Shown here: in pieces, positions 1 through 64,000 of the stretch
How positions within the stretch are numbered: position 1 is the first letter of the stretch
Layout: the number at the start of each line of letters is the position of its first letter
IMG/VR virus record: IMGVR_UViG_3300037258_000590
Location: 146,384-210,383 of that record
Direction: 5' to 3' (one strand)
Length of the DNA stretch: 64,000 nucleotides
The notes under the pieces: generated by a model
Databases searched by the model: none
Seen by the model: the letters and a program-made list of their open reading frames with translations, nothing else
Told to the model about the DNA's origin: nothing
Made by a program: the position numbers and the translations under genes

Positions 1-27
1 CCCTCCATCACCGCTATCGACGCGTAA

Positions 28-113
28 GGCGAAACGTTCCGGCCTGCCGGTTCTTCCCGCCGGCCGGAACGTCTGTGAGAGCTGACCTCCTCACACTGAC
101 GATGCCAGGTCAC
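28..113 (+). ncRNA. Type II hammerhead ribozyme, intact core (copy A)
   Basis: GGC-GAAAC; stem III GTTCCGGCC/GGCCGGAAC; GTC cleavage triplet 71-73; stem I TGTGAG/CTCACA; CTGACGA 96-102; T+GCC closes stem II; loop-I TGACCT pairs with 3' AGGTCA (pseudoknot). Confidence 0.9.
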
Positions 114-131
114 CAGAGATCAGGAGACACC

Positions 132-302
132 ATGCCGAACGCCACCAGTGACCCGCGCGCCGTCGCCCGGTTCGCGACCATGCGCCGCATCCAGGCGGCT
201 GACGCGCCGGCCCGGTACACGCGCAGCCGTCGCCTGGCGGCCATGGGGAAGGGTTACCACGGACCGCTGACCCGCGCGGAGCTAGCCCGTCGAACGGCGT
301 AA
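132..302 (+). CDS. small basic hypothetical protein
   Basis: ATG after CAGGAG SD directly downstream of hammerhead A. Confidence 0.6.
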   Translation: MPNATSDPRAVARFATMRRIQAADAPARYTRSRRLAAMGKGYHGPLTRAELARRTA

Positions 303-304
303 CA

Positions 305-395
305 GGCGAAACGTCCCACTGATCGGAGGTTACTCCGGCCAGCCGGGACGTCCGCGGGCGCTGAGCACCCCGTACCGAAGAAGATGCCGGATCAC
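305..395 (+). ncRNA. Hammerhead-family repeat, altered core (copy B)
   Basis: GGCGAAACGTCCC...GGGACGTC present, but core reads CCGAAGAAGA-TGCC and the pseudoknot is degraded. Confidence 0.6.
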
Positions 396-406
396 CGGAG
401 GTACAC

Positions 407-652
407 GTGAAAATCCAGCAAGCCCACTACGACCACATGGTCACGGAGATAAATACAGCTGTAACCAGGATCGGGCCAGATAGGGTGGCCAGCTTCAAGA
501 CGCATGTATCGCCGAAACGATACCGGTGGGACCTGCTGCGCGCCGCCAACCTCATCCCGTACGTGTGCAGCACGCTCTACCCGTACATGAAGGACGAGCA
601 CATAGACACCGCGCTGCGCCACATCGTAGCCGACCCGTCAAACAAGCTTTAG
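407..652 (+). CDS. hypothetical phage protein
   Basis: GGAGG SD, GTG start, stop abuts next repeat. Confidence 0.7.
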   Translation: MKIQQAHYDHMVTEINTAVTRIGPDRVASFKTHVSPKRYRWDLLRAANLIPYVCSTLYPYMKDEHIDTALRHIVADPSNKL

Positions 653-675
653 GCGAAACGTCCGTTCCGCGCCTA

Positions 676-752
676 GGCGAAACGTTCCGATCCTCCCACC
701 GGTCGGAACGTCTACGGGAGCTGACCTACCCGCACTGAAGATGCCAGGTCAC
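676..752 (+). ncRNA. Type II hammerhead ribozyme, intact core (copy C)
   Basis: GGCGAAAC; stem III GTTCCGATC/GGTCGGAAC; GTC 710-712; stem I TACGGG/CCCGCA (1 mismatch); CTGAAGA 735-741; TGCC; TGACCT/AGGTCA pseudoknot. Preceded by a partial duplicate TAGGCGAAACGT at 650-661. Confidence 0.85.
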
Positions 753-769
753 CAGATGAGGAGACGGCT

Positions 770-1354
770 ATGAGTGATCGTGAATGGATACCGGCGGCAG
801 ACGTCCAGGTCGGCGACCAGCTGGCCCACAAGCTGTCGAACACACCGTGGACCTACACGCCGGTTACAGGCTGGTCGGACAAGGTTCTCCACCTCGGGGG
901 CAGCCTCGGGAACGTCACGCAGCGCCGGTTCACCGTATCCGGGGCGCCGTGGTGGGTCACCTCAGATGCGGCCAGTCTCTGGCATTCGCTGGACGGGCAA
1001 GCACTGGTCCTGAACCTGGGCAAATACCCCGAGCCTGAACCAATGCCCGAGCCCGAGCCCGAGCCCGAGCCTGTCACGCGCATCGTCCTGGGCGATGACT
1101 ACTACGGGTTCCGCATGCCGGTACCGTCCGGCTTCACCGATTACCTGCTGGCCAGCACCGACGATAAATGGGCAGTCCTGGAGTCCATCGGCATCACGCG
1201 GCGCGATGACGTCTCCCCGCTGGCCGCGTGGCGCGACGCGGTAGCCGATGAGACCGGGATTCCCCGCGCGCAGCTAGACCCGGCCCAGGGCGGCGTATTC
1301 GACATCGGGTTTACGCCCGCGTACGTCCGCAAATTCGTGTTCTTCCTGGCCTGA
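770..1354 (+). CDS. hypothetical protein with (PE)n linker
   Basis: GAGGAG SD; ORF. Confidence 0.7.
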   Translation: MSDREWIPAADVQVGDQLAHKLSNTPWTYTPVTGWSDKVLHLGGSLGNVTQRRFTVSGAPWWVTSDAASLWHSLDGQALVLNLGKYPEPEPMPEPEPEPEPVTRIVLGDDYYGFRMPVPSGFTDYLLASTDDKWAVLESIGITRRDDVSPLAAWRDAVADETGIPRAQLDPAQGGVFDIGFTPAYVRKFVFFLA

Positions 1355-1461
1355 CCCGCAAAGACGTTTCCCGGCCCTTGATCCCCCGAAGCCGGCCGGG
1401 ACGGCAACCCAGGGGGGCTAACACCACCCCGCTCAGGATCATGAGACAGGAGACAGCAACC

Positions 1462-2034
1462 ATGATCAAGGTGCTAGTTCAGTCCGTCCCGGACGAAATT
1501 CCGGACGGCACGCGCTACGAAGTCGCGGCCGGCCTGCCGGGAGACATGACCGGCTGGTTCCAGATCTCACACGCGGGCCTGGTGCTGGCCACGGGCGAGC
1601 ACAACTACCACGATGACAGCGACTTCTACGCAACCGTATGGGACGGCCAGGGGCCGCGCGAGATCACCTACGCCAGCACGCGCGGGTGGACCTATGCCAA
1701 CAGTGCCACGGCAGACGCCACGCCGGAGGTACAGGCCGCCTACGGCGCGTGGCGCCAGGCCCGCGCGGGCGAGCGTCAGGCCGCAGCCACGGCAGCGGAG
1801 GCGGCCACGCCACGCGCCGGCAAGACAGTCCGGGTGGTCAGAGGCCGCAAGGTGCCCGTGGGCACTGTGGCGGAAGTCGTCTGGTACGGCGAGGGTAAGC
1901 GGTTCAGCCGCCATGCGCCAGTCCCGATGCGCGTTGGCCTGCTGACCGGCGACGAGCGCGTGTTTACTGATGCGGCCAACGTCGAAGTCGTGACGGCCGA
2001 TGAGCCAGGCCACCCGATGAGGAGACACCTGTGA
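1462..2034 (+). CDS. hypothetical phage protein
   Basis: ATG after GACAGGAG SD. Confidence 0.7.
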   Translation: MIKVLVQSVPDEIPDGTRYEVAAGLPGDMTGWFQISHAGLVLATGEHNYHDDSDFYATVWDGQGPREITYASTRGWTYANSATADATPEVQAAYGAWRQARAGERQAAATAAEAATPRAGKTVRVVRGRKVPVGTVAEVVWYGEGKRFSRHAPVPMRVGLLTGDERVFTDAANVEVVTADEPGHPMRRHL

Positions 2035-2372
2035 AAGTCATCAAAGAGATTGACCACGATCCCCGCACTGTTCGCGAGGTCCGTGTGTTCGTCCGTCAGT
2101 ACATTTTCGTTGACGGTGTATCCAGCTACGACGTCCACCTGTCCGAGCTGCGGTACCGCAGCTCAGACGGTGAGCTGACCGACTGCCTGACACTGGACGA
2201 CAGCTTTAGCCACGTGCCCGGAGACGCTGAAATAGAAGCCCTGCCGTACATCGCTCCCAGCGTACGGCGCGAGGCCCCCGGGGTGTTCTACATCCTGACC
2301 GGGCCTTACCGGAAAGGCCCGTACGCAAACCGCAGGGAGGCTAACGCGGACATCAGGGCTGGCCGCTGGTAA
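2031..2372 (+). CDS. hypothetical protein
   Basis: GTGA overlap, GAGGAG SD. Confidence 0.65.
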   Translation: MKVIKEIDHDPRTVREVRVFVRQYIFVDGVSSYDVHLSELRYRSSDGELTDCLTLDDSFSHVPGDAEIEALPYIAPSVRREAPGVFYILTGPYRKGPYANRREANADIRAGRW

Positions 2373-2396
2373 CCCCCTGCGCACTACCACTAGCCA

Positions 2397-2473
2397 GGCG
2401 AAACATTTCGATTCTCCCACTGGTCGGAACGTCCGCGAGAGCTAACCTGCCCGCGCCGATGATGCCAGGTCAC
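2397..2473 (+). ncRNA. Hammerhead-family repeat, altered core (copy D)
   Basis: GGCGAAAC...GGAACGTC; core CCGATGA-TGCC-AGGTCAC; mismatches in stems I and III. Confidence 0.65.
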
Positions 2474-2493
2474 GAGATAAGGAGACAGGTTCT

Positions 2494-2673
2494 GTGATCT
2501 ACCAGGTCGGCCGGTTCACCCGCGACCAGTTCACATCGGACGCCGCTTTCCACGCGGCGATCAGGTGCCAGATGATCAGTTGCCCCGAGCTGTACCCCGA
2601 GCTGGCAGAGGCCGCCGCCGAGACCGAGCGGCTGGCACCCAAGATCCGCAAGACCGGAAAGAAGACATCATGA
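2494..2673 (+). CDS. small hypothetical protein (59 aa, below ORF-track cutoff)
   Basis: GTG after AAGGAG SD; open to TGA 2673 overlapping the next ATG. Confidence 0.45.
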   Translation: MIYQVGRFTRDQFTSDAAFHAAIRCQMISCPELYPELAEAAAETERLAPKIRKTGKKTS

Positions 2674-2782
2674 ACCCCTACCTGGTCCGCGACGAGAACG
2701 GCGAGCCGGTCATGCGGTTGGTCGAACGTGACCGCTACGGCCGGTTCTGCCGACCTTACTACGCCTACATCTGGAAGACATC

Positions 2783-4090
2783 ATGAGCGTCAGCCTTAGC
2801 GCGGCAGCATCGGTCCGGCAGCACGCGGAGCGCCTGGAGAAGGATATCCGCAACCAGGCCAAAACCGTAGCCTACGACCTGACCATGTGCGCCCAAGCCG
2901 TGTTACGCGTGCGATCAGCCGGTCAAGTAACCCAGGAAGAAGAGAAGGCTATGGAAGCTAGCAAACTGAGCGCCGCCTACACCAGCGGCCCGCCGCACCC
3001 GCTCGCCGCCCGGCCGCGCGAGTACACCGGCCCGATGGCCCCGGACCACAAGCTGGGCGGCATCTACGCCATCATGGACCGGCACGGCATGCTGCCGGAC
3101 GGACCGGGCGGGATCGCCTGCCTGCGGTGCGCGAAGCCGCTCAACGCTGACGGCGGCCACCCCGCTGAGCTGTACGCCGGGACATACAACGGCCTGTGCT
3201 ACCCGTGCACCTCGGCGCCGGCATTCGTGGCCCGCACGGCCGTCCTGGACGGCGCCCGGGAGGTGTCCTGGCCGCCGCACTGCCCGTCGTGGCGCCGGGA
3301 CCGCGAGAAGCACATTGCCTATGAAGGCTGCCCGGCCTGCGACGGCCTAGGCATCACCCTGGGCACCCGGACCTACAGCAGCGGCGGCCGGTCATGCGAG
3401 CCGTGCCGGACCCGGTTCTGCGGCCACCCGGTACGCGCGGCGGCCAGCCGGTGGAACGAGCAGGCCATGCGGTCTTGCCAGGCCGCCTTCGACCAGGCCA
3501 TCGACCAGGCCGCGGGCGTGCCAGCACGATGCACCAGGAAACGTCGCACCGAGCTGCGTGAGGCGTTCATCGGCCTCGCCGGGAACGGCCGCTCGCCGGA
3601 ATGCGAAGCGCTGCGCCTGGCTCACCTGGCTGGCTACTGGCGCATCCGCGCGCTTATCCGCGCGCACTTCGAGGCGCGAGGCTGGAACCAGTGGTCAGAT
3701 ACCAGCAACGATGAGGCGTGGGCCAGGGCGTACTGCACCTGGCGCGGACTGGATTATGACGCGCTGGCCGCCGGCGAGCCCCAGCCCGGACCGCCTGAGC
3801 CCCAGCCCGAACCGCCTGGGCCGGAAAACCCGCAAGCCGGGCGGATCGCCGTGCTACGGGCCCTGACCTTCGAGCGGGCCGAGGAGTGGTGGCGTACCGG
3901 CCGGATCAGTACCGACGAGTGGGAGGCGTTCGGTTACGCCTGGCGGCGCGGCGCCGTCCGCTTCTCCGGCGTCGGCGCCGGTTTCGAGCACCCCGTCTCG
4001 CAAAAGGTGCGCGAGCTGGGCAACGCCATCATGGGCGGCAATGCACCAGGCACCTGCCCGTGCCCGGCGGGCGAGAACTGCACCCTGTGA
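2783..4090 (+). CDS. hypothetical protein with multiple CxxC pairs (likely Zn-binding)
   Basis: CLRC, CYPC, CPAC, CEPC motifs; ATGA overlap. Confidence 0.65.
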   Translation: MSVSLSAAASVRQHAERLEKDIRNQAKTVAYDLTMCAQAVLRVRSAGQVTQEEEKAMEASKLSAAYTSGPPHPLAARPREYTGPMAPDHKLGGIYAIMDRHGMLPDGPGGIACLRCAKPLNADGGHPAELYAGTYNGLCYPCTSAPAFVARTAVLDGAREVSWPPHCPSWRRDREKHIAYEGCPACDGLGITLGTRTYSSGGRSCEPCRTRFCGHPVRAAASRWNEQAMRSCQAAFDQAIDQAAGVPARCTRKRRTELREAFIGLAGNGRSPECEALRLAHLAGYWRIRALIRAHFEARGWNQWSDTSNDEAWARAYCTWRGLDYDALAAGEPQPGPPEPQPEPPGPENPQAGRIAVLRALTFERAEEWWRTGRISTDEWEAFGYAWRRGAVRFSGVGAGFEHPVSQKVRELGNAIMGGNAPGTCPCPAGENCTL

Positions 4091-4726
4091 AGCGACCCAG
4101 CATCACCCCGTAACTACCGAAAGGCCCTGAAATGTCTGACCGGTCTGAGCTGGCTACTCCATCCGGGTACGCCGGCGTTGAATACACGGACGGTAAGGTG
4201 CACGCCATCGACCTGGACACGCTGCACGGTGAGACGCCGGCGTACCCGCGCGGGATGCCGTTGTGGCGCGAACCCGTGGTGTGCGGGGCCGCTAGTGGCG
4301 TGTCCAGCGATGAGGGCGGTCCTGCCGCGTTGCACCGCAAGACGCTCACCTGCTGGATGTGCGTCTCCATCCTGGCCTGAGATCTTCCCACTGGTCGGAG
4401 CTTCCGGCCGGGCTGCTTACGACAGGAAAACCACATGACTGAATTCATCAGCGGCTACCGGGACCGCGCGGGCATTGACTCACGCGCCAATTCCGCGCTA
4501 CTGCGCATTGCCGCGATCAGCGCGGACGTGTACGTGCCGGCCGCCGTGCGTCTCGCGCAGGTCGCGCAGGTCATGGCGGGCGAGCCGATCCTCACGGACC
4601 CGTGCCCGGCCGCACGCACCGTACGCGCGGAGCTTGCCGGCCGCACCGCTCTGCAAGACAGAGGGCTGACCTCATGAAACTACACGCGGTAATCGAGCAG
4701 CCGTCACTGACCGTGGAACAGCAACA

Positions 4727-5206
4727 ATGACAGGAGATCCCGTGAACCAGCCCGTACCTCCGCGCAAGCGGACCCTTTCCGACCTGGAGATCAACCGGTA
4801 CGCCATGTTCCTGCCGTACCTGCCAGCCGAGGAAAACAACGACGCGGAAGCGATGCCGTGCATCGTGCTGGGCAGCGACGAGGACGGCAACGGCGGCGTG
4901 CAGGTGTACGCCTACTCCGAGAACGGCGTAGTCCGGATCAGCGTGCACACCTACTCAGCCGGACCAGACGAGAACGGGGACGGCCCGTGGGCTTACTACG
5001 ACCAGGGGCATGAGCGCGTGATCCCGGTCGTCATCGACGTCTACGACGCAGTGCCTGTAGGGCAGGCGACAGCTGAGGTGAACCCGCTCGGGCAGCCGCT
5101 CTGGGTGCCGTCAGCCGGGCTGGCCTACGCGGGCGTGCCACTGGACCAGATCCCGGACGACGGCCAGCGTGCCGCCGTGGCGCGTCACCGCGAGGCGGAC
5201 CTGTGA
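4727..5206 (+). CDS. acidic hypothetical protein
   Basis: ORF in co-oriented array. Confidence 0.6.
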   Translation: MTGDPVNQPVPPRKRTLSDLEINRYAMFLPYLPAEENNDAEAMPCIVLGSDEDGNGGVQVYAYSENGVVRISVHTYSAGPDENGDGPWAYYDQGHERVIPVVIDVYDAVPVGQATAEVNPLGQPLWVPSAGLAYAGVPLDQIPDDGQRAAVARHREADL

Positions 5207-5396
5207 GCGGCAGGGACAAGCTCAACGCCCAACCGGACGAGGACCCGGCACTGAACACGCGTATCGCAGAGCTGGAAGCCGAACAGCAGGCCGCGATCAC
5301 GGCTGGCACGATCAGCGCATGGGAGCGGACGCCGGCATGCGCAGAACTGGACCGGCTGCGCGACGAGCGCGGCTACCGGCCGGGTACTGCCGGATA

Positions 5397-5482
5397 GGCG
5401 AAACGTCCAGCCGGCAGGAAACTTCCGGCTCGCAGGAACATCCATGAGAGCTGACCGTCTCACGGAGATGATGCCAGGTCAC
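5397..5482 (+). ncRNA. Hammerhead-family repeat, probably inactive (copy E)
   Basis: GGCGAAAC; stem I CATGAG/CTCACG; loop AGCTGACC; core GAGATGA instead of CTGATGA; TGCCAGGTCAC; then GACAGGAG. Confidence 0.65.
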
Positions 5483-5498
5483 CACGACAGGAGCTGAC

Positions 5499-6053
5499 AT
5501 GAGACTGCACACGAACCTGACCGCAGACAATATCCGGACATGCCTGGACCAGGCCAAGGCAGGCGACATACCCAGTGACATCGTGTTCGACGTATTCGGT
5601 GAAACCGGTTCCAGGTCGCATCCGCACGGCTTCGAGGTCCACCTGGCCAGCACGCAGAAGAACACGCGCGATGATGGCGTGACCCGTAGGACCAACCCCA
5701 TGGCCAGGCACGACGGCCCGCGCTACGCCGCGAGCTACGACGAATGGGGCTGGTTCCTAGCCGAGCTGTTCGCGGCAGACCGGGCCGCCAAAGCAGGCCC
5801 GTACAAGAACGAAGACGATTTCCACGTCAAGACCAGGCACGCCTATACGCCCATGGGCAGGGCCCAGCTGCCGCCGGACCACGCGGGCGACCTGGAGCCG
5901 GCCCGCGCCGAGCCGGACACCGAGCCGGTCAGCGACGCGAGGCTGCCCGTCATCGAGCGGATCGATGCCGTACTGGCCGATTACCCGCCTGACCCGGTTG
6001 TGTTCGGATCCAGCCCAGCACACCTCTCGTTGCGTCCGCGGATGCCGGTATGA
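5499..6053 (+). CDS. hypothetical phage protein
   Basis: GACAGGAG SD + ATG. Confidence 0.7.
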   Translation: MRLHTNLTADNIRTCLDQAKAGDIPSDIVFDVFGETGSRSHPHGFEVHLASTQKNTRDDGVTRRTNPMARHDGPRYAASYDEWGWFLAELFAADRAAKAGPYKNEDDFHVKTRHAYTPMGRAQLPPDHAGDLEPARAEPDTEPVSDARLPVIERIDAVLADYPPDPVVFGSSPAHLSLRPRMPV

Positions 6054-6511
6054 GATTACGGTCAGCCCGCGACAAAAGCACAGCAGTGAAAAAGGAAGAG
6101 ACGATCATGGTGATGAACATCCAGGAAGAGGCAGCCAGTCTCAACGATGAACAGCTCGGGCGAGAGGTTGGCGCTATGGCGCTAGCTCGCGCCCTGGATA
6201 CGCGAAAGGGATCGCGCGAGCGGGCGTTCCTTGACGAGATCCACCAGCGGCATCCCGAGCTGTGCCGGTGTCCGGCCCGGGAGCGGTCTCACTGGCTACA
6301 CCAGCGGGTTAACGACCCGTACGGCACCAGCAACCGTCACCCGTTCTGGGAGACGGTCAGCTTCGAGCAGGTAGGCCCGTGGCGCATCTTCAAGCGGGAT
6401 GCCGCCTGGTACGGCTACGAGACCCGGCAGAACGCGTGGACGACCGCCCGGCCATCCCGCGATGACATCATCAAGCATGCCGCCGGGCCGCACGTTGATA
6501 TCTGGGCCTGA
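6050..6511 (+). CDS. hypothetical protein
   Basis: ORF in array; true start may be downstream. Confidence 0.55.
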   Translation: MRLRSARDKSTAVKKEETIMVMNIQEEAASLNDEQLGREVGAMALARALDTRKGSRERAFLDEIHQRHPELCRCPARERSHWLHQRVNDPYGTSNRHPFWETVSFEQVGPWRIFKRDAAWYGYETRQNAWTTARPSRDDIIKHAAGPHVDIWA

Positions 6512-6608
6512 CCGCTGACCGACAGGCCGCGCAAGCGCGCCGCGGCGCTAGCGCAACGTTCTAACCGGTCGGAGCTTTTCCGGCCGCTCAACGACAGGAG
6601 ACTGATGC

Positions 6609-7178
6609 GTGATGAAGACCGTGCAGACCGTACCTGATGCGCTGGCCAGCGTGAACGCAGCTCAAAGCGCACCCGTGCAATTCGAGCCAGGGCCTCTCCA
6701 TACACTGGTCGCACTGCGTCACATAGCCCGTGAGCTGACCGCGCTGCGTGACCTGGCCGCAGCGGTGCGAGCCGCGCTGGCCGTACCGTCTGACGCAGAT
6801 GAGCTGGCCGACGCGGCGGACCGGGAAGCACGCAGCATGGCCCCGCCCGTACCCGGTGTTACCCGCGTGGGCGGCTACGTGGTCCGGGCACTCATCACGA
6901 CCCCCGGCCGGAACACCGCATGGTTCGTCGCGGCCGAAGGTGACAGCGAGCACAGCACCGGACGCTGGTCCACCTGGCGGGCCGAGCAGGATTCCACCGG
7001 GCACCTGCTGTTCAGCTGCGCCCGGTTCTTTAACGTCCGGGCGGGGCTGACCGCGGCGGATATCCAGGCTGACTTGCACAATGAGCCTGAAACCTGGCGC
7101 CCCGACAGGCCGCACAACCGCACCGCGGCGCTAGCCAGCCTGGCCGGACGAGCGGGCATCACGCCGGCCGCGGAATAG
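6609..7178 (+). CDS. hypothetical protein, paralogous to C-terminus of 12734..13903
   Basis: GACAGGAG SD; shared ELA..A...AR.MAPPVP.VTR..GY.VRA block. Confidence 0.7.
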   Translation: MMKTVQTVPDALASVNAAQSAPVQFEPGPLHTLVALRHIARELTALRDLAAAVRAALAVPSDADELADAADREARSMAPPVPGVTRVGGYVVRALITTPGRNTAWFVAAEGDSEHSTGRWSTWRAEQDSTGHLLFSCARFFNVRAGLTAADIQADLHNEPETWRPDRPHNRTAALASLAGRAGITPAAE

Positions 7179-7239
7179 GCGAAACGCCCCCGCCAGCCGG
7201 GGTTTTTCCGGCCGCGCTATGACAGGAGAACAGCACACC

Positions 7240-7626
7240 ATGGACGAAACCCCTGGCCGAACCGAGGTGTTCCGCGTCCCGGACAACACGCCGGCTCCAG
7301 ACCAGGCGTTCTACACAATCACCCCCGAAGATGCCGGCCAGCACGAAATCCGCACCACCGCCGGGGTTATCGAAGTCCCCGATGGCATCTCTCCCGCCCG
7401 GACGGGACCTTTCCAGCTCGCAGACGCCGGAACGCGCCTGTACGGCATGGCGAGCCAAGCCTGGCCCGGCACGGGCTGGTACTGGACGACCACGCCTCAT
7501 GAAACCTGCGCAGTATGCGGAAGCCAGCTAGACCATACCGGCATCCGCGGACGCAACGATGAGTTCGTGCACCTGGATGACGACCACGAGGATCACGCCC
7601 CGGTCCGGCTCCGTTCTGAGCAGTAG
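7240..7626 (+). CDS. hypothetical protein
   Basis: GACAGGAG SD + ATG, after truncated repeat 7178-7228. Confidence 0.65.
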   Translation: MDETPGRTEVFRVPDNTPAPDQAFYTITPEDAGQHEIRTTAGVIEVPDGISPARTGPFQLADAGTRLYGMASQAWPGTGWYWTTTPHETCAVCGSQLDHTGIRGRNDEFVHLDDDHEDHAPVRLRSEQ

Positions 7627-7681
7627 TCACAGTAACCGCTGAATACTGCGGCCGGATACGGACGTAGACGACCAGACGATA

Positions 7682-7767
7682 GGCGAAACGTTCTGGCCAG
7701 CCGGAAATTTCCGCGTGGCCAGAACGTCCGCGGGGGCTGACCTCCTCGCGCTGATGATGTCAGGTCA
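7682..7767 (+). ncRNA. Type II hammerhead ribozyme, intact core (copy F)
   Basis: GGCGAAAC; stem III GTTCTGGCCA/TGGCCAGAAC; GTC 7726-7728; stem I CGCGGG/CTCGCG; CTGATGA 7751-7757; T-GTC; TGACCT/AGGTCA pseudoknot. Confidence 0.92.
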
Positions 7768-7784
7768 TAGAACAGGAGCTGATC

Positions 7785-7973
7785 ATGTCGACTAAGCACA
7801 ACACCCGGCATCCGGACCGGAACGCCAGCCGGTATCCGGCGCGACTGCACCAGCGCGGCCTTTCCAAGACTCCGCCGATGGCGTCAGCTGAGAGCCTGCG
7901 TACCGTGCAGGAGCGCCGGGCCAGGGAGACGGGCTCGCCGTGGGCACCGGCTCAGGCGGCCGAAGCCAGCTGA
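7785..7973 (+). CDS. small basic hypothetical protein flanked by two intact hammerheads
   Basis: AACAGGAG SD + ATG. Confidence 0.65.
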   Translation: MSTKHNTRHPDRNASRYPARLHQRGLSKTPPMASAESLRTVQERRARETGSPWAPAQAAEAS

Positions 7974-7983
7974 CAGTCCATCA

Positions 7984-8071
7984 GGCGAAACGTTCTGACC
8001 AGCCGGAGATTTTCCGCGTGGCCAGGACGTCCGCGGAGGCTGACCGCCTCGCGCTGATGATGCCAGGTCAC
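7984..8071 (+). ncRNA. Type II hammerhead ribozyme, intact core (copy G)
   Basis: GGCGAAAC; stem III GTTCTGACCA/TGGCCAGGAC; GTC 8029-8031; stem I CGCG(G)AGGC/GCCTCGCG; CTGATGA 8054-8060; TGCC; loop TGACC/GGTCA pseudoknot. Confidence 0.9.
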
Positions 8072-8088
8072 GAACAGGAGCGCAGATC

Positions 8089-8304
8089 ATGCTGAAGGCA
8101 TTCCGCCAGGACGGCACCGAAGTCCGGCCGGGCGACATCATAACCGATTTTCGCAGTGAGACGGCGACCTTCGAGCGTGCTACCCGCGCGCCGCACGGCC
8201 ACCGGACGGGCAGAATCCAGGTGGATGGCCCGCACGGGAGCGAGTTCTACATGACGGTGTTCAACCTAGACGTCCGCGAGGTGCCGGACGCAAACCCCGC
8301 CTGA
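8089..8304 (+). CDS. small hypothetical phage protein
   Basis: AACAGGAG SD + ATG. Confidence 0.7.
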   Translation: MLKAFRQDGTEVRPGDIITDFRSETATFERATRAPHGHRTGRIQVDGPHGSEFYMTVFNLDVREVPDANPA

Positions 8305-8677
8305 CGTCGTGGCGCAGCAGCAACAGGTGAGCAAGCGCGCCGCCGCACGGCAGGCTACATCGCGGCGCCGTGACAATACGGCTGAGCCGGAGCCGGCTGA
8401 CTGGCGCCCGCCCTGGTACATACCGCCCGCCCGGCGGGCAGCACGGAGGAAACGATCATGACAGACGCCGCTAACCAGCGCACTCGCTACGCGCTGATCG
8501 CCATTGAGGTACGCGTGCCTGTGGACCTGCGCCACGACCCGCACGTAGCCAGCGAGATCGCGCTGGCCGCGCAGGAGTACGCCAACGAGACTTACGGCCG
8601 TGACTATGACGGCAGCGAACCTGAGCCGGTCAGCGCTCCAGCAGGCCGGGCCGACGAACAACACAGAGGAAACGCCC

Positions 8678-9133
8678 GTGACTGACAAGAATACCGCTGG
8701 CACGCCTAAGCTTCCTGGCGGCCTGGACGCCCGCGTGCGCCTGGTCAGCCAGCAGCGTGCCGGCATGGGCGGTTACGCCACGCTGAGCCTGTACGGCACG
8801 GCTGCCGCACCGCAGCTGTACGCGGACACCCCGGATACGTTCAGCGGAGTCAGCGTGGCGCCGGATCCGGCTGACCTGATCCGGTTCGCCCGCGGACTGC
8901 TGGCTTTCCTGGGCGAGAACTACGGTGTGCAGCTGCCGCCGTGGCGCCCGGCCAGCAACGGCGCAGGCAAGCGGCACTGGTTCCTGACCCGGTACAGCGG
9001 TCACGATGATCAGAGCGTGCCGCTGGCTGACCGCTACCACTTCGGAGGCGGCGGCCAGCTGGTGCGCTATGCCACCTGCGAGTCGGCGCAACGCGCGGCC
9101 AGCAAGCTAAACGCCGCCGAGGTGACGCCATGA
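8678..9133 (+). CDS. hypothetical protein
   Basis: GAGGA SD + GTG. Confidence 0.6.
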   Translation: MTDKNTAGTPKLPGGLDARVRLVSQQRAGMGGYATLSLYGTAAAPQLYADTPDTFSGVSVAPDPADLIRFARGLLAFLGENYGVQLPPWRPASNGAGKRHWFLTRYSGHDDQSVPLADRYHFGGGGQLVRYATCESAQRAASKLNAAEVTP

Positions 9134-9468
9134 GCTGGACACCAGAGCAGCTGCGTGCGCTAAACGACGAGCGCGCACGCAAGCAGGCCATGCGGGACAC
9201 CGGGGTTGACCCGGCTGAACGCGAAGCGGAGGACGTGCCCCCCGGTTCGCTTGAATGGCACCCGAGCACGGCGTTTCCCGAGCACCAGCAGCGCGATCTG
9301 CACGATTCCCCGTACTGGGCTGAGGTAAGCCCAGACGGGTCGTGGGGCATCTTGTCTCCAGACCAGGACGGCGACGTTACTTCTGGCCGCGCAGCCGATA
9401 TGACCACAGCTAAGCACGCTGTGGCGAACTGGGAAACCGCTCACCAGCAGGCCGCCGGATCCAGCTGA
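9130..9468 (+). CDS. hypothetical protein
   Basis: ATGA overlap, GAGGTG SD. Confidence 0.6.
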   Translation: MSWTPEQLRALNDERARKQAMRDTGVDPAEREAEDVPPGSLEWHPSTAFPEHQQRDLHDSPYWAEVSPDGSWGILSPDQDGDVTSGRAADMTTAKHAVANWETAHQQAAGSS

Positions 9469-9502
9469 CCGCACTATCCACCCCTTACGGCAGGAGCCGA
9501 TT

Positions 9503-10207
9503 ATGAATTACAGCGAGATCCTGGATACGCAGGGCCGGTACCGGGCCCGGCTGGTGCTGGACGAGGACGCAGGCGAGCGGTATGACGACGGCGCTTCGCC
9601 ACTACTGCGCATTGACAGCGGCGCCAGGGCTACGCATGTTATGGCTACCGGCCGGCCGCTGGACGCAGACGAAACAGTGGAGCAGGCCATCTCGTACTGG
9701 CATACCACGCCCGGCGACAGTAACTGGCGGCTGATTGAACGCTACCTGCGGGCCTTTCACGGCGTGACCCAGATCGAGACGTGGCACAGCGGATCGTACT
9801 GGTACGTGACGTACGACAGCGCGGCCTGGCGCGAGTACGCCGGCGCGCCGCCGGGCAGCGCGGACATGTCCGAGTACCGCGCCTGGTGCGAGGGCGACGT
9901 GTGGGGCTGGGTCGTGGAGAAACTCGTGCTCTGGACCACTGCGGACGCGGCGGTCTCCCCCGCGTTCAAGGACGAATGGGAGCACGTCAACTCGTGCTGG
10001 GGCTACTACGGCAACGGCGAGTACCTGAAGCAATGCGCTCGCGAGGCCCTGGCGTATGAAGCCGAACACGGCGATGACCTGCCGCACGAGCCTGCCGCGC
10101 CCGGCACAGGCGATGACACGCTCACGCCAGAGCGAATCGCCGCAGCAGTAGCGGACATGCAACGCGTACAGCGCAACCTGGACGCCGACCGCAACAAGGA
10201 GGGCTGA
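9503..10207 (+). CDS. acidic/aromatic hypothetical phage protein (..GDVWG..SCWGYYG.. motif)
   Basis: CAGGAG SD; motif pattern recalled from uncharacterised phage proteins. Confidence 0.7.
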   Translation: MNYSEILDTQGRYRARLVLDEDAGERYDDGASPLLRIDSGARATHVMATGRPLDADETVEQAISYWHTTPGDSNWRLIERYLRAFHGVTQIETWHSGSYWYVTYDSAAWREYAGAPPGSADMSEYRAWCEGDVWGWVVEKLVLWTTADAAVSPAFKDEWEHVNSCWGYYGNGEYLKQCAREALAYEAEHGDDLPHEPAAPGTGDDTLTPERIAAAVADMQRVQRNLDADRNKEG

Positions 10208-10211
10208 ACTC

Positions 10212-10562
10212 ATGAGAATCACCCAGAAAACTGTCGGGCACCTGGCCGCCGAGGTGGAACGACTATCCGGCCGGGCGCCCGTAACCGTCATCAGCCGGCC
10301 TGGTGACGGCCGCACCCGTTACGTAATGTCCGAGTCGCTGACGAGCGTCTATTGCGGTGCCCGGCAGGCATGTGCGTACCTGCTCGGCATCCTGGCGGGG
10401 CTGGATCCGGACGGGCCGGTGCACCACGTGGACGCCCGGCAGCAATGGGTCGCGGACGTCGATGCGGCATACGCGTACGGCCGGATCCCGGTTGCGGAGC
10501 GCACGGCTCGTGCGAACGGCAGACGGTACGGCGAGTACCTGCGCACGTACGTCATGCGCTAA
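10212..10562 (+). CDS. hypothetical protein
   Basis: AAGGAGG SD. Confidence 0.65.
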   Translation: MRITQKTVGHLAAEVERLSGRAPVTVISRPGDGRTRYVMSESLTSVYCGARQACAYLLGILAGLDPDGPVHHVDARQQWVADVDAAYAYGRIPVAERTARANGRRYGEYLRTYVMR

Positions 10563-10652
10563 AGGAACGTCCGACCAGTCGGAACTTCCGGCTGGCCGGC
10601 ACACCCCGCAGGCACTAACCGGCCTGTGATGCCGGGTCAGCTAAGACAGGAG
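10562..10652 (+). repeat. decayed hammerhead-family repeat
   Basis: AACGTCCGACCAGTCGGAACTTCCGGCTGGCCGG...GATGCCGGGTCA...GACAGGAG; catalytic core lost. Confidence 0.55.
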
Positions 10653-10658
10653 CAGGTT

Positions 10659-11237
10659 ATGCCAGTAAGCAAGCCGGATATCCGGTTCGCGGTCGCGATC
10701 ACTGAATCCGCATACGGCGGCGGGTCGCGATACGTGCATTTCACGGCACAGGCGATGATCGCCGCCATCGGCCGGTTCGGCAGCGATGAGGGCAAACCGG
10801 GCCTGTTCAGCCCGGCCAGCTACGAGCTGCCGTTCGATCCGGACGTCAAGGCGCTAGCGGGCCTGGAGATTTCCGCGCAGGCAGATGAGAACACCATGCG
10901 CAAGACCGGTCAGGAATTCTACGGCTGGTCGGTGGCTTACCAGCGCCGGTCGGTAGAACTGGCCGACGCGGAAGCCATGGTCAGGGTCCTGCGCAAGATC
11001 GGCCGGGGGATGACCCGGCTGTCTGGCGAGCTGGGCAGGCCGGTGACGCTCGCGCAGTTCGCGACGCACGCCGTCCGGGCGCTCACCGCTGAACGCGCGC
11101 CGTTCACCCGACACGTCGAAGACAACCACGACTTCGGGGGGACCGGGTACCGGTCGATGGACCCGGCCGCGCTGGATCACTACATCTGGTCCGAGTGCGC
11201 CGCGTGGCGCGAGCGCTACGGCGTCCAGGTCACGTAA
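10659..11237 (+). CDS. hypothetical protein
   Basis: GACAGGAG SD + ATG. Confidence 0.7.
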   Translation: MPVSKPDIRFAVAITESAYGGGSRYVHFTAQAMIAAIGRFGSDEGKPGLFSPASYELPFDPDVKALAGLEISAQADENTMRKTGQEFYGWSVAYQRRSVELADAEAMVRVLRKIGRGMTRLSGELGRPVTLAQFATHAVRALTAERAPFTRHVEDNHDFGGTGYRSMDPAALDHYIWSECAAWRERYGVQVT

Positions 11238-11277
11238 GACAACACCCGCACCGCAAACAAGACAGGAGCCCGTCAGC

Positions 11278-12339
11278 ATGTCAGGAATTTCCCTGCACGT
11301 ATCTGTCCGGTCAATACAAGATCTGCTCGCAGATGTGCCGCGGCTGACTGGTTTCACGCCAGCCAACAGCCTGGTCATCATCGGAGCAAAGCCCCCGCAT
11401 GACCGCGTGTGCGTCACGCTCCGGTACGACATGCCCGCCGGCGCCGAGACGATAGCCGGGACGCTTGCGCACGCCAGCGACGTCCTGGCCGGCGCGGATG
11501 CCACCAGCGTGGCCGCGGTGATCTACGGAACGCAGGAGCAGGCGGCGCCGATCGTGGCCGGACTGGCCAGCCTGACGGAACTCCAGGCAGAACTCCAGGT
11601 CACCGAGGTCATCAGGGTAGACGCAGGCCGGTACTGGTCGTATACCTGCGATGACCCTGATTGCTGCCCGCCAGAAGGCACCAAGTTCACTGTTGGCGAC
11701 GTTGCCGGCCTGGCAGTCCCGGTACTGGCTGACCGGGAAACGCTGGCGGCCACGCTGGCGCCGGTCACGGGAGCGAGTGCGGAATCGATGCGGGCAGCAA
11801 CGCAAAAGGCCGAGCAGCCTGTCAGCTTGCCGTCAACCGTACACGCCGGGGCAGCCCGTGCATGGCAGCGTGCTACCGCAACTAGCGGGCTGCGTAACAG
11901 CCAGGATCTTCTCCGGCGCTACCGCGCAGGCAATTACGTCATGTCCGACGACGAGGCAGCGCGGATCACGGTGGCGCTGAGCAGCCTGCGGGTTCGCGAT
12001 GACTTGTGGGCAAGGATGGACCCCGCCCACGCCAAAGCTCACCTCGTGCTGCTCACCGACCTGACCCGGCGCGCTCAGCCAGGATACGTAGCAGCCCCGG
12101 CAGGCGTACTCGCATTCGTCGCCTGGCAGTCCGGGAACGGTGCGCTAGCCAATATCGCACTAGACCGGGCGCTGGCCGACCAGCCCAGGTATTCAATGGC
12201 GCAGCTGCTGCGCCAGGTCATCACCGCCGGGGCACCGCCTTCGATGGCCCGGCTGCCGATGACACCAGAGGAGGTTGCCCTCACCTTCGATGAGATGGAT
12301 GACGAAGCCGACCTAGAGGACGAGGCCAGCGAAGAGTAA
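11278..12339 (+). CDS. DUF4192 domain protein
   Basis: DLLADVP..TGF.P.NSLV, RVRD, AAPA..LAF.AWQSGNGALA.IALDRAL...P.YSMA.LL motifs typical of actinobacterial DUF4192. Confidence 0.8.
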   Translation: MSGISLHVSVRSIQDLLADVPRLTGFTPANSLVIIGAKPPHDRVCVTLRYDMPAGAETIAGTLAHASDVLAGADATSVAAVIYGTQEQAAPIVAGLASLTELQAELQVTEVIRVDAGRYWSYTCDDPDCCPPEGTKFTVGDVAGLAVPVLADRETLAATLAPVTGASAESMRAATQKAEQPVSLPSTVHAGAARAWQRATATSGLRNSQDLLRRYRAGNYVMSDDEAARITVALSSLRVRDDLWARMDPAHAKAHLVLLTDLTRRAQPGYVAAPAGVLAFVAWQSGNGALANIALDRALADQPRYSMAQLLRQVITAGAPPSMARLPMTPEEVALTFDEMDDEADLEDEASEE

Positions 12340-12340
12340 A

Positions 12341-12430
12341 GGTGAAACGTCCCGCTGGCCGGAGCTTCCGGCCGGCGGGGCGTCCGCGAGAGCCAGCCGC
12401 CTCGCCGACCTGAACCGCTCGGAGGATGCC
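12341..12430 (+). repeat. hammerhead-family repeat with core replaced (copy H)
   Basis: GGTGAAACGTCCCGC...GCGGGGCGTC and stem I retained; CTGATGA replaced by sequence also found at 21003-21025. Confidence 0.65.
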
Positions 12431-12733
12431 GCAAAGGAAGGACTGACCTGTGAGCACAGACCACGAATTCAGCCCGTGGAAGTTCAACACCGAGTACGCC
12501 CCCGTCCGGTGGGCGCGACGATGCAGGACCTGCCACCTCGGCCTGGGTCACGCCGAGGTCAGCCCGTCGCCTCTGCCGCCAGCGTCGGCGCTCGCCGAGA
12601 TGCCGGAGTGGGAGCGCGCAGCGGTAGAGGGCCTTTCAGCGGCGTACTGGGTGACCGCCGCCGCAAGCAGCAGCGGGATCCGGGAACGGTCCGGCTTCCC
12701 GGACTGGCTCAACAAGTAAAGGAGCACCCGACC

Positions 12734-13903
12734 ATGCACAACACCGGACTAGAAAGCGCAGAGATCCCTGACCCGATAGAGGAAGCGCGCAGGCTGGACG
12801 GGCGCGCCTCCCGCCAGGAAGCGCTGGCGCTAGAGCAGGCCCTGCGCCGCGAAGGCTGGCAGCACACGTTCGCTGCCTACCGCGGCGAAAATTACGACCG
12901 GATGTCCGGCCCGCTCTCAACATCGGTGTCCGGAGCCGGGTACTGGGACCACCCGGACCACCCCGGCGTCGTGATCAGGGCCGGGGAGGGCATCAACTAC
13001 CGGGCGGGGACCTCGTGGGGGGAAGTCTGCATCCTGGCCGGCGAGCGGCTGGCCTCGGTGCAGGCCGAGATCGCGACGGAGCGGGAACGCCGCGCCGCCC
13101 TGGCCGCCGAAGACGCGCGCCTCGCCGCCCTTCCCTCCGTCGCCATCCCCGGTGCCAGCGACACCGATATAGCCGCCCTGTACCGTGCCGTCGGCGAAAC
13201 GCTCGCCGGCCTCAATGACGCGTGCTCAGAGGCGGGCCGCGCGGACCAGCTGTACGGCAACCGGGAAGTATCCCTGCAATGGGATGCCACCAAGGAAGCC
13301 GTCTACGCCGCCCGGCAAGCGGCGGACACGCTCCATCAGCGGCTCATGGTGGCGCAGATCCACCGCGAATCCCTCGCCCGGTCCGAACTCCAGTCCCTGG
13401 CTCCTTACATAGAGGCTGGTGACACCGAGCTGCTGGAAGCGAGCGGCGTGCCCGAAGGCTACGCGGATGAGCTGGCCGCCGAGGCCGAGCACGCCGCCCG
13501 CACGATGGCCCCGCCCGTGCCGGACGTGACGCGAAACGCGGGCTACACCGTGCGCGCGGTCATGCCTGGCCACCCGGCCGGGAACGACCTGCTGGCCAGC
13601 TGGTGGGTAGCAGCCGAAGACATAGCGGACGGCGGATGGGTGACCTGGGAAGCCTACGCACTGAACGGCGAGCAGGCAGGACAGCTGAGTTACAACGCCG
13701 GCCACTACTTCGACGGCACGGATCAGGCCGTGAACCGGCGCGGCGCGCTGGCGAACCTGGCTGTCCGGGCCGGCACGATGCCGGAAATGGCCCACCTCAT
13801 CGCGGCTGAGGTCATGCGGTACGCCGGGAACATACTCCCGCCGTCCGTTAAAGCCGAGGACCAGCGGATGGCGTCCCGCCTGCGCAAGTGGGCTTCGCGC
13901 TGA
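12734..13903 (+). CDS. multi-domain hypothetical protein
   Basis: AAAGGAG SD + ATG. Confidence 0.7.
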   Translation: MHNTGLESAEIPDPIEEARRLDGRASRQEALALEQALRREGWQHTFAAYRGENYDRMSGPLSTSVSGAGYWDHPDHPGVVIRAGEGINYRAGTSWGEVCILAGERLASVQAEIATERERRAALAAEDARLAALPSVAIPGASDTDIAALYRAVGETLAGLNDACSEAGRADQLYGNREVSLQWDATKEAVYAARQAADTLHQRLMVAQIHRESLARSELQSLAPYIEAGDTELLEASGVPEGYADELAAEAEHAARTMAPPVPDVTRNAGYTVRAVMPGHPAGNDLLASWWVAAEDIADGGWVTWEAYALNGEQAGQLSYNAGHYFDGTDQAVNRRGALANLAVRAGTMPEMAHLIAAEVMRYAGNILPPSVKAEDQRMASRLRKWASR

Positions 13904-13935
13904 GCGCCGGAACTACTGACAGACAGGAGACGGTC

Positions 13936-14673
13936 ATGACCGATAACACGATCACCCAGCCCGCGCCCGCACCGCGCGATGGAGACGCAGCTGAAATCCG
14001 CGAGCTGCTAGCTGAACTGTCCGGCGCCCTGGATGGCGACTTCGGTGACTGGCCGCAAGGTCGCAGCCTGGTGCGCCAGGTGACCGCGTACCTGGACGGC
14101 GAGGCGAGCCGCCTGCCTGCGCGGGCTGGTTCCCCGGCCCTGCGGGTGATCGCGGCCATCCCGCAGGGCACGGGCCGGGAGATCATCGCGGTGGTGGAGC
14201 AGCCGGGCCCGTATCCGGGCGGCCAGCGTTACGGGACGGTCCGCGGGTACCGGAACGACCTGGATGACGGGACGGTGCGGTGGTCGGCGGAGGCCGGGCA
14301 TTACGACTACCTGGACCTAACCCGGGCGCTGCGCGGCATGTGCAGCCGGGCGGGAATAAAGGTGGTGTGGCCGGATCCGGCAGCACTGACGCCGGACATG
14401 GTGCTGGCCCAGCGGATGGCGGAAACGATGTGGGCGATCGCGACCAGCACGAACCACGCCATCGCGGTGTACAGCACGCCGGTCTACCTGCACATGGAAC
14501 AGGCGTTCCTGAGCGCGGTACAGGTGGCCTACAGCTGCTCGCGACTAACCGCGCGGCGGGTGCGGGATCTGCTGGCCGAGTACGGGCCGGATGAGTCTCT
14601 GCAGGGCACGTCCGGTAGCGGCGTGTGGAGCTACGTCCGGTTCGCGCAGGACCGGGCCAACCGGCGCTACTGA
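13936..14673 (+). CDS. hypothetical protein
   Basis: GACAGGAG SD + ATG. Confidence 0.7.
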   Translation: MTDNTITQPAPAPRDGDAAEIRELLAELSGALDGDFGDWPQGRSLVRQVTAYLDGEASRLPARAGSPALRVIAAIPQGTGREIIAVVEQPGPYPGGQRYGTVRGYRNDLDDGTVRWSAEAGHYDYLDLTRALRGMCSRAGIKVVWPDPAALTPDMVLAQRMAETMWAIATSTNHAIAVYSTPVYLHMEQAFLSAVQVAYSCSRLTARRVRDLLAEYGPDESLQGTSGSGVWSYVRFAQDRANRRY

Positions 14674-15257
14674 CAACAGAACATCACCGGAGAGCAGGCT
14701 AGCAGTGAAATCAGTCCCGATGAAAACCAGTGAGCTAGGCCATTTCATATGCGCAGCGCATGGCGGCTGCCTACACCAGGATCGCACCATCTACTCCAGC
14801 GGAGTCTGGGTGCAGTACACCCTCGGGGGGATAACGCGCCACGGCAGTAGCGCCCATCAAGACTGTTTCGAGGCATGGGCACTCCGGGAAGCCGCACCAG
14901 TTGATCAGATGCCGCAGAGCGCGCCCGCAGAACCCGGCGTCAAGAACGAGCCGTGGCCGATAGCTAACGCCATCGCCTGCCTAGAAGAGGTGCGCGACCG
15001 CGAGAGCGGCAGCAACGCTGATCCCGCGCGTGCCGAGACAGTACGGCTGACCATCGATTACGCCATCGAGGTGGTCAAGGCCCTCAACACGATGCGCGAG
15101 CCGCAGCCGCCGGACCCGGCCGAGGAGGCACGCAAGGCAGTCCGCAAGTTCGCAGGCGAGCTGGGCCAGGCGATCGAGAACCTGGGGCTGGCCATGCAGG
15201 ACATCGCTGACGGGAACATCCCGGAACGCGACGGCTAACCGGAGACAGGAGACCCAG

Positions 15258-15632
15258 TTGAGCAACGCCGACGTCGGCGCGATCACCCCGCAAGACGTAG
15301 AAGCCTTTACCTCCGGCGCCTGCGGGCTGCTGGCTGAGGCGATCCATGAGACAACCGGCTGGGAACCGGCGTGTTTCTGGAACGGGTTCAGCGCATGCGG
15401 GCATGCGTTCGTGCGAATGCCGGATGGTTTGTACCTGGATATCCGCGGAGTGCATACGCACCGGGAGATGCTGGACAGCCACTGGGGGCAGCCAGGAAAA
15501 CGGCACGGCCGCCGCGGGGTCACCACGGCACACTACGCCAGCCCGCTTGCGCTTGGTGACCAGGCGGCCCTGACAGCGCGCGCCCGGCAGCTCGTGCCCG
15601 CCGTACTAGCCCTGGCAGCGCAGCCCGGCTGA
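15258..15632 (+). CDS. hypothetical protein (F..G.C..LA.A...H...LDIRG pattern)
   Basis: GACAGGAG SD + TTG. Confidence 0.6.
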   Translation: MSNADVGAITPQDVEAFTSGACGLLAEAIHETTGWEPACFWNGFSACGHAFVRMPDGLYLDIRGVHTHREMLDSHWGQPGKRHGRRGVTTAHYASPLALGDQAALTARARQLVPAVLALAAQPG

Positions 15633-15640
15633 CCAGTTTC

Positions 15641-15720
15641 CGGCGAAACGTCCCGCCGGCCGGAACTTCCGGATAGCGGGGCGTCCGCGGGGGATAGCCG
15701 CCTCGCGCTGATGATGCCGA
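15641..15720 (+). ncRNA. Type II hammerhead ribozyme, intact core, no pseudoknot tail (copy I)
   Basis: CGGC-GAAAC; stem III GTCCCGC/GCGGGGC; GTC 15683-15685; stem I CGCGGG/CTCGCG; CTGATGA 15708-15714; T-GCCG gives a 4-bp stem II. Confidence 0.8.
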
Positions 15721-16465
15721 ACCGTTTTTTATGACAGGAGTGCTGATCGTGATCGGTATTTGCATCGGGTTTACGCGAATCGGTGAGGCGGCGACATGGC
15801 GGGAGGCCATGGCCGCTTGCACGACCTGGGCGAGTTCATGAAGTCGGCGGCCGGTTTCGAACAGCGGGGCTGGCACGGGTTCGCCGCGGACTCGGCGGTC
15901 AGCGGGGTTCTGGTCCGGCTGATCGATGACGAGACGGTGCAGACCGGTTTCGCGGTGAGCTGAGATGACCACCGCGAAGACAAGCATGGTGCACTGCGGC
16001 GTGCCCCGGTGGGATGCCCGCGTGACAGACGCTGCCGGGAAGCCGGTGCCCGCATGGTACCCGCCATGGTCGCGCAGGTGGTTCATCATCCGCCGGGCGG
16101 CCGGAGAAGCCGGGGTGACACTGGAAACCAGGATCCCGGGATGGCCCAGCGGAATAGCAAAGCACGATAACCAGGCTGCGGCCGAGATGGCGGCACGCGA
16201 AACCTGGCGCGGATACGCGGCAGAGGTGACCAGGATCACCGGCCGGGAACAGGAGAGCGAACCATGGACGAGCTGATGGCCCCGGATGATGTCGTGACCC
16301 GGATAACCGAAGCAGCCGCTGATGCGGACGCGCTGGCGATCATGCGCGGCGTTCCGCACGCAATGCTGCTGGCCGTGGCGGACCTGCTGCACATCGACCC
16401 GTACGGCCACCACGACCCGTGGCTGCGCAAGGCCATCGTGACCGAAGCCAGGACCTGATGAGGAG

Positions 16466-17140
16466 ATGAACATTCCCGTGACCAGCGAGAAAACCGCTCT
16501 CGGCAGCTACACCGTATGCGACCCCCCGTTCGACACGTATGGCAGCACCACCGTACCGCTGCGCACGCCGCACGGACCGGTAACGCTGCACGTCACCGAC
16601 GACAGCCATGTATACGCCGACTCCAGCTACCGGGCGCGCGAGTATGACAGCAGCCCGAGCCTGAACGCGACAGTGGAGTGCTTTACCTGGAAAGGCGCCG
16701 ATGTGATCGGCTCTGCGAACTTCTACGCTGACACCGGCTGGATGCCTAAATGCGACGAGCACTTCTCCGGGCGCGGACGAAATATCACCGCGAAGATGAC
16801 CGCGGAAATCATCGCGCACTGGTCAGCGGTGATAACGCGGTACATGACAGAGAACCCGCTGATCCCGGTGCACGCCGGATTCCGGGCTCAAGTGCTGGCC
16901 ATGGGCAAGAAAAGCGCGGAGATCCGCAAGACCACGGAGGTACTGGCCGCATTGCGGGCCGATCACGCCAGGCTGCGCCGCGCGGTACGCCAGGCGCTTG
17001 CCGCCGAGCGCACTCTGCGCGAACCAGGCGGGATGAACGAGCCGCGCCCGTACGCCGATTACCAGAGCCACTACGCCAGCGGTTACGTCGTAGAGCTGGA
17101 GCAAGATGCAGCTCGCAAGGAGCACGACGCGAAATCGTGA
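16466..17140 (+). CDS. hypothetical protein
   Basis: GAGGAG SD. Confidence 0.65.
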   Translation: MNIPVTSEKTALGSYTVCDPPFDTYGSTTVPLRTPHGPVTLHVTDDSHVYADSSYRAREYDSSPSLNATVECFTWKGADVIGSANFYADTGWMPKCDEHFSGRGRNITAKMTAEIIAHWSAVITRYMTENPLIPVHAGFRAQVLAMGKKSAEIRKTTEVLAALRADHARLRRAVRQALAAERTLREPGGMNEPRPYADYQSHYASGYVVELEQDAARKEHDAKS

Positions 17141-17180
17141 CCGGAGCCAAGACCCGCCGTACTGAGAACAGGAGACAGGC

Positions 17181-17795
17181 ATGCCCGGAATGACCCCCGC
17201 CGAACAACGTGACAAGCAGTACCGGGAGCTGGCGGCGACCATCGCGAGCCAGGCCCAGGCCATCGCGGACGGCACGCTGACCGGACCGTGTTACGCCCAT
17301 GCGCGATTGATCCTGCGCAACGCTGAGCAGCTTGCAGCCGAGACGCCGGATGACCGGAGCGGCATGCCCGCCGCGGAACCCGGACCGGGTACCGGCACGC
17401 TAACCGAACGACGCAAGGCCGACCGCGCGCTGATGGCCGGCAGCGTAGCCGAGCTGGCCCGCCAGTACGGACTGCGCGCCGTGGTAACAGGCGAGCAGCA
17501 CGGATCGCGGGAAACGTCTGTCAACCTGTCCGGCCCGCACGAACTGAAACTAACTGTGCACTTCCGCGGCGATTCTGTGCAACCAGATACCCACGTACTG
17601 ATCTGGTACAGGGTGGACCACCCGGTACCAGGCTCAGGTATCCAGTTGAACCCGGCGGTTTTCCGCAACGTCGATGCGCATCACGGCGCGGATGCCGCCG
17701 ATGTCGTGCACGGATTCCAGGCGCTGTGCGAACTGCTGAAGCAGCGGTTCGCGGCCATCGCGGACGGGCGTGCGTTCATCATCCCTGACCGCTGA
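17181..17795 (+). CDS. hypothetical protein
   Basis: AACAGGAG SD. Confidence 0.65.
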   Translation: MPGMTPAEQRDKQYRELAATIASQAQAIADGTLTGPCYAHARLILRNAEQLAAETPDDRSGMPAAEPGPGTGTLTERRKADRALMAGSVAELARQYGLRAVVTGEQHGSRETSVNLSGPHELKLTVHFRGDSVQPDTHVLIWYRVDHPVPGSGIQLNPAVFRNVDAHHGADAADVVHGFQALCELLKQRFAAIADGRAFIIPDR

Positions 17796-17801
17796 CGGAT
17801 G

Positions 17802-17865
17802 CGGCGAAACGTCCCGCCGGCCGGAACTTCCGGATAACGGGGCGTCCCTGAGGGCCGGCCGCCTG
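17802..17865 (+). repeat. 5' half of hammerhead repeat (near-copy of copy I), core lost (copy J)
   Basis: CGGCGAAACGTCCCGCCGGCCGGAACTTCCGGATA.CGGGGCGTCC matches 15641-15686. Confidence 0.65.
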
Positions 17866-17963
17866 CCGGACGGCAGCCTGTACGTCGTGATCCTGAGCAC
17901 CCTGGACCAGCGCACCAGCACGTAAGTCAGCACCAGCAGCAGCACAAGACAGGAGAACCCGTA

Positions 17964-18440
17964 ATGATCGGGCTTGAACCGGAAGACGAGATCACCAGCG
18001 ATGAAGACCTGATCCTCCTCGCAGAGGTCCGGGCGCGGATCGCGGCCCTGAAGCCGTACCACGTGGAAGACACGCGGATTCTGCGCCGGTTTGCCGAAGA
18101 GGCATTCGGCACGCGGGAAACCGCGGATAGCTGGCTGGCCGGGCAGGAAGCTGACCTCCGGCCGCACCTGGAAGTGGTGACGTGGAGCGCCGAGGAAGAG
18201 GAGCTGCTGGCGCTAAAGGCGCTGGAAGCGGCGATGGCAGCACTGGGCGAAAACACGACCGCGATCAACGAGGGCTACGTGCGCACGGTTGTCGAAGACG
18301 ACACCGAGGACATCACCGGTGCCGTTGCCATCGAGATCCTGGGCGAGTACGTGGACTGGGAGCGGATGACCGAAGACCGCAAAGCGGTGCTGACCCAGGT
18401 CATGTACCGCGGCACCGGCTTCTACCTGGAAGGACGCTGA
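17964..18440 (+). CDS. very acidic protein, possible ArdA-like antirestriction C-terminus
   Basis: E/D-rich; C-terminal YVDWERMTED...V.Y.G..FY resembles the ArdA-type tail. Confidence 0.4.
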   Translation: MIGLEPEDEITSDEDLILLAEVRARIAALKPYHVEDTRILRRFAEEAFGTRETADSWLAGQEADLRPHLEVVTWSAEEEELLALKALEAAMAALGENTTAINEGYVRTVVEDDTEDITGAVAIEILGEYVDWERMTEDRKAVLTQVMYRGTGFYLEGR

Positions 18441-18442
18441 TC

Positions 18443-18865
18443 ATGCTTGTCACAATTGTCCAGAATTCAGACGAGTACGCGCTCGTGCACCGAGCGGGGT
18501 GCACGGATATCAAGCGCCGGGAAATGCGGCAGCGAGCGTACCTGAGCCAGTGGGATGCCGACGTGGCAACTCAGCAGGAAGCAGCGAATGACGCCTGGTC
18601 GGATTTCATCGCTGAAGACATGACCGAGGAGGCCGCCCTGGGCTACACCACATTCCTGCCCTGCTGCGCTGAACTGCCCGCAGCAGCGATTACCGTGCCG
18701 TGGGACCAAGCGCAGACGAACATCGCAGCGCTAGCCCTGCACCGGATGGCGTTCTCGGCGCCGGATTCCGAAGTATCGGCGGAGATGCGCGAGACCGCGC
18801 GGGCAGCACACCAGACACTGCGAACGGTCCTGGACGCGACCAGGCCCGGAGCCGGCGCGTCATGA
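18443..18865 (+). CDS. hypothetical protein (H..GC.DI...PC motif)
   Basis: AAGGA SD + ATG. Confidence 0.6.
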   Translation: MLVTIVQNSDEYALVHRAGCTDIKRREMRQRAYLSQWDADVATQQEAANDAWSDFIAEDMTEEAALGYTTFLPCCAELPAAAITVPWDQAQTNIAALALHRMAFSAPDSEVSAEMRETARAAHQTLRTVLDATRPGAGAS

Positions 18866-18939
18866 CAGCGGAGCAGCTGCTCGTCAAAAACGCCTGATCA
18901 GCTCTTACCAAGAACCATTTCCAGACAGGAGACACCACG

Positions 18940-19314
18940 ATGCAGCAGCACGTCACGATCAGCAAGCGCCGGGAAAGCCGAGAGGGCATTGAACGGGCGC
19001 TGACTCATCACGCAGAACATGGCCGGATCGGTGTCTGGAGCCGCGGAGCGCACGACAGTGGCCACACGATATGCCTGATCGGCGGTCGCTGGCTGGAAAC
19101 GCGCTCGCTGCGGGAGACGGCGCTGGTCGTGCTCGCGCTGGCCAGTGCGGAGCAGGGCAGCCGTCCGCGGAAGCTGAGTGACATGGACCCCGCTGAGCAG
19201 CACCAGGTGGCAAAACGGGCGATGGCGCAAATCGGGGCTGAACTGCAGGCTGCCGCGCCGCAGATCAGCGCGATCATGACCGGCCAGGCCGTGCCGGAGA
19301 CCAGGACCCTATGA
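18940..19314 (+). CDS. hypothetical protein
   Basis: GACAGGAG SD. Confidence 0.65.
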   Translation: MQQHVTISKRRESREGIERALTHHAEHGRIGVWSRGAHDSGHTICLIGGRWLETRSLRETALVVLALASAEQGSRPRKLSDMDPAEQHQVAKRAMAQIGAELQAAAPQISAIMTGQAVPETRTL

Positions 19315-19431
19315 GGAGAAAGACAATGGATGATGAGGGCGCTGGGGAAGCTCTGACGGCCCGGAACCGGGCAACTGGCCGGTTCCGGACGGGGAAGCTT
19401 CCCCAGCCATCACGACGGGAGACTGAGCACC

Positions 19432-19662
19432 ATGCGTATCCACCCGCGCTACCTGCAACTCCGTGACCTCGCGGACCGGGCTGGCATCCACCCGTCACGC
19501 TGCTGGCGATGCAAGAACGACAACAGCGGCTGGAAGATCGGTGAGGATGACGGCCGCGATCCGGACTACGTGGGCTGGCAATGCCAGCGCTGCGGCGCCG
19601 CGAACGGCCTGAGCCGGGGCGCCATCCGCGCTCGCATCCGCAGGGCTGCGGACAAGCAATGA
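19432..19662 (+). CDS. small Zn-ribbon protein
   Basis: CWRC...CQRC; GGGAG SD. Confidence 0.6.
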   Translation: MRIHPRYLQLRDLADRAGIHPSRCWRCKNDNSGWKIGEDDGRDPDYVGWQCQRCGAANGLSRGAIRARIRRAADKQ

Positions 19663-22216
19663 CCACCGGGACGGCAAGGAGGACGCGCGTGCCAGACGAC
19701 CCGTACGGCGATCCTGACGGCCTTACCTCCCGGTGGGTGTCCGCGGGCGAGCCTGATCACCCCTTCAAGGGCGACGGCAAACGGCGCGGCGAATGCGGGT
19801 GCACTCGCCGCGCCAGTCAGCACGACTAACCAGAACAGGAGGCCCGGCCATGCCGAGGTCGCAAATCACCGTCAACACGAATTGCGTAGCGGGTCAGCAC
19901 GCCAGCGAGAAGAACATCGAATTCAGCTCGCCGGTCGGCGGGGGGCTGATCAACTTCGAGATCACTCCTGATGACCAGCTGAAAGTGCACATCTGCCGGC
20001 AGGACCTCACGGTGCAGGTCTCGGCGGGCGAGCCAGGCCGGCCGGTTCGCTACGGCAATCTGCGCCTGGACCGGGCGCTGTACCGCGCCGCTAAGGCGTT
20101 CGTCACCGACTACGAGGCAAGACAGGAGAACGCGACGTGATCTCAGACCTGACCGCTACCGACCGCGCCGTCAATGCGGCCCGCATCCTTGAGGTGCAGC
20201 AGCCTATCCGCGAAGGCAAGGACCCTGATGAGTCCGCGAGGCTCACCGAGCCCGAGCCTATGTGGAACACGAAGGTCGCCGTCGTGATGAACCTGCGAGC
20301 CAAGGATGCCAGCGCTGCGGGGCGGCGAACGGCCTGAGCCGGTCCGCTATCCGCGCTCGCATCCGCAGGACAAGGAGCGCAGAACGATAAGCATCCCCTA
20401 CGAGCCCGGAGACCAGGACCCTATGAGGAGAAAGACAATGGATGATGAGATAGCGGCGGAACTGACAGCCCCAGAACGCGATGCCCTCTGGGGCATCCTG
20501 AACAGCCGCAGATACGTACCCGCGTATGACCTTTGGGTCAGCCTAGAGGATCGCGGGCTGATCGGCCCGGGTCCCCGCCCTGACCTCGTGGACCCGACTC
20601 CGCTGGGCCGCGCGGTCTGGCACCGGCTGTTCGTCCCCGCAGGAGTGCGGGAGGCCAACGCCCGATTCGCCCGGCACTATGCCGAGTGGCAGGCATGAGC
20701 CCTGCCAGGGTAGCGGCCCCATGCCTAAGAGAGGGAGTACGAGATGAGCGAGACCGCAGCCGCACTCGCGGCAGCGAAAGACATCCTCGAAAAAAGCAAG
20801 TGGCCCGCTGCCGCGCTGGACAGGGGGAACTTCGCCCCCGGCTGGGGCGTCGTGGACGGCCGGGGCAACTGGCTCGGCTGGTTCAGGATCAGAACCCCGG
20901 GCGGAGACGCCACGTGGACCTACAGCGACCCCGGCGGGATCGCGGAGAAGATGGCCAGCAAGTGGGAGATAGCCCCCGGCGCGGTCCCTTACCTCGCTGG
21001 GACCTCGCCGACCTGAACCGCTCGGGCGCTCCCCGGCCAGGATGCAGACCTCTCCCCCAGGAGGCTCGCGCAAGTACAAGCCGAGATCACGGGGGAACGG
21101 GAGCGCCGGGCCGGCCTTGGACGCCGAGGACGCGCGTCTTTGCCGCCAGCGGGATATCAGCCAGCCCGAGACAGGAGAAATGTGATAATGCAAACCATTC
21201 TTACCGTCATCGTCACCACGCCCGACGACACTCCGGCGAACGTGGCCGACGCCATCGCCTACGCACTGGACAACCCCGCGAACTACCCGGATGACGCGGA
21301 GGACGTAAGCGGGTGGGATGTCTATGTCGGTCCCGCAAGCTCCGGCTCTCCCCTCTACCTCTGGGAAGAGATCAAGCCGATCATCCACTCGGACGGGGCT
21401 TGGCCCGGCGACGACCTGGTTCCCGTAGTCGACCTGTGGCTGCAAAAGGCCGGGATCGACACCGGGTGGACACCGGACCCCGAGTAAACCTCTAGTGCCT
21501 CCCGGCCGCTGGCTGCGGCGTCTGCCGCCCTGGCGGACGCTGCGGAACGACCAGGACCCGAGAAAAGGAAATCACCTGATGGCTACATTCGCAGTGACCT
21601 ACTGGCAGTCACATCAGTACAGCCTCACCGTGGACACGGCTGAGGTCATCCCGGCCGTACGCGACTGGGCCGGAAAAGCTAGCGACCCGGACGGGCGTAT
21701 CGCGCGCACGCTCGCTGACCTTGAGGCCGGGTGCATCCCGTCTGACCTTTACATCGTGGCCGAAGCGCTCGAAGAGGACGGCCAGCTGGTGGCCGCCGAT
21801 GACGCGGAGCCGGACAGCTCGGACGAGCCCAGCGACTACAACGTGGAAGTTGTGGCGAAATGAATCCCGCCGAGCGGCACCAGGCCCAGGCGCGGGCCGC
21901 GGAGCCGCTGATGGAAAACTTGCTGGCCCGCCTGCGCAACCTCGCGGGCGAGCTGGAATCCCGGGGCTGGCAGTGCGAGGTCATTGACGGTTCATGGGTC
22001 TTCACGCTGCCGCAGAAGGGCCACGCAATGGCCCCGGGTGACACCGTAATCCGGGCAGACGACAGTGGCCTGGTCCCGCTCACCGGTGAAGTAACCGGCT
22101 GGGCCACGCGGGATCACGAGAAGGTTTACGTGCTGTGGGGCACCGCAGACACGGCAACCGCCGAATACGCCAGCAAGCTGCGCGTAGTAACCCCCGGCTG
22201 AAACACAGACAGGAGC

Positions 22217-23185
22217 ATGACCATGAGAACTGACTCGCTAGCCGTCGCAGAGCACGAAGCACGAGCCTATGCAGCGTGGCTGATCGCGCACGGCTACCAC
22301 GAGGCCACCACATGGCGGTTCAGCACAGCGCTAAACAACTACGGGCTAGGCCACAGCCGCGCGATCTGTGCAACGGGCTACGCGGTCCGGTACGCGGGCA
22401 CGCTGGTCCGGGACAACGGCAGCACAGCGGAATACCCGACCGCGGGGGTCACGGTGTTCTGCCAGGATGATCAGCTGCCCATCAGCGAGCTGATCCAGGA
22501 CGGCCGTGCGCTGGCCGCGTTCAGCAGCGATTCGGGTGCCACAGACGCGTTCCTGAGCTACACACCGTACTACGTAGCCAGCTGGAACCCGCGCGAGACG
22601 GATCTCCAGCGGAATCCAGCGGTCAACCCGGGCACCCTCCCGCTGGTGATCCTGCATGAACTGACCCCTGGGATCGCCGGAGACGGGCCGATGCGGTTCT
22701 TCGACCTGCGGCTGGTCCCAGCCGGTGACCTGGCCACAGGTGACCGGGTGCGCGTCGTGTCGGGCACGCACGGCGGCCTGCAAGGCGTCATCACGCACCC
22801 TGACGCACGACGACCGATGGTGGAACTGGACCCGGTGTACGACCCGGCTGCGAACACCACCCGGCCATGGGGATCGCTGCACCAGGTCTCCCGGGCTGAC
22901 CTGGAGCCGGGTGATACGTGCGCGGACGGGCATGCGTTGCGGTGGGACGCGGAAAGCTACGCCACCCCGCGCTGGGTGCACGTCAGCGGTGCGGACCTGA
23001 TGACGTGCACCACGGTCATGGCCGATCCAGGCAGCCTGGCCCGCACGATGCCCGACTACGGCGACAACTGGCCAGCGAACCAGCCCGCCGCCTGCCGTCA
23101 GCACCCGGATTACTGCGTGAACTACCCGGACAACGATCACGGCCAGACCACCGCAATACCCTCGGCAGACGACATAGACGGCTAG
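22217..23185 (+). CDS. hypothetical protein with KOW-like motif
   Basis: GACAGGAG SD; GDRVRVVSGTHGGLQGVI resembles KOW. Confidence 0.65.
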   Translation: MTMRTDSLAVAEHEARAYAAWLIAHGYHEATTWRFSTALNNYGLGHSRAICATGYAVRYAGTLVRDNGSTAEYPTAGVTVFCQDDQLPISELIQDGRALAAFSSDSGATDAFLSYTPYYVASWNPRETDLQRNPAVNPGTLPLVILHELTPGIAGDGPMRFFDLRLVPAGDLATGDRVRVVSGTHGGLQGVITHPDARRPMVELDPVYDPAANTTRPWGSLHQVSRADLEPGDTCADGHALRWDAESYATPRWVHVSGADLMTCTTVMADPGSLARTMPDYGDNWPANQPAACRQHPDYCVNYPDNDHGQTTAIPSADDIDG

Positions 23186-23295
23186 GCGTCGCATCCCGCG
23201 TAAGCGGGTTCGCAGGCCGGGCCTGGCCAGGCCCCCGTATCTCCTGCGCCTGCGCTGCGGCGCTGAGCAGAATATACGGGCTGAAAACGCAGCAG

Positions 23296-23339
23296 CCAGC
23301 GAAACTTCCAGCCAGTCAGGCAATCAGCACGACAGGAGA
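23296..23339 (+). repeat. short derivative of the intergenic repeat (also 25499-25542, 26111-26154)
   Basis: CCAGCGAAACTTCC(A/G)GCCAGTCAGGCAATCAGCACGACAGGAGA. Confidence 0.7.
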
Positions 23340-23347
23340 CAGGCATC

Positions 23348-23857
23348 ATGCCAGCTGAGACATTCGATGAGTTCATGGCCCGGTACAACCCAGGCGGCAC
23401 GCACCCGGTCACCGAGATCACTGCGCCGCTCAGCGCGGAGCGGAACACGAGCCCGTTCGTCATCGTGCGGGCGGGCCGGTACACGGCAATCGTCAACCCG
23501 CTGCCATTCGAGGAATACCTGGATATCGACGTGCACTCGTTCGCAGACGGCCGGAAAGCAGCAGCCGGAGTGCTGGGCATGACGCAGGGACGCCGGGTCG
23601 CACTGCAGCCGACCGGGCTGACCAGCGCTGGAGCGCCAGCGGCCGGACTGGTCATCGTGCTGATCGGGGAGCAGGGCACCGAGCCGGTCGCGCAGACGCT
23701 GAACGTGAGCATCCCGCTCACCAGCACGATGCGCACGCCGGACGATCTGGCTGACGCGCTGCGGCAAATCGCCTCTGCGGTCCAGTCAGGAACCGGCACC
23801 GGCCAGATCCGCGGGAAGACGGGCAGCAGCGCGGGCAGCTTCGACATCACCGGCTGA
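23348..23857 (+). CDS. hypothetical protein
   Basis: GACAGGAG SD. Confidence 0.65.
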   Translation: MPAETFDEFMARYNPGGTHPVTEITAPLSAERNTSPFVIVRAGRYTAIVNPLPFEEYLDIDVHSFADGRKAAAGVLGMTQGRRVALQPTGLTSAGAPAAGLVIVLIGEQGTEPVAQTLNVSIPLTSTMRTPDDLADALRQIASAVQSGTGTGQIRGKTGSSAGSFDITG

Positions 23858-23882
23858 CACATCAGCAAGACAGGAGATCACC

Positions 23883-25025
23883 GTGGACAACACCCTCACC
23901 CTGGCTGACGCTGGCTCGCTGGCCGCGATCCTGCACGCAGCGCAGCGCAAGTCGGTCGTCGGGCGGCTAGCCCCAGACGGACAACCAGCATTGATCGGCA
24001 CGGCCCGGTACATCGGCTGTGTCTGGTCCCTGGCAGGGGGACGACCCGATTACGCGGCAGAGGCCGGCACGGACGTACTAGACATGAACCTGTACGTCCA
24101 GTCAGGCAGCGGTACCACCTGGATCTGGCCAGTGCGCCAGCTGATCGCGGAATCGCGCACCGACGCGTTCATCCCGGACTTCGACGTGGCGGCGTTCGAG
24201 GCGGCAGGCGGCCAGGCAGCAGTCCCGGCGTCGGTGGCCGCGTGGAAAACTAGCCAGCCCGTCCGGCCACCCTGCCAGCCGGATAACGCTGACCTGCGCA
24301 ACTGGCCGGCTGAAGACCTGCTCCGGCTCGCGCGGGCGGCCGGGCAGCTGTGGCACAGCACCGGGGGCAGTGATCCGCACGACGTGCTGAACGACAGGCA
24401 GCGCACGCTGTTCGATCGCGCAGCTGCCAGCTACCTGACGGCAGGGACGCCGGATGGCCGATCCGGGCTGAGCCCGGCGCACCCTGATCCTCATGCCGGA
24501 AAGCCGCTATTCGCGGCGGAATTGGCCACTGCGGCAGCAACCAGGCACCCGGACAGCACCGCAACTGCGCCGCTCGGCAGCCAGCCGTTCAAACGAGGCG
24601 ATGTCGTGGAATACGACCTGGCTACTGATAGCCAGCAGGTCACCGCGATCTTCGCCAGCTACCCGGATAACAATCCGGAAGCGGTGTACGCCCACGTCGT
24701 GCCTCTCGGCACGCGTGTCCGCGTGCAAATACGGCAGAGCTGTCTCCGGCACGCCGGCCCGGCGCTGATCAGCGCGGCGCGGTCCTGGGCGGCGGACTGC
24801 CAGTGGGAGGACATCAATTACGAGGAGGACACCGCGGGCCTATCTGACGGTCAGGTAGTACACGGCGTGAACGAGCACTATGCCGGCGGCTGGGAACAGT
24901 TCGTTCGCGACGGCAGTGAAACCCGTTCAGGCTGGTTATTCCCACTGGTCGGAACATCACCTGCGCCAGGTGAGATGCCCTTACCCGGCGCAGGCAGTAC
25001 CAGGTCACGAGACAGGAGCCAGTGA
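23883..25025 (+). CDS. mosaic hypothetical protein
   Basis: GACAGGAG SD + GTG; 3' end reads through a repeat relic. Confidence 0.6.
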   Translation: MDNTLTLADAGSLAAILHAAQRKSVVGRLAPDGQPALIGTARYIGCVWSLAGGRPDYAAEAGTDVLDMNLYVQSGSGTTWIWPVRQLIAESRTDAFIPDFDVAAFEAAGGQAAVPASVAAWKTSQPVRPPCQPDNADLRNWPAEDLLRLARAAGQLWHSTGGSDPHDVLNDRQRTLFDRAAASYLTAGTPDGRSGLSPAHPDPHAGKPLFAAELATAAATRHPDSTATAPLGSQPFKRGDVVEYDLATDSQQVTAIFASYPDNNPEAVYAHVVPLGTRVRVQIRQSCLRHAGPALISAARSWAADCQWEDINYEEDTAGLSDGQVVHGVNEHYAGGWEQFVRDGSETRSGWLFPLVGTSPAPGEMPLPGAGSTRSRDRSQ

Positions 25026-25032
25026 TCATGAC

Positions 25033-25497
25033 ATGACCGGACGACGGAAAAAGCGCGGGGCGGTCTATCTGCTGTGCTGGGCCAAGACGCCGTACAAGCA
25101 CGCCGGGCACTATCTGGGTTTCGCCTACCCGGATGACCCGGCTCATGCCGATGAGAGCATCCTGGCTGAAGTCCGGGCAGCTCTGCACACCCGGGTCAGC
25201 TGCCGCTACCTGACAGCGGAACAGGCCGCCGGGGTGGCTGCCCGGATCGCCCAGCACCGTGCCGGGCACGGCGCCAGGCTGACGGCGGTCATCAGCACAG
25301 CAGGGATCGAATTCACGATCGTCCGGGTATGGGCCAGCGGGACCGAGGGAACCGAGAAGGCCCTGAAAGACCTGAACGACAGGCGCAGGCTATGCCCGCT
25401 GTGCACACCAGGCAGCCAGGCGGGCACGGTCATCACGCCGAAACGGTACCGGCGTGCTCGCTCGCGCAAGCCGGCACCGCAGGCTCTGGCCGCCTGA
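25033..25497 (+). CDS. GIY-YIG-like endonuclease
   Basis: GAVYLL...HAGHYLGFA...RIAQHRAG.GARL...E.ALK...CPLC. Confidence 0.6.
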   Translation: MTGRRKKRGAVYLLCWAKTPYKHAGHYLGFAYPDDPAHADESILAEVRAALHTRVSCRYLTAEQAAGVAARIAQHRAGHGARLTAVISTAGIEFTIVRVWASGTEGTEKALKDLNDRRRLCPLCTPGSQAGTVITPKRYRRARSRKPAPQALAA

Positions 25498-25549
25498 ACC
25501 AGCGAAACTTCCGGCCAGTCAGGCAATCAGCACGACAGGAGAACCCGTC

Positions 25550-26110
25550 ATGGCCACATGGTTCGTGATCAAGTTCGAAGGCAAACCCACTGAAGCCGAC
25601 TTTGCCCGGGTCGCTGAGCTAGCCGCCCAGGGTTACACCAGCGGCAAGCTGACCAATGAACCCGGCGCCGAGCGTGCTGAAAACGCAGCCTCCAGCTACT
25701 TCGCCGAGCCGCTTATGCACGGTGCGGCAAGGACTGCCATGGACGCGCAGCAGCGGCGTTTCCGTCACTTCACCCAAGATCAGCTCACGACGTGGCTGCG
25801 CCGGCGCGGCCTGGATGTCAGGTGCACCGACCCGGCCACGCTGCGGGCGGCGGCTGGCATCGCGGTCGAGGCGCTGCGGCGCTGTCAGGCCACGGCCGGC
25901 AGTGAGAACCCGCCTGCCTGGCAGGCCGAGGTGCTGTTTACCGGAGATGCCCGGAGAACGACGTTCTACTACCACGAACCAGCCGAACTGGCCAAAGGGA
26001 TTACCGCGCTGCGCAATGACCTGGCCGCTGGCGTGATAGCCGAGCTGAGGGTAAGCAGCCCTGACAGCAAGGTCATCTTCGACAGCACAACCAGCAGCGG
26101 CAAGCAGTAG
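25550..26110 (+). CDS. hypothetical protein
   Basis: GACAGGAG SD. Confidence 0.6.
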   Translation: MATWFVIKFEGKPTEADFARVAELAAQGYTSGKLTNEPGAERAENAASSYFAEPLMHGAARTAMDAQQRRFRHFTQDQLTTWLRRRGLDVRCTDPATLRAAAGIAVEALRRCQATAGSENPPAWQAEVLFTGDARRTTFYYHEPAELAKGITALRNDLAAGVIAELRVSSPDSKVIFDSTTSSGKQ

Positions 26111-26162
26111 CCGGCAAAACTTCCCGCCAGCCGGGCAATTCAATGCGACAGGAGCACTGCCC

Positions 26163-27056
26163 ATGACTGCATACAGCTCGTACATCTTCCGGATGCCGGA
26201 AGGCTGCCCGTACCTGGATTTCACCAGCCTGAAAGCGTACATCCGCGCCGCGTACAACAGCGAGGGCCTGCATTTCACCGACCATGCGGAGATCGGCACG
26301 ACCGTCCGTGTCGTCTGGCACGGCAGCCGGCGCCCCCGCCTGGAACTGCCGCCATCTATAGCGTTCGAGCTGTACGGCTTCACCGCGGCGGAGATCTACC
26401 CGGACCGGGTGGGGTTCGCGGCGGCCGATGACCCGCACATGGCGACGACCGCGTGGCTGAGCAGGATCGTCTACGACAACGCGATCGGTCATGGTGTCAG
26501 CCGGGTCCGGCGCCGGAAGGCGGACGGCGAAGGGCCGCCGATTGCGCGCGGCCACGCTGGCCTGCTGGTGATCGACGGGAACCGGGATAAGCTGGTTACC
26601 GGCCAGTCCTACCCGGTGGGCGACATCGAGAGCCAGCGGCGCAAGGATGCTGAACAGCAGACCGCGCGGGCTGCTGCGCGCGAACGCTACGCTGAGGAGT
26701 CCCGGCAGCGGGAAGCGCTGAAAACCTGGCGGCACCCGCAGTACGGCTGGCTCTACGCGGTCGAGGAACACCACCTGGATCACGGCTACCACTGGCGTGT
26801 CATGGACAGTACGTTCTGCGACACGATCGGCTATATCCGGGACTGCAGGGTCGGCCCTGGGCAGCCAGCGCATCAGGCGTCTCCGTACCCGGGCAGCAAG
26901 ATCCCGCTGCTCACGACTCTCGCAGGCGGGGATGCCGCGTGGCTCCCGGTGTTCACTGCCTTCGCGGGCGGCGCAGATCACCGCCAGGACGCGCTAGGCA
27001 CCTTCTGCACGATAGCCGAAGCACTGGCCGCCATAGCCGGTGCGCAGCCAGCCTGA
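26163..27056 (+). CDS. hypothetical protein
   Basis: GACAGGAG SD. Confidence 0.65.
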   Translation: MTAYSSYIFRMPEGCPYLDFTSLKAYIRAAYNSEGLHFTDHAEIGTTVRVVWHGSRRPRLELPPSIAFELYGFTAAEIYPDRVGFAAADDPHMATTAWLSRIVYDNAIGHGVSRVRRRKADGEGPPIARGHAGLLVIDGNRDKLVTGQSYPVGDIESQRRKDAEQQTARAAARERYAEESRQREALKTWRHPQYGWLYAVEEHHLDHGYHWRVMDSTFCDTIGYIRDCRVGPGQPAHQASPYPGSKIPLLTTLAGGDAAWLPVFTAFAGGADHRQDALGTFCTIAEALAAIAGAQPA

Positions 27057-27996
27057 TGCCCGCGGCGGTCGCCGTGGCTAGTACCGAGGGAACACGAAAG
27101 GCAGCGCATGAACGAGGCAAGAACCTACGGAACCGTCACCGACTACACGACCGGCGCGGCCCTTCGCCCGGCCACGGCCAGCGAACTGGCGCGCACCGAG
27201 GCCAAGATGGCCTCCGGCGACTCCGACGCCTGCACAGGTGCGTGGCGCGACGCTGACGGGCGCATCGTCTTTGTCGATGCCTGAACACCTGGCCGGAAGA
27301 GGCAAACCCGTGACTGACGTCCCCGGCACCCCGTCGCTAGCGGCATGGGATGAGCAGCTGATCGCGCGTGCGGAGGAGCTGGCGGCGTGCGAAGATGCGG
27401 CGCAGATCCTGGCCTTCTACCGCCGGGCATACGGTGACGAGCACGCGGAGCTGCTAAGCCGCACGCCGTATCCAGCCGCGTTCGGACGGCTGGCCGGGAT
27501 GACGCAGACGCTGACCGGGATCATCCGCGGGTTTCAGCGTGAGCGAGCTGCCGGAGAACACTACGGGCCGGCCGCGGATGCCGCCACGGCCGGCCCGGCT
27601 GCGAACGCCCTGCCGCATCCAGGTCACGGACAGGAGTAAGCGACCCGGGCGCCTGGCAGGCGCATCCCACGATAACAGCAGCCGTACGGCTGGCATGCCC
27701 GTAACAGAGGAGAACATCATGGACAAGCTGATCGCCCGCGTAGCAGAGCTGACGTCGGAAGGCATCTACGAGCCCGGCCAGTACACGAGACAAGGCGGCC
27801 TGTCGGCAAGCGCGCTGACAACGCACACCGATGGCAGCATGAGTTTCTCGGTGTTTACAACGTTCCCGAACATGGACCGGGAAACCGTCAAGGTCACTAT
27901 CAGCCGTCCGTGACCTGAGCGGCCCGAACGTTACTTTCAGCCCGGCGTGCGGGCGTCAGCCGCATCGTCTTCCGAGCCAAGAACTAGGAGGTCCAA

Positions 27997-28362
27997 ATGA
28001 GCGGATGCTACGAAGCGCGGGACGGTTCTGTCTGGCGTGACGGGGAAATCATCCTGACCCTGGCCGGGGCAGGCTGGGAGGCCGCGGATGCGGTTGCCTC
28101 AGCCCTGCGCAACGAGCGCGTGAAGACGGCTGAGGCAATCGCGGACATGATCCGGCACGAGCGCAACGGCCTTGACAACGAGGATCAGGCGTCTGTCACG
28201 CCCGGCTGGATGAGCCACGCACGGGCCAGGAAATGGCGTGACCAGGACCGGGCCAAGATCAGCGGTTACCGGATTGCGCTGAGCTACGCGCTCGGATACC
28301 CAATGGACTTCAGCAAGACCGACGCGTTCATCGACAAGAAAGACTACTGGGAGGCGCTGTGA
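27997..28362 (+). CDS. hypothetical protein
   Basis: AGGAGGT SD. Confidence 0.65.
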   Translation: MSGCYEARDGSVWRDGEIILTLAGAGWEAADAVASALRNERVKTAEAIADMIRHERNGLDNEDQASVTPGWMSHARARKWRDQDRAKISGYRIALSYALGYPMDFSKTDAFIDKKDYWEAL

Positions 28363-28580
28363 GCAAGGACAGCGGGCCGGTCATGCCCCTAGAGCAAAGG
28401 TGCGTCAGGCCGGGTCGCTGGGTCATCGAAGGCTGGGATGTGCGCAAGGAGGCGAAGCACCCGCATTACGGCTACTGGGTGGCCCGCCGGTTCGGCGAAG
28501 TTTTCGAGCAGCGCACCCTGGCCGGCGTGCGAGAAGAAGTCCGGGAGCGGAGGGACGATCATGACCCTGCTGGATACTGA
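28359..28580 (+). CDS. small hypothetical protein, paralog of 36819..37028
   Basis: VMPLEQRC..PGRW.IEG shared. Confidence 0.65.
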   Translation: MSKDSGPVMPLEQRCVRPGRWVIEGWDVRKEAKHPHYGYWVARRFGEVFEQRTLAGVREEVRERRDDHDPAGY

Positions 28581-28943
28581 ACAGGCAGCGGCCGGCCTGC
28601 GTACCGGGTTCACGGCCACGTTTCCGTGCCACGCCTACGCTGTCCAGTTCCTGGAAGCCATGGCGGGAAACACGCAGGTCACGAGCACCCGGCTCAACCG
28701 GCGGAATGGCCGCGTGGTGTCTTTCGAAGCGCCAGCGGGCAGCCGGGGTGACCTGGCCAGGATTATCGGCGACATCGGGTCCACGCCTGGCGATGCTGAC
28801 GGCTCGCACACGGCATACCTGGACGAGGAGGCGTGTGCGCCGCCAGATGGCTGCCTCCGAAGGTGACGTATCCCCGGCCCCAGGCCGCCACGCAAGTTTC
28901 CTAGCGCTGACCTGGCGTTAAACGCGTGCGGCCTAGGCCGGAG

Positions 28944-28973
28944 TTGCGCGATATGTATACGCCATGAGACAAT
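28944..28973 (+). promoter_or_regulatory. possible sigma70-type promoter
   Basis: TTGCGC-N18-GACAAT in an AT-richer intergenic gap before a GACAGGAG SD. Confidence 0.3.
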
Positions 28974-30143
28974 ACTCATACGAGACAGGAGACCGCCAGC
29001 ATGACTACGACGACTCCGGCTGAGATCAGGGAAAAGATCGATCGCGCATTGCGTGACCGTGCCATCGGCATACGGCACGAAGCCGCACTGCGCGGCAATT
29101 CCGGCGAGCACAACGCGGCGTACCGCGCTAGCCTGCGTGCCGAGGCGCAGCTCTGCGAAGACCTCGCGCACGTTGTAGCGCACACGGACCCGCAGCGGCT
29201 GGCGCAGGCACTGGATACGGGCAAGCCAGACCAGATTCCTGCGTGGCTGGCCTACGCGGGCGTGCCGCTGGACCAGATCCCGGACGACGGCCAGCGTGCC
29301 GCCGTGCGGGCGCATCGTGCAATCGCAGCAGACTCCGGGCCGTCATGAGGAAATCGCCGTACATCACGCGTGCCTTCCGGTCAGACGAACCAGGAGCCCC
29401 ACGGCCATGACTCAGGCAATTTCACCTAGCGCCATTACTCCTGGCCTGCCGTGCCGTACCTGCCAGGGAGCGTCGTTCTTCGATCGTGAGATAGGCAGCG
29501 CATGCCCGGCGTGCGGTGGCCGCGGCCAGGGTTCGGCGGTGCTGCTGCCATTCAGCTGCCTGGCTGAGATCACGCCCGGACTGGCGGGCTGGGCCTGGAC
29601 GATCCTGTGCGAGGGAACCCCAGTCGACGGCGGCGTCCGGGCCACTGAGGAAGCCGCCTTGGCGGCCGTAGCCGGATGGGCCGCAGCGGATAAGGCCCGG
29701 AAGGCAGACGCGATAACAGCGGAGATCCTGTCCGACGCTATCAGCGCACTCGGATTCACCGAGCAGGCGTTCGCTGCCGCGTTCGCGGCGGTGGCGTTGT
29801 CGAGTGCATTTCAAGAGGAGGAAAGCTGACATGACGGTCGAGCACCGTGAACACCGCGAGCTGAAGGTTAATCCTGAAGGGGTGGAGGATGTGCTGCCGC
29901 GTACGTTCCGGCTGGACGCATTCACGGCCGCGCAGCGCCGGGACGGCCGCCAGAGAACATGGCTGGACGAGACCCCGCGCCAGCGGACCACACTGGCTGA
30001 AGGGATCACCCGTCCGGAAGCCGTAGACCTGATCAGCCAGCTGGCGGACTGGCTGGCCTGGGACGGGAAAAACGGCTGACCCGCCGCTGGCAATGCCGGG
30101 CCAGCACGAGAACACGCAAGACACGCAGACAGGAGAAGCATTC

Positions 30144-31484
30144 ATGACGCTCGTTCACGCCAGCCGGCTAGACACCAGCCCGCCGGAATACACGGTAGAA
30201 GCCATGCTCCCGGATATGGGGGTGGGCTTCGGCTACGGCAATTCGTATACGGGCAAGACGATGGTGCTCGGGATCGAGCTGTGCCTGGCCATCGCCAACG
30301 GCGTGCCGTTTTTCGGCCGCGAAAGCGTATACGGGAGCGCCGCGTGGTGCCTCGGCGAGGGGCTGCCGGACGCGGGCGTGCGGATCAAGGCGCGGCTGAT
30401 CCGCGAAGCCCACGACCGGCAGCTCCAGGCGGCGCAGATCGCCAGGAAGGACGGTGACGCCGCGGCACAGGAGTGGCTGGCGGCGTTGCCGACGTACAGC
30501 GATGACCGGATGTTCGTCAAGACAACGGCATTCCAGGTCCCGTTCATCGCGGCTAACGAACCGCCGGAAGACCTGCAGCAGGCGGCCCGCGAACTGGGCC
30601 TGATCGAAGACCTTCGGCTGGTCGTGCTGGACACCGCACGCCGGTTCTCCAGCCTGTCGCTGTCGAACGGCACGACGAGCAACCGGTTCATGCTGGGCAT
30701 GAGCTGGCTGGCCGCGCAGCTGCAGTGCACGGTACTGGCCATCGCGCACCCGGTCAGCAAAGGCCGCGGCGAAGTAGGCCTGCCCGGTGACACCCTGTTC
30801 GGGGCATCGGACTTCGTATGGCGGTTCCAGTCGGCCGACGACAGCACGCCGGACGCGCCGGCCGCCATGATCATCGCGGAGAAGGTCAAGAGCGGGCCGC
30901 TATTCGACCCGATTCCGTATGAACTAGAGCGGATCAAGTGGCGTCAGCCGCCCACCGACCCGGAGACCGGCGAGGACATCCAAGGTGCCGAGCTGCTTGA
31001 GGTCAAGTCCGCTACAGTCCGGCAGCGTGAGAGCCGGCAGGCGCCTGTGAGTGCGATGCTGCTGCCGGGGATGACGCCCCGGAGGACAATGCGGCTGCCG
31101 CAGGCCGAACCGGTACCGCCGTCCAGGCCCCGGCGCCGGACCGGCATTCTCCCGGACACGTCGTTCCGCGCGGTGGTCGCGCCTGCCGAGACCGCGGTCC
31201 CGGACCCGGCCGCGGGCGCACTGGTCGCGGCCCTGATCTCGGGCGCGTGCCCGGAGAGCGCCTGCGCCGCGCTGCCTGGCGCGAGCTGCAACCCGGGCGT
31301 CCGGGGCAGCGGCGTCGTCATGCTGGACCGCGAGCCGCTGATAGCCGCGCACGTCGCGCGGATGGACGAGCGCATCACGGCCGGGACGGCCTCCCTGGAC
31401 GCGGTGCTGGCCCAGTTCCCCGAAGGCACGGCTCCGGCGCTGCTGGCCCAGCGTGCGGACGAGCTGACCGGAGTGCAGGCGTGA
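30144..31484 (+). CDS. AAA_25/RepA-like P-loop ATPase with C-terminal Zn-finger-like motif
   Basis: Walker A GNSYTGKT; Walker B LVVLDT; AIAHP.K; C-terminal CPESACAA.PG.SC..H..R. Confidence 0.7.
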   Translation: MTLVHASRLDTSPPEYTVEAMLPDMGVGFGYGNSYTGKTMVLGIELCLAIANGVPFFGRESVYGSAAWCLGEGLPDAGVRIKARLIREAHDRQLQAAQIARKDGDAAAQEWLAALPTYSDDRMFVKTTAFQVPFIAANEPPEDLQQAARELGLIEDLRLVVLDTARRFSSLSLSNGTTSNRFMLGMSWLAAQLQCTVLAIAHPVSKGRGEVGLPGDTLFGASDFVWRFQSADDSTPDAPAAMIIAEKVKSGPLFDPIPYELERIKWRQPPTDPETGEDIQGAELLEVKSATVRQRESRQAPVSAMLLPGMTPRRTMRLPQAEPVPPSRPRRRTGILPDTSFRAVVAPAETAVPDPAAGALVAALISGACPESACAALPGASCNPGVRGSGVVMLDREPLIAAHVARMDERITAGTASLDAVLAQFPEGTAPALLAQRADELTGVQA

Positions 31485-31935
31485 CCGTGATGGCGGCTGT
31501 CACGCAGCAGCCCGCCGCGCCAGGTTTCTGGCTGGCGCGACGGGACAGCAGAGAGCCGGTCGCTGAGTGGGCGCTCCGGATGGCCGCGGGTTACGCCGCG
31601 GAGAACCCGGCCGCACTGGCCCGCCTGGCGCTGGCCGACGTCATAGACGACCAGGCGCAATCCCCCTGCCGGCCGGAACATCCCGGTCATCACAGCAACA
31701 GCAGTAACGGAGGTACCCGATGACACGCAGCCCAGCCACGCTGGACATCAACCTCGGCAGCAGTAACTGCCGGCTAGAAGCCCTGGACGACGCGGTGGAC
31801 CTGGCCCGTTTCCAGCACGCGCGTACCGTGATTACATCATTCAGCACGGCCATCGCCGCAGTCGTCACTGCCGAGGACCTGGCGCAGCTGCAAGACCTGG
31901 ACGCTCAGGCTGCGGCAGGCGCGGGCCCGGAAACC

Positions 31936-32050
31936 GGGGAATCCGGGCCGGCCGGGATAAATCCGGTCAGCGCGAAGACGGCTGGCGCGGAGCCACCGCC
32001 AGAGCGAACCTGGCTCGCTGAGCAGATCCTGTCCGCGCTGACCGGCCGGA
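31936..32050 (+). repeat. ~115 bp dispersed repeat (copies 40865-40979; partial 39720-39807)
   Basis: GGGGAATCCGGGCCGGCCG...CCGGTCAGCGCGAAGACGGCTGGCGCGGAGCCACCGCC...GAGCAGATCCTGTCCGC. Confidence 0.85.
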
Positions 32051-32444
32051 TCTTCCCCGCGCCCGTAGCTACCCCGGAAAGCTGCCGCACCGTAGACGTC
32101 ATGCGGGCGCACGCGCCTGAACCTGACGCCATCAGCCGGATCGCCTCGCTGTTCAGCGCGCTAGCTGATACCGCGACGCCATTCGGCGTGAGCCTGCGCG
32201 ACGCCATCGGCGACACCAGCCGCGCCTTCTCAGCCGAGGGCATCGAACAGTGGCTGCGTAATGGGTAACTTCACGCCGACCCCGGACGAGCGCCGGTTCC
32301 TGCGCGGGATCACCACGGTAAGCCCGGATCGCAGACCGGGTGCAGCAGGCTAACGGTCTCCGGGCGGCCGGGACATCCCGGCAGCCAGGACCTCTGCCTG
32401 CGCTCCGGCGCGGACAAGAACAACGTCTACCAGGAGGAACTCCG

Positions 32445-32816
32445 ATGACACGAATTCAGATCGGCACGGTACAGGTCATCCGGACCCGGAGTTACTGCCT
32501 AGACCCGTACGCAGGTGACATCCCGGGATTCATCCCGTCCGAGGTCCTGGTAGAGCCAGGTGAGTACCCGCTCTACCAGGACGGCCTGAGCCGGTACTGG
32601 CGGATGACCGGCGTCCTGAACCGCAATATCAACCGGATGGGCGACGGCCTGTTCAGCTTTCCTGCGAACGGCAGTGACATGCGCAGCGACGACGACGTGG
32701 TGTTCTACTCGCGCCGGTACGGGCCCGACGACTGGGCCCTCCTGGTCAGCGGCTTCCAGTCCGAGAAGGATCCTGCGCTGGTGTTCAGCATCATTGAAGC
32801 GGTATCCGGTGCCTGA
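32445..32816 (+). CDS. hypothetical protein
   Basis: AGGAGG SD. Confidence 0.65.
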   Translation: MTRIQIGTVQVIRTRSYCLDPYAGDIPGFIPSEVLVEPGEYPLYQDGLSRYWRMTGVLNRNINRMGDGLFSFPANGSDMRSDDDVVFYSRRYGPDDWALLVSGFQSEKDPALVFSIIEAVSGA

Positions 32817-33212
32817 CCTGAACCTGGACGCACGGGTAACGATAGAGCGGCTGACCAGCCTGGTCTCGGCCATCGCGCTGGGGATCCAGCTCCCGGCAGC
32901 GGAAACAATTCCAGCGCACTCACTGCCGGGCTACCTCCCTGCCGGAACAGGGGCGGTAACCCGCGCACGCGCAGCACTGACGCGTGCGTTCAGCGTGACC
33001 TGGCCGCACCCTGACTGGGGAACGATCATCCCGGCCCTGGCCGAAGCCGAACAGTACCTGCGTGACGCCGGGCTGATGCGCAAGCCGGAGCTTATGCAGT
33101 TCGTGCACCTGGCTGCGCGAGCTGCCAGCCAGCGCCGGGGCGACGACACCCGGGCGTACATCGATAACATCCGCGGCTACCTGCCAGCTGAAGACAACGA
33201 AAAAGAGGGCCC

Positions 33213-35285
33213 ATGAGCAAGGTCTGCTACGAACAGCAGCGGTTCACCGATGCCGCCGGGGACGTCATCACCCAGGCTGAGGCGTTCTGCGCGCAATACG
33301 CAGCCCAGGGCTGGGAGCTAACGCTGCGCCAGCTGTACTACCGGTTCATCGCCACCAACACTTTCCCGGACAGCCGGACCGATCCGGTGTCGGGCACTAA
33401 GAACACCGAGCGGAATTACAAGTGGCTGGGCGACCTGGTATCCAAGGCACGGGTGGGCGGCCTGATCGACTGGCGGCATATCACCGACAGGGGACGGGGG
33501 ACAGCAGGCGGAGACAGCGGCTGGCAAAGCCCGGAGTCGATGCTGCGCAGCGCAGCGCGCGGCTACGGGATCACCCACTGGGACGGCCAGCCAGAGTACA
33601 TCGAGTGCCTGCCACCTGATCAGGTGATCATCACCAGCGAGGGCGTAAAACCAGTCATCAAAGTGGAAGCCGGCGATCTCGTCCTGACCGGCAAAGGCCG
33701 GTTCCGCCCGGTGACCCGGGTCCTGGCACACGAATACGACGGACCGATGATGACGATCCGCGCAACCGGGCTGCTTCCGTTCCAGGTAACCGCCAACCAC
33801 CCGGTCTGGACAGCTCACTACGACACCTCCAAGCCGGGCTGCAAAGGCGCGACCCGGAAATTCAGCGCAGAGGGATTCGACCGGGCCGACAGCTTGCGCC
33901 CGTTTGACCTGCTAGCCGTCCCGGCACTATCCGAAACCCGCGCAGTCGGACCGGTCACCATGCGGACCAGCGGTAGCCGGGCACGGGTACTCACCATGCC
34001 GTGGAACACCAGCTTGCAAGCACTCATCGGCCTGTACCTGGCCGAAGGCTGCATCCGCAAGGACGGCCGCACCGTCCAGTTCACCATCGGCATGCACGAG
34101 CCTGAGCACTGGACCGCACTGACAAGCTGGGCCGAGTCCGCCGGTGTCAGCACAAGCACTGCGGTGGACGGCGGCGCGCGACAGGTCTACCTGTATTCAG
34201 CCAGCCTGGCTGAATGGCTGCGCGAGCAATTCGACTGCGGCGCGCGGAACAAGCGCATCCCGCGCTGGCTGCTGGAAGCCCCCAGCGAGGAGCAGATGGA
34301 GGTCCTGCGCTGGTACTACCGGGGCGACGGGACCGTGGACTACAGCACCAGCAACAGCCTGGTCGCCACCACCCGCAGCCTGCACCTAGCCCACCAGGTC
34401 GCGCTGATCCTGATCCGCAACGGCTACCTGCCCCGCGTGCAGAGCACCCAAGACCACGGCGATCCCCGGTACAGCATGGCGGTAAGCGGCCAGTCCGGTG
34501 CGGACCTGATGCGGCGCTGGGGTCACGAACCCCGCTCGCGAACCTACTCGTACAACCACATGCGAGCCGGAGACGGCCACATGGCCGCGCCCGTCCGGTC
34601 AGTCACGACCGAGCATTACTCCGGGCTGGTCTACAACCTGGAAGTAGCGGACGACCACACTTACTGTGTGTCAGCGACCGTACACAATTGTTGGGTGGAG
34701 AAGGACGCACTATCCCAGATTATCGACCGGGCAGCCACGCGGTGGGACGTCACCTCATTCGCGTGCAAGGGCTCGCCGTCTACTTCAGCGATGCACGACG
34801 CGGCCTTGCGCCTGCGCGAGCAGGAACGTAACGGCAAGAAAACCACGGTCATCTACCTGGGTGACCATGACCCGACCGGGATCGACATCAGCCGTGACGT
34901 ACAGGCCCGGCTAACCCTGTTCCGTTCGAGTGCGTACGTGGACCGGATCGCGCTGAACATGGATCAGGTACTGGAGCTGAACCCGCCGCCGAGCCCGGTC
35001 AAGGTCACCGACAGCCGGACTAACGGCTATGTCGAGACTTTCGGCACAGAGGAGTGCTGGGAGCTGGACGCGATCGAGCCGGCTGACCTGGACACCCTGA
35101 TCGAAACAGCCATCTTGTCCCACCTGGACCTGGACCTGCGCCAGGCCCGGCTGGACCGCGAGGAGCAGGAGCGGGCCATCCTGACCGCCATTTACGAGAA
35201 CTTCAGCCTTGTCCGCGGGTACCTGCGCGATGAAGGCCTGGCAGGCGATGAAGACGGCAACTACGACGATGACGAGGACAGCTGA
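33213..35285 (+). CDS. TopoVI-A/Spo11-like wHTH+TOPRIM protein interrupted by an intein
   Basis: LTLRQLYYR; W..I.DR.R; extein YIE|CWVEKDAL; YLGDHDP.G; WELDA. Confidence 0.8.
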   Translation: MSKVCYEQQRFTDAAGDVITQAEAFCAQYAAQGWELTLRQLYYRFIATNTFPDSRTDPVSGTKNTERNYKWLGDLVSKARVGGLIDWRHITDRGRGTAGGDSGWQSPESMLRSAARGYGITHWDGQPEYIECLPPDQVIITSEGVKPVIKVEAGDLVLTGKGRFRPVTRVLAHEYDGPMMTIRATGLLPFQVTANHPVWTAHYDTSKPGCKGATRKFSAEGFDRADSLRPFDLLAVPALSETRAVGPVTMRTSGSRARVLTMPWNTSLQALIGLYLAEGCIRKDGRTVQFTIGMHEPEHWTALTSWAESAGVSTSTAVDGGARQVYLYSASLAEWLREQFDCGARNKRIPRWLLEAPSEEQMEVLRWYYRGDGTVDYSTSNSLVATTRSLHLAHQVALILIRNGYLPRVQSTQDHGDPRYSMAVSGQSGADLMRRWGHEPRSRTYSYNHMRAGDGHMAAPVRSVTTEHYSGLVYNLEVADDHTYCVSATVHNCWVEKDALSQIIDRAATRWDVTSFACKGSPSTSAMHDAALRLREQERNGKKTTVIYLGDHDPTGIDISRDVQARLTLFRSSAYVDRIALNMDQVLELNPPPSPVKVTDSRTNGYVETFGTEECWELDAIEPADLDTLIETAILSHLDLDLRQARLDREEQERAILTAIYENFSLVRGYLRDEGLAGDEDGNYDDDEDS
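33606..34688 (+). mobile_element. intein with LAGLIDADG homing endonuclease (361 aa)
   Basis: starts CLPPDQ; block B VTANHP; LIGLYLAEG and LRWYYRGDG; ends VYNLEVADDHTY...VHN followed by Cys. Confidence 0.92.
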
Positions 35286-35287
35286 CC

Positions 35288-35797
35288 ATGACCATCCGTG
35301 AGCACATCACGCACGCCGAGACCGACCTGACCAGGCAGCGCCAGTTCAGCGTCGGTTCACAGGCATACCAGGCTGTGACCCTATCGGCGATCGCGCACGT
35401 CCTGACCGCGATTTCCCTGCAGCTGGCGGAAGCCGAGCGCCCGGCTATCCCGGGCCTGCCGCCAGGCTACAGACTGGACACCGGCCAGGACCCGGCGGGC
35501 GAGCATCGGTGGGCGTACACGGTGACCACGCCGGACGGACGGACCATGACCACGCGGCATCTGTGGACGGCGTACGCGGGCGCCCTGGGTGCTGGCCTGG
35601 ATGTGGCCCGGGAACACGCTGCGGGCATGGCACGAGAGCACGCCGCAGCAAAGGCCGCCGCGGCGTCCGCGAACAGCTGCGAGCACGGACCAGGAGCCTG
35701 TCCGCAGGGCTGCGGCTGCCGGTGCGCTACCTGCATGCGCCAGATGAAACTGAGCCCGGCGTACCCGGGCGGCGCAACGGACGCGCGGTCATCATGA
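35288..35797 (+). CDS. hypothetical protein
   Basis: ORF in array. Confidence 0.55.
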   Translation: MTIREHITHAETDLTRQRQFSVGSQAYQAVTLSAIAHVLTAISLQLAEAERPAIPGLPPGYRLDTGQDPAGEHRWAYTVTTPDGRTMTTRHLWTAYAGALGAGLDVAREHAAGMAREHAAAKAAAASANSCEHGPGACPQGCGCRCATCMRQMKLSPAYPGGATDARSS

Positions 35798-36144
35798 CGG
35801 CCAGCCACGACATGCCGCTATCCAGCGAGCAGTGGCCCGCGGGGCACCGGAGCCACACGGGCACCTGGCACACCGGCCAGACTGGCAGGGGCCAGATTTT
35901 CTGCAGCACCCGGGAAAGTGCGCTGGGCCGGGCGGTGCAGCTGGCTTCGATCGGCGGGCCGCTGCGGCTCAAGCACGAGATCATCAGTTACGAGGAGGTG
36001 CTGGCTCATGTGCAGCGCCCTTGAAAGCGAACTCGCAGTCTGCATAGTCCTCCTGTTCGCCATCTACATAGCCATCCTCTACAAAAAGCCCTGAAAAGGC
36101 AGACCTGACATAAAAAGCAATACAAAAAGAAAGGCAGGCCTGCC

Positions 36145-36822
36145 GTGAAAAGCACAGAAAATCCTGTTACCGGCGAAGACGGATCCGAGCACCACCCGGC
36201 CTTCGGGATGGCTCGCGTCGGCCGGATCATGTCTACCCCGGGACAGGTGCTGTTCCAGTCGGATATCCGGCACGGCGAATACATAGAAATAACCGTGAGC
36301 GAGGCATCGCGCCGCCGCGATCTCAAACACGATTGGGTACATCCTGAGCAGGTACTCATCAAGTTCTGCCTGTCGATAGCACAATTCGCCTCGTTCATCG
36401 CCAGCAGCAGTACCGAAGGTGTTCCTGTCACGATCGGTTACGATCACGGCGACCGCCCGGGACTGCCTGCCGGATCCCGGCTTGCCCTGACCAGCACGGA
36501 AGTACACGCAGCAGCTCATGAGGCGTTCCGGCACATCCAGGAAGCTGAAGCAGCCTACGAGGAAGCGCTGACAGGAAAAGCACCGGCAGCAGAACGCAAA
36601 CGCCTCCTGGCAAACCTGCGCGCTGCGATCAGGGGTGCGGTGCCTAACGTGGATTACGCGGCTGACCAGCTGACCAGGCACGCAGAAGAAGTCGTGGAGA
36701 AATCCCGCGCGGACATCGAGGCAATGGCTGCTGCCGCCAGGAACCGGCCGCAGCTGCCCGCGCAGGAGACACCGCAGCTGCTGCACGCAGAAGCATCCCC
36801 GGCAGAATGCCAGCCGCGATGA
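36145..36822 (+). CDS. hypothetical phage protein (HPAFG..LFQSD..EGVPVTI)
   Basis: ORF after A-rich intergenic gap. Confidence 0.7.
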   Translation: MKSTENPVTGEDGSEHHPAFGMARVGRIMSTPGQVLFQSDIRHGEYIEITVSEASRRRDLKHDWVHPEQVLIKFCLSIAQFASFIASSSTEGVPVTIGYDHGDRPGLPAGSRLALTSTEVHAAAHEAFRHIQEAEAAYEEALTGKAPAAERKRLLANLRAAIRGAVPNVDYAADQLTRHAEEVVEKSRADIEAMAAAARNRPQLPAQETPQLLHAEASPAECQPR

Positions 36823-37715
36823 ACAGACGCGAGCAAGGCAAAGTAATGCCGCTGGAACAACGATGCCTGTACCCCGGACGATGGATAATCGAAGGTTACG
36901 GTGTATACCAGCGCAAAGGCCGCAGAGCAGTGAACTGGCAATCCGAATGGCACGTCATCGGACACCCAGGCGTGATCCGGCGAACCCTGCCAGAAATCAG
37001 GGACTGGATCCGGGAGCAGGCGCAATGACCAGGCAGCTAGGCAGTTATTACACGGTCACCCCTGGCCAGGGCGAGCCGGAGTTCTTCGATCGCGCGAACG
37101 GCCTGAAGGGCCTGGGGCTGGCCATGGGCCGCGCCGCGCACCTGTCGATGGCCGGGATCGCACAGCAGGTGACGGTGACCGCGAACGGTACCGCCAAAGT
37201 AATTTTCGAGTACCGGGAAGGCAGGGAAACATTGCGCTCGTGCACGGGATTTGTCCCGGCCGGGAAAACGATACCAGCTCCGCCGGTAACGGCTGAAACC
37301 GTGATCACAGACCTGGCGGCCCGTCGCCGGTCCCGGCCGCGCAGGCGCCCGGCCAAGGCAACGTGGCCCGGCCTGGACCTGGCCGACCCGCCATGCAACC
37401 GCACAGGCTGATCATGCGCACCAGCGAGAGGCTGCTAGCCCGGCTGCAGGAAGCTGGCGCGGACTTGCCGCCGTGCACCGAACTGCGGCGCACGTACCGG
37501 AACCGGCAGACCGGGATCGGTGCCTGGTCGTGGTTCGCGTACTGCCCGCTGTCCCTGGCTGACCCGGAGCACGGACGGCACGTGGACTTGCACGTGGGCT
37601 CGCACTGGCCGATGGCCGCCCTGCTGGCCAGCGAAGGATTCACCTTCCAGGAACTGGACTGCGGCGGCATCTGCGTAGACCCTGCACTGACAGCGAACGA
37701 CAGGAGAACAACCCC

Positions 37716-38120
37716 GTGACCACCGCACCGCAGCCCAGCTGGATACCGGAGATTGCCGCGTCCGAACCGTACCGCGTACCGGTAATGGCCTGTGACATGC
37801 TCGCGTGGCGCCTGCGCCAGATCGGGGTCAGCGCTGCCCTGATCAGCCAGGTAGCCGCGCTGAGCCAGGCGATCCGCACTGAGCTGGGCAACTCCGGCTC
37901 AGTGCCCGCAGAACTTCCCCGGTACGCCATCGGCACGATGATCGAGCACCGCCTGGTGCCCGCGTTCGCGATACGCGTGGAAGCGGTTCGCGAGTGCGAG
38001 ATCAGCCCGAGCCGCCCCGGACCGCACCTGGCCTACCGGGTCACTGACCTGGCGGGAAACCCGAACTGGCTATGCGCGTACGACGTGCAGCTGCCGGGCC
38101 AGAACCTGCCCTGGGCGTGA
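37716..38120 (+). CDS. hypothetical protein
   Basis: GACAGGAG SD + GTG. Confidence 0.55.
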   Translation: MTTAPQPSWIPEIAASEPYRVPVMACDMLAWRLRQIGVSAALISQVAALSQAIRTELGNSGSVPAELPRYAIGTMIEHRLVPAFAIRVEAVRECEISPSRPGPHLAYRVTDLAGNPNWLCAYDVQLPGQNLPWA

Positions 38121-38378
38121 TCTCATGACCGAACCGTTCCCGTCCGCCGTAGTCGCTGAGCTGAACCAGCGGCTAGCCGGGTGGAACGAAAGCCTGGACC
38201 GGTGGATAACCGTATTCCGGGAACAGGCGGCTAAAACCGGCGAGCAGCAGGCCCGTGCCAACGCCGGGCTTACGTTGTCCTATTTCGACGCCGATACGAA
38301 AGACTCGCTGCTGCTAACCGCCCTCATCCGGCTAGCCGAGATGGAGCGCGGCGGAACGCGGCAAGAAAACCGGGAAAC

Positions 38379-38801
38379 GTGACCTACGACGACGCGTGGC
38401 GCCCGGCCGTGCCGGACTGGAACCCGCCCGGCCCGGGTACCTACGTGTATTACCTGGAGGTCCGTTACCCACCTGGCTCATTCGAGCCGGGCTGGCGGCC
38501 AGACTTCTGGTCTGACCCGGCGTTCCTGGCCAGCTTGTCCCGCAAAGGACGCAAAGCGCTGGCGAAGCAGACGTTCAGGTGGCCGCGGGAGCACCTGTAC
38601 CTGTCGGCTTCTGGCGCGGCCAAGCGGGCCGGGACGCTGCGCTGGTTCGGCGCCGAGGTGGCGGTGCGCCGGTCAGTGCCGGTCAGGTGGCCGGTACCTG
38701 GCCCGGAGACCTGGATCATCGACCTGAAAGTGCCCGGCACGGAATGGCCCGGGAACCCTTACCCGGAAGAATTCGACGCGTCCGGGTTGCCGAAGACCTG
38801 A
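38379..38801 (+). CDS. hypothetical protein
   Basis: GTGA overlap. Confidence 0.6.
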   Translation: MTYDDAWRPAVPDWNPPGPGTYVYYLEVRYPPGSFEPGWRPDFWSDPAFLASLSRKGRKALAKQTFRWPREHLYLSASGAAKRAGTLRWFGAEVAVRRSVPVRWPVPGPETWIIDLKVPGTEWPGNPYPEEFDASGLPKT

Positions 38802-38819
38802 CGACAGGAAGAAACGACC

Positions 38820-39581
38820 ATGCCGGAGACGGAAGTTATCCTCGATATCTGCATGCCGGAAGGGAAGACCTGGCTGGCGCGCATTACCGGGCCAGACGAG
38901 CGCTGGGGTGTAGTGCGTGCATTCATCAACCCGGTCAGTACAAGCACGTCGAAATCAGGCCGGACCGGCCAGGCCACCTACCTGATCGGTCCCGGCATCT
39001 ACGAGCGGCACGAAGGCCGCCGGAACCTGGCCGGGTTCAACGGGTTCTTCCAGGTAACCGGTGCCGGCCAGGTCGTGCCACTGAACTCAGCGGCGGAAAG
39101 CCTGAACGTCCTGGCAGCGCCAGCAGCCTGGCCAGCGAGCGATCCTGCGTTCAGGGGGGAATCCGGCCTGGACGGCCATCACGCTATCACGCCGGACGGC
39201 GCATTCACCGAGCCGGCTGCGGCAACGGAAGATCAGCTGCTAGCCGAGATAGCCAGCCTGGAGGACCAGCTGGACCGGGCGCATGCAGCACTCCAGGCCG
39301 AGCGCTTCAAAGACGTCCCGCGGTATAGCAAGGGCGACATCATACTGGTACCGCGCAAGCTGTTCGGCAAAATAACGCCGTGGGCAGCCCAGATCGCTAC
39401 CGTGCACCTGGACTATAGCGCAGGTGCGGTACGCGGCGGAAAACGCTGGGAGACCCGCCTCGTCTCCTACAGTGTCTTTCTCCGGCGGCCAGACGGCACA
39501 TTCGGCGGCGCCAGCGAAGGCTACCGGCACGACGAGGTGCGCCTGGCACCACAGGAACCCGCTGAGGAGCACCATGATTAG
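38820..39581 (+). CDS. hypothetical protein
   Basis: GACAGGAAG SD. Confidence 0.65.
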   Translation: MPETEVILDICMPEGKTWLARITGPDERWGVVRAFINPVSTSTSKSGRTGQATYLIGPGIYERHEGRRNLAGFNGFFQVTGAGQVVPLNSAAESLNVLAAPAAWPASDPAFRGESGLDGHHAITPDGAFTEPAAATEDQLLAEIASLEDQLDRAHAALQAERFKDVPRYSKGDIILVPRKLFGKITPWAAQIATVHLDYSAGAVRGGKRWETRLVSYSVFLRRPDGTFGGASEGYRHDEVRLAPQEPAEEHHD

Positions 39582-40119
39582 CCCGGATCAGCGCGCTGGT
39601 GAACTAGCCCGGCAGTACGAGGAAGGCGGCATCACCGCCAGGGCGGCCCGCGGCGGCGGCATCATCTACGCCAGGGACACCGAAACTGAGGCCGTACTGC
39701 GGCAGCTATCCAGGAATCGCGCACCCAGGGGGGAATCCGGGCCGGCCGCGATAGATCCGGTCAGCGCGAAGATGGCTGGCGCAGAGCCACCGCCGAAGCG
39801 AACCTGGGTCATTGACCTGAAGGTGCCCGGCGCGGAATGACCTGGCAACCCGTATCCGGAAGAATTCGACGCCTCCGGGATACCGAGAACCTGACGACAG
39901 GAGAAACGCTCATGCCACCCGCGGAAAACGAAAAAAGAAAGAACGCGCTGCCTGCCATTCAGCTGATTGTGTACATCAACGACGCCCTGGCCGCGATAGC
40001 TGCTCAGCTAGAGGCAGCAGGCGTAAGCTCCGCAACCGTAAGAAAACTGCGGAACGCGGGCTTCACCTGAGCAGCGGCGTATAACAGGACGACAACGTAC
40101 ACGAGGAACAGGAGACACA

Positions 40120-40509
40120 GTGGAAGACATCACATGCCTGGGCGGCGCGCCCCGGTACATCAACATGGACGCCGGGCCAGCCGAAGATATCACCCGCGAC
40201 ATCGCCGGGGCCATCGGCGCGGCCCGCGACGGCAGCCGTACCCTGATCCGCTGGGAGGGAAAGACGCTCGCCGTGATCAGCCCGGTGGCGGGCAGCCCCG
40301 GCGCGGAGACCGTCACCGTCACGGTCAGGTTCGCCGACCGGGCCGAGGCCATCCCGCTGGCCGTGAGCCGGGCCCGCGAGCTGTACGGCGACGACGCTCC
40401 CCTTACCGTGGTCAGTGTCGGGAAGATCTGGTCCGGGAACGGGCCGTCCAGGTTCCTGGCCGACGTCACCCTGCGCTGCGATGAGCTGCCCGCGGAGCTG
40501 GCCCCGTGA
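40120..40509 (+). CDS. hypothetical protein
   Basis: AACAGGAG SD + GTG. Confidence 0.6.
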   Translation: MEDITCLGGAPRYINMDAGPAEDITRDIAGAIGAARDGSRTLIRWEGKTLAVISPVAGSPGAETVTVTVRFADRAEAIPLAVSRARELYGDDAPLTVVSVGKIWSGNGPSRFLADVTLRCDELPAELAP

Positions 40510-41104
40510 GGCCGCGGGTCCCCGCGCGGCGCGCCGGGAGCATCGTCACCCCGCACGAGGTCAAGGTGCGCCGGTACCTGGAAGGCCAGGGGTACAGTGC
40601 CGACGAGGCACACATGGCCGTCGCGCGGGCCATCACCAGCGAGACCGGCAGCTACCCGCTGCGCGACCACTACGTCTACTTCAACGGCATCCAGTACGCG
40701 TCCGGCCCGGCGGCGGTGCTGACGGCCGCTGACATCGCCGCTGCCGAGGCCCGCAGCCTGGACGCCGCGGTCAGCCGTGCGGTCAGCGGCCGGTACCCGA
40801 CCGCCAGTTCCTCCTACAGGAAGCTGGGCGAGGAGTTCGGCGAGCTGGGAACTCCGCACCCAGGGGGGAATCCGGGCCGGCCGCGATAAGTCCGGTCAGC
40901 GCGAAGACGGCTGGCGCGGAGCCACCGCCGGAGCGAACCTGGCTCGCTGAGCAGATCCTGTCCGCACTGGCCGGCCGGAACCGTACGCGGGCCTGCTGCT
41001 GGCAGAAATGGCCGCTAGGCACCTGGTATACGCGCGTCCTGAGCGAAACCGCATTACCTGGTTCCTGGCAGGCACGGCAGTGCCCGCGAGAAGGAGAAGC
41101 GATA

Positions 41105-42529
41105 ATGATACTGAAACGTAAGATCACCGGCCCGGACGGAGACCGGGTACTCACGGTCATCCGCGCGGCGGGCGGGCGGCCGGTGCTGGCCGGCGGCTGC
41201 GTGCGGGATGCGATCCTGCACCCGGGGCGGCCTGCGAAAGACATCGACATCGAGGTTTTCGGCCCCGCGGACTTCGAGCGGCTGGCGTACGCGCTCACTG
41301 AGGCCGGATTCGCGCCGGGCCTGACCGGAGTCAGCTTCAGCGTCATCAAGATCCGCAGCAGCGGCACTGAGTTCGATATTGCTCTCGCGCGCCAGGATTC
41401 CAAGACCGGGCCGGGCCACCGCGGGTTCGACGTCATTCCCGATGGGCTTCTCGGGTTCGCAGCGGCGAGTGCGCGCCGGGACTTCACGGTCAACGCGCTG
41501 ATGGCCGACCCGGATACCGGTGAGGTGACCGATTGCCACCACGGACTGGATGACCTGCGCGCGGGCGTCCTGCGGCATACCTCAGGCGCATTCACGGAAG
41601 ACCCGCTGCGGGTGCTGCGGGCGGTGCAGTTCGCGGCCCGGTTCGGTTTCCGGCTGCACCCGGAGACCGCGGCGCTGTGCGGCAGCATCTCGGGGGCGTT
41701 CACCGAGCTGGCCGCCGAGCGGATATGGGGTGAGTTCATCAAGCTGGGCACCCTGGGCACCGACATCAGCGCCGGGCTGCGGGTGCTGGCCGAGACCGGG
41801 TGGGAGCGGCATTTCCCGCCTCTTGGCGCGCTGCACGGCGTGCCGCAGGAGCCGCAGTGGCATCCCGAAGGAGATGTCTGGACCCATTCCGGGCTGGCGG
41901 CCGGCCAGGCGGCCCGGCTGGCTGATGAAGCGGGCGTGACGGGCACTGACCGGCTGGTCCTGGTCCTGGCGGCGCTAGCCCACGATTTCGGGAAGGTCAC
42001 GACTACCCGGACGGTGAAAGGCCGGATCATCTCGCACGGTCACGCAGCGGCCGGGGTCGCGCCGGCGGTCGCGTTCCTGCGCGGCGCCGGGTGCCCGCAT
42101 GCTATAGCCGCCCGGGTGGCCACGCTGGTCCGGGAGCACATGAACTGTGCCGGGCGCCCCTCGAAAACAGTGGTCCGCAGGATGGCCCGGCGGCTCGGCG
42201 GCACGTCGCTGACTGAGCTGGCCCTGGTGATCGGCGCTGATCATGCGGGCCGCGGAGACCCGGGCGCGCCGAACCCGGCCCTGGCGTGGCTGGAGATGGC
42301 GGCCGGGCTGGGGGTGACCGGGCAGCCGGCGAGAAGACTGCTGGCCGGGCGGCACCTGATCGCGGCCGGGATGACGCCGGGCCCGGCGTTCGGGCCTGTC
42401 CTGGCCGCCGCCCTGACCGCGCAGGATGACGGCGAATTCACCGATGAGGCCGGCGCGCTGGCGTGGCTGACCCAGCTGACCGGGCGCACAGCACAGACCG
42501 CGCAAGCACGAGAAGGGAATTTCTCATGA
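41105..42529 (+). CDS. cca: class II tRNA nucleotidyltransferase (CCA-adding-like) with HD domain
   Basis: GGCVRD, DIDIE, RRDFTVNAL, EDPLRVLRAVQF, ERIWGE, HPEGDVWTH, HDFGK. Confidence 0.88.
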   Translation: MILKRKITGPDGDRVLTVIRAAGGRPVLAGGCVRDAILHPGRPAKDIDIEVFGPADFERLAYALTEAGFAPGLTGVSFSVIKIRSSGTEFDIALARQDSKTGPGHRGFDVIPDGLLGFAAASARRDFTVNALMADPDTGEVTDCHHGLDDLRAGVLRHTSGAFTEDPLRVLRAVQFAARFGFRLHPETAALCGSISGAFTELAAERIWGEFIKLGTLGTDISAGLRVLAETGWERHFPPLGALHGVPQEPQWHPEGDVWTHSGLAAGQAARLADEAGVTGTDRLVLVLAALAHDFGKVTTTRTVKGRIISHGHAAAGVAPAVAFLRGAGCPHAIAARVATLVREHMNCAGRPSKTVVRRMARRLGGTSLTELALVIGADHAGRGDPGAPNPALAWLEMAAGLGVTGQPARRLLAGRHLIAAGMTPGPAFGPVLAAALTAQDDGEFTDEAGALAWLTQLTGRTAQTAQAREGNFS

Positions 42530-43365
42530 CATCCACCCCGGCGCTGGATCTGTGCCGCAAGATCAGCACCTGGCAGGAAGCTGACGGCGCTTCGTCCGGG
42601 CTGCCGATGCTGATGCCGGCCCGCGAGCAGGCCGACCTGGACCACATCCTCGCCCAGGTGCGCCAGGCCAGCACGGCCGGGCTGCCGCCTCTGGAAGAAC
42701 GGGCCAGGTACTGGCTGGTCGGGTACCGCGAGCTGGAGCGGCAGCAGCGGGTGCTCACCGAGCAGCAGCGCACGGAACTGAACGCGGTCGTAGACCGGCT
42801 GGCACCCGCGCCGCGAAAAACACGCCAGCGCCAGATCAGGCAGCGAACCGGTGAACCCGTCATCCTCGCCGTGATAATTGCCTTGACCAGCATCCTGATC
42901 CTCGTCGGGGTCCTCGGCATCCGGATGCTGGTGACCAGCGGCAACGGCAGCCCGCCTGCCGCCGGAGCGCCCGCGGATCCCGGCCAGCAGCCGGCCCCGG
43001 GCGCACTCACGGACCTGCAGCAGTTCCGGGCTGACTGGAACGTGCCGGCCGGAGCGAGCGCGTCAGCCGGGCACCCGGCCCAGCTGGTCCTGCTGCAGAA
43101 CGGCCTGTACTACCCTGCCCCGTGGTCGGTCCCGGCCGGCGACGCGGGCTGGGTGCCTGACACCACAGGTACCCTCGCCGGGCAGCCGGCGATCCACGGC
43201 AACCAGGCGGATGTGACCGACAGCGACGGAACTGCCTGGACTGTCGCTGTCGGCCAGCCGTTCGTGCTGGCCGCCAACCCCCAGGTGGTGCTCCGCGTGC
43301 TGCGGGATGCCGCCGTCCAGTCCATGCCGCAACCGCACGCCATCGCGGTGCGGACCAGTTCCTGA
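42526..43365 (+). CDS. membrane-anchored hypothetical protein
   Basis: single hydrophobic helix VILAVIIALTSILILVGVLGI; ATGA overlap. Confidence 0.65.
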   Translation: MTSTPALDLCRKISTWQEADGASSGLPMLMPAREQADLDHILAQVRQASTAGLPPLEERARYWLVGYRELERQQRVLTEQQRTELNAVVDRLAPAPRKTRQRQIRQRTGEPVILAVIIALTSILILVGVLGIRMLVTSGNGSPPAAGAPADPGQQPAPGALTDLQQFRADWNVPAGASASAGHPAQLVLLQNGLYYPAPWSVPAGDAGWVPDTTGTLAGQPAIHGNQADVTDSDGTAWTVAVGQPFVLAANPQVVLRVLRDAAVQSMPQPHAIAVRTSS

Positions 43366-43386
43366 CCCAAGACAGGAGATCAGTTC

Positions 43387-45321
43387 ATGCCAGCTGTACT
43401 AGCAGGCCTCATCGCGGGCCTTGTCCTCGGCGCCGTCAGCGGCGCCCTCTCCCTCATCAGGTCGAAGGGCGACGGCAAGACGGCCGCCAAGGTCAATTTC
43501 TTCGCGAACCTGGTCGTCACCGGGCTCATCGTCACCTGGCCGGTCGCCGGCCTGACCTTGCCGACCGCGACGTTCGCGGGAGTCCTGCCGCTGATCGTGC
43601 TGGACCTGACCCTGGCCATGGTGATCGCGGCTCTCGCGGACGGGTTCGCGGAGGGCCTGTCCGCGGCTGCCGTGATCATGGCCCTCGCGGTGATCGCCGC
43701 GGGAGGCACGTGGCTCGCGGTGCACAACGGGCCGCATAACGCGCAGGAAGCGGCGCACATCGTGCACGTCACTGTCGCGGCGGATGACGCACTGCCTGCC
43801 AGCGTCACCTCCGACCTGGTGGTCGTCACCCCGGATGAGGCAGCTACCCGGGCGTCCCAGGCGATGTCGAGCGGCATCGCGGCGACCCGTAACTTCGCCA
43901 CGTTCACGAACCTGGGGCCGGCCACGCTGCAGCGGGTGGACGGGAAGATGTGGTACGTGTTCCAGCTGGAATTCGACGGCGCGGGCAACAAGGCGCGGCT
44001 GCACGCGATCGTGCCCGGCTACATCATGATCAGCGCAGAGGACCCGAACCCGGACGCGGCTCCGGTAGAGCGGTACGACGGGCAGTGCAAGGACAGCTGC
44101 ACGATGATCGTCAGCCTGGCCGGCGGGCAGGGTTCTGAGCCGATGCGGTGGGTGCGGGATCACCTGGCCGGCGCTGGCCAGTACACGCTGCAGGATCCGA
44201 CCCTGGAAATCCAGGACGGCACCGGCGACCCGTACTTCACGGTGACCATGCTGAAGCCTCAGCTCGGCACGACGTTCCCGGCCCCGGTGGCCGTCGCGGT
44301 GATCAACGCCCACACCGGGCAGGTCACGAAGTACGACCTGCCCGGCCACGGCCCGGACCAGCTGGCCGCGCACGCGCCGTGGGTTGACCGGGTGTACAGC
44401 CAGGCCACGGCTGAGCAGATCGTCAACTGGTACGGCTACTACGCCCAGGCCAGCTGGCCCGGTCTCGGCGGCAGCAACGCCAACCGGTTCCAGGTATCCG
44501 GCGACCCGGTGCTGACCTACACCGGGGACGAGAACCCGTCCTGGCGGATGCTGCTGACCAGCTTCAACGCCGAGACATCGGTCTACCGGATCGTGGAGAT
44601 GGACTCGGCGACCGGGGCGATGACCATTTACGCGCCGGCCAGCGCGATGGGCATCGAGTCCACCGTCGCGAGCGCCTTCTGCAATGCGCAGGGGGTCGGC
44701 GCGGGCAACGTCAGGTCCAATCACCTGATCCCTGAAGACATGACGCTGCACGTGATAGACGGCCAGCTGGTCTGGATGACCAGCTACGAATCGTCGCAGG
44801 CCAGCGGCTCGTCAACGGACAGTCCGGCGCAACAGGAAGGCGACACGGACGACCCGTGCGGGACCGGCGAGGCCCCGGTGAGCAATCCCACGTTCACCGG
44901 GATCGGCTTCGTGCCGGCCTACAACGCCACGGCGGCCAGCGCGGTGTTCGGCGCTACCCGGGAGCAGGCGCTGGCTAACCTGTTCACCGGGATCGCCCAG
45001 CAGGGCAGCAGCAACGGGGCCAATCCGGGCGCAGGCGCTGCCGAGATCACCATCACCGGAACGATCTGCGGGAAAGCCCCGGACACCGAGAACGGCAACA
45101 CGGTGTACTACGTCACCTTGTGCGGAGCAGGCGGCAAGCCGGACAGCACCAAGGTCTACACCGGCACCAGCGCGGCCAGCTCGGGCGGTCCGGCGCTCGT
45201 CCTCGCGGGCACCGGCGATGACGTCGTGATCAAGGTGCTCAGGGTGAGCGCCAGCAGCTCCCAGCAGCAGATCCAGGGGTTCAGCGACACCCAGCACCCG
45301 GTCACCACCCCAGGAGGCTGA
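43387..45321 (+). CDS. large membrane protein with N-terminal TM helices and extracytoplasmic domain
   Basis: about 4 hydrophobic segments in first 110 aa; GACAGGAG SD. Confidence 0.75.
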   Translation: MPAVLAGLIAGLVLGAVSGALSLIRSKGDGKTAAKVNFFANLVVTGLIVTWPVAGLTLPTATFAGVLPLIVLDLTLAMVIAALADGFAEGLSAAAVIMALAVIAAGGTWLAVHNGPHNAQEAAHIVHVTVAADDALPASVTSDLVVVTPDEAATRASQAMSSGIAATRNFATFTNLGPATLQRVDGKMWYVFQLEFDGAGNKARLHAIVPGYIMISAEDPNPDAAPVERYDGQCKDSCTMIVSLAGGQGSEPMRWVRDHLAGAGQYTLQDPTLEIQDGTGDPYFTVTMLKPQLGTTFPAPVAVAVINAHTGQVTKYDLPGHGPDQLAAHAPWVDRVYSQATAEQIVNWYGYYAQASWPGLGGSNANRFQVSGDPVLTYTGDENPSWRMLLTSFNAETSVYRIVEMDSATGAMTIYAPASAMGIESTVASAFCNAQGVGAGNVRSNHLIPEDMTLHVIDGQLVWMTSYESSQASGSSTDSPAQQEGDTDDPCGTGEAPVSNPTFTGIGFVPAYNATAASAVFGATREQALANLFTGIAQQGSSNGANPGAGAAEITITGTICGKAPDTENGNTVYYVTLCGAGGKPDSTKVYTGTSAASSGGPALVLAGTGDDVVIKVLRVSASSSQQQIQGFSDTQHPVTTPGG

Positions 45322-45488
45322 CGTGGACGAGACGACCATCACGAAAATAGCTGACGACATCGTGCACCTGCGCGACGCGCTCCTGACGCGCGAGCTGCCA
45401 GTGGCCGAGATCGGGCCGGTCCTGGCCGCCTGCGCGCTCGGCATCGTCATCTTCGAGACCGAGAACGCGCTGTAGGTTACCCGCTGGA

Positions 45489-45857
45489 TTACCAGGGGCG
45501 CCCGGCTTCCGTATCCGGTTTCGGCGGGTACCGGGGCCGGGCGCCCTGGCGTGCAGCGGCCCATTCCGCGATGATCCGCCGGGCTCGCTGGACCGAGAGG
45601 GCGCCGCGGACCTGATTGCAGTAGACCGGGCGCCCGCATTCCGCGGTGCACACCGGGCACGGGTTCCCGGGCGCGCCGTGTGCGGGCCGGCAGTTATCCA
45701 GGCTCCACAGCAGGTCAGGACGGTCCGCAGCCGGCTGAAGGTGATCTACTTGCCTAGCGCCTCCGCAGCCGCACACATGACACAAGCCGCCGTAGTACTG
45801 GACCACGTGCCGGGCGAACGCTTCCCAGCGATGACCGCGAGGATGCGGGATGCTCAC
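45489..45857 (-). CDS. HNH endonuclease
   Basis: CHVC...VDHL.P...LDNCRPAH...CN..RG. Confidence 0.75.
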   Translation of the reverse strand: MSIPHPRGHRWEAFARHVVQYYGGLCHVCGCGGARQVDHLQPAADRPDLLWSLDNCRPAHGAPGNPCPVCTAECGRPVYCNQVRGALSVQRARRIIAEWAAARQGARPRYPPKPDTEAGRPW

Positions 45858-46313
45858 CGTCTCACTCAACACCACGAACGGAAGTGACCACGTGAAGGCA
45901 GTTAAGATACCGGCCGCGCAGCGATCCCTGCTGCTGGCAGGCGCAGGACACGTCACCGGCTGGGAGCTGTGGCGCGCCCGGCGGCTCATGCGCTGGTGCG
46001 GGCAGCTCCCGGCTGGCGGCGTGCTGACGGCGGACGGCGGCATGGCCGCGGGGTGCTGCATGCACTACTCGTTCTTCCGCTGGCGGATCTGGCTGCACCG
46101 CCACCCTGGCACGCGCCCGGTTCCGGCTGACCTGCGAGCAGCGCTGGACGGCAGGGGGCCGATGCCGGAATGGTTCAGGAAGGAAGCCCCCGCAACAGAG
46201 CACGAAAACCCGGCGGCAGCTGAGCCGCCTGCCGGACGTCAGCGCCCCGCAAAAGCCGGAAGCCACCCGATCACACCACCCAGGGCCTGAAAACGCCCCT
46301 GGGCCCAGCACGG

Positions 46314-46664
46314 TCAGCGTGCAGGGGCACTGCGGCGGCTCAGGTTCATGCGGATAAACCGCTCGCGCTCGCGAGCCCGGCGCGCGAGCCCGGCGGACGT
46401 CTGCCAGACTCCGCGGCCGTCCTGGACGAGCCCGAGGCCGGCGGGGGTACGGCAGACGATGGCAGGCGTGCGCTCGTAATCAGCGTCCTGATGCGCGGTG
46501 AACGACTCCAGCGAACCGAAAGCCGTCTTGCACAGCCCGCATGCACTGAAGCTGCCCGCCAGCTGAACGGCCCCGCGAGGCTGGCACCCGGTGCAGTACG
46601 CCGAACCCGGGTTAGCCGGGTACCCGGAAGGTTCCAGGCAGCAGCCGAAACATAGCGCGGTCAT
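46314..46664 (-). CDS. Cys-rich protein, FDXHR-like Zn-binding
   Basis: CGLCKTAF.SLESFTAHQ...C..P..LGL. Confidence 0.45.
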   Translation of the reverse strand: MTALCFGCCLEPSGYPANPGSAYCTGCQPRGAVQLAGSFSACGLCKTAFGSLESFTAHQDADYERTPAIVCRTPAGLGLVQDGRGVWQTSAGLARRARERERFIRMNLSRRSAPAR

Positions 46665-46693
46665 ACAGCAATGCTACCGCTAAGGACAAGCAC

Positions 46694-47629
46694 TCAGCGG
46701 TTGTGCAGTTTCGTCCAGGTGTCCCGGCCGCACACGCCGTCCGCGGCGAGACCGCGGGAATGCTGGAACGCGGTGACGGCGGCACGGGTGCTCGCGCCGT
46801 ACTGGCCGTCAGCAGCAACCGGGTAGCCGCGGGCGCCCAGCAGGCTCTGCGCGGATTTCACGTCTTCCCCGGACGCTCCGAAGGCCAGGATGGCCAGTTC
46901 TGCGATCAAGGCTGCGGTCCAGTTCTGCGAGGGTGCGGGGGCCGGCTGGCCGCCGTGGGCCAGGGAAGCCAGCTGGTCGATGGTGCCGTGGTACAGCGAG
47001 CAGTCGGCGCTGCCGACGCCGGGTACCGGGCAGGCGTCGGTGAACTGCCATAGCGCGTGCGCGGGGGCGGGCTCGGCGGCCTGATAGGCGGCGACCCAGC
47101 TGACCGGGGCAATCTTCGCGGCAGCGGCGAAGTACAGCCCGGAGTACGTCCACGGCGTATCGCCCAGCTCAGAGGTGATGACGTGGGCCCAGGATGACAG
47201 CCTGGGCAGCTGATCCCCGGCGCCTTCCTCCAGGTCGCAGACGACCACCTCGCCCGTGTTTAGCTTGCCGCCGAGCAGCTGGACGAGCACCTTGGCCTGC
47301 GCCGCGGGGTCCTGGCCGGCGACGAGGTACTGGTAGACGGCGAGGAACCTGGCGCCGCCTTCGAGCAGGTCCGCGCGGCGTGCCCCGCCGTACCAGGCCC
47401 GGTCGGCATGCGCGTCACCGTAGGCGGCCCGGATGGCGATGGCCTGGGACCACTTCAGGTAGGCGGCATCAGCGATATCGGGTTCGAACTCGGAGATGTC
47501 GGCCAGGCGCACGGACGGCCCGGCGGCTCGGGCGGCCATCACGCTGCCGCGGAGACCAGCGGCGGCGGGATACTCAGCAGCCCTGCGGCCGGCGCGGAAC
47601 GGCGTCGTCATGACGGGTACGCCGGTCAT
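46694..47629 (-). CDS. endolysin: GH25-like muramidase + peptidoglycan-binding domain
   Basis: DISEF, DLEE, WVAAY, LWQFT; C-terminal G.DV..AQ.LL...DG.YG..T..AV..FQ..RGL.ADG.CG..TW. Confidence 0.85.
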   Translation of the reverse strand: MTGVPVMTTPFRAGRRAAEYPAAAGLRGSVMAARAAGPSVRLADISEFEPDIADAAYLKWSQAIAIRAAYGDAHADRAWYGGARRADLLEGGARFLAVYQYLVAGQDPAAQAKVLVQLLGGKLNTGEVVVCDLEEGAGDQLPRLSSWAHVITSELGDTPWTYSGLYFAAAAKIAPVSWVAAYQAAEPAPAHALWQFTDACPVPGVGSADCSLYHGTIDQLASLAHGGQPAPAPSQNWTAALIAELAILAFGASGEDVKSAQSLLGARGYPVAADGQYGASTRAAVTAFQHSRGLAADGVCGRDTWTKLHNR

Positions 47630-48310
47630 GCGCCAGGCTCCCCTCGGGGGTAAGGGCGCCTGGCTCCGCGCACGGCCGCAGGCTTACCCCGCTAGCGTAG
47701 CGCTACCGCGGGCTTCCTGGCGGCAGCTGCGGCAGTTCCCCCGCGCTGTGCCATCACGCGGGCCCGCTGCACGGCTCGTCCGGCAGGCAGCATTGCGGGC
47801 ACCGCCCGCACGGCACGCAGATCCAGGCGCTCGGGAACCCGCAAGCAGGGCATGCCGGCAGGTGCTCCGGCACAGGCTCAGCACGGCCGGATGTCATCGC
47901 CGTCCCACGGCGCCTGGCCCGGACCCCAGCCTGCGTCCCGTTCCCCGGCAGCCATGACTTCCCAGTCGGCGTAAGCCTGGGTGTCTTCCGGCGGCGCCGG
48001 GTAACTCCAGAAACTGTCACCGTACCCGGGCGGCTGCCGCCAGAACTGGTCCAGGTGCGGCTGCACGGCCAGGCCGGTGCTGGCGGCGTCCCAGATCCGC
48101 TCGGGCCACTGATAGACGAAAAACGGCCCTTCTGGCACCTGCCACGGTTCCAGGCCTTCCCGCCAGGCCATCCGGGCCGCGGTCAGGCCCAGCACCTTCA
48201 GGTAGTCCAGGCTGACCGGGAGGCCGCGGGCCTGGGCATACCAGAAAGCTGAGCAGCGAAAAAACGGAGGCAGAAGCCCGGCCATAACGCTGTCCCTGGC
48301 AAGAGCCCGG

Positions 48311-48646
48311 TCATCCTGCCAGCGCCCGCCCGGCCCGGCGAGCGCGCATCAGCGGCGGCACCCAGTCGCGGCCGTCCTGCTCGGCGCAAGCCCGGCCCTG
48401 GTTGCATTCCAGGCACGCGAGCACGACAGCGTGACCCTGCGTGCGCTGCGGCCGGCCGGCAGGCCACGCGATCCGCGAGTGCAGGTGATCCCGGGTAGCC
48501 AGCTCCGGCGGGTACCGGGACATCAGCCGCAATGCCGCCTGCGAGATCATGACGACAAGCCGCCCGCACCAGAAACAGTACGGGTAACGCTGGTACAGCC
48601 GCCGCAGGACAGCGCTGCCCTGCCGGCCCCTGGTCATGCCGGTCAC
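48311..48646 (-). CDS. HNH-like nuclease
   Basis: CFWCG...ATRDHL...VLACLECNQ.R; GTGA overlap. Confidence 0.65.
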   Translation of the reverse strand: MTGMTRGRQGSAVLRRLYQRYPYCFWCGRLVVMISQAALRLMSRYPPELATRDHLHSRIAWPAGRPQRTQGHAVVLACLECNQGRACAEQDGRDWVPPLMRARRAGRALAG

Positions 48647-50025
48647 CACCCCACGACGGTCAGCTGCTTCACGGCCCGGGTGACGGCGGTGTACAGCCAC
48701 CGGCTGCGGATCTCGCCCGGGGGCGGCCAGCTCTCCTCGATAACCAGCACGTTATCCGCGGCACTGCCCTGAGATTTGTGGGTCGTAAGGGCGTAACCCC
48801 AGTCGAACAAGGCGATACTGCGGTCGCGGATCGAACGGGCGGCTTCCGGCAGCTGGCCGAACGGGGCGGCGGCGACGGCGCCTTCCCAGGACAGGTCCTG
48901 GCCGTCCATGTCGACCGCCAGCTGCCAGGCGTCCGTCCCGTTCACGCAGGCGGCGCCGCGGTTCTCGCGGACGGTGCCGCGCTGGCCGTTGAACAGGCCT
49001 TCGCCGTAATTGTTGCGCAGGCAGATCACGACATCGCCGGGCGCCGGCGGCCCGCTGCGGCCGTGCCAGGCGCGCATCGCGTCGTTGTGCCAGGCCCGGG
49101 TGGCGTTGGTGGCGCACAGGATCATGTTCGCGTCGCCCGGGTGCAGGCCCTCGTGCCCCATCCGGTCCGGCGTGGTCTTCACGCAGGACGGCCCGTACCA
49201 GCCGCCCGGGATGTACCCGTGCTCACGGGCCCAGCGGGACATGTTCAGGATCGCCATGCCGTCCGGGTCGGCGGCGCTCTGCCGGTGGATTTCCTCCAGC
49301 CGCAGGTCCGGGCTGGACATCAGGCTGAACGCGGACTGGACGGGCGGCAGCTGGCCGTGGTCGCCGATGGCCAGGACGGGCACGCCGTGGCCGGTCAGGT
49401 CGGCCCACAGCTGCTCCGGGATCATGGACGCCTCGTCGGCGACCACCAGGTCGAGCCCGGCCAGGGGGTCGGGTGCCGGGGTGAAGCTGACCTGCTGCCG
49501 GGCCGGGCACGGCGGCCTGATTCCCGGCATGTCTTTGCGCAGGCGGTGCGCGTCGCACGCCGTTTCCCGGCCGCGCAGCTCCAGGCCGGATTCGGCGCAC
49601 AGCGTCATCACCGCCGGGCGGTACAGCAGCCGGTGCAGCGTGGACACCACCTCGGCCCGCGCGCCCAGGCCGCCGAGCGAGCCCCGCAGGACATGCACGG
49701 CCTTGCCGGTGTACGCGGTGTACGCGATCTTCGCGCGGTTGAGCACCGCGGGCAGCAGCCCGGCCACGGTGGTCTTCCCCGTGCCGGCCAGGCCGCCCAG
49801 GATCAGCGGGACGCTGCCGCCGTCCTGGTGCCACGCGGCGATCTCGCCGAGCGCGTCACGCTGGCCGGCCGACAGCTGCCGCAGCCGCTCCGCCTGCCCC
49901 CGGCTGAGCGTAACCGGCCACGCGCCCCAGCCGCGGAGCATGTCCCGCACAGCCGGGTCGGTATCCGGCGGCGGCAGCCGCAGCTCGCTGTCCGCCGCGG
50001 GGGCGGCCTCGGCAGGCGCGGTCAT
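48643..50025 (-). CDS. RecD/Dda-like SF1B helicase
   Basis: GLAGTGKTT, DEASM, GDHGQLPPV, YALTTHKSQGS, WLYTAVTRA. Confidence 0.88.
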   Translation of the reverse strand: MTAPAEAAPAADSELRLPPPDTDPAVRDMLRGWGAWPVTLSRGQAERLRQLSAGQRDALGEIAAWHQDGGSVPLILGGLAGTGKTTVAGLLPAVLNRAKIAYTAYTGKAVHVLRGSLGGLGARAEVVSTLHRLLYRPAVMTLCAESGLELRGRETACDAHRLRKDMPGIRPPCPARQQVSFTPAPDPLAGLDLVVADEASMIPEQLWADLTGHGVPVLAIGDHGQLPPVQSAFSLMSSPDLRLEEIHRQSAADPDGMAILNMSRWAREHGYIPGGWYGPSCVKTTPDRMGHEGLHPGDANMILCATNATRAWHNDAMRAWHGRSGPPAPGDVVICLRNNYGEGLFNGQRGTVRENRGAACVNGTDAWQLAVDMDGQDLSWEGAVAAAPFGQLPEAARSIRDRSIALFDWGYALTTHKSQGSAADNVLVIEESWPPPGEIRSRWLYTAVTRAVKQLTVVGW

Positions 50026-50056
50026 GACGGGCTCCAGGGCGCCTCGGCGGGCGCGG

Positions 50057-50596
50057 TCATGACGGGCTCCAGGGCGCCAGCAGCGCGTCGTCCGGGACCC
50101 GGTGACGGCCGCGGGCCAGCGGGTGCACCGGGCTGCCGTCACTGGTCGTGCCCAGGCACGCCAGCGTGACCCCGGCGGCGGTAAGCACGGCGGTCACTTC
50201 CCGGGCCCTGGCGGCGGCCAGCGGGTGCGCACCCCAGCAGGCGACGACCGGGCCGTCCGCTGCGGCCAGGCCGGCCAGCCATGCGTCGTTGTCCGGGCCT
50301 GCCGGGTCGGTGCCCGCCTTCAGGGCCGCCCGCAGCGCCGCCGGGTGCGGGGAGCGCAGCGCGTACAGGTTGAGCACGCAGATGCCGCGGCAGCCCTCCC
50401 GGCGCGCGAACGCGCACATCCGGCGGATCGTCGGGTCATCGGTGCTCGCGTCGGCGGTGGACGGGTTCAGGCCGATCCAGGCCATCACCGGCCCCCAGGT
50501 ACCCCAGCGGCGGTTCAGCACGTACCGGTACAGGCGGTCGTCACTAAGCACGGTTTCCGCCGCGCATCCGGGCGCCGGGCAGCTGGCCGCGGTCAT
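50057..50596 (-). CDS. DUF1643 domain protein
   Basis: YRYVL.R.W...IGLNPSTAD...DDPTIRR...NLYA.R...GPDND. Confidence 0.82.
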   Translation of the reverse strand: MTAASCPAPGCAAETVLSDDRLYRYVLNRRWGTWGPVMAWIGLNPSTADASTDDPTIRRMCAFARREGCRGICVLNLYALRSPHPAALRAALKAGTDPAGPDNDAWLAGLAAADGPVVACWGAHPLAAARAREVTAVLTAAGVTLACLGTTSDGSPVHPLARGRHRVPDDALLAPWSPS

Positions 50597-50800
50597 GACG
50601 GCAGCCCGTCCCCGCGTGGCGCCGGCGCGTCGCGCTGCACGCCGGCTGCGGCCACGATCTCCGGCGGGGTCATCGCCGGTCCTCCGCGTGCACGGCCAGG
50701 CACCGCGCATTGCGCGCGTACGGGATCCAGCCGGCCAGCACCGCGCGCCAGCGGCAGACGCAGCCTCGCGGCACGCATTCGTCCCAGGTACGCACGGCCA

Positions 50801-51383
50801 TCACTGACCTCCTGTCAGGTCTCTTACCGTATGCAACACCAACAGCGTACGCGCTAATCCCGCGCCAGCCCGGCTGCGGCTGCTGCCGGGCCACTGGCGC
50901 CTGGCGAACAGCTCCAGGTACGGGCCGGGACTGACTTGCTCGGCAAGCCTGCAGAACTCCTCCGGCTTGCGCGAATGACTCCCGCGCGGCCACTCGTACC
51001 AGCTGGGCATCGCCGCGCTGGCCGGAACCATCGGCTTGCCGCGCGTGGCCAGCAGGCAATGCTCGGTGTTGTTCCGCACGTAGTAGCCCATCCCCGGCCC
51101 GCGCTTGCACCAGGTGATGAGCGTCATCGGGGTGAAGCCCCAGGCGCGGGCAACGTCATACGCGGAGCCGAGCAGCCGGTTGACGCCCCAGATCCACAGG
51201 TGCGCGTCATCGGCAGCCAGTTCCCTGACAGGCAGCGCGGCAATGTCGTCCACGGCCATCACCGGGTAGTGCCGTTGCGGCTTGCCCCGGTGGTACGTGC
51301 TGCGCCCGTGCATGGCCGGCCACCGGCGGGTCAGCCAGTATGCACCGGTACCCGCCAGGCGGAGACTGCGGCATCGAGATCAT
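50801..51383 (-). pseudogene. MT-A70 family adenine methyltransferase, frameshifted
   Basis: YRCILADPP in one frame; HYPVM...HLWIW...TEHCLLA.RG...HSRKP...YLELFAR in another; one extra G inside DPPW. Confidence 0.75.
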
Positions 51384-52645
51384 GAGCTGTCCGGCCACGC
51401 CTGGAACGGCTCAACGGCCTTGGCTTCGATCGGCACGCCGAAGATGTCTTCGAACTGCTGGTTGTGCATGCATTCCTGCAGTACCAGGCGCGCCTCGGCG
51501 GCTTCGGCAGCGGGCACGAACATGAACAGCTCGTCATGGATGGGCAGAATCGGGTACCTACCCCACCGGGTCTGGCCCCAGCGCAGTGCACCATCCACGA
51601 GGATTTCCCGGGCCGTTCCTTGTATACCATAATTACCAGCTGCGTGCGGACGGCCTTCCGGCAGCCATATAGTCCGGCCAGAATACGCTTTAAAAGCCCG
51701 GTTACCGGCTTTTACGTATGCGCGCATCTGCTGGTCCCAGTCGGTGAACACCGGGGCTATCTGCGCGAACGCGTAATGAATGGCGGCCCCGGATTCAACC
51801 GGAATCCCGACCTGCCGGGCACCTGATTCTGCTCCCCCGCCGAACATTTTACTGAAGATCACGCGTTTGCAGTTATACCGGTCTTCGACAGTGGCGTCTG
51901 GGCCGAATGCCATTCTCGCGGCCATCCAGTGCAGGCCCTTCTGGTTTTTCCCGCAAGCCTGCGGGTCGCACGGGTCGTGCCCGCAAGCCTGGCACCGGGT
52001 GGACAGCTCGGCGGCGAGGAGACCCATGTCACCGGACAGGGCAGCCCCGACCCGGATTTCCACGCCTGCGAAGTCGGCACTGATCCCGGCCATGGGCACG
52101 CCCCAGGGGCTGGTGTGCTCGTCGTCGGCGGTGACGCAGGCCCGGATACCGCCCTGGCGGCTGAACTGCATGCCGTTCGGACGTCGGCAGCTACATCGGC
52201 CAGTGTCGGCTTCCAGTGTGTAAACGGTAGGGCGCATCCGGCTGTCGCCGCGTTCGCACAGCAGGTTCAGCGGTTCGAGCAGCAGCCCCAGGGTCGTGAC
52301 GTCATGCCGGTATTCCAGGATCTGGCGCAGCAGCTCGGCGTGCTCGTAACCGGGATCGCCGGCCAGGCGTTCCAGTTCGCCCTTAGCCGCGGACAGGTTG
52401 CCGGCTTTGGTCGTGCCGAGCGGGACGCCGAGCGCGACCAGGGCGGCGGGAACCTCTTTGGTGGATGACGGATTGCTGATGGCGGGACACAGCTGGGTGA
52501 CCCGGGCCTGGGCGGTGTCCCGGGCGGCGGCGTACTCGGCGATCTTGGCGCCGGTGTGGTGATGATCGAGCCTGAACCCGGTCAGGGCGACCCGGGCGCA
52601 CATGGCCTGGAACTGCCGTTCACGCCGGAGCACGTCAACGCCCAT
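51380..52645 (-). CDS. DNA polymerase family A, polymerase domain only
   Basis: TGR.S...PN.MQ; motif A ADFAGVEIR; motif B R...K...F..MFGGG; NY.IQGTA; motif C IHDEL; own GGAG SD. Confidence 0.85.
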   Translation of the reverse strand: MGVDVLRRERQFQAMCARVALTGFRLDHHHTGAKIAEYAAARDTAQARVTQLCPAISNPSSTKEVPAALVALGVPLGTTKAGNLSAAKGELERLAGDPGYEHAELLRQILEYRHDVTTLGLLLEPLNLLCERGDSRMRPTVYTLEADTGRCSCRRPNGMQFSRQGGIRACVTADDEHTSPWGVPMAGISADFAGVEIRVGAALSGDMGLLAAELSTRCQACGHDPCDPQACGKNQKGLHWMAARMAFGPDATVEDRYNCKRVIFSKMFGGGAESGARQVGIPVESGAAIHYAFAQIAPVFTDWDQQMRAYVKAGNRAFKAYSGRTIWLPEGRPHAAGNYGIQGTAREILVDGALRWGQTRWGRYPILPIHDELFMFVPAAEAAEARLVLQECMHNQQFEDIFGVPIEAKAVEPFQAWPDSS

Positions 52646-52658
52646 AACTGGTCTCCGT

Positions 52659-55600
52659 TCAGCCGGCCGGGGGACGGGGGAGCACGCGGAGCACGGCGGC
52701 CAGGTCCAGGACGTCGGATCCGGCGTAGCGCAGGAACGTCTCGCAGTTCTTGCGGACCTGGGCCCAGCCGGAACGCTCCAGCGGGGTCTGCGGCTTGGTT
52801 TCCACGAGCCAGCCGCCGGTTTTGAACAGGGCGTTCTTGGCGACTTCAGCGGGCGGACTGACGGCATACGGGCCGAGCAGGTCGGCGGAGAGTTTCTTCA
52901 GCTGGCTTTCGTCCGATCCTGCCAGGGCCGGATCGGCGAGCTTGGCGATAAGCACGGAGTCCACCATCCGGTCCCACAGCGAGTCCGCGTCGGCCAGGCC
53001 GGCCCAGGCCAGCGGGATCAGGTCGGCGATTGCGGAATGGGCGTGCAGCGTGCGTGCCTGGGCGAGCAGCCCGCGGACCGCTTCGGCTTGCGCCGGGTCA
53101 TCGGGGTCGAAGACGGCGGCCACGTGCTCGCCGCCCGCCTGGATCAGCCGGAGCTTGTATTCGACGCGGCCCGGCCCGAATCCGGTGTGCTCCACGTCCA
53201 CGCACAGCCCGTCCAGGTACTGGCTAGCCAGCAGGACCGCCTCATCCGGCGTGCACGGCACCACGAGCGGCGGGCCGCCTGCCGGGTCACGCGCCACGAT
53301 GACCGGCAGCTGGTGCACCGGGCCTTCAGCGGCGGCCAGCTTCGCGGCTTTTTCCGCGGCCTTGCGAAGCTGGGCGCGGGCCTTAGCCGTTCCGGCGGCG
53401 GGCTCGGTAACCGCCGGTGAAGTAACAGCCAGTGACGACCCCGGGTTTTCCGCCGCGGGGGGGTCCGGCACCGGCTCTATGGAGGGATGGGGGGTATGGG
53501 GGGTTGAGCCCTTACCCCCCTGCATGTGCGTGTGTGTGTGCGTGTGTGTGTGCGCGCGTGTGTGCGCTATAAAGGTTGACTTACCTTCCATACCCTCCAT
53601 ATGGATAGTTTCATGGATGGTTTGACCTGCAGTATTTCCGTTCATGGATGGTTGAGGAGAAGGTCCTGAACCATCCATGAACCCTCCATTTTCAGGTTCA
53701 GACCCTCCATGCGGACGAGCAGAACCACCGCTCGCGCCGCTCAGCGCGGCCGGTCCCGGCATGAAAACCTGCGGAGGCCTGATCCGGAGGAATCTGTAGT
53801 TCGCATCCGTCCGTTTATATGGGGGGTAGCCCAGTTCGGTCAGCCGCCGTCCCCAGCGTGTTTCCGAGGGCATCGTCGCCGGATTCACCTGCATGCTGCG
53901 GCAACTCTCCGTGAACGCTCGGTAGAGATCGCGGCTCCTGGTGCCGCGCCCGGAGTCCTCGCATTCCTCCCGCAGCCAGCTCAGCACGAGATCCTGACTG
54001 GTCATGATCTCCAGGGCTGCCTGGGCCGCAGAATCTGGCGCAGCCTCGTTCCCGGCGCTGTGCGGGTCGGCCAGCCAGCGGGCGGCCTCGATCATCATGA
54101 GGGCCAGCACGCCGGGGGCCTCAGCCCGCCACGGGGCCCCGTGCTCCGCGCCGATCGCGGCCCTGGCCGCCCGGACCGCGCCCGGGTTGCCGTCGCACGG
54201 GATCAGCCGGACCCGGCGGCGGATCGCCGCGTCGGTCAGCACCGGCTCGTGCTCTGGGTTCGCGGTCAGGATCAGCGTGTGCGTGGTGGGAAACGTGATC
54301 GGGTTCTCCCCCATCCGGTTGCCGGTCAGGTCGGCCCCGCCGGTAATCTGCTTCAGCCGCTCGGTAGCCAGCGACCCGGTGCGCGGCGCCTCATCGATGA
54401 ATGACAGCCGCCGCCCGCGCAGCGCGTACACGATCGAGGCGTGCGACCGGTCAGCCGGGGCGAGCAGCCGGGCGTCGGCCACGTGGGCGTAGCTGCCCAG
54501 CACCGACATGAGCAGCATGAGGATGCTGGTCTTGCCTTTATCCGTATCGCCGAGCAGGATGGGCAGCGCCTTGTCTGAATAGCCGGTGAACGAGATGGCC
54601 AGGATGCGCAGCGCCCAGGCCCGCACCGCGGCATCTGGCCAGACCGCGGCCAGGAACGTCTCCCACAGCGGGACCGGCCGCAGTTCCGGGACGACGCCCG
54701 CGCTGTGCAGGTGCGGCGTCCCCGGATCGGTCCACCGCGAGACCGCCGGACCCTGGTCCGAGTTCCGCAGGTCGTACGGGCGCCCGCCCGCCCACAGGAT
54801 CTCCCGTTCGGTGTCCAGCGCGGCCAGCTCCACCGCGGAGGGGTGCTGCCCGGCGGCGACCTGCGCGTTCATTTTCCCGGCGACCGCGTTGGCCGAGGTG
54901 TTGCTCATGAACCGCTTGCGCCGCTCGGCCTGCAGCCGCGGCGGGCTGCCCTGGGCCGCATCCGGGTCGCCGGGCGGCATGAGCACGCTCACCAGGTCGA
55001 CGCCCCATTTGGCCAGGTCGCCTTTGATCACGTCCCATTTACCCGGGCCGCGCCTGATCCACGCGCCGGCGTCGGGAGCGTAGCGCAGTACCGGCCAGGT
55101 CCGGCCCAGCACCTCACGGCCCAGCATCCCGTCCAGCCCGGACTGCGGGTCGAACGGGGTGATGCCGATGCCGTCGTCGCCCCACGGTGACCAGGACTGC
55201 GGCTCCTCGGGCGGCGGGGGCAGCTCGTCGTCATCGGTGCCCGGCGGGACGTCCGGGGCAGGCGGCGCGAACCGGGGCAGCCCGCGCCCGAACACCCGGC
55301 ACGGATCGGTTGCCTGCGGGACCGCGCCGTGAGCGGTAACCGCCTTGCGCGCGGCGGTGGTGATCATCTCCGTGAACTCGGCGTGCCGGTCCCGGCCTTC
55401 CCCGGCGGTCATCTCGTTCCACAGCGTTTCCAGCTGCGCGATGACAGTGCCGTAGCCGCCGTGGCCTTCGGCGCTCAGCTGGACCAGCTCGTAGATGCTC
55501 CTGGTCATCAGGTCGTGCCGGGAACCCGGCTGCACGGCCGTGACCTCAGCCAGCGCCGCCGCCGCCGCGTGCGCCATGTCGGTGCACACCTGCCCGGCTT

Positions 55601-56273
55601 CGGCGTTCAGGTAATCCAGCAGCTGCCCGGCTTCTCCGGGGCTGGCCGCGGCCGGGCTCGGTGCCGCGGCGCCCTCAGCCAGGCCGGCGACCCAGCTTTC
55701 CGGCAGGGCGGCCAGCTCACCCGGGCGGGGAACCCTGCCTTCCAGCCGTACGCCGTCCGGGCCGTACCACGCGTACGCCGTGCCGGTCTCGTAGTGCGGT
55801 GACGGCGCGACGACGGCGTAGCGGTGATGCCGCTGGATGATCTCCGCATCAGGGCCGAGCTGGGCGGCGTAGCGCCGGGGCGGCACCCGGAAGAACCAGA
55901 TGCGGCTGGGCTGGCCCTGACCCCGCGCGGTGGAGGAGTACGTCGGCGGCAGCACTCCCCACTCGGTGATCCTGGCCGCCAGGGTGGCCGCGCCGTGCTT
56001 CGCGGCGCCGCCCTTGACGTACTCATCGACGTCGATGCCGATCACGCCGTCCGGCATCCGGAGCGCGATCGAGGCACCTGGCTGCTGTTCCGCCCAGTCC
56101 GCGATGTCTTCGGGTGCGGTGTCGCGGCCGTCCGCCCCGGTGAAGCCGCCGGGCGGCGGGAACTTGGCTTCCGGCGGCACCGGGATCACGCATTTCCACC
56201 CGGCCAGGAAATAATCCGCGCACGCGCTTTCGTATACTCCGGCTGGCGGGGCGAGGTTCTGAGCGTCGTTCAC
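52659..56273 (-). CDS. PrimPol + D5-like SF3 helicase + 3'-5' exonuclease fusion
   Basis: N-terminal IGIDVD primase motif; central GDTDKGKT, FIDE, LKQITGG; C-terminal CVDVEHTG, AHSAIAD, YAGSD exo motifs. Confidence 0.82.
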   Translation of the reverse strand: MNDAQNLAPPAGVYESACADYFLAGWKCVIPVPPEAKFPPPGGFTGADGRDTAPEDIADWAEQQPGASIALRMPDGVIGIDVDEYVKGGAAKHGAATLAARITEWGVLPPTYSSTARGQGQPSRIWFFRVPPRRYAAQLGPDAEIIQRHHRYAVVAPSPHYETGTAYAWYGPDGVRLEGRVPRPGELAALPESWVAGLAEGAAAPSPAAASPGEAGQLLDYLNAEAGQVCTDMAHAAAAALAEVTAVQPGSRHDLMTRSIYELVQLSAEGHGGYGTVIAQLETLWNEMTAGEGRDRHAEFTEMITTAARKAVTAHGAVPQATDPCRVFGRGLPRFAPPAPDVPPGTDDDELPPPPEEPQSWSPWGDDGIGITPFDPQSGLDGMLGREVLGRTWPVLRYAPDAGAWIRRGPGKWDVIKGDLAKWGVDLVSVLMPPGDPDAAQGSPPRLQAERRKRFMSNTSANAVAGKMNAQVAAGQHPSAVELAALDTEREILWAGGRPYDLRNSDQGPAVSRWTDPGTPHLHSAGVVPELRPVPLWETFLAAVWPDAAVRAWALRILAISFTGYSDKALPILLGDTDKGKTSILMLLMSVLGSYAHVADARLLAPADRSHASIVYALRGRRLSFIDEAPRTGSLATERLKQITGGADLTGNRMGENPITFPTTHTLILTANPEHEPVLTDAAIRRRVRLIPCDGNPGAVRAARAAIGAEHGAPWRAEAPGVLALMMIEAARWLADPHSAGNEAAPDSAAQAALEIMTSQDLVLSWLREECEDSGRGTRSRDLYRAFTESCRSMQVNPATMPSETRWGRRLTELGYPPYKRTDANYRFLRIRPPQVFMPGPAALSGASGGSARPHGGSEPENGGFMDGSGPSPQPSMNGNTAGQTIHETIHMEGMEGKSTFIAHTRAHTHTHTHTHMQGGKGSTPHTPHPSIEPVPDPPAAENPGSSLAVTSPAVTEPAAGTAKARAQLRKAAEKAAKLAAAEGPVHQLPVIVARDPAGGPPLVVPCTPDEAVLLASQYLDGLCVDVEHTGFGPGRVEYKLRLIQAGGEHVAAVFDPDDPAQAEAVRGLLAQARTLHAHSAIADLIPLAWAGLADADSLWDRMVDSVLIAKLADPALAGSDESQLKKLSADLLGPYAVSPPAEVAKNALFKTGGWLVETKPQTPLERSGWAQVRKNCETFLRYAGSDVLDLAAVLRVLPRPPAG
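53478..53711. promoter_or_regulatory. putative replication origin: iteron-like repeats in a low-GC patch
   Basis: about 9 CC(A/C/T)TCCAT / ATGGA(T/G)GG units in both orientations; 13-bp inverted repeat 53641-53653/53669-53681; (TG)n tract. Confidence 0.5.
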
Positions 56274-56442
56274 AGGGCCCCCGGGCTCTGGCAGGAATAG
56301 GACCTGTCCCGGCGGGGTATCGTGTATACGCTAGATTCCTCGCAGGGAAGGATGTTCCGGGCACTTACCGGCCGGGACCCGCAACGGCAGTGGCGAATCC
56401 CGGCCGGCCCGGATCCTGGTCCGCGCGCCCTCGGCGTGATCG

Positions 56443-56661
56443 TCACCGGCCGCTCCCCGCCTTCGCCTGCTGCCTGGATGTTCCCGGCTCCGGCTGGAGC
56501 TGCGTGTACGCGTCGCGGCGGTCCGCGTGCAGGTAATCCCAGAGCACGTGCCCGGTCCGGCTCACGCACGGCATCCCTGCTCGCGCCTGGCAGTACCAGC
56601 AGGGCACCGCCGCGATGATCGCCGCCCGGCTCTGCGCAGCCCGCGACGGGTACCTAGCCAT
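56443..56661 (-). CDS. small phage Zn-finger protein
   Basis: CWYCQA.AG.PC...H..RR. Confidence 0.6.
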   Translation of the reverse strand: MARYPSRAAQSRAAIIAAVPCWYCQARAGMPCVSRTGHVLWDYLHADRRDAYTQLQPEPGTSRQQAKAGSGR

Positions 56662-56670
56662 CAGCTCCCC

Positions 56671-56752
56671 GCCTTCGCCTTCGCCTTCGCCTTCGCCTTC
56701 GCCTTCGCCTTCGCCTTCGCCTTCGCCTTCGCCTTCGCCTTCGCCTTCGCCT
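56671..56752. repeat. (GCCTTC)13 microsatellite
   Basis: direct count; encodes (AK)n tail of 56661..56879 (-). Confidence 0.95.
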
Positions 56753-56878
56753 GCTGCCTGGATGTTCCCGGCTCCGGCCGGAACAGCACGCGGCAGCGCG
56801 GGCACCAGATCTTGCCGCAGTCCGGGCACCGCCACCAGCCGGCCGCGGCGTATGTCCCGCACTCACGGTGAACAGTCA

Positions 56879-57388
56879 TCAGCTCCTCGCCTCCCGGGCC
56901 GTGCGCCACACCGCGGACAGCGGGTCGGGCAGCCCGCATTCCTCGCAGGCGGTAAACAGTGCATGACGCGCGGCATCACGGGCGTCGGTGAATTTCTCGG
57001 TCGGGGCGGCCAGGCCCGCCACGGCCAGGCGCCGGCCGGTGGCCCAGGGCTTGACCAGCCCGGCGGGCCTGGCCCGGACCGGCACCCCGGCACCCGCGAG
57101 CACCACGGTCAGCTCGGAGATCACCGCGTTCATCGCGGCGGTACTGACCCCGCGCAGGGACTGGGACCGGCCCCTGGCCACGAACGCCTCTATCCCGGCC
57201 GCGCGTACCAGGCGCCCGTACGGCGTGCTCAGCAGCAGCGCCAGCAGCTTCGGGGCCATGCTCGCGGTGCATTCCAGGGCCAGGCACTCAGCAAGCTCCA
57301 GGGACTCGCGATCCCAGGCGGCCAGCAGCAGCCCGGTGGTCGGGCCCGGGTCGGCACCCAGGACCGCCACCTCGCGGACGCCTGCCAT
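56879..57388 (-). CDS. RuvC-like Holliday junction resolvase
   Basis: VLGADPG.TTG, IEAF, DARDAARHAL. Confidence 0.7.
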   Translation of the reverse strand: MAGVREVAVLGADPGPTTGLLLAAWDRESLELAECLALECTASMAPKLLALLLSTPYGRLVRAAGIEAFVARGRSQSLRGVSTAAMNAVISELTVVLAGAGVPVRARPAGLVKPWATGRRLAVAGLAAPTEKFTDARDAARHALFTACEECGLPDPLSAVWRTAREARS

Positions 57389-58260
57389 CAGTGCATCACC
57401 GCCACGATGGTCAGGGCGGCCACGAGCCAGAACAGCACGGCGGACAGCAGCACGGCCAGCCGCGGGTCCGGGTACGGGTACGGGTAAGCAGGGCCGCCGC
57501 ACCGCCGGCAGCTCCCGTCGCTGATGAACCGCTGCCGCCTGCCGCCGTGATCGCAGGTACCCGCCAGCCGCGTAAAACCGGGCGCTGACCGTGACGCGTG
57601 CCGGACCTGCGGCGCCGGGGGCACCGTGATGACCCCGCCGGGCAGGTCGCCGGTCAGCGTGATCAGCTCACCGTAGGTTGCCGCGGACGCTGCCGCCTCG
57701 ATCCGCTCGTCCAGCTCGCCGGTGCCCAGCCGCCCGTCTCCCGCGGCCTGCCGCAGCAGCTCGATCACGTTGTCGCGATCCGCATGCGATACGCGCAGCG
57801 CGGCGCCGGGCACCGTCCCGGCTGGCTCAGGCGCTTGCTGCCTTGCGGGCTGCTCAGGCCCGGCTGACGCGGTTACGGCGATAGTCCTGGCGTGCGCTAC
57901 GGTACCCTGGCCGCCGTGCGCGGTGACCGTGACGCTGTTCCCGGCGAACACGGAGCTGGCACCTGCGGCTTCCACGGCGCTGGCGGGGCGGGGTTCGCGG
58001 TACGCCGGGAATGCCGGGCAGCCCGGGGCGTGGGCCAGGTTCACCTGGAAGGACCCTCTCGCCTCCTGGACGTACACCTGCGGTGAGCAGGCACAGCCGG
58101 GTGCCGCGGCGCAGGCGGCGATCCCGGCGAGTGTCACCGTGTAACCCCGCGGGTCCGGGAAGCTTCCGGCCTGAGCCGCAGGTACCCAGACGCCAGGCCG
58201 TACCTCGGTTACTTCTAGCAGGGAGCTGCCGTCCGGGGACTGCAGGTAGTGCGGGATCAT
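57388..58260 (-). CDS. DUF1707 (SHOCT-like) domain membrane protein
   Basis: LRVSHADRD.V...L..A..DGRL...E..ER..AA..A.T.GEL..L..DLP; C-terminal TM helix. Confidence 0.75.
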   Translation of the reverse strand: MIPHYLQSPDGSSLLEVTEVRPGVWVPAAQAGSFPDPRGYTVTLAGIAACAAAPGCACSPQVYVQEARGSFQVNLAHAPGCPAFPAYREPRPASAVEAAGASSVFAGNSVTVTAHGGQGTVAHARTIAVTASAGPEQPARQQAPEPAGTVPGAALRVSHADRDNVIELLRQAAGDGRLGTGELDERIEAAASAATYGELITLTGDLPGGVITVPPAPQVRHASRSAPGFTRLAGTCDHGGRRQRFISDGSCRRCGGPAYPYPYPDPRLAVLLSAVLFWLVAALTIVAVMH

Positions 58261-58571
58261 GTTCCTATACCTCTATTCCCCAGGCCGGCGTGCCAGGCTT
58301 CCCGTACGGCCCGCACCTCGGCGGCCGGGAACCGGGACCGGATACCGATGAGCCGGCAGCGCGGCGCACGGCGAGCGCGATCACAGCGCGCCCCCGGGCG
58401 CTGCGCCGGAGCAGCAGGTGCCGCAGACCGCTGATCCTGACGCGCCATGGCACGCGCACCCGCCGTCACAGCCCTTGAAGACGATTTTCGGCCCCGGGCA
58501 GGCGTGGCAGCCGCTGTCGCGGGGCTCACCGCATACCGGGCAGATCTGCGGGTCCCGCGGCGGGGCCATGG

Positions 58572-59696
58572 TCATAGTTCCTCCCCGGCGGACGTGACCG
58601 GTGGTGATCCGGGCTGAGCCGGGACCCGGCTGCGTGCCTTGGCCAGCGCTTTGAGGAACACGCACCAGGTCTCGTCCGGGTCCTTGGTGATCGACTGGAT
58701 GCCCAGCAGCCCGGCCACGACGGTATCGCCCAGCTCACCCAGGATGGTGCTGTCGTCGCCGGTGACGCCTTTGCGCGGGTTGCCCCCGGAAGCCAGGTTC
58801 AGCGCGTCTACGGCCTCCTGGCCTTCGGAGGCAGGACCGCCCGCGATCCGCCGCCACCGGTTGGCCAGCTTGCTGGCCGGGTGGTCGCCCCGGTAGATCT
58901 CCGGTGCGGCGGCGTCCAGGTGCGCGTCGACAAGATCGATGTCGGCCAGGATGGCGCTGATGCCAGGGTCGCGCCAGGGCCCGGCCAGGCCGGGGTCAGC
59001 CGCCCAGGGCCCGGCCAGGCCGGGGTCAGCCGCCCAGGGCCGCGCAGGGGTGCCGGAGATCTGCCGCGCCCAGTCCGCGAGCAGTCCCGGGACGGTCAGG
59101 TCTGCTTCGGTGCGGCCGTCTTCGCTGCAGAAGGCGTGGCACGGGTCGTGCAGCGGCTGGACAGCGCAGTTGGCCCCTCCGGTGTGGGTCAGCCCCGCTG
59201 CGCTGTCCGCTCCTGGCGGAAGCTGGCTGGCGGGCAGGTCATCGAACTGCGCCGGCTCGGGCGACGAGCGCCGCCGGGCGCGGGCAGCTTCCGGACCGGG
59301 GCACCGGACCGGGAGGGCGCGTGCTGGCGGCCACGGCTCGATCCGGAACCCGCCGGGCCCGGCCCTGAGCTGGTGATCACCGATGACGTACCGGTAGCCC
59401 TGGCCGGGCACGCCCGCGATCTCGGCCGCGTGCCCGGCTGCCTCCCGGTCGTAGCCGAGCCGCCGCAGTTCGATGACGGCCTGCTCGGCGCCCATCTCCA
59501 GCAGCGTGCCGGCCGGAGCCCCGGTGCCGTCGCCTGTCCAGGCCTGCGGGGTCAGCTGGAACCCGTTTTCCTCGTCCCAGGTGAGCAGGTGCCGCGCTAG
59601 CGGGCAGCGGCCGGTTTCCATGGCGGCCTGCATGTGCCGGGCGCTGCGGCTGTAGCCGCGGCGGCGCAGCGCGTCGATCGTATCGGCGGCGTTCAC
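58572..59696 (-). CDS. protein with C-terminal MazG-like nucleotide pyrophosphohydrolase domain
   Basis: E..EA..A....G.NPRKG...ELGD; GTGA overlap start; internal 30-bp tandem (PWAADPGLAG) at 58974-59041. Confidence 0.6.
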   Translation of the reverse strand: MNAADTIDALRRRGYSRSARHMQAAMETGRCPLARHLLTWDEENGFQLTPQAWTGDGTGAPAGTLLEMGAEQAVIELRRLGYDREAAGHAAEIAGVPGQGYRYVIGDHQLRAGPGGFRIEPWPPARALPVRCPGPEAARARRRSSPEPAQFDDLPASQLPPGADSAAGLTHTGGANCAVQPLHDPCHAFCSEDGRTEADLTVPGLLADWARQISGTPARPWAADPGLAGPWAADPGLAGPWRDPGISAILADIDLVDAHLDAAAPEIYRGDHPASKLANRWRRIAGGPASEGQEAVDALNLASGGNPRKGVTGDDSTILGELGDTVVAGLLGIQSITKDPDETWCVFLKALAKARSRVPAQPGSPPVTSAGEEL

Positions 59697-60127
59697 GGGG
59701 CCTGCCTTTGCGTGTAGTCGCGGCACCAGATCGTGATTTCCATGGTGAATACGGTCCGCCCCGCGGAGGTGCGGGCGGACACGGAACCTTCGCAGACGAT
59801 CACCAGGTCCGCGTCCGCGCCGTACAGGAGCTGCCCGGCGGTCAGGGCGTTCTCGCGCAGGCCCGGCAGGCTGGCCGCGCTGGCCGTCACGATCAGGACG
59901 TGCGGCCCGGCCTGCCTGGTCTCCAGCTGGAATGTGCGGGCGCCGTGCTCGTACTGCACGTCGTGCTGGCCGAGCGTGAACGAGCCGTGCTCCCGGGCTC
60001 TGGCTGGCGCTTCGCGGGCCAGGCCCGGGTCGTAGCCCAGGCGGGCCAGCGCGATGGTGATCTCGGCCGCGCACAAGCCTGCGCGGGCTGCCGGGAAGCC
60101 CGCGGCAAGATCTGTCACCCTGTTCAT
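59693..60127 (-). CDS. hypothetical protein
   Basis: GACAGGAG SD on the - strand. Confidence 0.65.
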   Translation of the reverse strand: MNRVTDLAAGFPAARAGLCAAEITIALARLGYDPGLAREAPARAREHGSFTLGQHDVQYEHGARTFQLETRQAGPHVLIVTASAASLPGLRENALTAGQLLYGADADLVIVCEGSVSARTSAGRTVFTMEITIWCRDYTQRQAP

Positions 60128-60151
60128 GATCGTCTCCTGTCTGGTGTCCTG

Positions 60152-62035
60152 CTACTTGATGCCGCCGAGGATGTCTTTGACCAGCCGCCGGTCCCGTACG
60201 AACTGGCCGAGCATGCCGGCCTTTTCCCGGAGGCGCTGCCTTACCCTGTCTTCCACCGTCCCGCGGGCCACCACGTCGATGATCTCCACGCAGTCGTGCT
60301 CCTGGCCGAGCCGGTGCGCCCGGTCTTCGGGCTGCGTGCCGTGATCCAGCTCCCAGTCCCGTTGCAGGAACACCACTGTGCTGGCCGCGGTCAGCGTGAT
60401 CCCGGTGCCGCCGACTTTGGCCATGGCCACGATGACGTCCAGCTTGCCCGCCTGGAATTCCCCGATCGCGGCCTGCCGGGTCCGGTTCGTGATGCCGCCG
60501 CCGATCCCGGCGATGTACCCGGTCCGGTAGCCGGCGTCCTGGCAGTATTTCCCGGTGATCATGGCCAGCTGCCGGGACGCGGTAAAGCACACGACCTGCT
60601 GGCCGGGCCGTTCGGCCATGATGCCCAGCAGCGACTCGGCCTTCCAGCTCGGCGCTTTCAGCGTGACCGCGTATTTCGCCGTCATCAGGCCGGTCACCGG
60701 GTCCAGCTCCTCGGTGCGGGTCACGTCGGCCGCGGAGCTGGCCAGCTGGGACAGCCGCATCAGCTGGACCAGGACCGACATGACCGGCAGCTCATCGCCG
60801 TCTGGCAGCTGGGCCAGCATGTCCTCCTCCATGCTCCGGTACGCCTTGACCCACTCGTCCGGGATCTCGGGCTTGCGCACCGAGTAGATCTTCGGCGGCA
60901 GCTGCGGCAGCACGTCGGCTTTAGCCACCCGTCGCATCTGCCGGTCCATGATCGCGAAGAACTCGGTCTCGGCGGCCGGGTTCAGGCCGGTGATCCGCTC
61001 GTTGTACTCATCGGTGATCCGGGCGCAGAACCTGGCCACCATCCGCTCTTTGGACGGCCAGGAGGCCGGGTCCATCGCTTCCAGCATCGGGTGCACGTCA
61101 CCCGTGTCGTGCTTGATCCCGGTACCGGACAGGCCGGTGACGGTGGCGGCATGCCGGGCGACCCGGCGCAGCGCGAGGGACTGCTTGCTCGCGTTGTTCA
61201 TCGTCAGGTGGAATTCGTCCGCGGTCACCGCCGCCGGGCGCAGCCTTACCAGCGGGCCGCGCATGTCCGCGGCGTCGATCCGGAGTGTCGCGTACGTGGT
61301 GATGAACACGGACTCGCCGGGGGGCGGCCCCTTCGGCCGCTCTGCCCTGCCGAACCGCTGCGGTCCCCGGTGCAGGACAGGTTCCGGCCAGTCCAGCCCC
61401 CAGGCCGCGATCTCATCGATCCAGGCCTGCCCGACTTCCCAGGACGGCACGACGATGAGCAGCGGGAAAATCCCGGTACCTGCCTTGCGGCGAGCCTGCA
61501 GGCCGAGCAGCATCGTAGCCGTCTTGCCCACCCCCGGGTCATCCAGGAGCAGGAATTTTCCTTCGGCGGCGATCTGCGCGGCACCGTCCAGCTGGTAGTC
61601 CCGCGGGGTCCGGGTCACCCAGGGCGGGTACAGCCCGGCGGGCAGCGGCGGAACCGGGCTGGTCTGGCGGACCGTCTCGGCGATGGTCCACTCGGCCAGC
61701 CGCGGCTGCGGTTCCCAGGAGAACCCCGGGTAGCCGTTGAAGCTGAACCCGAGCTGGACGACCGTCGCCCAGGTGGCGGGCACGATCGCCGCATCGGTAG
61801 GACGCCCGTCCTCCTGCACCAGCTTGACGGCCGGGGTCAGGGTGCGCAGCCGCGCCGCTATCTGGTCCAGCTCCCAGTCGTCCCCTTGAGCCACCAGGAC
61901 AATTGACTGATTATCAGGGGTCAGCTCACCGAACAGGACCGCTACCACGTCAGGACCAGCTCCCGGCCGGCGGAGCACGTGCACCACGGGCCTCGCCGTG
62001 CTTCCCGGCGCCGCTGCCGGAATCCTCTGAGCCAT
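60152..62035 (-). CDS. SNF2-family (SF2) helicase
   Basis: DDPGVGKT, DEFH, LSGT, G.GITLTAA, Q.EDRAHRLGQ. Confidence 0.88.
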   Translation of the reverse strand: MAQRIPAAAPGSTARPVVHVLRRPGAGPDVVAVLFGELTPDNQSIVLVAQGDDWELDQIAARLRTLTPAVKLVQEDGRPTDAAIVPATWATVVQLGFSFNGYPGFSWEPQPRLAEWTIAETVRQTSPVPPLPAGLYPPWVTRTPRDYQLDGAAQIAAEGKFLLLDDPGVGKTATMLLGLQARRKAGTGIFPLLIVVPSWEVGQAWIDEIAAWGLDWPEPVLHRGPQRFGRAERPKGPPPGESVFITTYATLRIDAADMRGPLVRLRPAAVTADEFHLTMNNASKQSLALRRVARHAATVTGLSGTGIKHDTGDVHPMLEAMDPASWPSKERMVARFCARITDEYNERITGLNPAAETEFFAIMDRQMRRVAKADVLPQLPPKIYSVRKPEIPDEWVKAYRSMEEDMLAQLPDGDELPVMSVLVQLMRLSQLASSAADVTRTEELDPVTGLMTAKYAVTLKAPSWKAESLLGIMAERPGQQVVCFTASRQLAMITGKYCQDAGYRTGYIAGIGGGITNRTRQAAIGEFQAGKLDVIVAMAKVGGTGITLTAASTVVFLQRDWELDHGTQPEDRAHRLGQEHDCVEIIDVVARGTVEDRVRQRLREKAGMLGQFVRDRRLVKDILGGIK

Positions 62036-62701
62036 GTCATGGCGCTAAGCCCCGGTGGCGTTGATGATGTCGGCGATCTCATCCGGGCTCTGGCCGTAGC
62101 CGGGCGGTCGCGCGGGCTCAGCCGGAGGCTGCGGGAGCCAGGGCCGGCAGTCGCCGGCGCGCGCGTACCAGCGGGTGCACATCGGCTGGCCTGGCGGCAG
62201 CCCGTGCACGGCCAGCGGCGCGCTGCCGTCCAGGACCTGGACCACGCCGGGCGGGGCAGCCCCTTCATGGCATTCCGGGCAGCCGCAGTGGGCTTCGCGG
62301 GTCATCGTGCTCTCGGCGCTGGCGCGGATACCGCAGTGATGCCCGCATTCAAGGGTAATGCTCATAGCGGCAGCCGCCCTGCTCGCGCCAGCCAGCCGCG
62401 CACCCGGGCTTCGATCCGGCCGGCGATCTCGAACGGCCACAGCACGGCAGGCAGCTCACGGGTCTGGCGGGGCGGCTGTCCGGGGGCAGCGGCCTGGCGG
62501 TGACCGCAGTGCGGGCCTGTGCAGCGGGGAGCGGCCGTCCAGTACGGCGTGCGGTGATCGCAGGGCGGGCGGCCCCGGAAGCTTCCGGGATGCAGGCGCT
62601 TGATGGCGGCGGCAATGGTCATGATCTGGTTACTCCCGGGTACGGAGACAGGTCCGGCCGGGGTACGGGATAGCCCGCGTCCCCGGCCGGAACGGCGGGC
62701 G

Positions 62702-64000
62702 TTACTGCTGCGGTGGCGCGCCCTGCTGGGCGCCTTGCTGGGTGAGAAGGCGGTTCATGAGCGCTTCCCGGCGCGCGGACATCTGCCCTGGCCCGCCAGG
62801 CGGATCCTGCGGGTACTGCTGAGCCGCGGCATACCCCTGGGGAGAGCCTGGCGGCAGCCCCTGGGGAGAGCCTGGCGGCAGCCCCTGGTGCGCTGCCGCG
62901 GCGGCCATCCCGGCCTGCGTGGCCATCGCGACCTGGGCACCCGGGCTCACGTACTGCCCCGGGTTGCCCTGCAGACCGGGCTGACCTTGATACGACGGCT
63001 GCTGAGGCGCCGTGTTCGCGTCAGCCTGGTACTGCTGCTGGTACTGCGGCTGCCCCTGATCTGGCGGCGGAACCTGATACTGCTGCTGGTACTGCGGCTG
63101 CCCCTGATCTGGCGGGGGAGCCTGATACTGCTGCTGGTACTGCGGCTGCCCCTGATCTGGCGGGGGAGCCTGGTACTGCGGCTGGTACTGCGGCTGCCCC
63201 TGATCTGGCGGCGGAACCTGATACTGCTGCTGGTACTGCGGCTGCCCCTGATCTGGCGGGGGAGCCTGGTACTGCTGCTGGTACTGCGGCTGCCCCTGAT
63301 CTGGCGGCGGAACCTGATACTGCTGCTGGTACTGCGGCTGCCCGTTAACCGGCTGCTGCGGGTAGGACTGCTTACTGGCTGGGTGCTGCCCGCTGGCGGT
63401 CGCATCCGGGCGGCGGTAGACGATCGCGTACTGCTTGGCCGCGTTCATGCCGGGTACCTGCCGGTAACCCGTGAACTCGATCTGGATCCAGGCACCGCTT
63501 TCCGGCACCAGGTTCCCGTGCTCATCCGGCGGGGCCTGCGCTTCGGCCATGGCTCGCGCCAGCTCGTCTTTGGCCTGGCCCTTGACGTACCAGGCCGCCC
63601 TGCCGTCCGTGAACAGCTGGCTGGGCTGAACTTGCAGCGGCACGATCATGTGCCATTTGAAGGATCCGTCCCGGTAGGTCTGTGCCTGCCCGGTCTGCAT
63701 GTTGGTCTGGATTTGTATATCCGCGTCTGTTAGGGGGCGGGCGACGATTCCTGCGATCTTCTGGCCGGGATTCGTAAAAAATTTGCCGAGTGACGCCCCG
63801 GCTGCGGCGGGCTGGTCGAAGAACCCGCCGAGTGTGCCCCGGGGGCGCGGCGGCCCTTGCGGCTGCCCCTGGGGAGGACCGTAGCCCTGCCCCTGGGGAG
63901 GACCGTAGCCCTGCCCCTGGGGAGGACCGTAGCCCTGCCCCTGGGGAGGACCGTAGCCCTGCCCCTGGGGAGGACCGTAGCCCTGCCCCTGGGGAGGACC
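62702..64000 (-). CDS. SSB-like protein with low-complexity tails (5' end outside window)
   Basis: frame is open from the window end; core ...DG..K...V.LQ...DG...YVKG...I.FTG...K.Y...Y resembles actinophage ssDNA-binding proteins; location in replication module. Confidence 0.5.
   Translation of the reverse strand, partial: GPPQGQGYGPPQGQGYGPPQGQGYGPPQGQGYGPPQGQGYGPPQGQPQGPPRPRGTLGGFFDQPAAAGASLGKFFTNPGQKIAGIVARPLTDADIQIQTNMQTGQAQTYRDGSFKWHMIVPLQVQPSQLFTDGRAAWYVKGQAKDELARAMAEAQAPPDEHGNLVPESGAWIQIEFTGYRQVPGMNAAKQYAIVYRRPDATASGQHPASKQSYPQQPVNGQPQYQQQYQVPPPDQGQPQYQQQYQAPPPDQGQPQYQQQYQVPPPDQGQPQYQPQYQAPPPDQGQPQYQQQYQAPPPDQGQPQYQQQYQVPPPDQGQPQYQQQYQADANTAPQQPSYQGQPGLQGNPGQYVSPGAQVAMATQAGMAAAAAHQGLPPGSPQGLPPGSPQGYAAAQQYPQDPPGGPGQMSARREALMNRLLTQQGAQQGAPPQQ
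63023..63343 (-). repeat. 48-bp tandem repeat, ~6.7 copies (GQPQYQQQYQ[A/V]PPPDQ)
   Basis: direct reading. Confidence 0.95.
63865..64000 (-). repeat. 24-bp tandem repeat, >5 copies (QGYGPPQG), runs off the window
   Basis: CCCCTGGGGAGGACCGTAGCCCTG repeated. Confidence 0.95.

What the first reader, a model, noticed from the sequence alone, without database searches (positions are those of the whole stretch)
7729..8031. Single small ORF bracketed by two intact hammerheads: candidate excised or circular RNA
Seen: cleavage at copies F and G would release a 303-nt RNA carrying the SD and the 62-aa ORF 7785..7973. Established: hammerhead products have 5'-OH and 2',3'-cyclic phosphate ends, which are the substrates of RtcB-type ligases, and tandem hammerheads generate circles in retrozymes and viroid-like RNAs. 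Joining these ends would rebuild a complete hammerhead. The same logic applies to 74-712 (A to C). Inference: DNA-encoded circular mini-mRNAs, which could also be the mobile form of the cassettes.
Basis: inference. Interest (0 to 1): 0.75.

Follow-up and report, generated by a model that had tools for sequence, protein, structure and literature searches.

The report
Hammerhead-bracketed small gene in phage
Two self-cutting hammerhead RNA motifs really do flank one small gene in this soil phage, but this is one unit of a known kind of ribozyme array that most likely chops a long phage transcript into single-gene messages; nothing here shows that the piece becomes a circle.

Summary
Copies F (7681-7768) and G (7983-8071) are canonical type II hammerheads, and cutting after C7728 and C8031 would release exactly 303 nt carrying a Shine-Dalgarno site and ORF 7785-7973. 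They belong to an array of at least 14 hammerhead copies, plus decayed remnants, across about 20 kb of a 210-kb soil phage. Each copy sits between a stop codon and the next ribosome-binding site.

- **Selection on the fold:** stems I and III and the pseudoknot covary strongly across this phage and a 190-kb relative.
- **The gene:** ORF62 is real. A 73%-identical homologue (dN/dS 0.37) in a related contig is also bracketed by two hammerheads.
- **Cassette shuffling:** cassette order differs between relatives, and homology blocks begin and end in the hammerheads. This supports DNA-level shuffling.
- **Circles:** untested. No RNA runs were listed, the phage encodes no RtcB, other RNA ligase or reverse transcriptase, all frames of the circle contain stops, and no junction contig was found.

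Perreault et al. 2011 described this arrangement, raised the circle idea and detected no circles. The best reading is processing into hairpin-capped linear mini-mRNAs. This is a new member of a known kind.

The parts
7681..7768 (+). Hammerhead F, type II. Canonical core CUGAUGA, GUC cleavage triplet (cut after 7728), 3-bp stem II with one G.U, 6-bp loop-I/tail pseudoknot.
   Evidence: 34.6 bits; 99.5 bits with own model
7729..8031 (+). Predicted 303-nt product of cleavage at F and G. The 5'-OH end starts with the stem I hairpin; the 3' end is the stem III hairpin ending in GUC with a 2',3'-cyclic phosphate.
   Evidence: the end chemistry is established hammerhead chemistry, not tested here
7774..7778 (+). 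Shine-Dalgarno AGGAG, 6 nt before the ATG of ORF62.
   Evidence: the same motif follows almost every copy
7785..7973 (+). ORF62, a small basic protein of unknown function. GC3 is 0.79. A homologue (73% identity, dN/dS 0.37) lies in related contig L225:6513-6710.
7983..8071 (+). Hammerhead G, type II. Canonical core, cut after 8031, stem II GGC/GCC, 5-bp pseudoknot. It is 91% identical to F.
   Evidence: (31.8 bits)
8089..8304 (+). Next cassette gene (71 aa) behind SD 8076-8080. Its homologue in L225:3372-3566 also sits behind a hammerhead.
27..113 (+). Hammerhead A, canonical core CUGACGA, cut after 73.
304..395 (+). Copy B. Non-consensus core (CCGAAGAAGA: U4C plus insertion), probably weak or inactive.
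675..752 (+). Hammerhead C, canonical core CUGAAGA, cut after 712. It is preceded by a truncated 5' remnant at 651-674.
2396..2473 (+). Copy D, U4C core (CCGAUGA), with a mismatch in the pseudoknot and in stem III.
5396..5482 (+). Copy E, broken core (GAGAUGA) and AUC triplet with a 15.2/16.2 mismatch.
15641..15725 (+). Hammerhead H, canonical. The only copy above the Rfam gathering score. It lacks the UGACCU/AGGUCA pseudoknot.
10563..10640 (+). Decayed copy (GAAA and core lost). A similar decayed copy lies at 12340-12417, and copy I at 17802-17885 keeps only the 5' half.
7177..7239 (+). Remnant keeping GGCGAAAC plus a stem-III-like hairpin plus SD. Similar remnants lie at 1355-1461, 4381-4434 and 6541-6608.

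Best explanation
The 7729-8031 segment is one unit of an array of type II hammerhead ribozymes that tiles the intergenic spacers of a block of small accessory genes of unknown function, probably early, in a 210-kb soil phage. Its distant protein relatives are actinobacteriophages.

**Layout.** Each repeat is stop codon, then hammerhead, then AGGAG, then start codon.

**Proposed mechanism (inferred).**
1. The block is transcribed as long polycistronic RNA.
2. Each competent hammerhead cuts itself between its stem III and stem I hairpins.
3. The short 3-bp stem II lets the two products separate.
4. The upstream message is left with a long GC-rich 3' hairpin and a 2',3'-cyclic phosphate.
5. The downstream message is left with a 5'-OH, a hairpin/pseudoknot cap and a free ribosome-binding site about 25 nt further on.

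F and G would therefore yield a linear 303-nt monocistronic mRNA for ORF62. The likely benefits are insulation from neighbouring sequence and gene-specific stability and translation.

**Second role.** At the DNA level the same roughly 90-bp repeats act as recombination linkers, so hammerhead-plus-gene cassettes are shuffled, gained and lost among related phages.

**Shown versus inferred.** Shown: motif integrity, selection on the fold, placement, conservation of the bracketed cassette, and shuffling. Inferred: cleavage in vivo, the effect on stability and translation, and linear rather than circular fate.
For: - **Array:** there are 14 copies on one strand within genome positions 144762-164268, plus remnants in most other long spacers.
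- **Placement:** stop codons abut or overlap the 5' end of the motif, and AGGAG plus a start codon follows 5-10 nt after it.
- **One long transcription unit:** no sigma-70-like promoters were found, and terminator-like sites are no more frequent than in shuffled sequence (14 found against 10.3 expected) within 1-19000. This is weak evidence.
- **Selection on the RNA fold:** 20 of 28 pairs carry compensatory changes, including one pseudoknot pair that switches A-U to G-C between the two phages.
- **N7 varies freely:** it takes U, C, A and G, as expected for an active core.
- **Cleavage triplet:** GUC in 101 of 102 related copies.
- **Relatives:** G001 has 15 copies. Soil metagenome contigs give about 102 more unique copies and 83 hammerhead-to-hammerhead units, including about 15 single-ORF units of 217-340 nt.
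- **Conserved cassette:** the ORF62 cassette is again bracketed by two canonical hammerheads in L225, as a 302-nt unit.
- **Unrelated phage:** L044 shows the same design.
- **Literature:**
  - Clustered hammerheads flank single genes in prophages, cleave in vitro and in E. coli, and were proposed to process polycistronic RNA (PMC3088659).
  - Linear type II products with cyclic-phosphate and 5'-OH ends were captured in vivo (PMC8782182).
  - Processing with differential stability remains the standing hypothesis (PMC6765202).
Against: - No transcript data exist for this phage, so cleavage in vivo is not shown.
- F and G score below the Rfam gathering threshold.
- F has a weakened stem II and a competing hairpin.
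- Many copies are decayed, or carry U4C (4 of 14 here, 12 of 15 in G001, about 25% in relatives). This variant is reported to cut poorly in vitro, so fast cleavage is not required at every site.
- Remnants keep the stem-III-like hairpin, which may have a separate role.
- Any benefit for stability or translation is untested.
- Linear fate is not demonstrated. A host RtcB could ligate some product.
Confidence: 0.6

Rival explanations
1. After double cleavage, the 5'-OH and 2',3'-cyclic phosphate ends of the 303-nt RNA are joined, either by a host RtcB-type ligase or by hammerhead reverse reaction. The result is a stable circular mRNA for ORF62.
For: - The end chemistry fits RtcB (established; PMC8782182).
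- Ribozyme-flanked RNAs are circularised in engineered E. coli systems (titles and abstracts).
- All copies share the same stem II (GGC/GYC), so any 3' end can pair with any 5' end.
- Tandem ribozyme pairs enclosing 186-399 nt also occur in RNA viruses (PMC13725137).
Against: - The phage encodes no RtcB, Rnl2-type or LigT-type ligase, and no match to T4 Rnl1, although that control was uninformative. The host is unknown.
- The two ends would be held together by only 3 bp.
- The rebuilt hammerhead would re-cleave, and no alternative fold that would protect a circle stands out. Product folding energy and end pairing are within codon-shuffled controls.
- Stops occur in all frames, so there is no rolling-circle translation.
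- Related unit lengths show no constraint: 302 against 303 nt, and mod-3 is uniform.
- No junction contig was found.
- Circles were sought and not detected in analogous prophage arrays.
Confidence: 0.1
2. The repeats are mainly DNA-level elements. They would be selfish or recombinogenic intergenic repeats, like PeSL cassettes of T4-type phages, that mobilise ORFan cassettes. Ribozyme activity would be incidental or ancestral.
For: - Homology blocks between relatives are short (200-580 bp), begin and end in hammerheads, and lie in different order.
- F and G are the most similar pair, at 91%.
- There are many decayed copies and remnants.
- Orthologous sites are intact in one phage and decayed in another.
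- The PeSL precedent includes DNA mini-circles (PMC2839356).
Against: - Compensatory changes in stems I and III and the pseudoknot, an invariant catalytic core and a freely varying N7 show selection on the RNA fold, not only on DNA identity.
- No 302-bp deletion joint appears in DNA contigs from four soil runs. Contigs drop rare variants, so this is weak.
- This explanation can coexist with the best explanation as a second role.
Confidence: 0.15
3. The hammerhead fold acts mainly as a structured translation or regulatory element upstream of each ribosome-binding site. It could be a standby or insulator structure, or a cleavage step coupled to termination of the upstream ORF. Cutting would be slow or conditional at many sites.
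For: - Spacing to the SD is constant, and the pseudoknot lies just 5' of it.
- Stop codons overlap the 5' strand of the motif, so a terminating ribosome would block folding.
- Structurally intact U4C copies are conserved.
- Ribozyme self-cleavage is needed for translation initiation in some RNA viruses (PMC13725137).
Against: - There are no data on translation.
- The canonical cores at F, G, A, C and H argue for efficient cleavage at those sites.
- The eukaryotic precedent concerns cap-independent initiation, which is not relevant to bacteria.
Confidence: 0.15

Closest known systems
Clustered type II hammerhead ribozymes flanking genes in prophages and phages (Perreault et al. 2011, PMC3088659; Rfam RF02276)
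   Same: - Type II topology, with a loop-I/3'-tail pseudoknot and a short stem II.
- Several copies flank individual genes or short gene blocks of unknown function in phage DNA.
- Processing of polycistronic RNA was proposed, and the circle or splicing idea was already raised there.
   Different: - The array here is much denser: at least 14 copies in 20 kb, and 15 in the relative.
- It lies in uncultivated high-GC soil jumbo phages.
- Stem III is long.
- There is an extra U after A9.
- U4C is a recurrent, structurally conserved variant in this lineage.
- Cleavage has not been tested here.
Retrozymes and viroid-like circular RNAs with tandem hammerheads
   Same: - Two hammerheads delimit a unit of a few hundred nucleotides.
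- The products carry 5'-OH and 2',3'-cyclic phosphate ends.
- Joining the ends rebuilds a hammerhead.
   Different: - Retrozymes and viroid-like RNAs are non-coding.
- They use type III or type I motifs.
- They fold into stable rods or branches that silence the ribozyme.
- They rely on a tRNA ligase or RtcB plus a reverse transcriptase or RNA polymerase for propagation.
- Here the unit is a bacterial-style mRNA with an SD and a stop codon, shows no rod-like fold, has no reverse transcriptase or ligase in the phage, and has no circle evidence.
PeSL mobile regulatory cassettes of T4-type phages (Arbiol et al. 2010, PMC2839356; PMC4122927)
   Same: - Repeated intergenic regulatory motifs flank small ORFans in a variable region.
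- Differences between relatives are bounded by the motifs.
   Different: - PeSLs are a promoter plus a terminator stem-loop, whereas these motifs are ribozymes with an adjacent ribosome-binding site.
- DNA mini-circles were shown for PeSLs and were not seen here.
Ribozyme insulators used in synthetic biology
   Same: A self-cleaving hammerhead directly upstream of a ribosome-binding site removes upstream RNA context and leaves a hairpin-capped 5'-OH leader.
   Different: - RiboJ is an engineered single element derived from a satellite RNA.
- The elements here are natural, type II, arrayed between every gene, and they also cap the 3' end of the upstream message.

Membership tests
Hammerhead ribozyme, type II (RF02276) | Conserved core C3 U4 G5 A6 N7 G8 A9, G12 A13 A14, and the A15.1-U16.1 pair | tested here: met
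   F and G carry all of these positions. An extra U lies between A9 and G10.1, which the Rfam alignment treats as an insert.
Hammerhead ribozyme, type II (RF02276) | Three helices with stems I and III closed by loops and stem II open, supported by covariation | tested here: met
   Cells are 90.1% paired, 20 of 28 pairs carry compensatory changes, and slid controls give 27-42%. The alignment was fitted to the model, which favours it somewhat.
Hammerhead ribozyme, type II (RF02276) | NUH cleavage triplet | tested here: met
   GUC in F and G, and in 101 of 102 related copies.
Hammerhead ribozyme, type II (RF02276) | Pseudoknot between loop I and the 3' tail after stem II | tested here: met
   UGACCU pairs with AGGUCA over 6 bp in F and 5 bp in G. 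One pair switches to G-C in the relative.
Hammerhead ribozyme, type II (RF02276) | Score at or above the Rfam gathering threshold (37 bits) | tested here: not met
   F scores 34.6 and G 31.8. Sibling H scores 39.6. The shortfall comes from the long stem III insert and the extra U, not from core defects.
Hammerhead ribozyme, type II (RF02276) | Self-cleavage activity | not testable with these tools
   This needs in vitro transcription or in vivo end mapping.
Ribozyme-delimited circular RNAs (viroid-like RNAs, retrozymes) | A covalently closed RNA is detected | not testable with these tools
   No RNA run was listed. The junction 29-mer is absent from metagenome contigs. That test is weak, because records of this genome may be masked and the contigs are probably DNA assemblies (not checked).
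Ribozyme-delimited circular RNAs (viroid-like RNAs, retrozymes) | A stable rod-like or branched fold that brings the ends together and silences the ribozyme | tested here: not met
   Product folding energy is about 1.2 sd below codon-shuffled controls. End pairing is matched or exceeded in 39% of shuffles.
Ribozyme-delimited circular RNAs (viroid-like RNAs, retrozymes) | A ligase and a replicase or reverse transcriptase are available | tested here: inconclusive
   The phage has no RtcB, RNA_ligase, LigT-type or RVT_1 match. The T4 Rnl1 control did not ring anywhere. The host is unknown and may supply RtcB.
PeSL-like mobile regulatory cassettes | Repeated intergenic motif bounding indels and rearrangements between related phages | tested here: met
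   Homology blocks start and end in hammerheads, and cassette order is swapped in L225 and non-collinear in G001.
PeSL-like mobile regulatory cassettes | The motif is an early promoter plus a terminator stem-loop | tested here: not met
   No sigma-70-like promoter was found, and terminator-like sites are not enriched over shuffled sequence (14 found against 10.3 expected). The motif is a ribozyme.
PeSL-like mobile regulatory cassettes | DNA mini-circles or deletions arising between adjacent repeats | tested here: inconclusive
   No joint skipping about 302 bp appears in contigs of four DNA runs. Contigs drop rare variants.

The most novel reading that the evidence does not exclude
In an rtcB+ host, the F-G product and the many similar 220-340-nt single-ORF units in this phage lineage are ligated into circular, exonuclease-resistant mini-mRNAs that are translated from their own Shine-Dalgarno site. 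This would make them the first natural DNA-encoded circular mRNAs of a bacteriophage. The universal GGC/GYC stem II would also allow ends of different cassettes to be joined at the RNA level.
Probability: 0.08. Interest if true: 0.8.

Novelty: new member of a known kind. Interest (0 to 1): 0.4.

Why it matters
The role of hammerhead arrays in phages has been open since 2011 and was still called elusive in a 2019 review. This soil-phage lineage gives an unusually rich data set:

- More than 130 related copies.
- Conserved single-gene units bracketed by two ribozymes.
- Natural series of intact, U4C and decayed copies at orthologous sites.
- Clear evidence that the ribozyme repeats are also the seams of gene-cassette shuffling.

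This makes concrete tests possible. One is whether cleavage sets mRNA stability and translation gene by gene. A second is whether U4C copies are tuned slow cutters. A third is whether any product is circularised. The specific finding is a typical member of a known arrangement, not a new kind of element.

Tried and rejected
- **RNA evidence:** no RNA run holds the region.
- **DNA runs:** they show only the contiguous cassette with no excision joint.
- **Close cultured relatives:** the phage collection has no near match. Only primase-polymerase similarity of 25-27% to actinophages was found, so the host is unresolved. A genome-wide hammerhead pattern scan hits many phyla and gives no host clue.
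- **ORF62 as an ORFan:** the large protein search found only the query itself. A tblastn against fetched metagenome loci then found a homologue, so the ORFan reading was dropped. No family or confident fold was found.
- **Dedicated end-joining helix:** the product's predicted fold pairs the F core with 7964-7978. Codon-shuffled controls do as well in 39% of cases, so this was rejected.
- **Multiple-of-3 spacing:** 10 of 13 cleavage-to-cleavage distances in this genome are multiples of 3 (P about 0.002, post hoc). This is not replicated in G001 (5 of 14) or in 83 related units (26/33/24), so it was treated as chance.
- **U4C hammerheads as widespread in viruses:** the pattern scan gave 100 loci, which my own rough estimate puts close to chance expectation. 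The 78 of them searched with the covariance model gave no hit, so the variant looks lineage-specific.
- **Circle junction search:** nothing was found. This carries little weight.

Full report
**Context.** The window is the last 64 kb of a 210,383-bp IMG/VR virus record with direct terminal repeats. It has 67.6% G+C and comes from soil metagenomes. The phage collection holds no near match. Its primase-polymerase is only 25-27% identical to those of Gordonia and Mycobacterium phages, so the host is unknown, possibly an actinobacterium.

**Observation.**
F (7681-7768) and G (7983-8071) each have the full type II hammerhead layout:
  - stem II 5' strand GGC;
  - GAAA;
  - a long stem III hairpin;
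  - GUC;
  - a stem I hairpin;
  - CUGAUGA;
  - one extra U;
  - stem II 3' strand (GUC in F, GCC in G);
  - AGGUCA, which pairs with the UGACCU of loop I.
- Cutting after C7728 and C8031 gives 303 nt, with AGGAG at 7774-7778 and ORF 7785-7973.
- A loose hammerhead pattern gives 7 hits in the window against 0.08 expected.
- Rfam's type II model scores F at 34.6 bits and G at 31.8 bits, below the 37-bit gathering score. A sibling copy at 15641-15725 scores 39.6.
- Thermodynamic folding recovers stems I, II and III for F, G, C and H. In F, the C-to-U change that weakens stem II also creates a small competing hairpin over the core.

**The array.**
- A covariance model built from nine copies finds 14 copies on the + strand between genome positions 144762 and 164268.
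- Six copies have a consensus core: one before the window, then A, C, F, G and H.
- Four copies have C at position 4: two before the window, then B and D.
- Four copies are broken.
- Most other long spacers in the block hold remnants that keep the stem-III-like hairpin and the ribosome-binding site.
- Every copy sits between a stop codon, which often overlaps its first bases, and an AGGAG plus start codon 5-10 nt downstream.
- Between 1 and 19000 there are no sigma-70-like promoters, and terminator-like sites are not enriched over shuffled sequence (14 found against 10.3 expected).
- The genes are small and match only PHROG families of unknown function, or nothing.

**Selection on the RNA.**
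- A 190-kb relative (G001) carries 15 copies in its first 24 kb.
- Across the 29 copies from both phages, 90.1% of cells are paired, 20 of 28 pairs show compensatory changes, and slid controls give 27-42%. One pseudoknot pair switches from A-U to G-C between the phages.
- Soil metagenome contigs add about 102 unique copies. GUC is present in 101 of them, N7 takes all four bases, and about a quarter have C4.
- A pattern scan for C4 hammerheads in viral contigs returned about the number I estimate from chance. No covariance-model hit appeared outside this lineage, so C4 looks lineage-specific.
- U4C is reported to reduce activity in vitro yet to suffice in vivo in a viroid (PMC3088659).

**The bracketed gene.**
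- ORF62 has coding-like GC3 of 0.79.
- The billion-scale protein search found only the query itself.
- tblastn against fetched loci found a 65-aa homologue in L225 with 73% identity and dN/dS of about 0.37.
- That homologue is also bracketed by two canonical hammerheads and forms a 302-nt unit.
- The gene after G has its homologue elsewhere in the same contig, again behind a hammerhead, so the order is swapped. Nucleotide homology blocks between relatives are 200-580 bp long and begin and end in hammerheads.
- Among 83 related hammerhead-to-hammerhead units the median is 644 nt. About 15 are single-ORF units of 217-340 nt.
- An unrelated phage contig, L044, shows the same stop-hammerhead-SD-ORF design with 256-272-nt units.

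**Circles.**
- No RNA run was listed.
- DNA runs show the cassette contiguous and without an excision joint. One variant carries 8037 A>G, which repairs a mismatch in stem I of G.
- The phage has no RtcB, RNA_ligase, LigT-type ligase or reverse transcriptase. The T4 Rnl1 search was uninformative.
- The phage does encode a CCA-adding-type enzyme with an HD domain.
- The 303-nt circle has stops in all frames.
- Its predicted fold is not unusual against codon-shuffled controls.
- The 8031-to-7729 junction is absent from metagenome contigs.
- Perreault et al. described multiple hammerheads flanking single genes in prophages and showed cleavage in vitro and in E. coli. They proposed processing into single-gene mRNAs, and they explicitly mentioned circular or spliced products, which they could not detect.
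- A 2019 review still lists the function as unresolved.
- Linear type II products were captured in vivo in Desulfovibrio.

**Mechanistic reading.**
- In the type II topology the cut falls between two closed hairpins, and only a 3-bp stem II holds the halves together.
- This favours release.
- It also leaves a 3' hairpin on the upstream message.
- It leaves a 5' hairpin/pseudoknot with a 5'-OH just ahead of the ribosome-binding site on the downstream message.
- I therefore favour processing into linear, end-capped mini-mRNAs (confidence 0.6).
- The repeats double as recombination seams for cassette shuffling, analogous to PeSL elements.
- Circularisation by a host ligase is chemically possible but unsupported (about 0.1).

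**Verdict.** This is a new member of a known kind, of moderate interest as a dense, comparative data set for an open question.

Noticed in passing
window 304-395 and 2396-2473; genome 144762-144850 and 145426-145515; G001 (L087/L088) 12 of 15 copies: A structurally intact hammerhead variant with C instead of U at core position 4 (CCGANGA) recurs in this phage lineage. It makes up about 25% of 102 related copies and switches between U and C at orthologous sites. Among the viral-contig pattern matches tested, it was not found outside the lineage.
   Followed up: yes
genome 144809-164229 (window -1574 to 17846): Ten of 13 successive cleavage-to-cleavage distances are multiples of 3 (P about 0.002, post hoc). 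This is not replicated in the relative or in 83 related units, so it is probably chance.
   Followed up: yes
window 4381-4434, 6541-6608, 7177-7239, 1355-1461: Decayed cassette remnants keep a CCGGA(N)nTCCGG-type hairpin, the inner part of stem III, plus the GACAGGAG ribosome-binding site, but have lost the catalytic core. The hairpin may have a role of its own, either as an RNA 3' cap or as a palindromic DNA site.
   Followed up: partly
window 41105-42529 (+): A 474-aa protein has a poly(A) polymerase/CCA-adding head domain and an HD domain. From memory, HD domains of bacterial CCA-adding enzymes have 2',3'-cyclic phosphodiesterase activity. ARAGORN finds no tRNA gene in the window.
   Followed up: no
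window 33213-35285 (+): A 690-aa ORF has an internal LAGLIDADG-like domain at residues 360-420. It could be an intein or a homing endonuclease insertion.
   Followed up: no
window 15641-15725 and 17802-17885: Copies H and I form a separate subfamily (76% identical to each other). They lack the UGACCU/AGGUCA pseudoknot. H is followed by a run of six T, and I keeps only the 5' half.
   Followed up: partly
window 1030-1075: A short tandem Pro-Glu repeat (CCCGAG units) lies inside the 194-aa gene that follows hammerhead C.
   Followed up: no
window 8037 and 8070 (run X4): A related strain in another soil sample carries A>G at 8037, which restores a G-C pair in stem I of G. It also carries A>G at 8070, which turns a pseudoknot U-A into U.G.
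   Followed up: partly

What the first reader, a model, noticed from the sequence alone, without database searches (positions are those of the whole stretch)
51380..56273. Split replisome: primase-helicase-exonuclease fusion plus a stand-alone PolA polymerase domain
Seen: the 1204-aa ORF carries PrimPol, SF3 helicase and the proofreading exonuclease. It stops 13 nt before an ORF with only PolA motifs A, B and C and its own GGAG SD. The polymerase frame is open upstream to at least 52867, so a frameshift could also yield one ~1600-aa polypeptide. Motif B has F/MFGGG where YG is usual. Inference: fission of an all-in-one replicase at the exonuclease/polymerase boundary.
Basis: partly seen in the sequence, partly recalled or inferred. 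Interest (0 to 1): 0.6.

Follow-up and report, generated by a model that had tools for sequence, protein, structure and literature searches.

The report
Phage replicase split between proofreader and polymerase
A 210-kb soil phage splits its DNA-copying enzyme into two adjacent genes, a primase-helicase-proofreader and a bare polymerase, whereas most relatives make one giant protein; this natural split is real and has arisen more than once.

Summary
On the minus strand, a 1204-aa ORF (52659..56273) carries a Prim-Pol primase, a P4/D5-type SF3 helicase and a C-terminal DEDDy 3'-5' exonuclease. It ends in TGA. Thirteen nt later, after a GGAG, a 421-aa ORF (51380..52645) starts, and it is only the PolA polymerase domain.

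The split is not an assembly error. Contigs from three soil metagenomes of three studies carry the same junction, with no indel listed there.

About 53 related protein clusters are single ~1550-1650-aa primase-helicase-exonuclease-polymerase proteins, the closest at about 74-76% identity in the polymerase. Their linker pattern (LPxPxxAVLxRER) is shared by all outgroups. The window and one relative (L003) interrupt it with short insertions of 28 and 17 nt that bring a stop and a start codon.

A separate, older clade of 38 stand-alone ~400-aa polymerases is cut at the same linker. There, other genes lie between the two halves.

A complex prediction puts the exonuclease domain and the polymerase together (0.89 against a best control of 0.43).

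A programmed frameshift is not supported.

Exo/pol gene fission in PolA was reported once, in T7-like cyanophages in 2023. This is a new variant in which the exonuclease stays on the helicase.

The parts
52659..56273 (-). ORF1, 1204 aa: PrimPol primase, SF3 helicase and DEDDy 3'-5' exonuclease in one polypeptide (GTG start, TGA stop at 52661-52659)
   Evidence: PHROG 1156 'DNA primase', E 8e-95 over residues 9-832
55719..56216 (-). Prim-Pol (archaeo-eukaryotic primase) domain, residues 20-185; DxD motif IGIDVDE at 56022-56042
   Evidence: Pfam PF09250, E 3.3e-20, 73.6 bits, over the cut-off; motif coordinates
53886..54680 (-). P4/D5-type SF3 helicase NTPase, residues about 532-796; Walker A 54525-54551, Walker B 54387-54407, motif C 54258-54275
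   Evidence: DUF5906 PF19263, 32.9 bits, over the cut-off; TIGR01613, E 1.9e-27, below NCBI's cut-off; motifs
53525..53566 (.). TG-rich 12-nt tandem repeat inside the helicase-exonuclease linker; it codes the His-Thr run
   Evidence: the read tool skipped 53516-53573 as a repeat
52662..53321 (-). DEDDy 3'-5' exonuclease domain, residues about 985-1204; Exo I 53181-53204, Exo II 53019-53045, Exo III 52704-52727
   Evidence: invariant D, E, D, Y, D in 38 homologues; AF2 model pLDDT 93.4; Foldseek hits to NrnC/diDNase and to the exonuclease domains of G20c Pol I, DpoZ, apPOL and T7 polymerase; tblastn to the exonuclease part of actinophage Pol I
52646..52658 (-). 13-nt intergenic spacer with the Shine-Dalgarno GGAG (52656-52653), 7 nt before the ATG
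51380..52645 (-). ORF2, 421 aa: stand-alone PolA polymerase domain; motif A 52052-52075, motif B 51833-51880, motif C 51530-51544
   Evidence: PF00476, E 4.4e-28, profile positions 10-372 of 381; PHROG 17; motifs. It is the only DNA polymerase found among families A, B and C in the 210-kb genome

Best explanation
This is a genuine, stably inherited gene fission of an all-in-one phage replicase (PrimPol primase, SF3 helicase, proofreading exonuclease, PolA polymerase). A short insertion in the exonuclease-polymerase linker brought a stop codon, a Shine-Dalgarno sequence and a start codon.

The phage therefore makes two proteins. One is a primase-helicase that carries the proofreading exonuclease at its C-terminus. 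The other is a free 421-aa polymerase subunit, probably translated by coupling or re-initiation 13 nt after the stop.

I infer that the polymerase docks non-covalently on the exonuclease domain through the same interface that the fused relatives have within one chain. The active replicase would then be reassembled on the helicase, much as Pol III alpha binds epsilon or PolD DP2 binds DP1.

Shown: the genes, the domains, the catalytic residues, the reality of the junction, and the fused and split relatives. Inferred: translation of ORF2 from its own start, the docking, and the activities.
For: Anatomy.

The junction is real. Contigs from runs X1 (depth 51, possibly the source), X2 and X3 come from three samples and three studies. 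They span 52645-52665 and no indel is listed there.

Fused relatives:
- L002 encodes one 1951-aa ORF, 74% identical in the polymerase, with an extra insert in motif B.
- 53 fused clusters were seen in all.

Split relatives:
- L003 has a 1232-aa ORF and a 409-aa polymerase that overlap by 1 nt.
- L004 and L005 have two or three genes between the halves.
- A clade of 38 stand-alone ~400-aa polymerases exists.

All cuts fall in the same linker. The linker pattern of the fused forms is shared by the outgroups. The split junctions are 28-nt and 17-nt insertions into it.

This is the only polymerase of families A, B or C found in a genome that CheckV rates as complete.

Complex prediction of exonuclease domain plus polymerase gave 0.89 against a best control of 0.43. 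That mark was reached by 51 of 78 solved complexes and 2 of 108 mismatched pairs. The runs agree in at least 98% of contacts and the partner's pLDDT is at least 88.
Against: There are no expression or protein data: no RNA run holds the locus.

The runs are kept as contigs, which drop rare variants, so a minority fused allele cannot be excluded.

The complex score may come from the model's memory of intact PolA structures. It shows likeness to a Klenow-type interface, not binding.

The number of fissions near the window is unresolved. The careful tree puts the window as sister to the 20 close fused forms (90/88) with L003 outside. The AU test does not reject window plus L003 as one clade (p 0.374).
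Confidence: 0.8

Rival explanations
1. Programmed +1 ribosomal frameshifting near the end of ORF1 makes a single ~1600-aa fused replicase, alone or alongside the two separate products.
For: ORF2 lies in the +1 frame and that frame is open for 74 codons upstream. C-runs lie just before the stop.
Against: Off-frame ORFs of this length are ubiquitous at about 70% G+C, and the overlap translates to R/P/S filler. The GGAG lies after the stop, correctly spaced for the ATG, not before a shift site. L003 has the other frame offset, from a 17-nt insertion with a stop-start overlap. L004 and L005 have whole genes between the halves. No shift signal is therefore conserved.
Confidence: 0.05
2. A sequencing or assembly indel artificially splits one gene.
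For: A one-base change of frame separates the ORFs, and homopolymer C-runs are nearby.
Against: Compared with the fused relatives the junction differs by a 28-nt insertion that holds the stop, the SD and the ATG, not by one base. Contigs from three runs of three studies agree, one of them at depth 51. The relative L003 is split at the same place.
Confidence: 0.02
3. A recent disabling mutation: the replicase gene is broken and the polymerase part is no longer made, or is on its way to loss.
For: None directly. The window's lineage is one of few split members within its close clade.
Against: A start codon with a well-spaced SD follows the stop. All catalytic motifs of both halves are intact. 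The branch is not elongated (0.19 against a median of 0.20). It is the only DNA polymerase found among families A, B and C. The phage occurs in several soil samples. L003, at about 73% identity, keeps the split.
Confidence: 0.05
4. Reverse direction: the split state is ancestral for the window's clade, and the 20 close fused forms arose by secondary re-fusion.
For: In the careful tree L003 and the window branch off successively below a 100/100 clade of fused forms. Both split forms place the start codon four codons before the conserved VL, which would fit one shared split ancestor.
Against: The linker of the close fused forms matches the pattern in distant fused and exo-pol outgroups. A re-fusion would not be expected to recreate it. 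Monophyly of window plus L003 is not rejected (AU p 0.374), and that needs only one fission and no re-fusion.
Confidence: 0.08

Closest known systems
S-SBP1-like split PolA of T7-like cyanophages (Czernecki et al. 2023, Nucleic Acids Res 51:4488, PMC10201439)
   Same: The gene is split exactly between the 3'-5' exonuclease and the polymerase domain of a phage family A polymerase. The two genes are adjacent. Intact close relatives exist. The predicted complex resembles the uninterrupted enzyme. The authors likewise rejected constitutive frameshifting.
   Different: That case lies in the T7-like subfamily, which has Tyr at motif B position 3 according to the paper. It arose by a 1-nt deletion and leaves a small free exonuclease protein. 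Here the PolA belongs to a different, actinophage-related group with Phe at that position. The junction is a 17-28-nt insertion. The exonuclease remains fused to a PrimPol-SF3 helicase. The split recurs in a second, older clade with intervening genes.
Pas55 of Actinoplanes phage phiAsp2, an all-in-one primase-SF3 helicase-PolA fusion noted by Kazlauskas et al. 2016 (PMC4889955)
   Same: Primase, helicase and family A polymerase sit in one polypeptide of an actinophage. This is the same kind of protein as the fused relatives of the window.
   Different: Pas55 (1415 aa) has a DUF3854/TOPRIM-type N-terminus, not Prim-Pol. It shares only 31% identity over 280 residues of the polymerase with the fused relative P0005. 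It is not split.
PREX of apicoplasts, and AEP-PolA fusions in the 'Hot Spring 1' PolA cluster (as described in PMC10201439)
   Same: They are polyproteins that join primase, helicase, exonuclease and PolA, and some bacterial members have an N-terminal AEP primase-polymerase.
   Different: PREX uses a TOPRIM primase and a DnaB-like helicase. The apPOL structure appears only as a distant fold match of the exonuclease domain. Membership of that cluster was not tested here.
Pol III core (alpha plus epsilon) and PolD (DP2 plus DP1)
   Same: Polymerase and proofreading exonuclease are separate subunits that act as one enzyme. This is established knowledge, and the PolD analogy is also drawn in PMC10201439.
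   Different: These are unrelated polymerase families. The likeness is functional only.
Pol I of Arthrobacter, Microbacterium and Mycobacterium phages (called D29-like PolA in PMC10201439)
   Same: These are the nearest cultured-phage relatives of both halves. The polymerase is 26-29% identical over about 97% of its length. The exonuclease domain is 28-33% identical to the N-terminal part of those Pol I genes.
   Different: Those enzymes are single exo-pol proteins of about 600 aa without primase or helicase. Identity is low. No cultured phage in the collection has a close relative.

Membership tests
Family A DNA polymerase, polymerase domain (PF00476) | Profile match over Pfam's gathering score that covers thumb, palm and fingers | tested here: met
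   98.7 bits against a cut-off of 34.3, profile positions 10-372 of 381
Family A DNA polymerase, polymerase domain (PF00476) | Catalytic motifs A (D..E), B (R...K...F...Y/F-G) and C (HDE) | tested here: met
   DFAGVEIR, RYNCKRVIFSKMFGGG and PIHDE. The Y766-equivalent is F, as in 75 of 181 relatives
Canonical PolA (Klenow-like) architecture | 3'-5' exonuclease domain and polymerase domain in one polypeptide | tested here: not met
   A stop codon and a 13-nt spacer lie between them, confirmed in independent contigs
DEDDy 3'-5' exonuclease (DnaQ-like, PF01612) | Profile match over Pfam's gathering score | tested here: not met
   18.5 bits against a cut-off of 23.6, E 0.0018 on residues 960-1204. 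Several homologues carry a precomputed PF01612 hit
DEDDy 3'-5' exonuclease (DnaQ-like, PF01612) | Exo I DxE, Exo II D and Exo III Yx3D residues | tested here: met
   D1026, E1028, D1084, Y1183 and D1187 are invariant in 38 sequences
DEDDy 3'-5' exonuclease (DnaQ-like, PF01612) | RNase H-like exonuclease fold | tested here: met
   Model pLDDT 93.4. Foldseek probability is 1.00 to diDNase/NrnC, G20c Pol I, DpoZ, apPOL, T7 polymerase, RNase D and WRN exonuclease, with TM by target of 0.5-0.58 for the single-domain nucleases
Prim-Pol (archaeo-eukaryotic primase, PF09250) | Profile match over the gathering score and a DxD metal-binding motif | tested here: met
   73.6 bits against a cut-off of 22.8; IGIDVDE
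P4/D5-type SF3 helicase | Walker A, Walker B and SF3 motif C within a P4-family primase C-terminal or DUF5906 domain | tested here: met
   DUF5906 at 32.9 bits, over the 27.6 cut-off. TIGR01613 gives E 1.9e-27 but is below NCBI's 108.7-bit cut-off. Helicase activity was not tested
S-SBP1-like split PolA (T7-like cluster of PMC10201439) | Polymerase belongs to the T7-like subfamily (Tyr at motif B position 3) | tested here: not met
   Phe at that position in 176 of 181 family members, the window included. The nearest cultured relatives are actinophage Pol I. This is the same kind of event but a different family
Programmed ribosomal frameshift gene pair | Shift site and frame offset conserved among relatives | tested here: not met
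   The window is offset by +1 (28-nt insertion). L003 has the other offset (17-nt insertion). L004 and L005 have genes between the halves

The most novel reading that the evidence does not exclude
Large soil actinophages carry a so far undescribed family of all-in-one PrimPol-SF3 helicase-exonuclease-PolA replicases. This family has been cut at least twice, independently, at the same linker, and each time the proofreading exonuclease was left on the hexameric primase-helicase.

On this reading the exonuclease domain is the docking site that recruits free polymerase subunits to the helicase. Fission would then be selected because it uncouples polymerase dosage or exchange from the helicase. Nature would have supplied matched fused and split versions of one replisome for testing what covalent helicase-polymerase coupling is worth.
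Probability: 0.35. Interest if true: 0.7.

Novelty: new variant of a known kind. Interest (0 to 1): 0.55.

Why it matters
The paper that first reported separation of the proofreading and polymerase domains of a family A polymerase into two genes (PMC10201439) called it an oddity. That paper also states that PolAs need the exonuclease domain for stability.

This locus shows the same cut in an unrelated PolA lineage. It recurs in at least two clades and is stable even when other genes separate the halves. It also has a new twist: the exonuclease stays attached to the primase-helicase.

Together with roughly 50 fused relatives at graded distances, this gives a natural series. Such a series could be used to test how polymerase, proofreader and helicase are coupled in a minimal replisome. 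It could also yield compact replication enzymes for biotechnology.

Tried and rejected
- Megablast of the locus against cultured phages found nothing.
- phmmer of the exonuclease domain against PDB sequences found nothing. The profile of 38 homologues gave only marginal NrnC hits at the Exo III motif (E 0.03). The fold search settled the question.
- The first FastTree of polymerase domains alone nested the window inside the fused forms and suggested up to 11 'polymerase-only' changes. Inspection showed that most scattered 'polymerase-only' and 'exo-pol' rows in that clade come from contigs of 1-3 kb. They start at the contig edge or at an internal Met, for example P0103 at base 6 of a 1286-nt contig. 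I did not count them as splits.
- The strain SNPs from the read lay-out are too few (18) for a dN/dS statement.
- Pfam did not recognise the ~340-aa insert in motif B of relative P0003 as an intein. Only its boundaries (it starts with Cys and ends GN before Ser) suggest one.
- The first complex-prediction run did not complete. The repeat ran.
- The large representative search was not used, because the word search already gave ample relatives.
Full report
**Setting**

The window is the last 64 kb of a 210,383-bp IMG/VR virus record with direct terminal repeats, rated 100% complete by CheckV. G+C is 65-73% and there are no tRNA genes in the window. Neighbouring genes on the same strand include an MT-A70 methyltransferase, a DUF1643 protein, a RecD-like helicase and a GH25 endolysin with a PG_binding_1 domain. 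Relatives keep the order replicase, then small genes, then endolysin. The composition, the nearest cultured relatives and two named homologues (Amycolatopsis, Trebonia) point to an actinobacterial host. That host assignment is inference.

**The observation**

ORF1 (52659..56273, minus strand, 1204 aa) holds three domains:
- A Prim-Pol domain at residues 20-185 (PF09250, E 3.3e-20).
- A DUF5906 NTPase at 574-681, over Pfam's cut-off. PHROG 1156 'DNA primase' matches residues 9-832 at E 8e-95. TIGR01613, the P4-family primase C-terminal domain, gives E 1.9e-27. Walker A, Walker B and SF3 motif C can be read directly.
- A C-terminal exonuclease in the last ~220 residues. Pfam's PF01612 sees it only weakly (E 0.0018, below the gathering score), and single-sequence or profile searches of the PDB gave nothing usable.

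Three other lines establish the exonuclease:
- In an alignment of 38 homologous domains the residues of Exo I (D1026, E1028), Exo II (D1084) and Exo III (Y1183, D1187) are invariant.
- An AlphaFold2 model from that alignment has mean pLDDT 93.4 and pTM 0.90.
- Its Foldseek matches in the PDB are dominated by DEDDy exonucleases: diDNase/NrnC, RNase D, WRN and Nibbler, and the exonuclease domains of phage G20c Pol I, DpoZ, apicoplast apPOL and T7 polymerase.

In addition, tblastn of the domain hits the N-terminal part of 'DNA polymerase I' genes of Arthrobacter, Microbacterium and Mycobacterium phages at 28-33% identity.

ORF1 ends with TGA at 52661-52659. A 13-nt spacer holds GGAG 7 nt before the ATG at 52645. 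From there ORF2 (421 aa, to 51380) matches PF00476 over profile positions 10-372 of 381. It has motifs A, B and C and nothing else. The listed 495-aa ORF that starts at 52867 is the same frame running back through ORF1. Its first 74 codons give R/P/S-rich filler, and such off-frame ORFs are commonplace here (69 of at least 60 aa in 10 kb).

**Is the split real?**

Logan contigs of four soil metagenomes from different samples and studies hold the locus. Three contigs span the junction:
- Run X1: a 12.5-kb contig at depth 51, identical to the window. It may be the source of this DNA.
- Run X2: a 3.2-kb contig over 51699-54911.
- Run X3: a 1.0-kb contig over 52350-53380, with no gaps.

No indel is listed anywhere in the stretch. 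The X2 contig is 12 nt shorter than the window over its span. The position of that gap is not printed. Twelve is the period of the tandem repeat at 53525-53566, which the tool skipped as a repeat. A 12-nt change could not merge the two frames in any case. Contigs drop rare variants, so a minority allele is not excluded.

**Relatives**

A scan of IMG/VR with ORF2 found one locus, L002 on a 164-kb contig. There a single 1951-aa ORF runs from the Prim-Pol domain to the end of the polymerase. It is longer than 1204 + 421 aa because of a ~340-aa insert in motif B.

The word search with the exonuclease region gave 101 proteins and the search with ORF2 gave 152. I sorted them by domain coordinates into these architectures:
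- 53 clusters are fused forms of ~1450-1970 aa. Their N-termini are Prim-Pol or D5_N, followed by DUF5906, the exonuclease and PolA.
- Many are exo-pol proteins of ~600-880 aa without primase or helicase.
- A few are fusions of a DnaB-like AAA_25 domain with exo-pol.
- Six lack the polymerase and end with the exonuclease, like ORF1: P0001, P0004, P0026, P0030, P0040 and P0072.
- About 40 are stand-alone polymerases of ~400 aa.

Genomic context shows that the last two classes belong together:
- In L003 a 1232-aa ORF is followed, with a 1-nt stop-start overlap, by a 409-aa polymerase.
- In L004 the 1215-aa ORF and the 401-aa polymerase are separated by two genes.
- In L005 the two halves are separated by three genes.

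The cut is always in the same place. The exonuclease ends a few residues after the last helix (AAVxRVL...), and the polymerase begins a few residues before the conserved LxRER motif.

**Direction and number of events**

In a FastTree of 184 polymerase domains, 38 of the stand-alone polymerases form one deep clade with 100% local support. It includes the polymerases of L004 and of the P0072 contig. The window falls in another clade that is dominated by fused forms.

A careful IQ-TREE of exonuclease plus polymerase (37 rows, 640 columns) gives the following:
- The 20 close fused forms are a 100/100 clade.
- The window is its sister (90/88).
- L003 comes next (98/91).
- An exo-pol clade follows.
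- The old split clade (100/100) groups with other fused forms on the far side.

The AU test does not reject window plus L003 as one clade (p 0.374).

The linker of the close fused forms (LPRPDEAVLARER) follows the pattern seen in all outgroups (LPxPxxAVLxRER). At the DNA level the window and L003 differ from fused relatives by insertions of 28 nt and 17 nt in that linker, and these carry the stop and the ATG.

I conclude that the fused linker is ancestral and that the split states are derived. There were at least two fissions in the family: the old clade, and the window/L003 lineage. Whether the window and L003 share one event is open. Both place the start codon four codons before the conserved VL, which hints at one event. 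This last point is inference.

**Mechanism**

PF00476, PF00136 and PF07733 searches of the whole phage genome find only this one polymerase. ORF2 is therefore most likely the replicative polymerase.

The short spacer with a correctly spaced GGAG fits independent or coupled initiation. This is inference, with no expression data behind it.

A complex prediction of residues 985-1204 of ORF1 with ORF2 gave these results:
- Score 0.89 against a best control of 0.43.
- That mark was reached by 51 of 78 solved complexes and by 2 of 108 mismatched pairs.
- The runs agree in at least 98% of contacts, and the partner's pLDDT is at least 88.
- The interface uses the first ~20 residues of the polymerase and the Exo II helix region.

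Because intact PolA structures are solved, this pass may come from memory. It shows that the two halves still look like the two sides of a Klenow-type interface, not that they bind.

**The frameshift idea**

ORF2 is in the +1 frame, but several points count against a programmed frameshift:
- The GGAG lies after the stop, not before a shift site, and I see no known +1 shift motif.
- L003 has the other frame offset.
- In the old clade other genes intervene.

Czernecki et al. reached the same conclusion for their split PolA.

**Motif B**

F at the Y766-equivalent position occurs in 75 of 181 family members and Y in 105. The F762-equivalent is F in 176.

**Comparison with the literature**

- Czernecki et al. 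[quoted passage not shown] It arose through a frameshift mutation, with a predicted complex like the intact enzyme. They also note AEP-PolA fusions in another cluster.
- Kazlauskas et al. 2016 (PMC4889955) list only two primase-helicase-polymerase fusions among cultured dsDNA viruses. One is Pas55 of Actinoplanes phage phiAsp2.
- Pas55 proved to be a different fusion, with DUF3854 plus PolA and 31% identity over 280 residues of the polymerase.
- I found no description of the PrimPol-SF3-exonuclease-PolA family or of its split form in four literature searches and look-ups. That is absence from a limited library, not proof.

**Verdict**

It is a new variant of a recently described kind of event, with the exonuclease retained on the primase-helicase and recurrence across clades. 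It is moderately interesting to people who work on replisome architecture and polymerase evolution.

Noticed in passing
window 53525-53566 (in ORF1, helicase-exonuclease linker): A TG-rich 12-nt tandem repeat codes a His-Thr run. The contig of run X2 is 12 nt shorter over 51699-54911, possibly here, which would be an in-frame length polymorphism between strains. The surrounding linker has lower G+C than its flanks.
   Followed up: partly
L002:2410-8265 (protein P0003, residues about 1470-1810); also P0008 and P0022: The fused relatives of 1920-1971 aa carry a ~340-aa insert in the polymerase. In P0003 it sits inside motif B, starts with Cys and ends GN before Ser, like an intein with a homing-endonuclease-like middle. 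Pfam did not recognise it.
   Followed up: partly
window 33213-35285 (+): A 690-aa ORF has a LAGLIDADG_3 hit in its middle. It may be another intein-bearing or homing-endonuclease gene.
   Followed up: no
window 41105-42529 (+): A 474-aa ORF has a PolyA_pol head domain and an HD domain, like a CCA-adding enzyme, in a window without any tRNA gene.
   Followed up: no
window 30093-31484 (+) and 48643-50142 (-): Further helicase-like genes lie in the window: an AAA_25 protein (RepA/DnaB-like) and a RecD-like AAA_30/UvrD_C_2 protein just downstream of the replicase genes. The phage therefore has candidate helicases besides the SF3 domain of ORF1.
   Followed up: no
window 50057-51313 (-): An MT-A70 methyltransferase (170 aa) and a DUF1643 protein (217 aa) lie directly after the polymerase gene. 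DUF1643 also lies near the fused replicase in L006.
   Followed up: no
family-wide (proteins P0017-P0019, P0023, P0066 and P0071, P0096, P0097): The exo-pol module is combined with different front ends in different relatives: Prim-Pol, D5_N without a Prim-Pol hit, or a DnaB-like AAA_25 domain. This suggests repeated domain shuffling at the N-terminus as well. P0066 lies on a 7.47-Mb contig labelled Amycolatopsis cynarae.
   Followed up: partly
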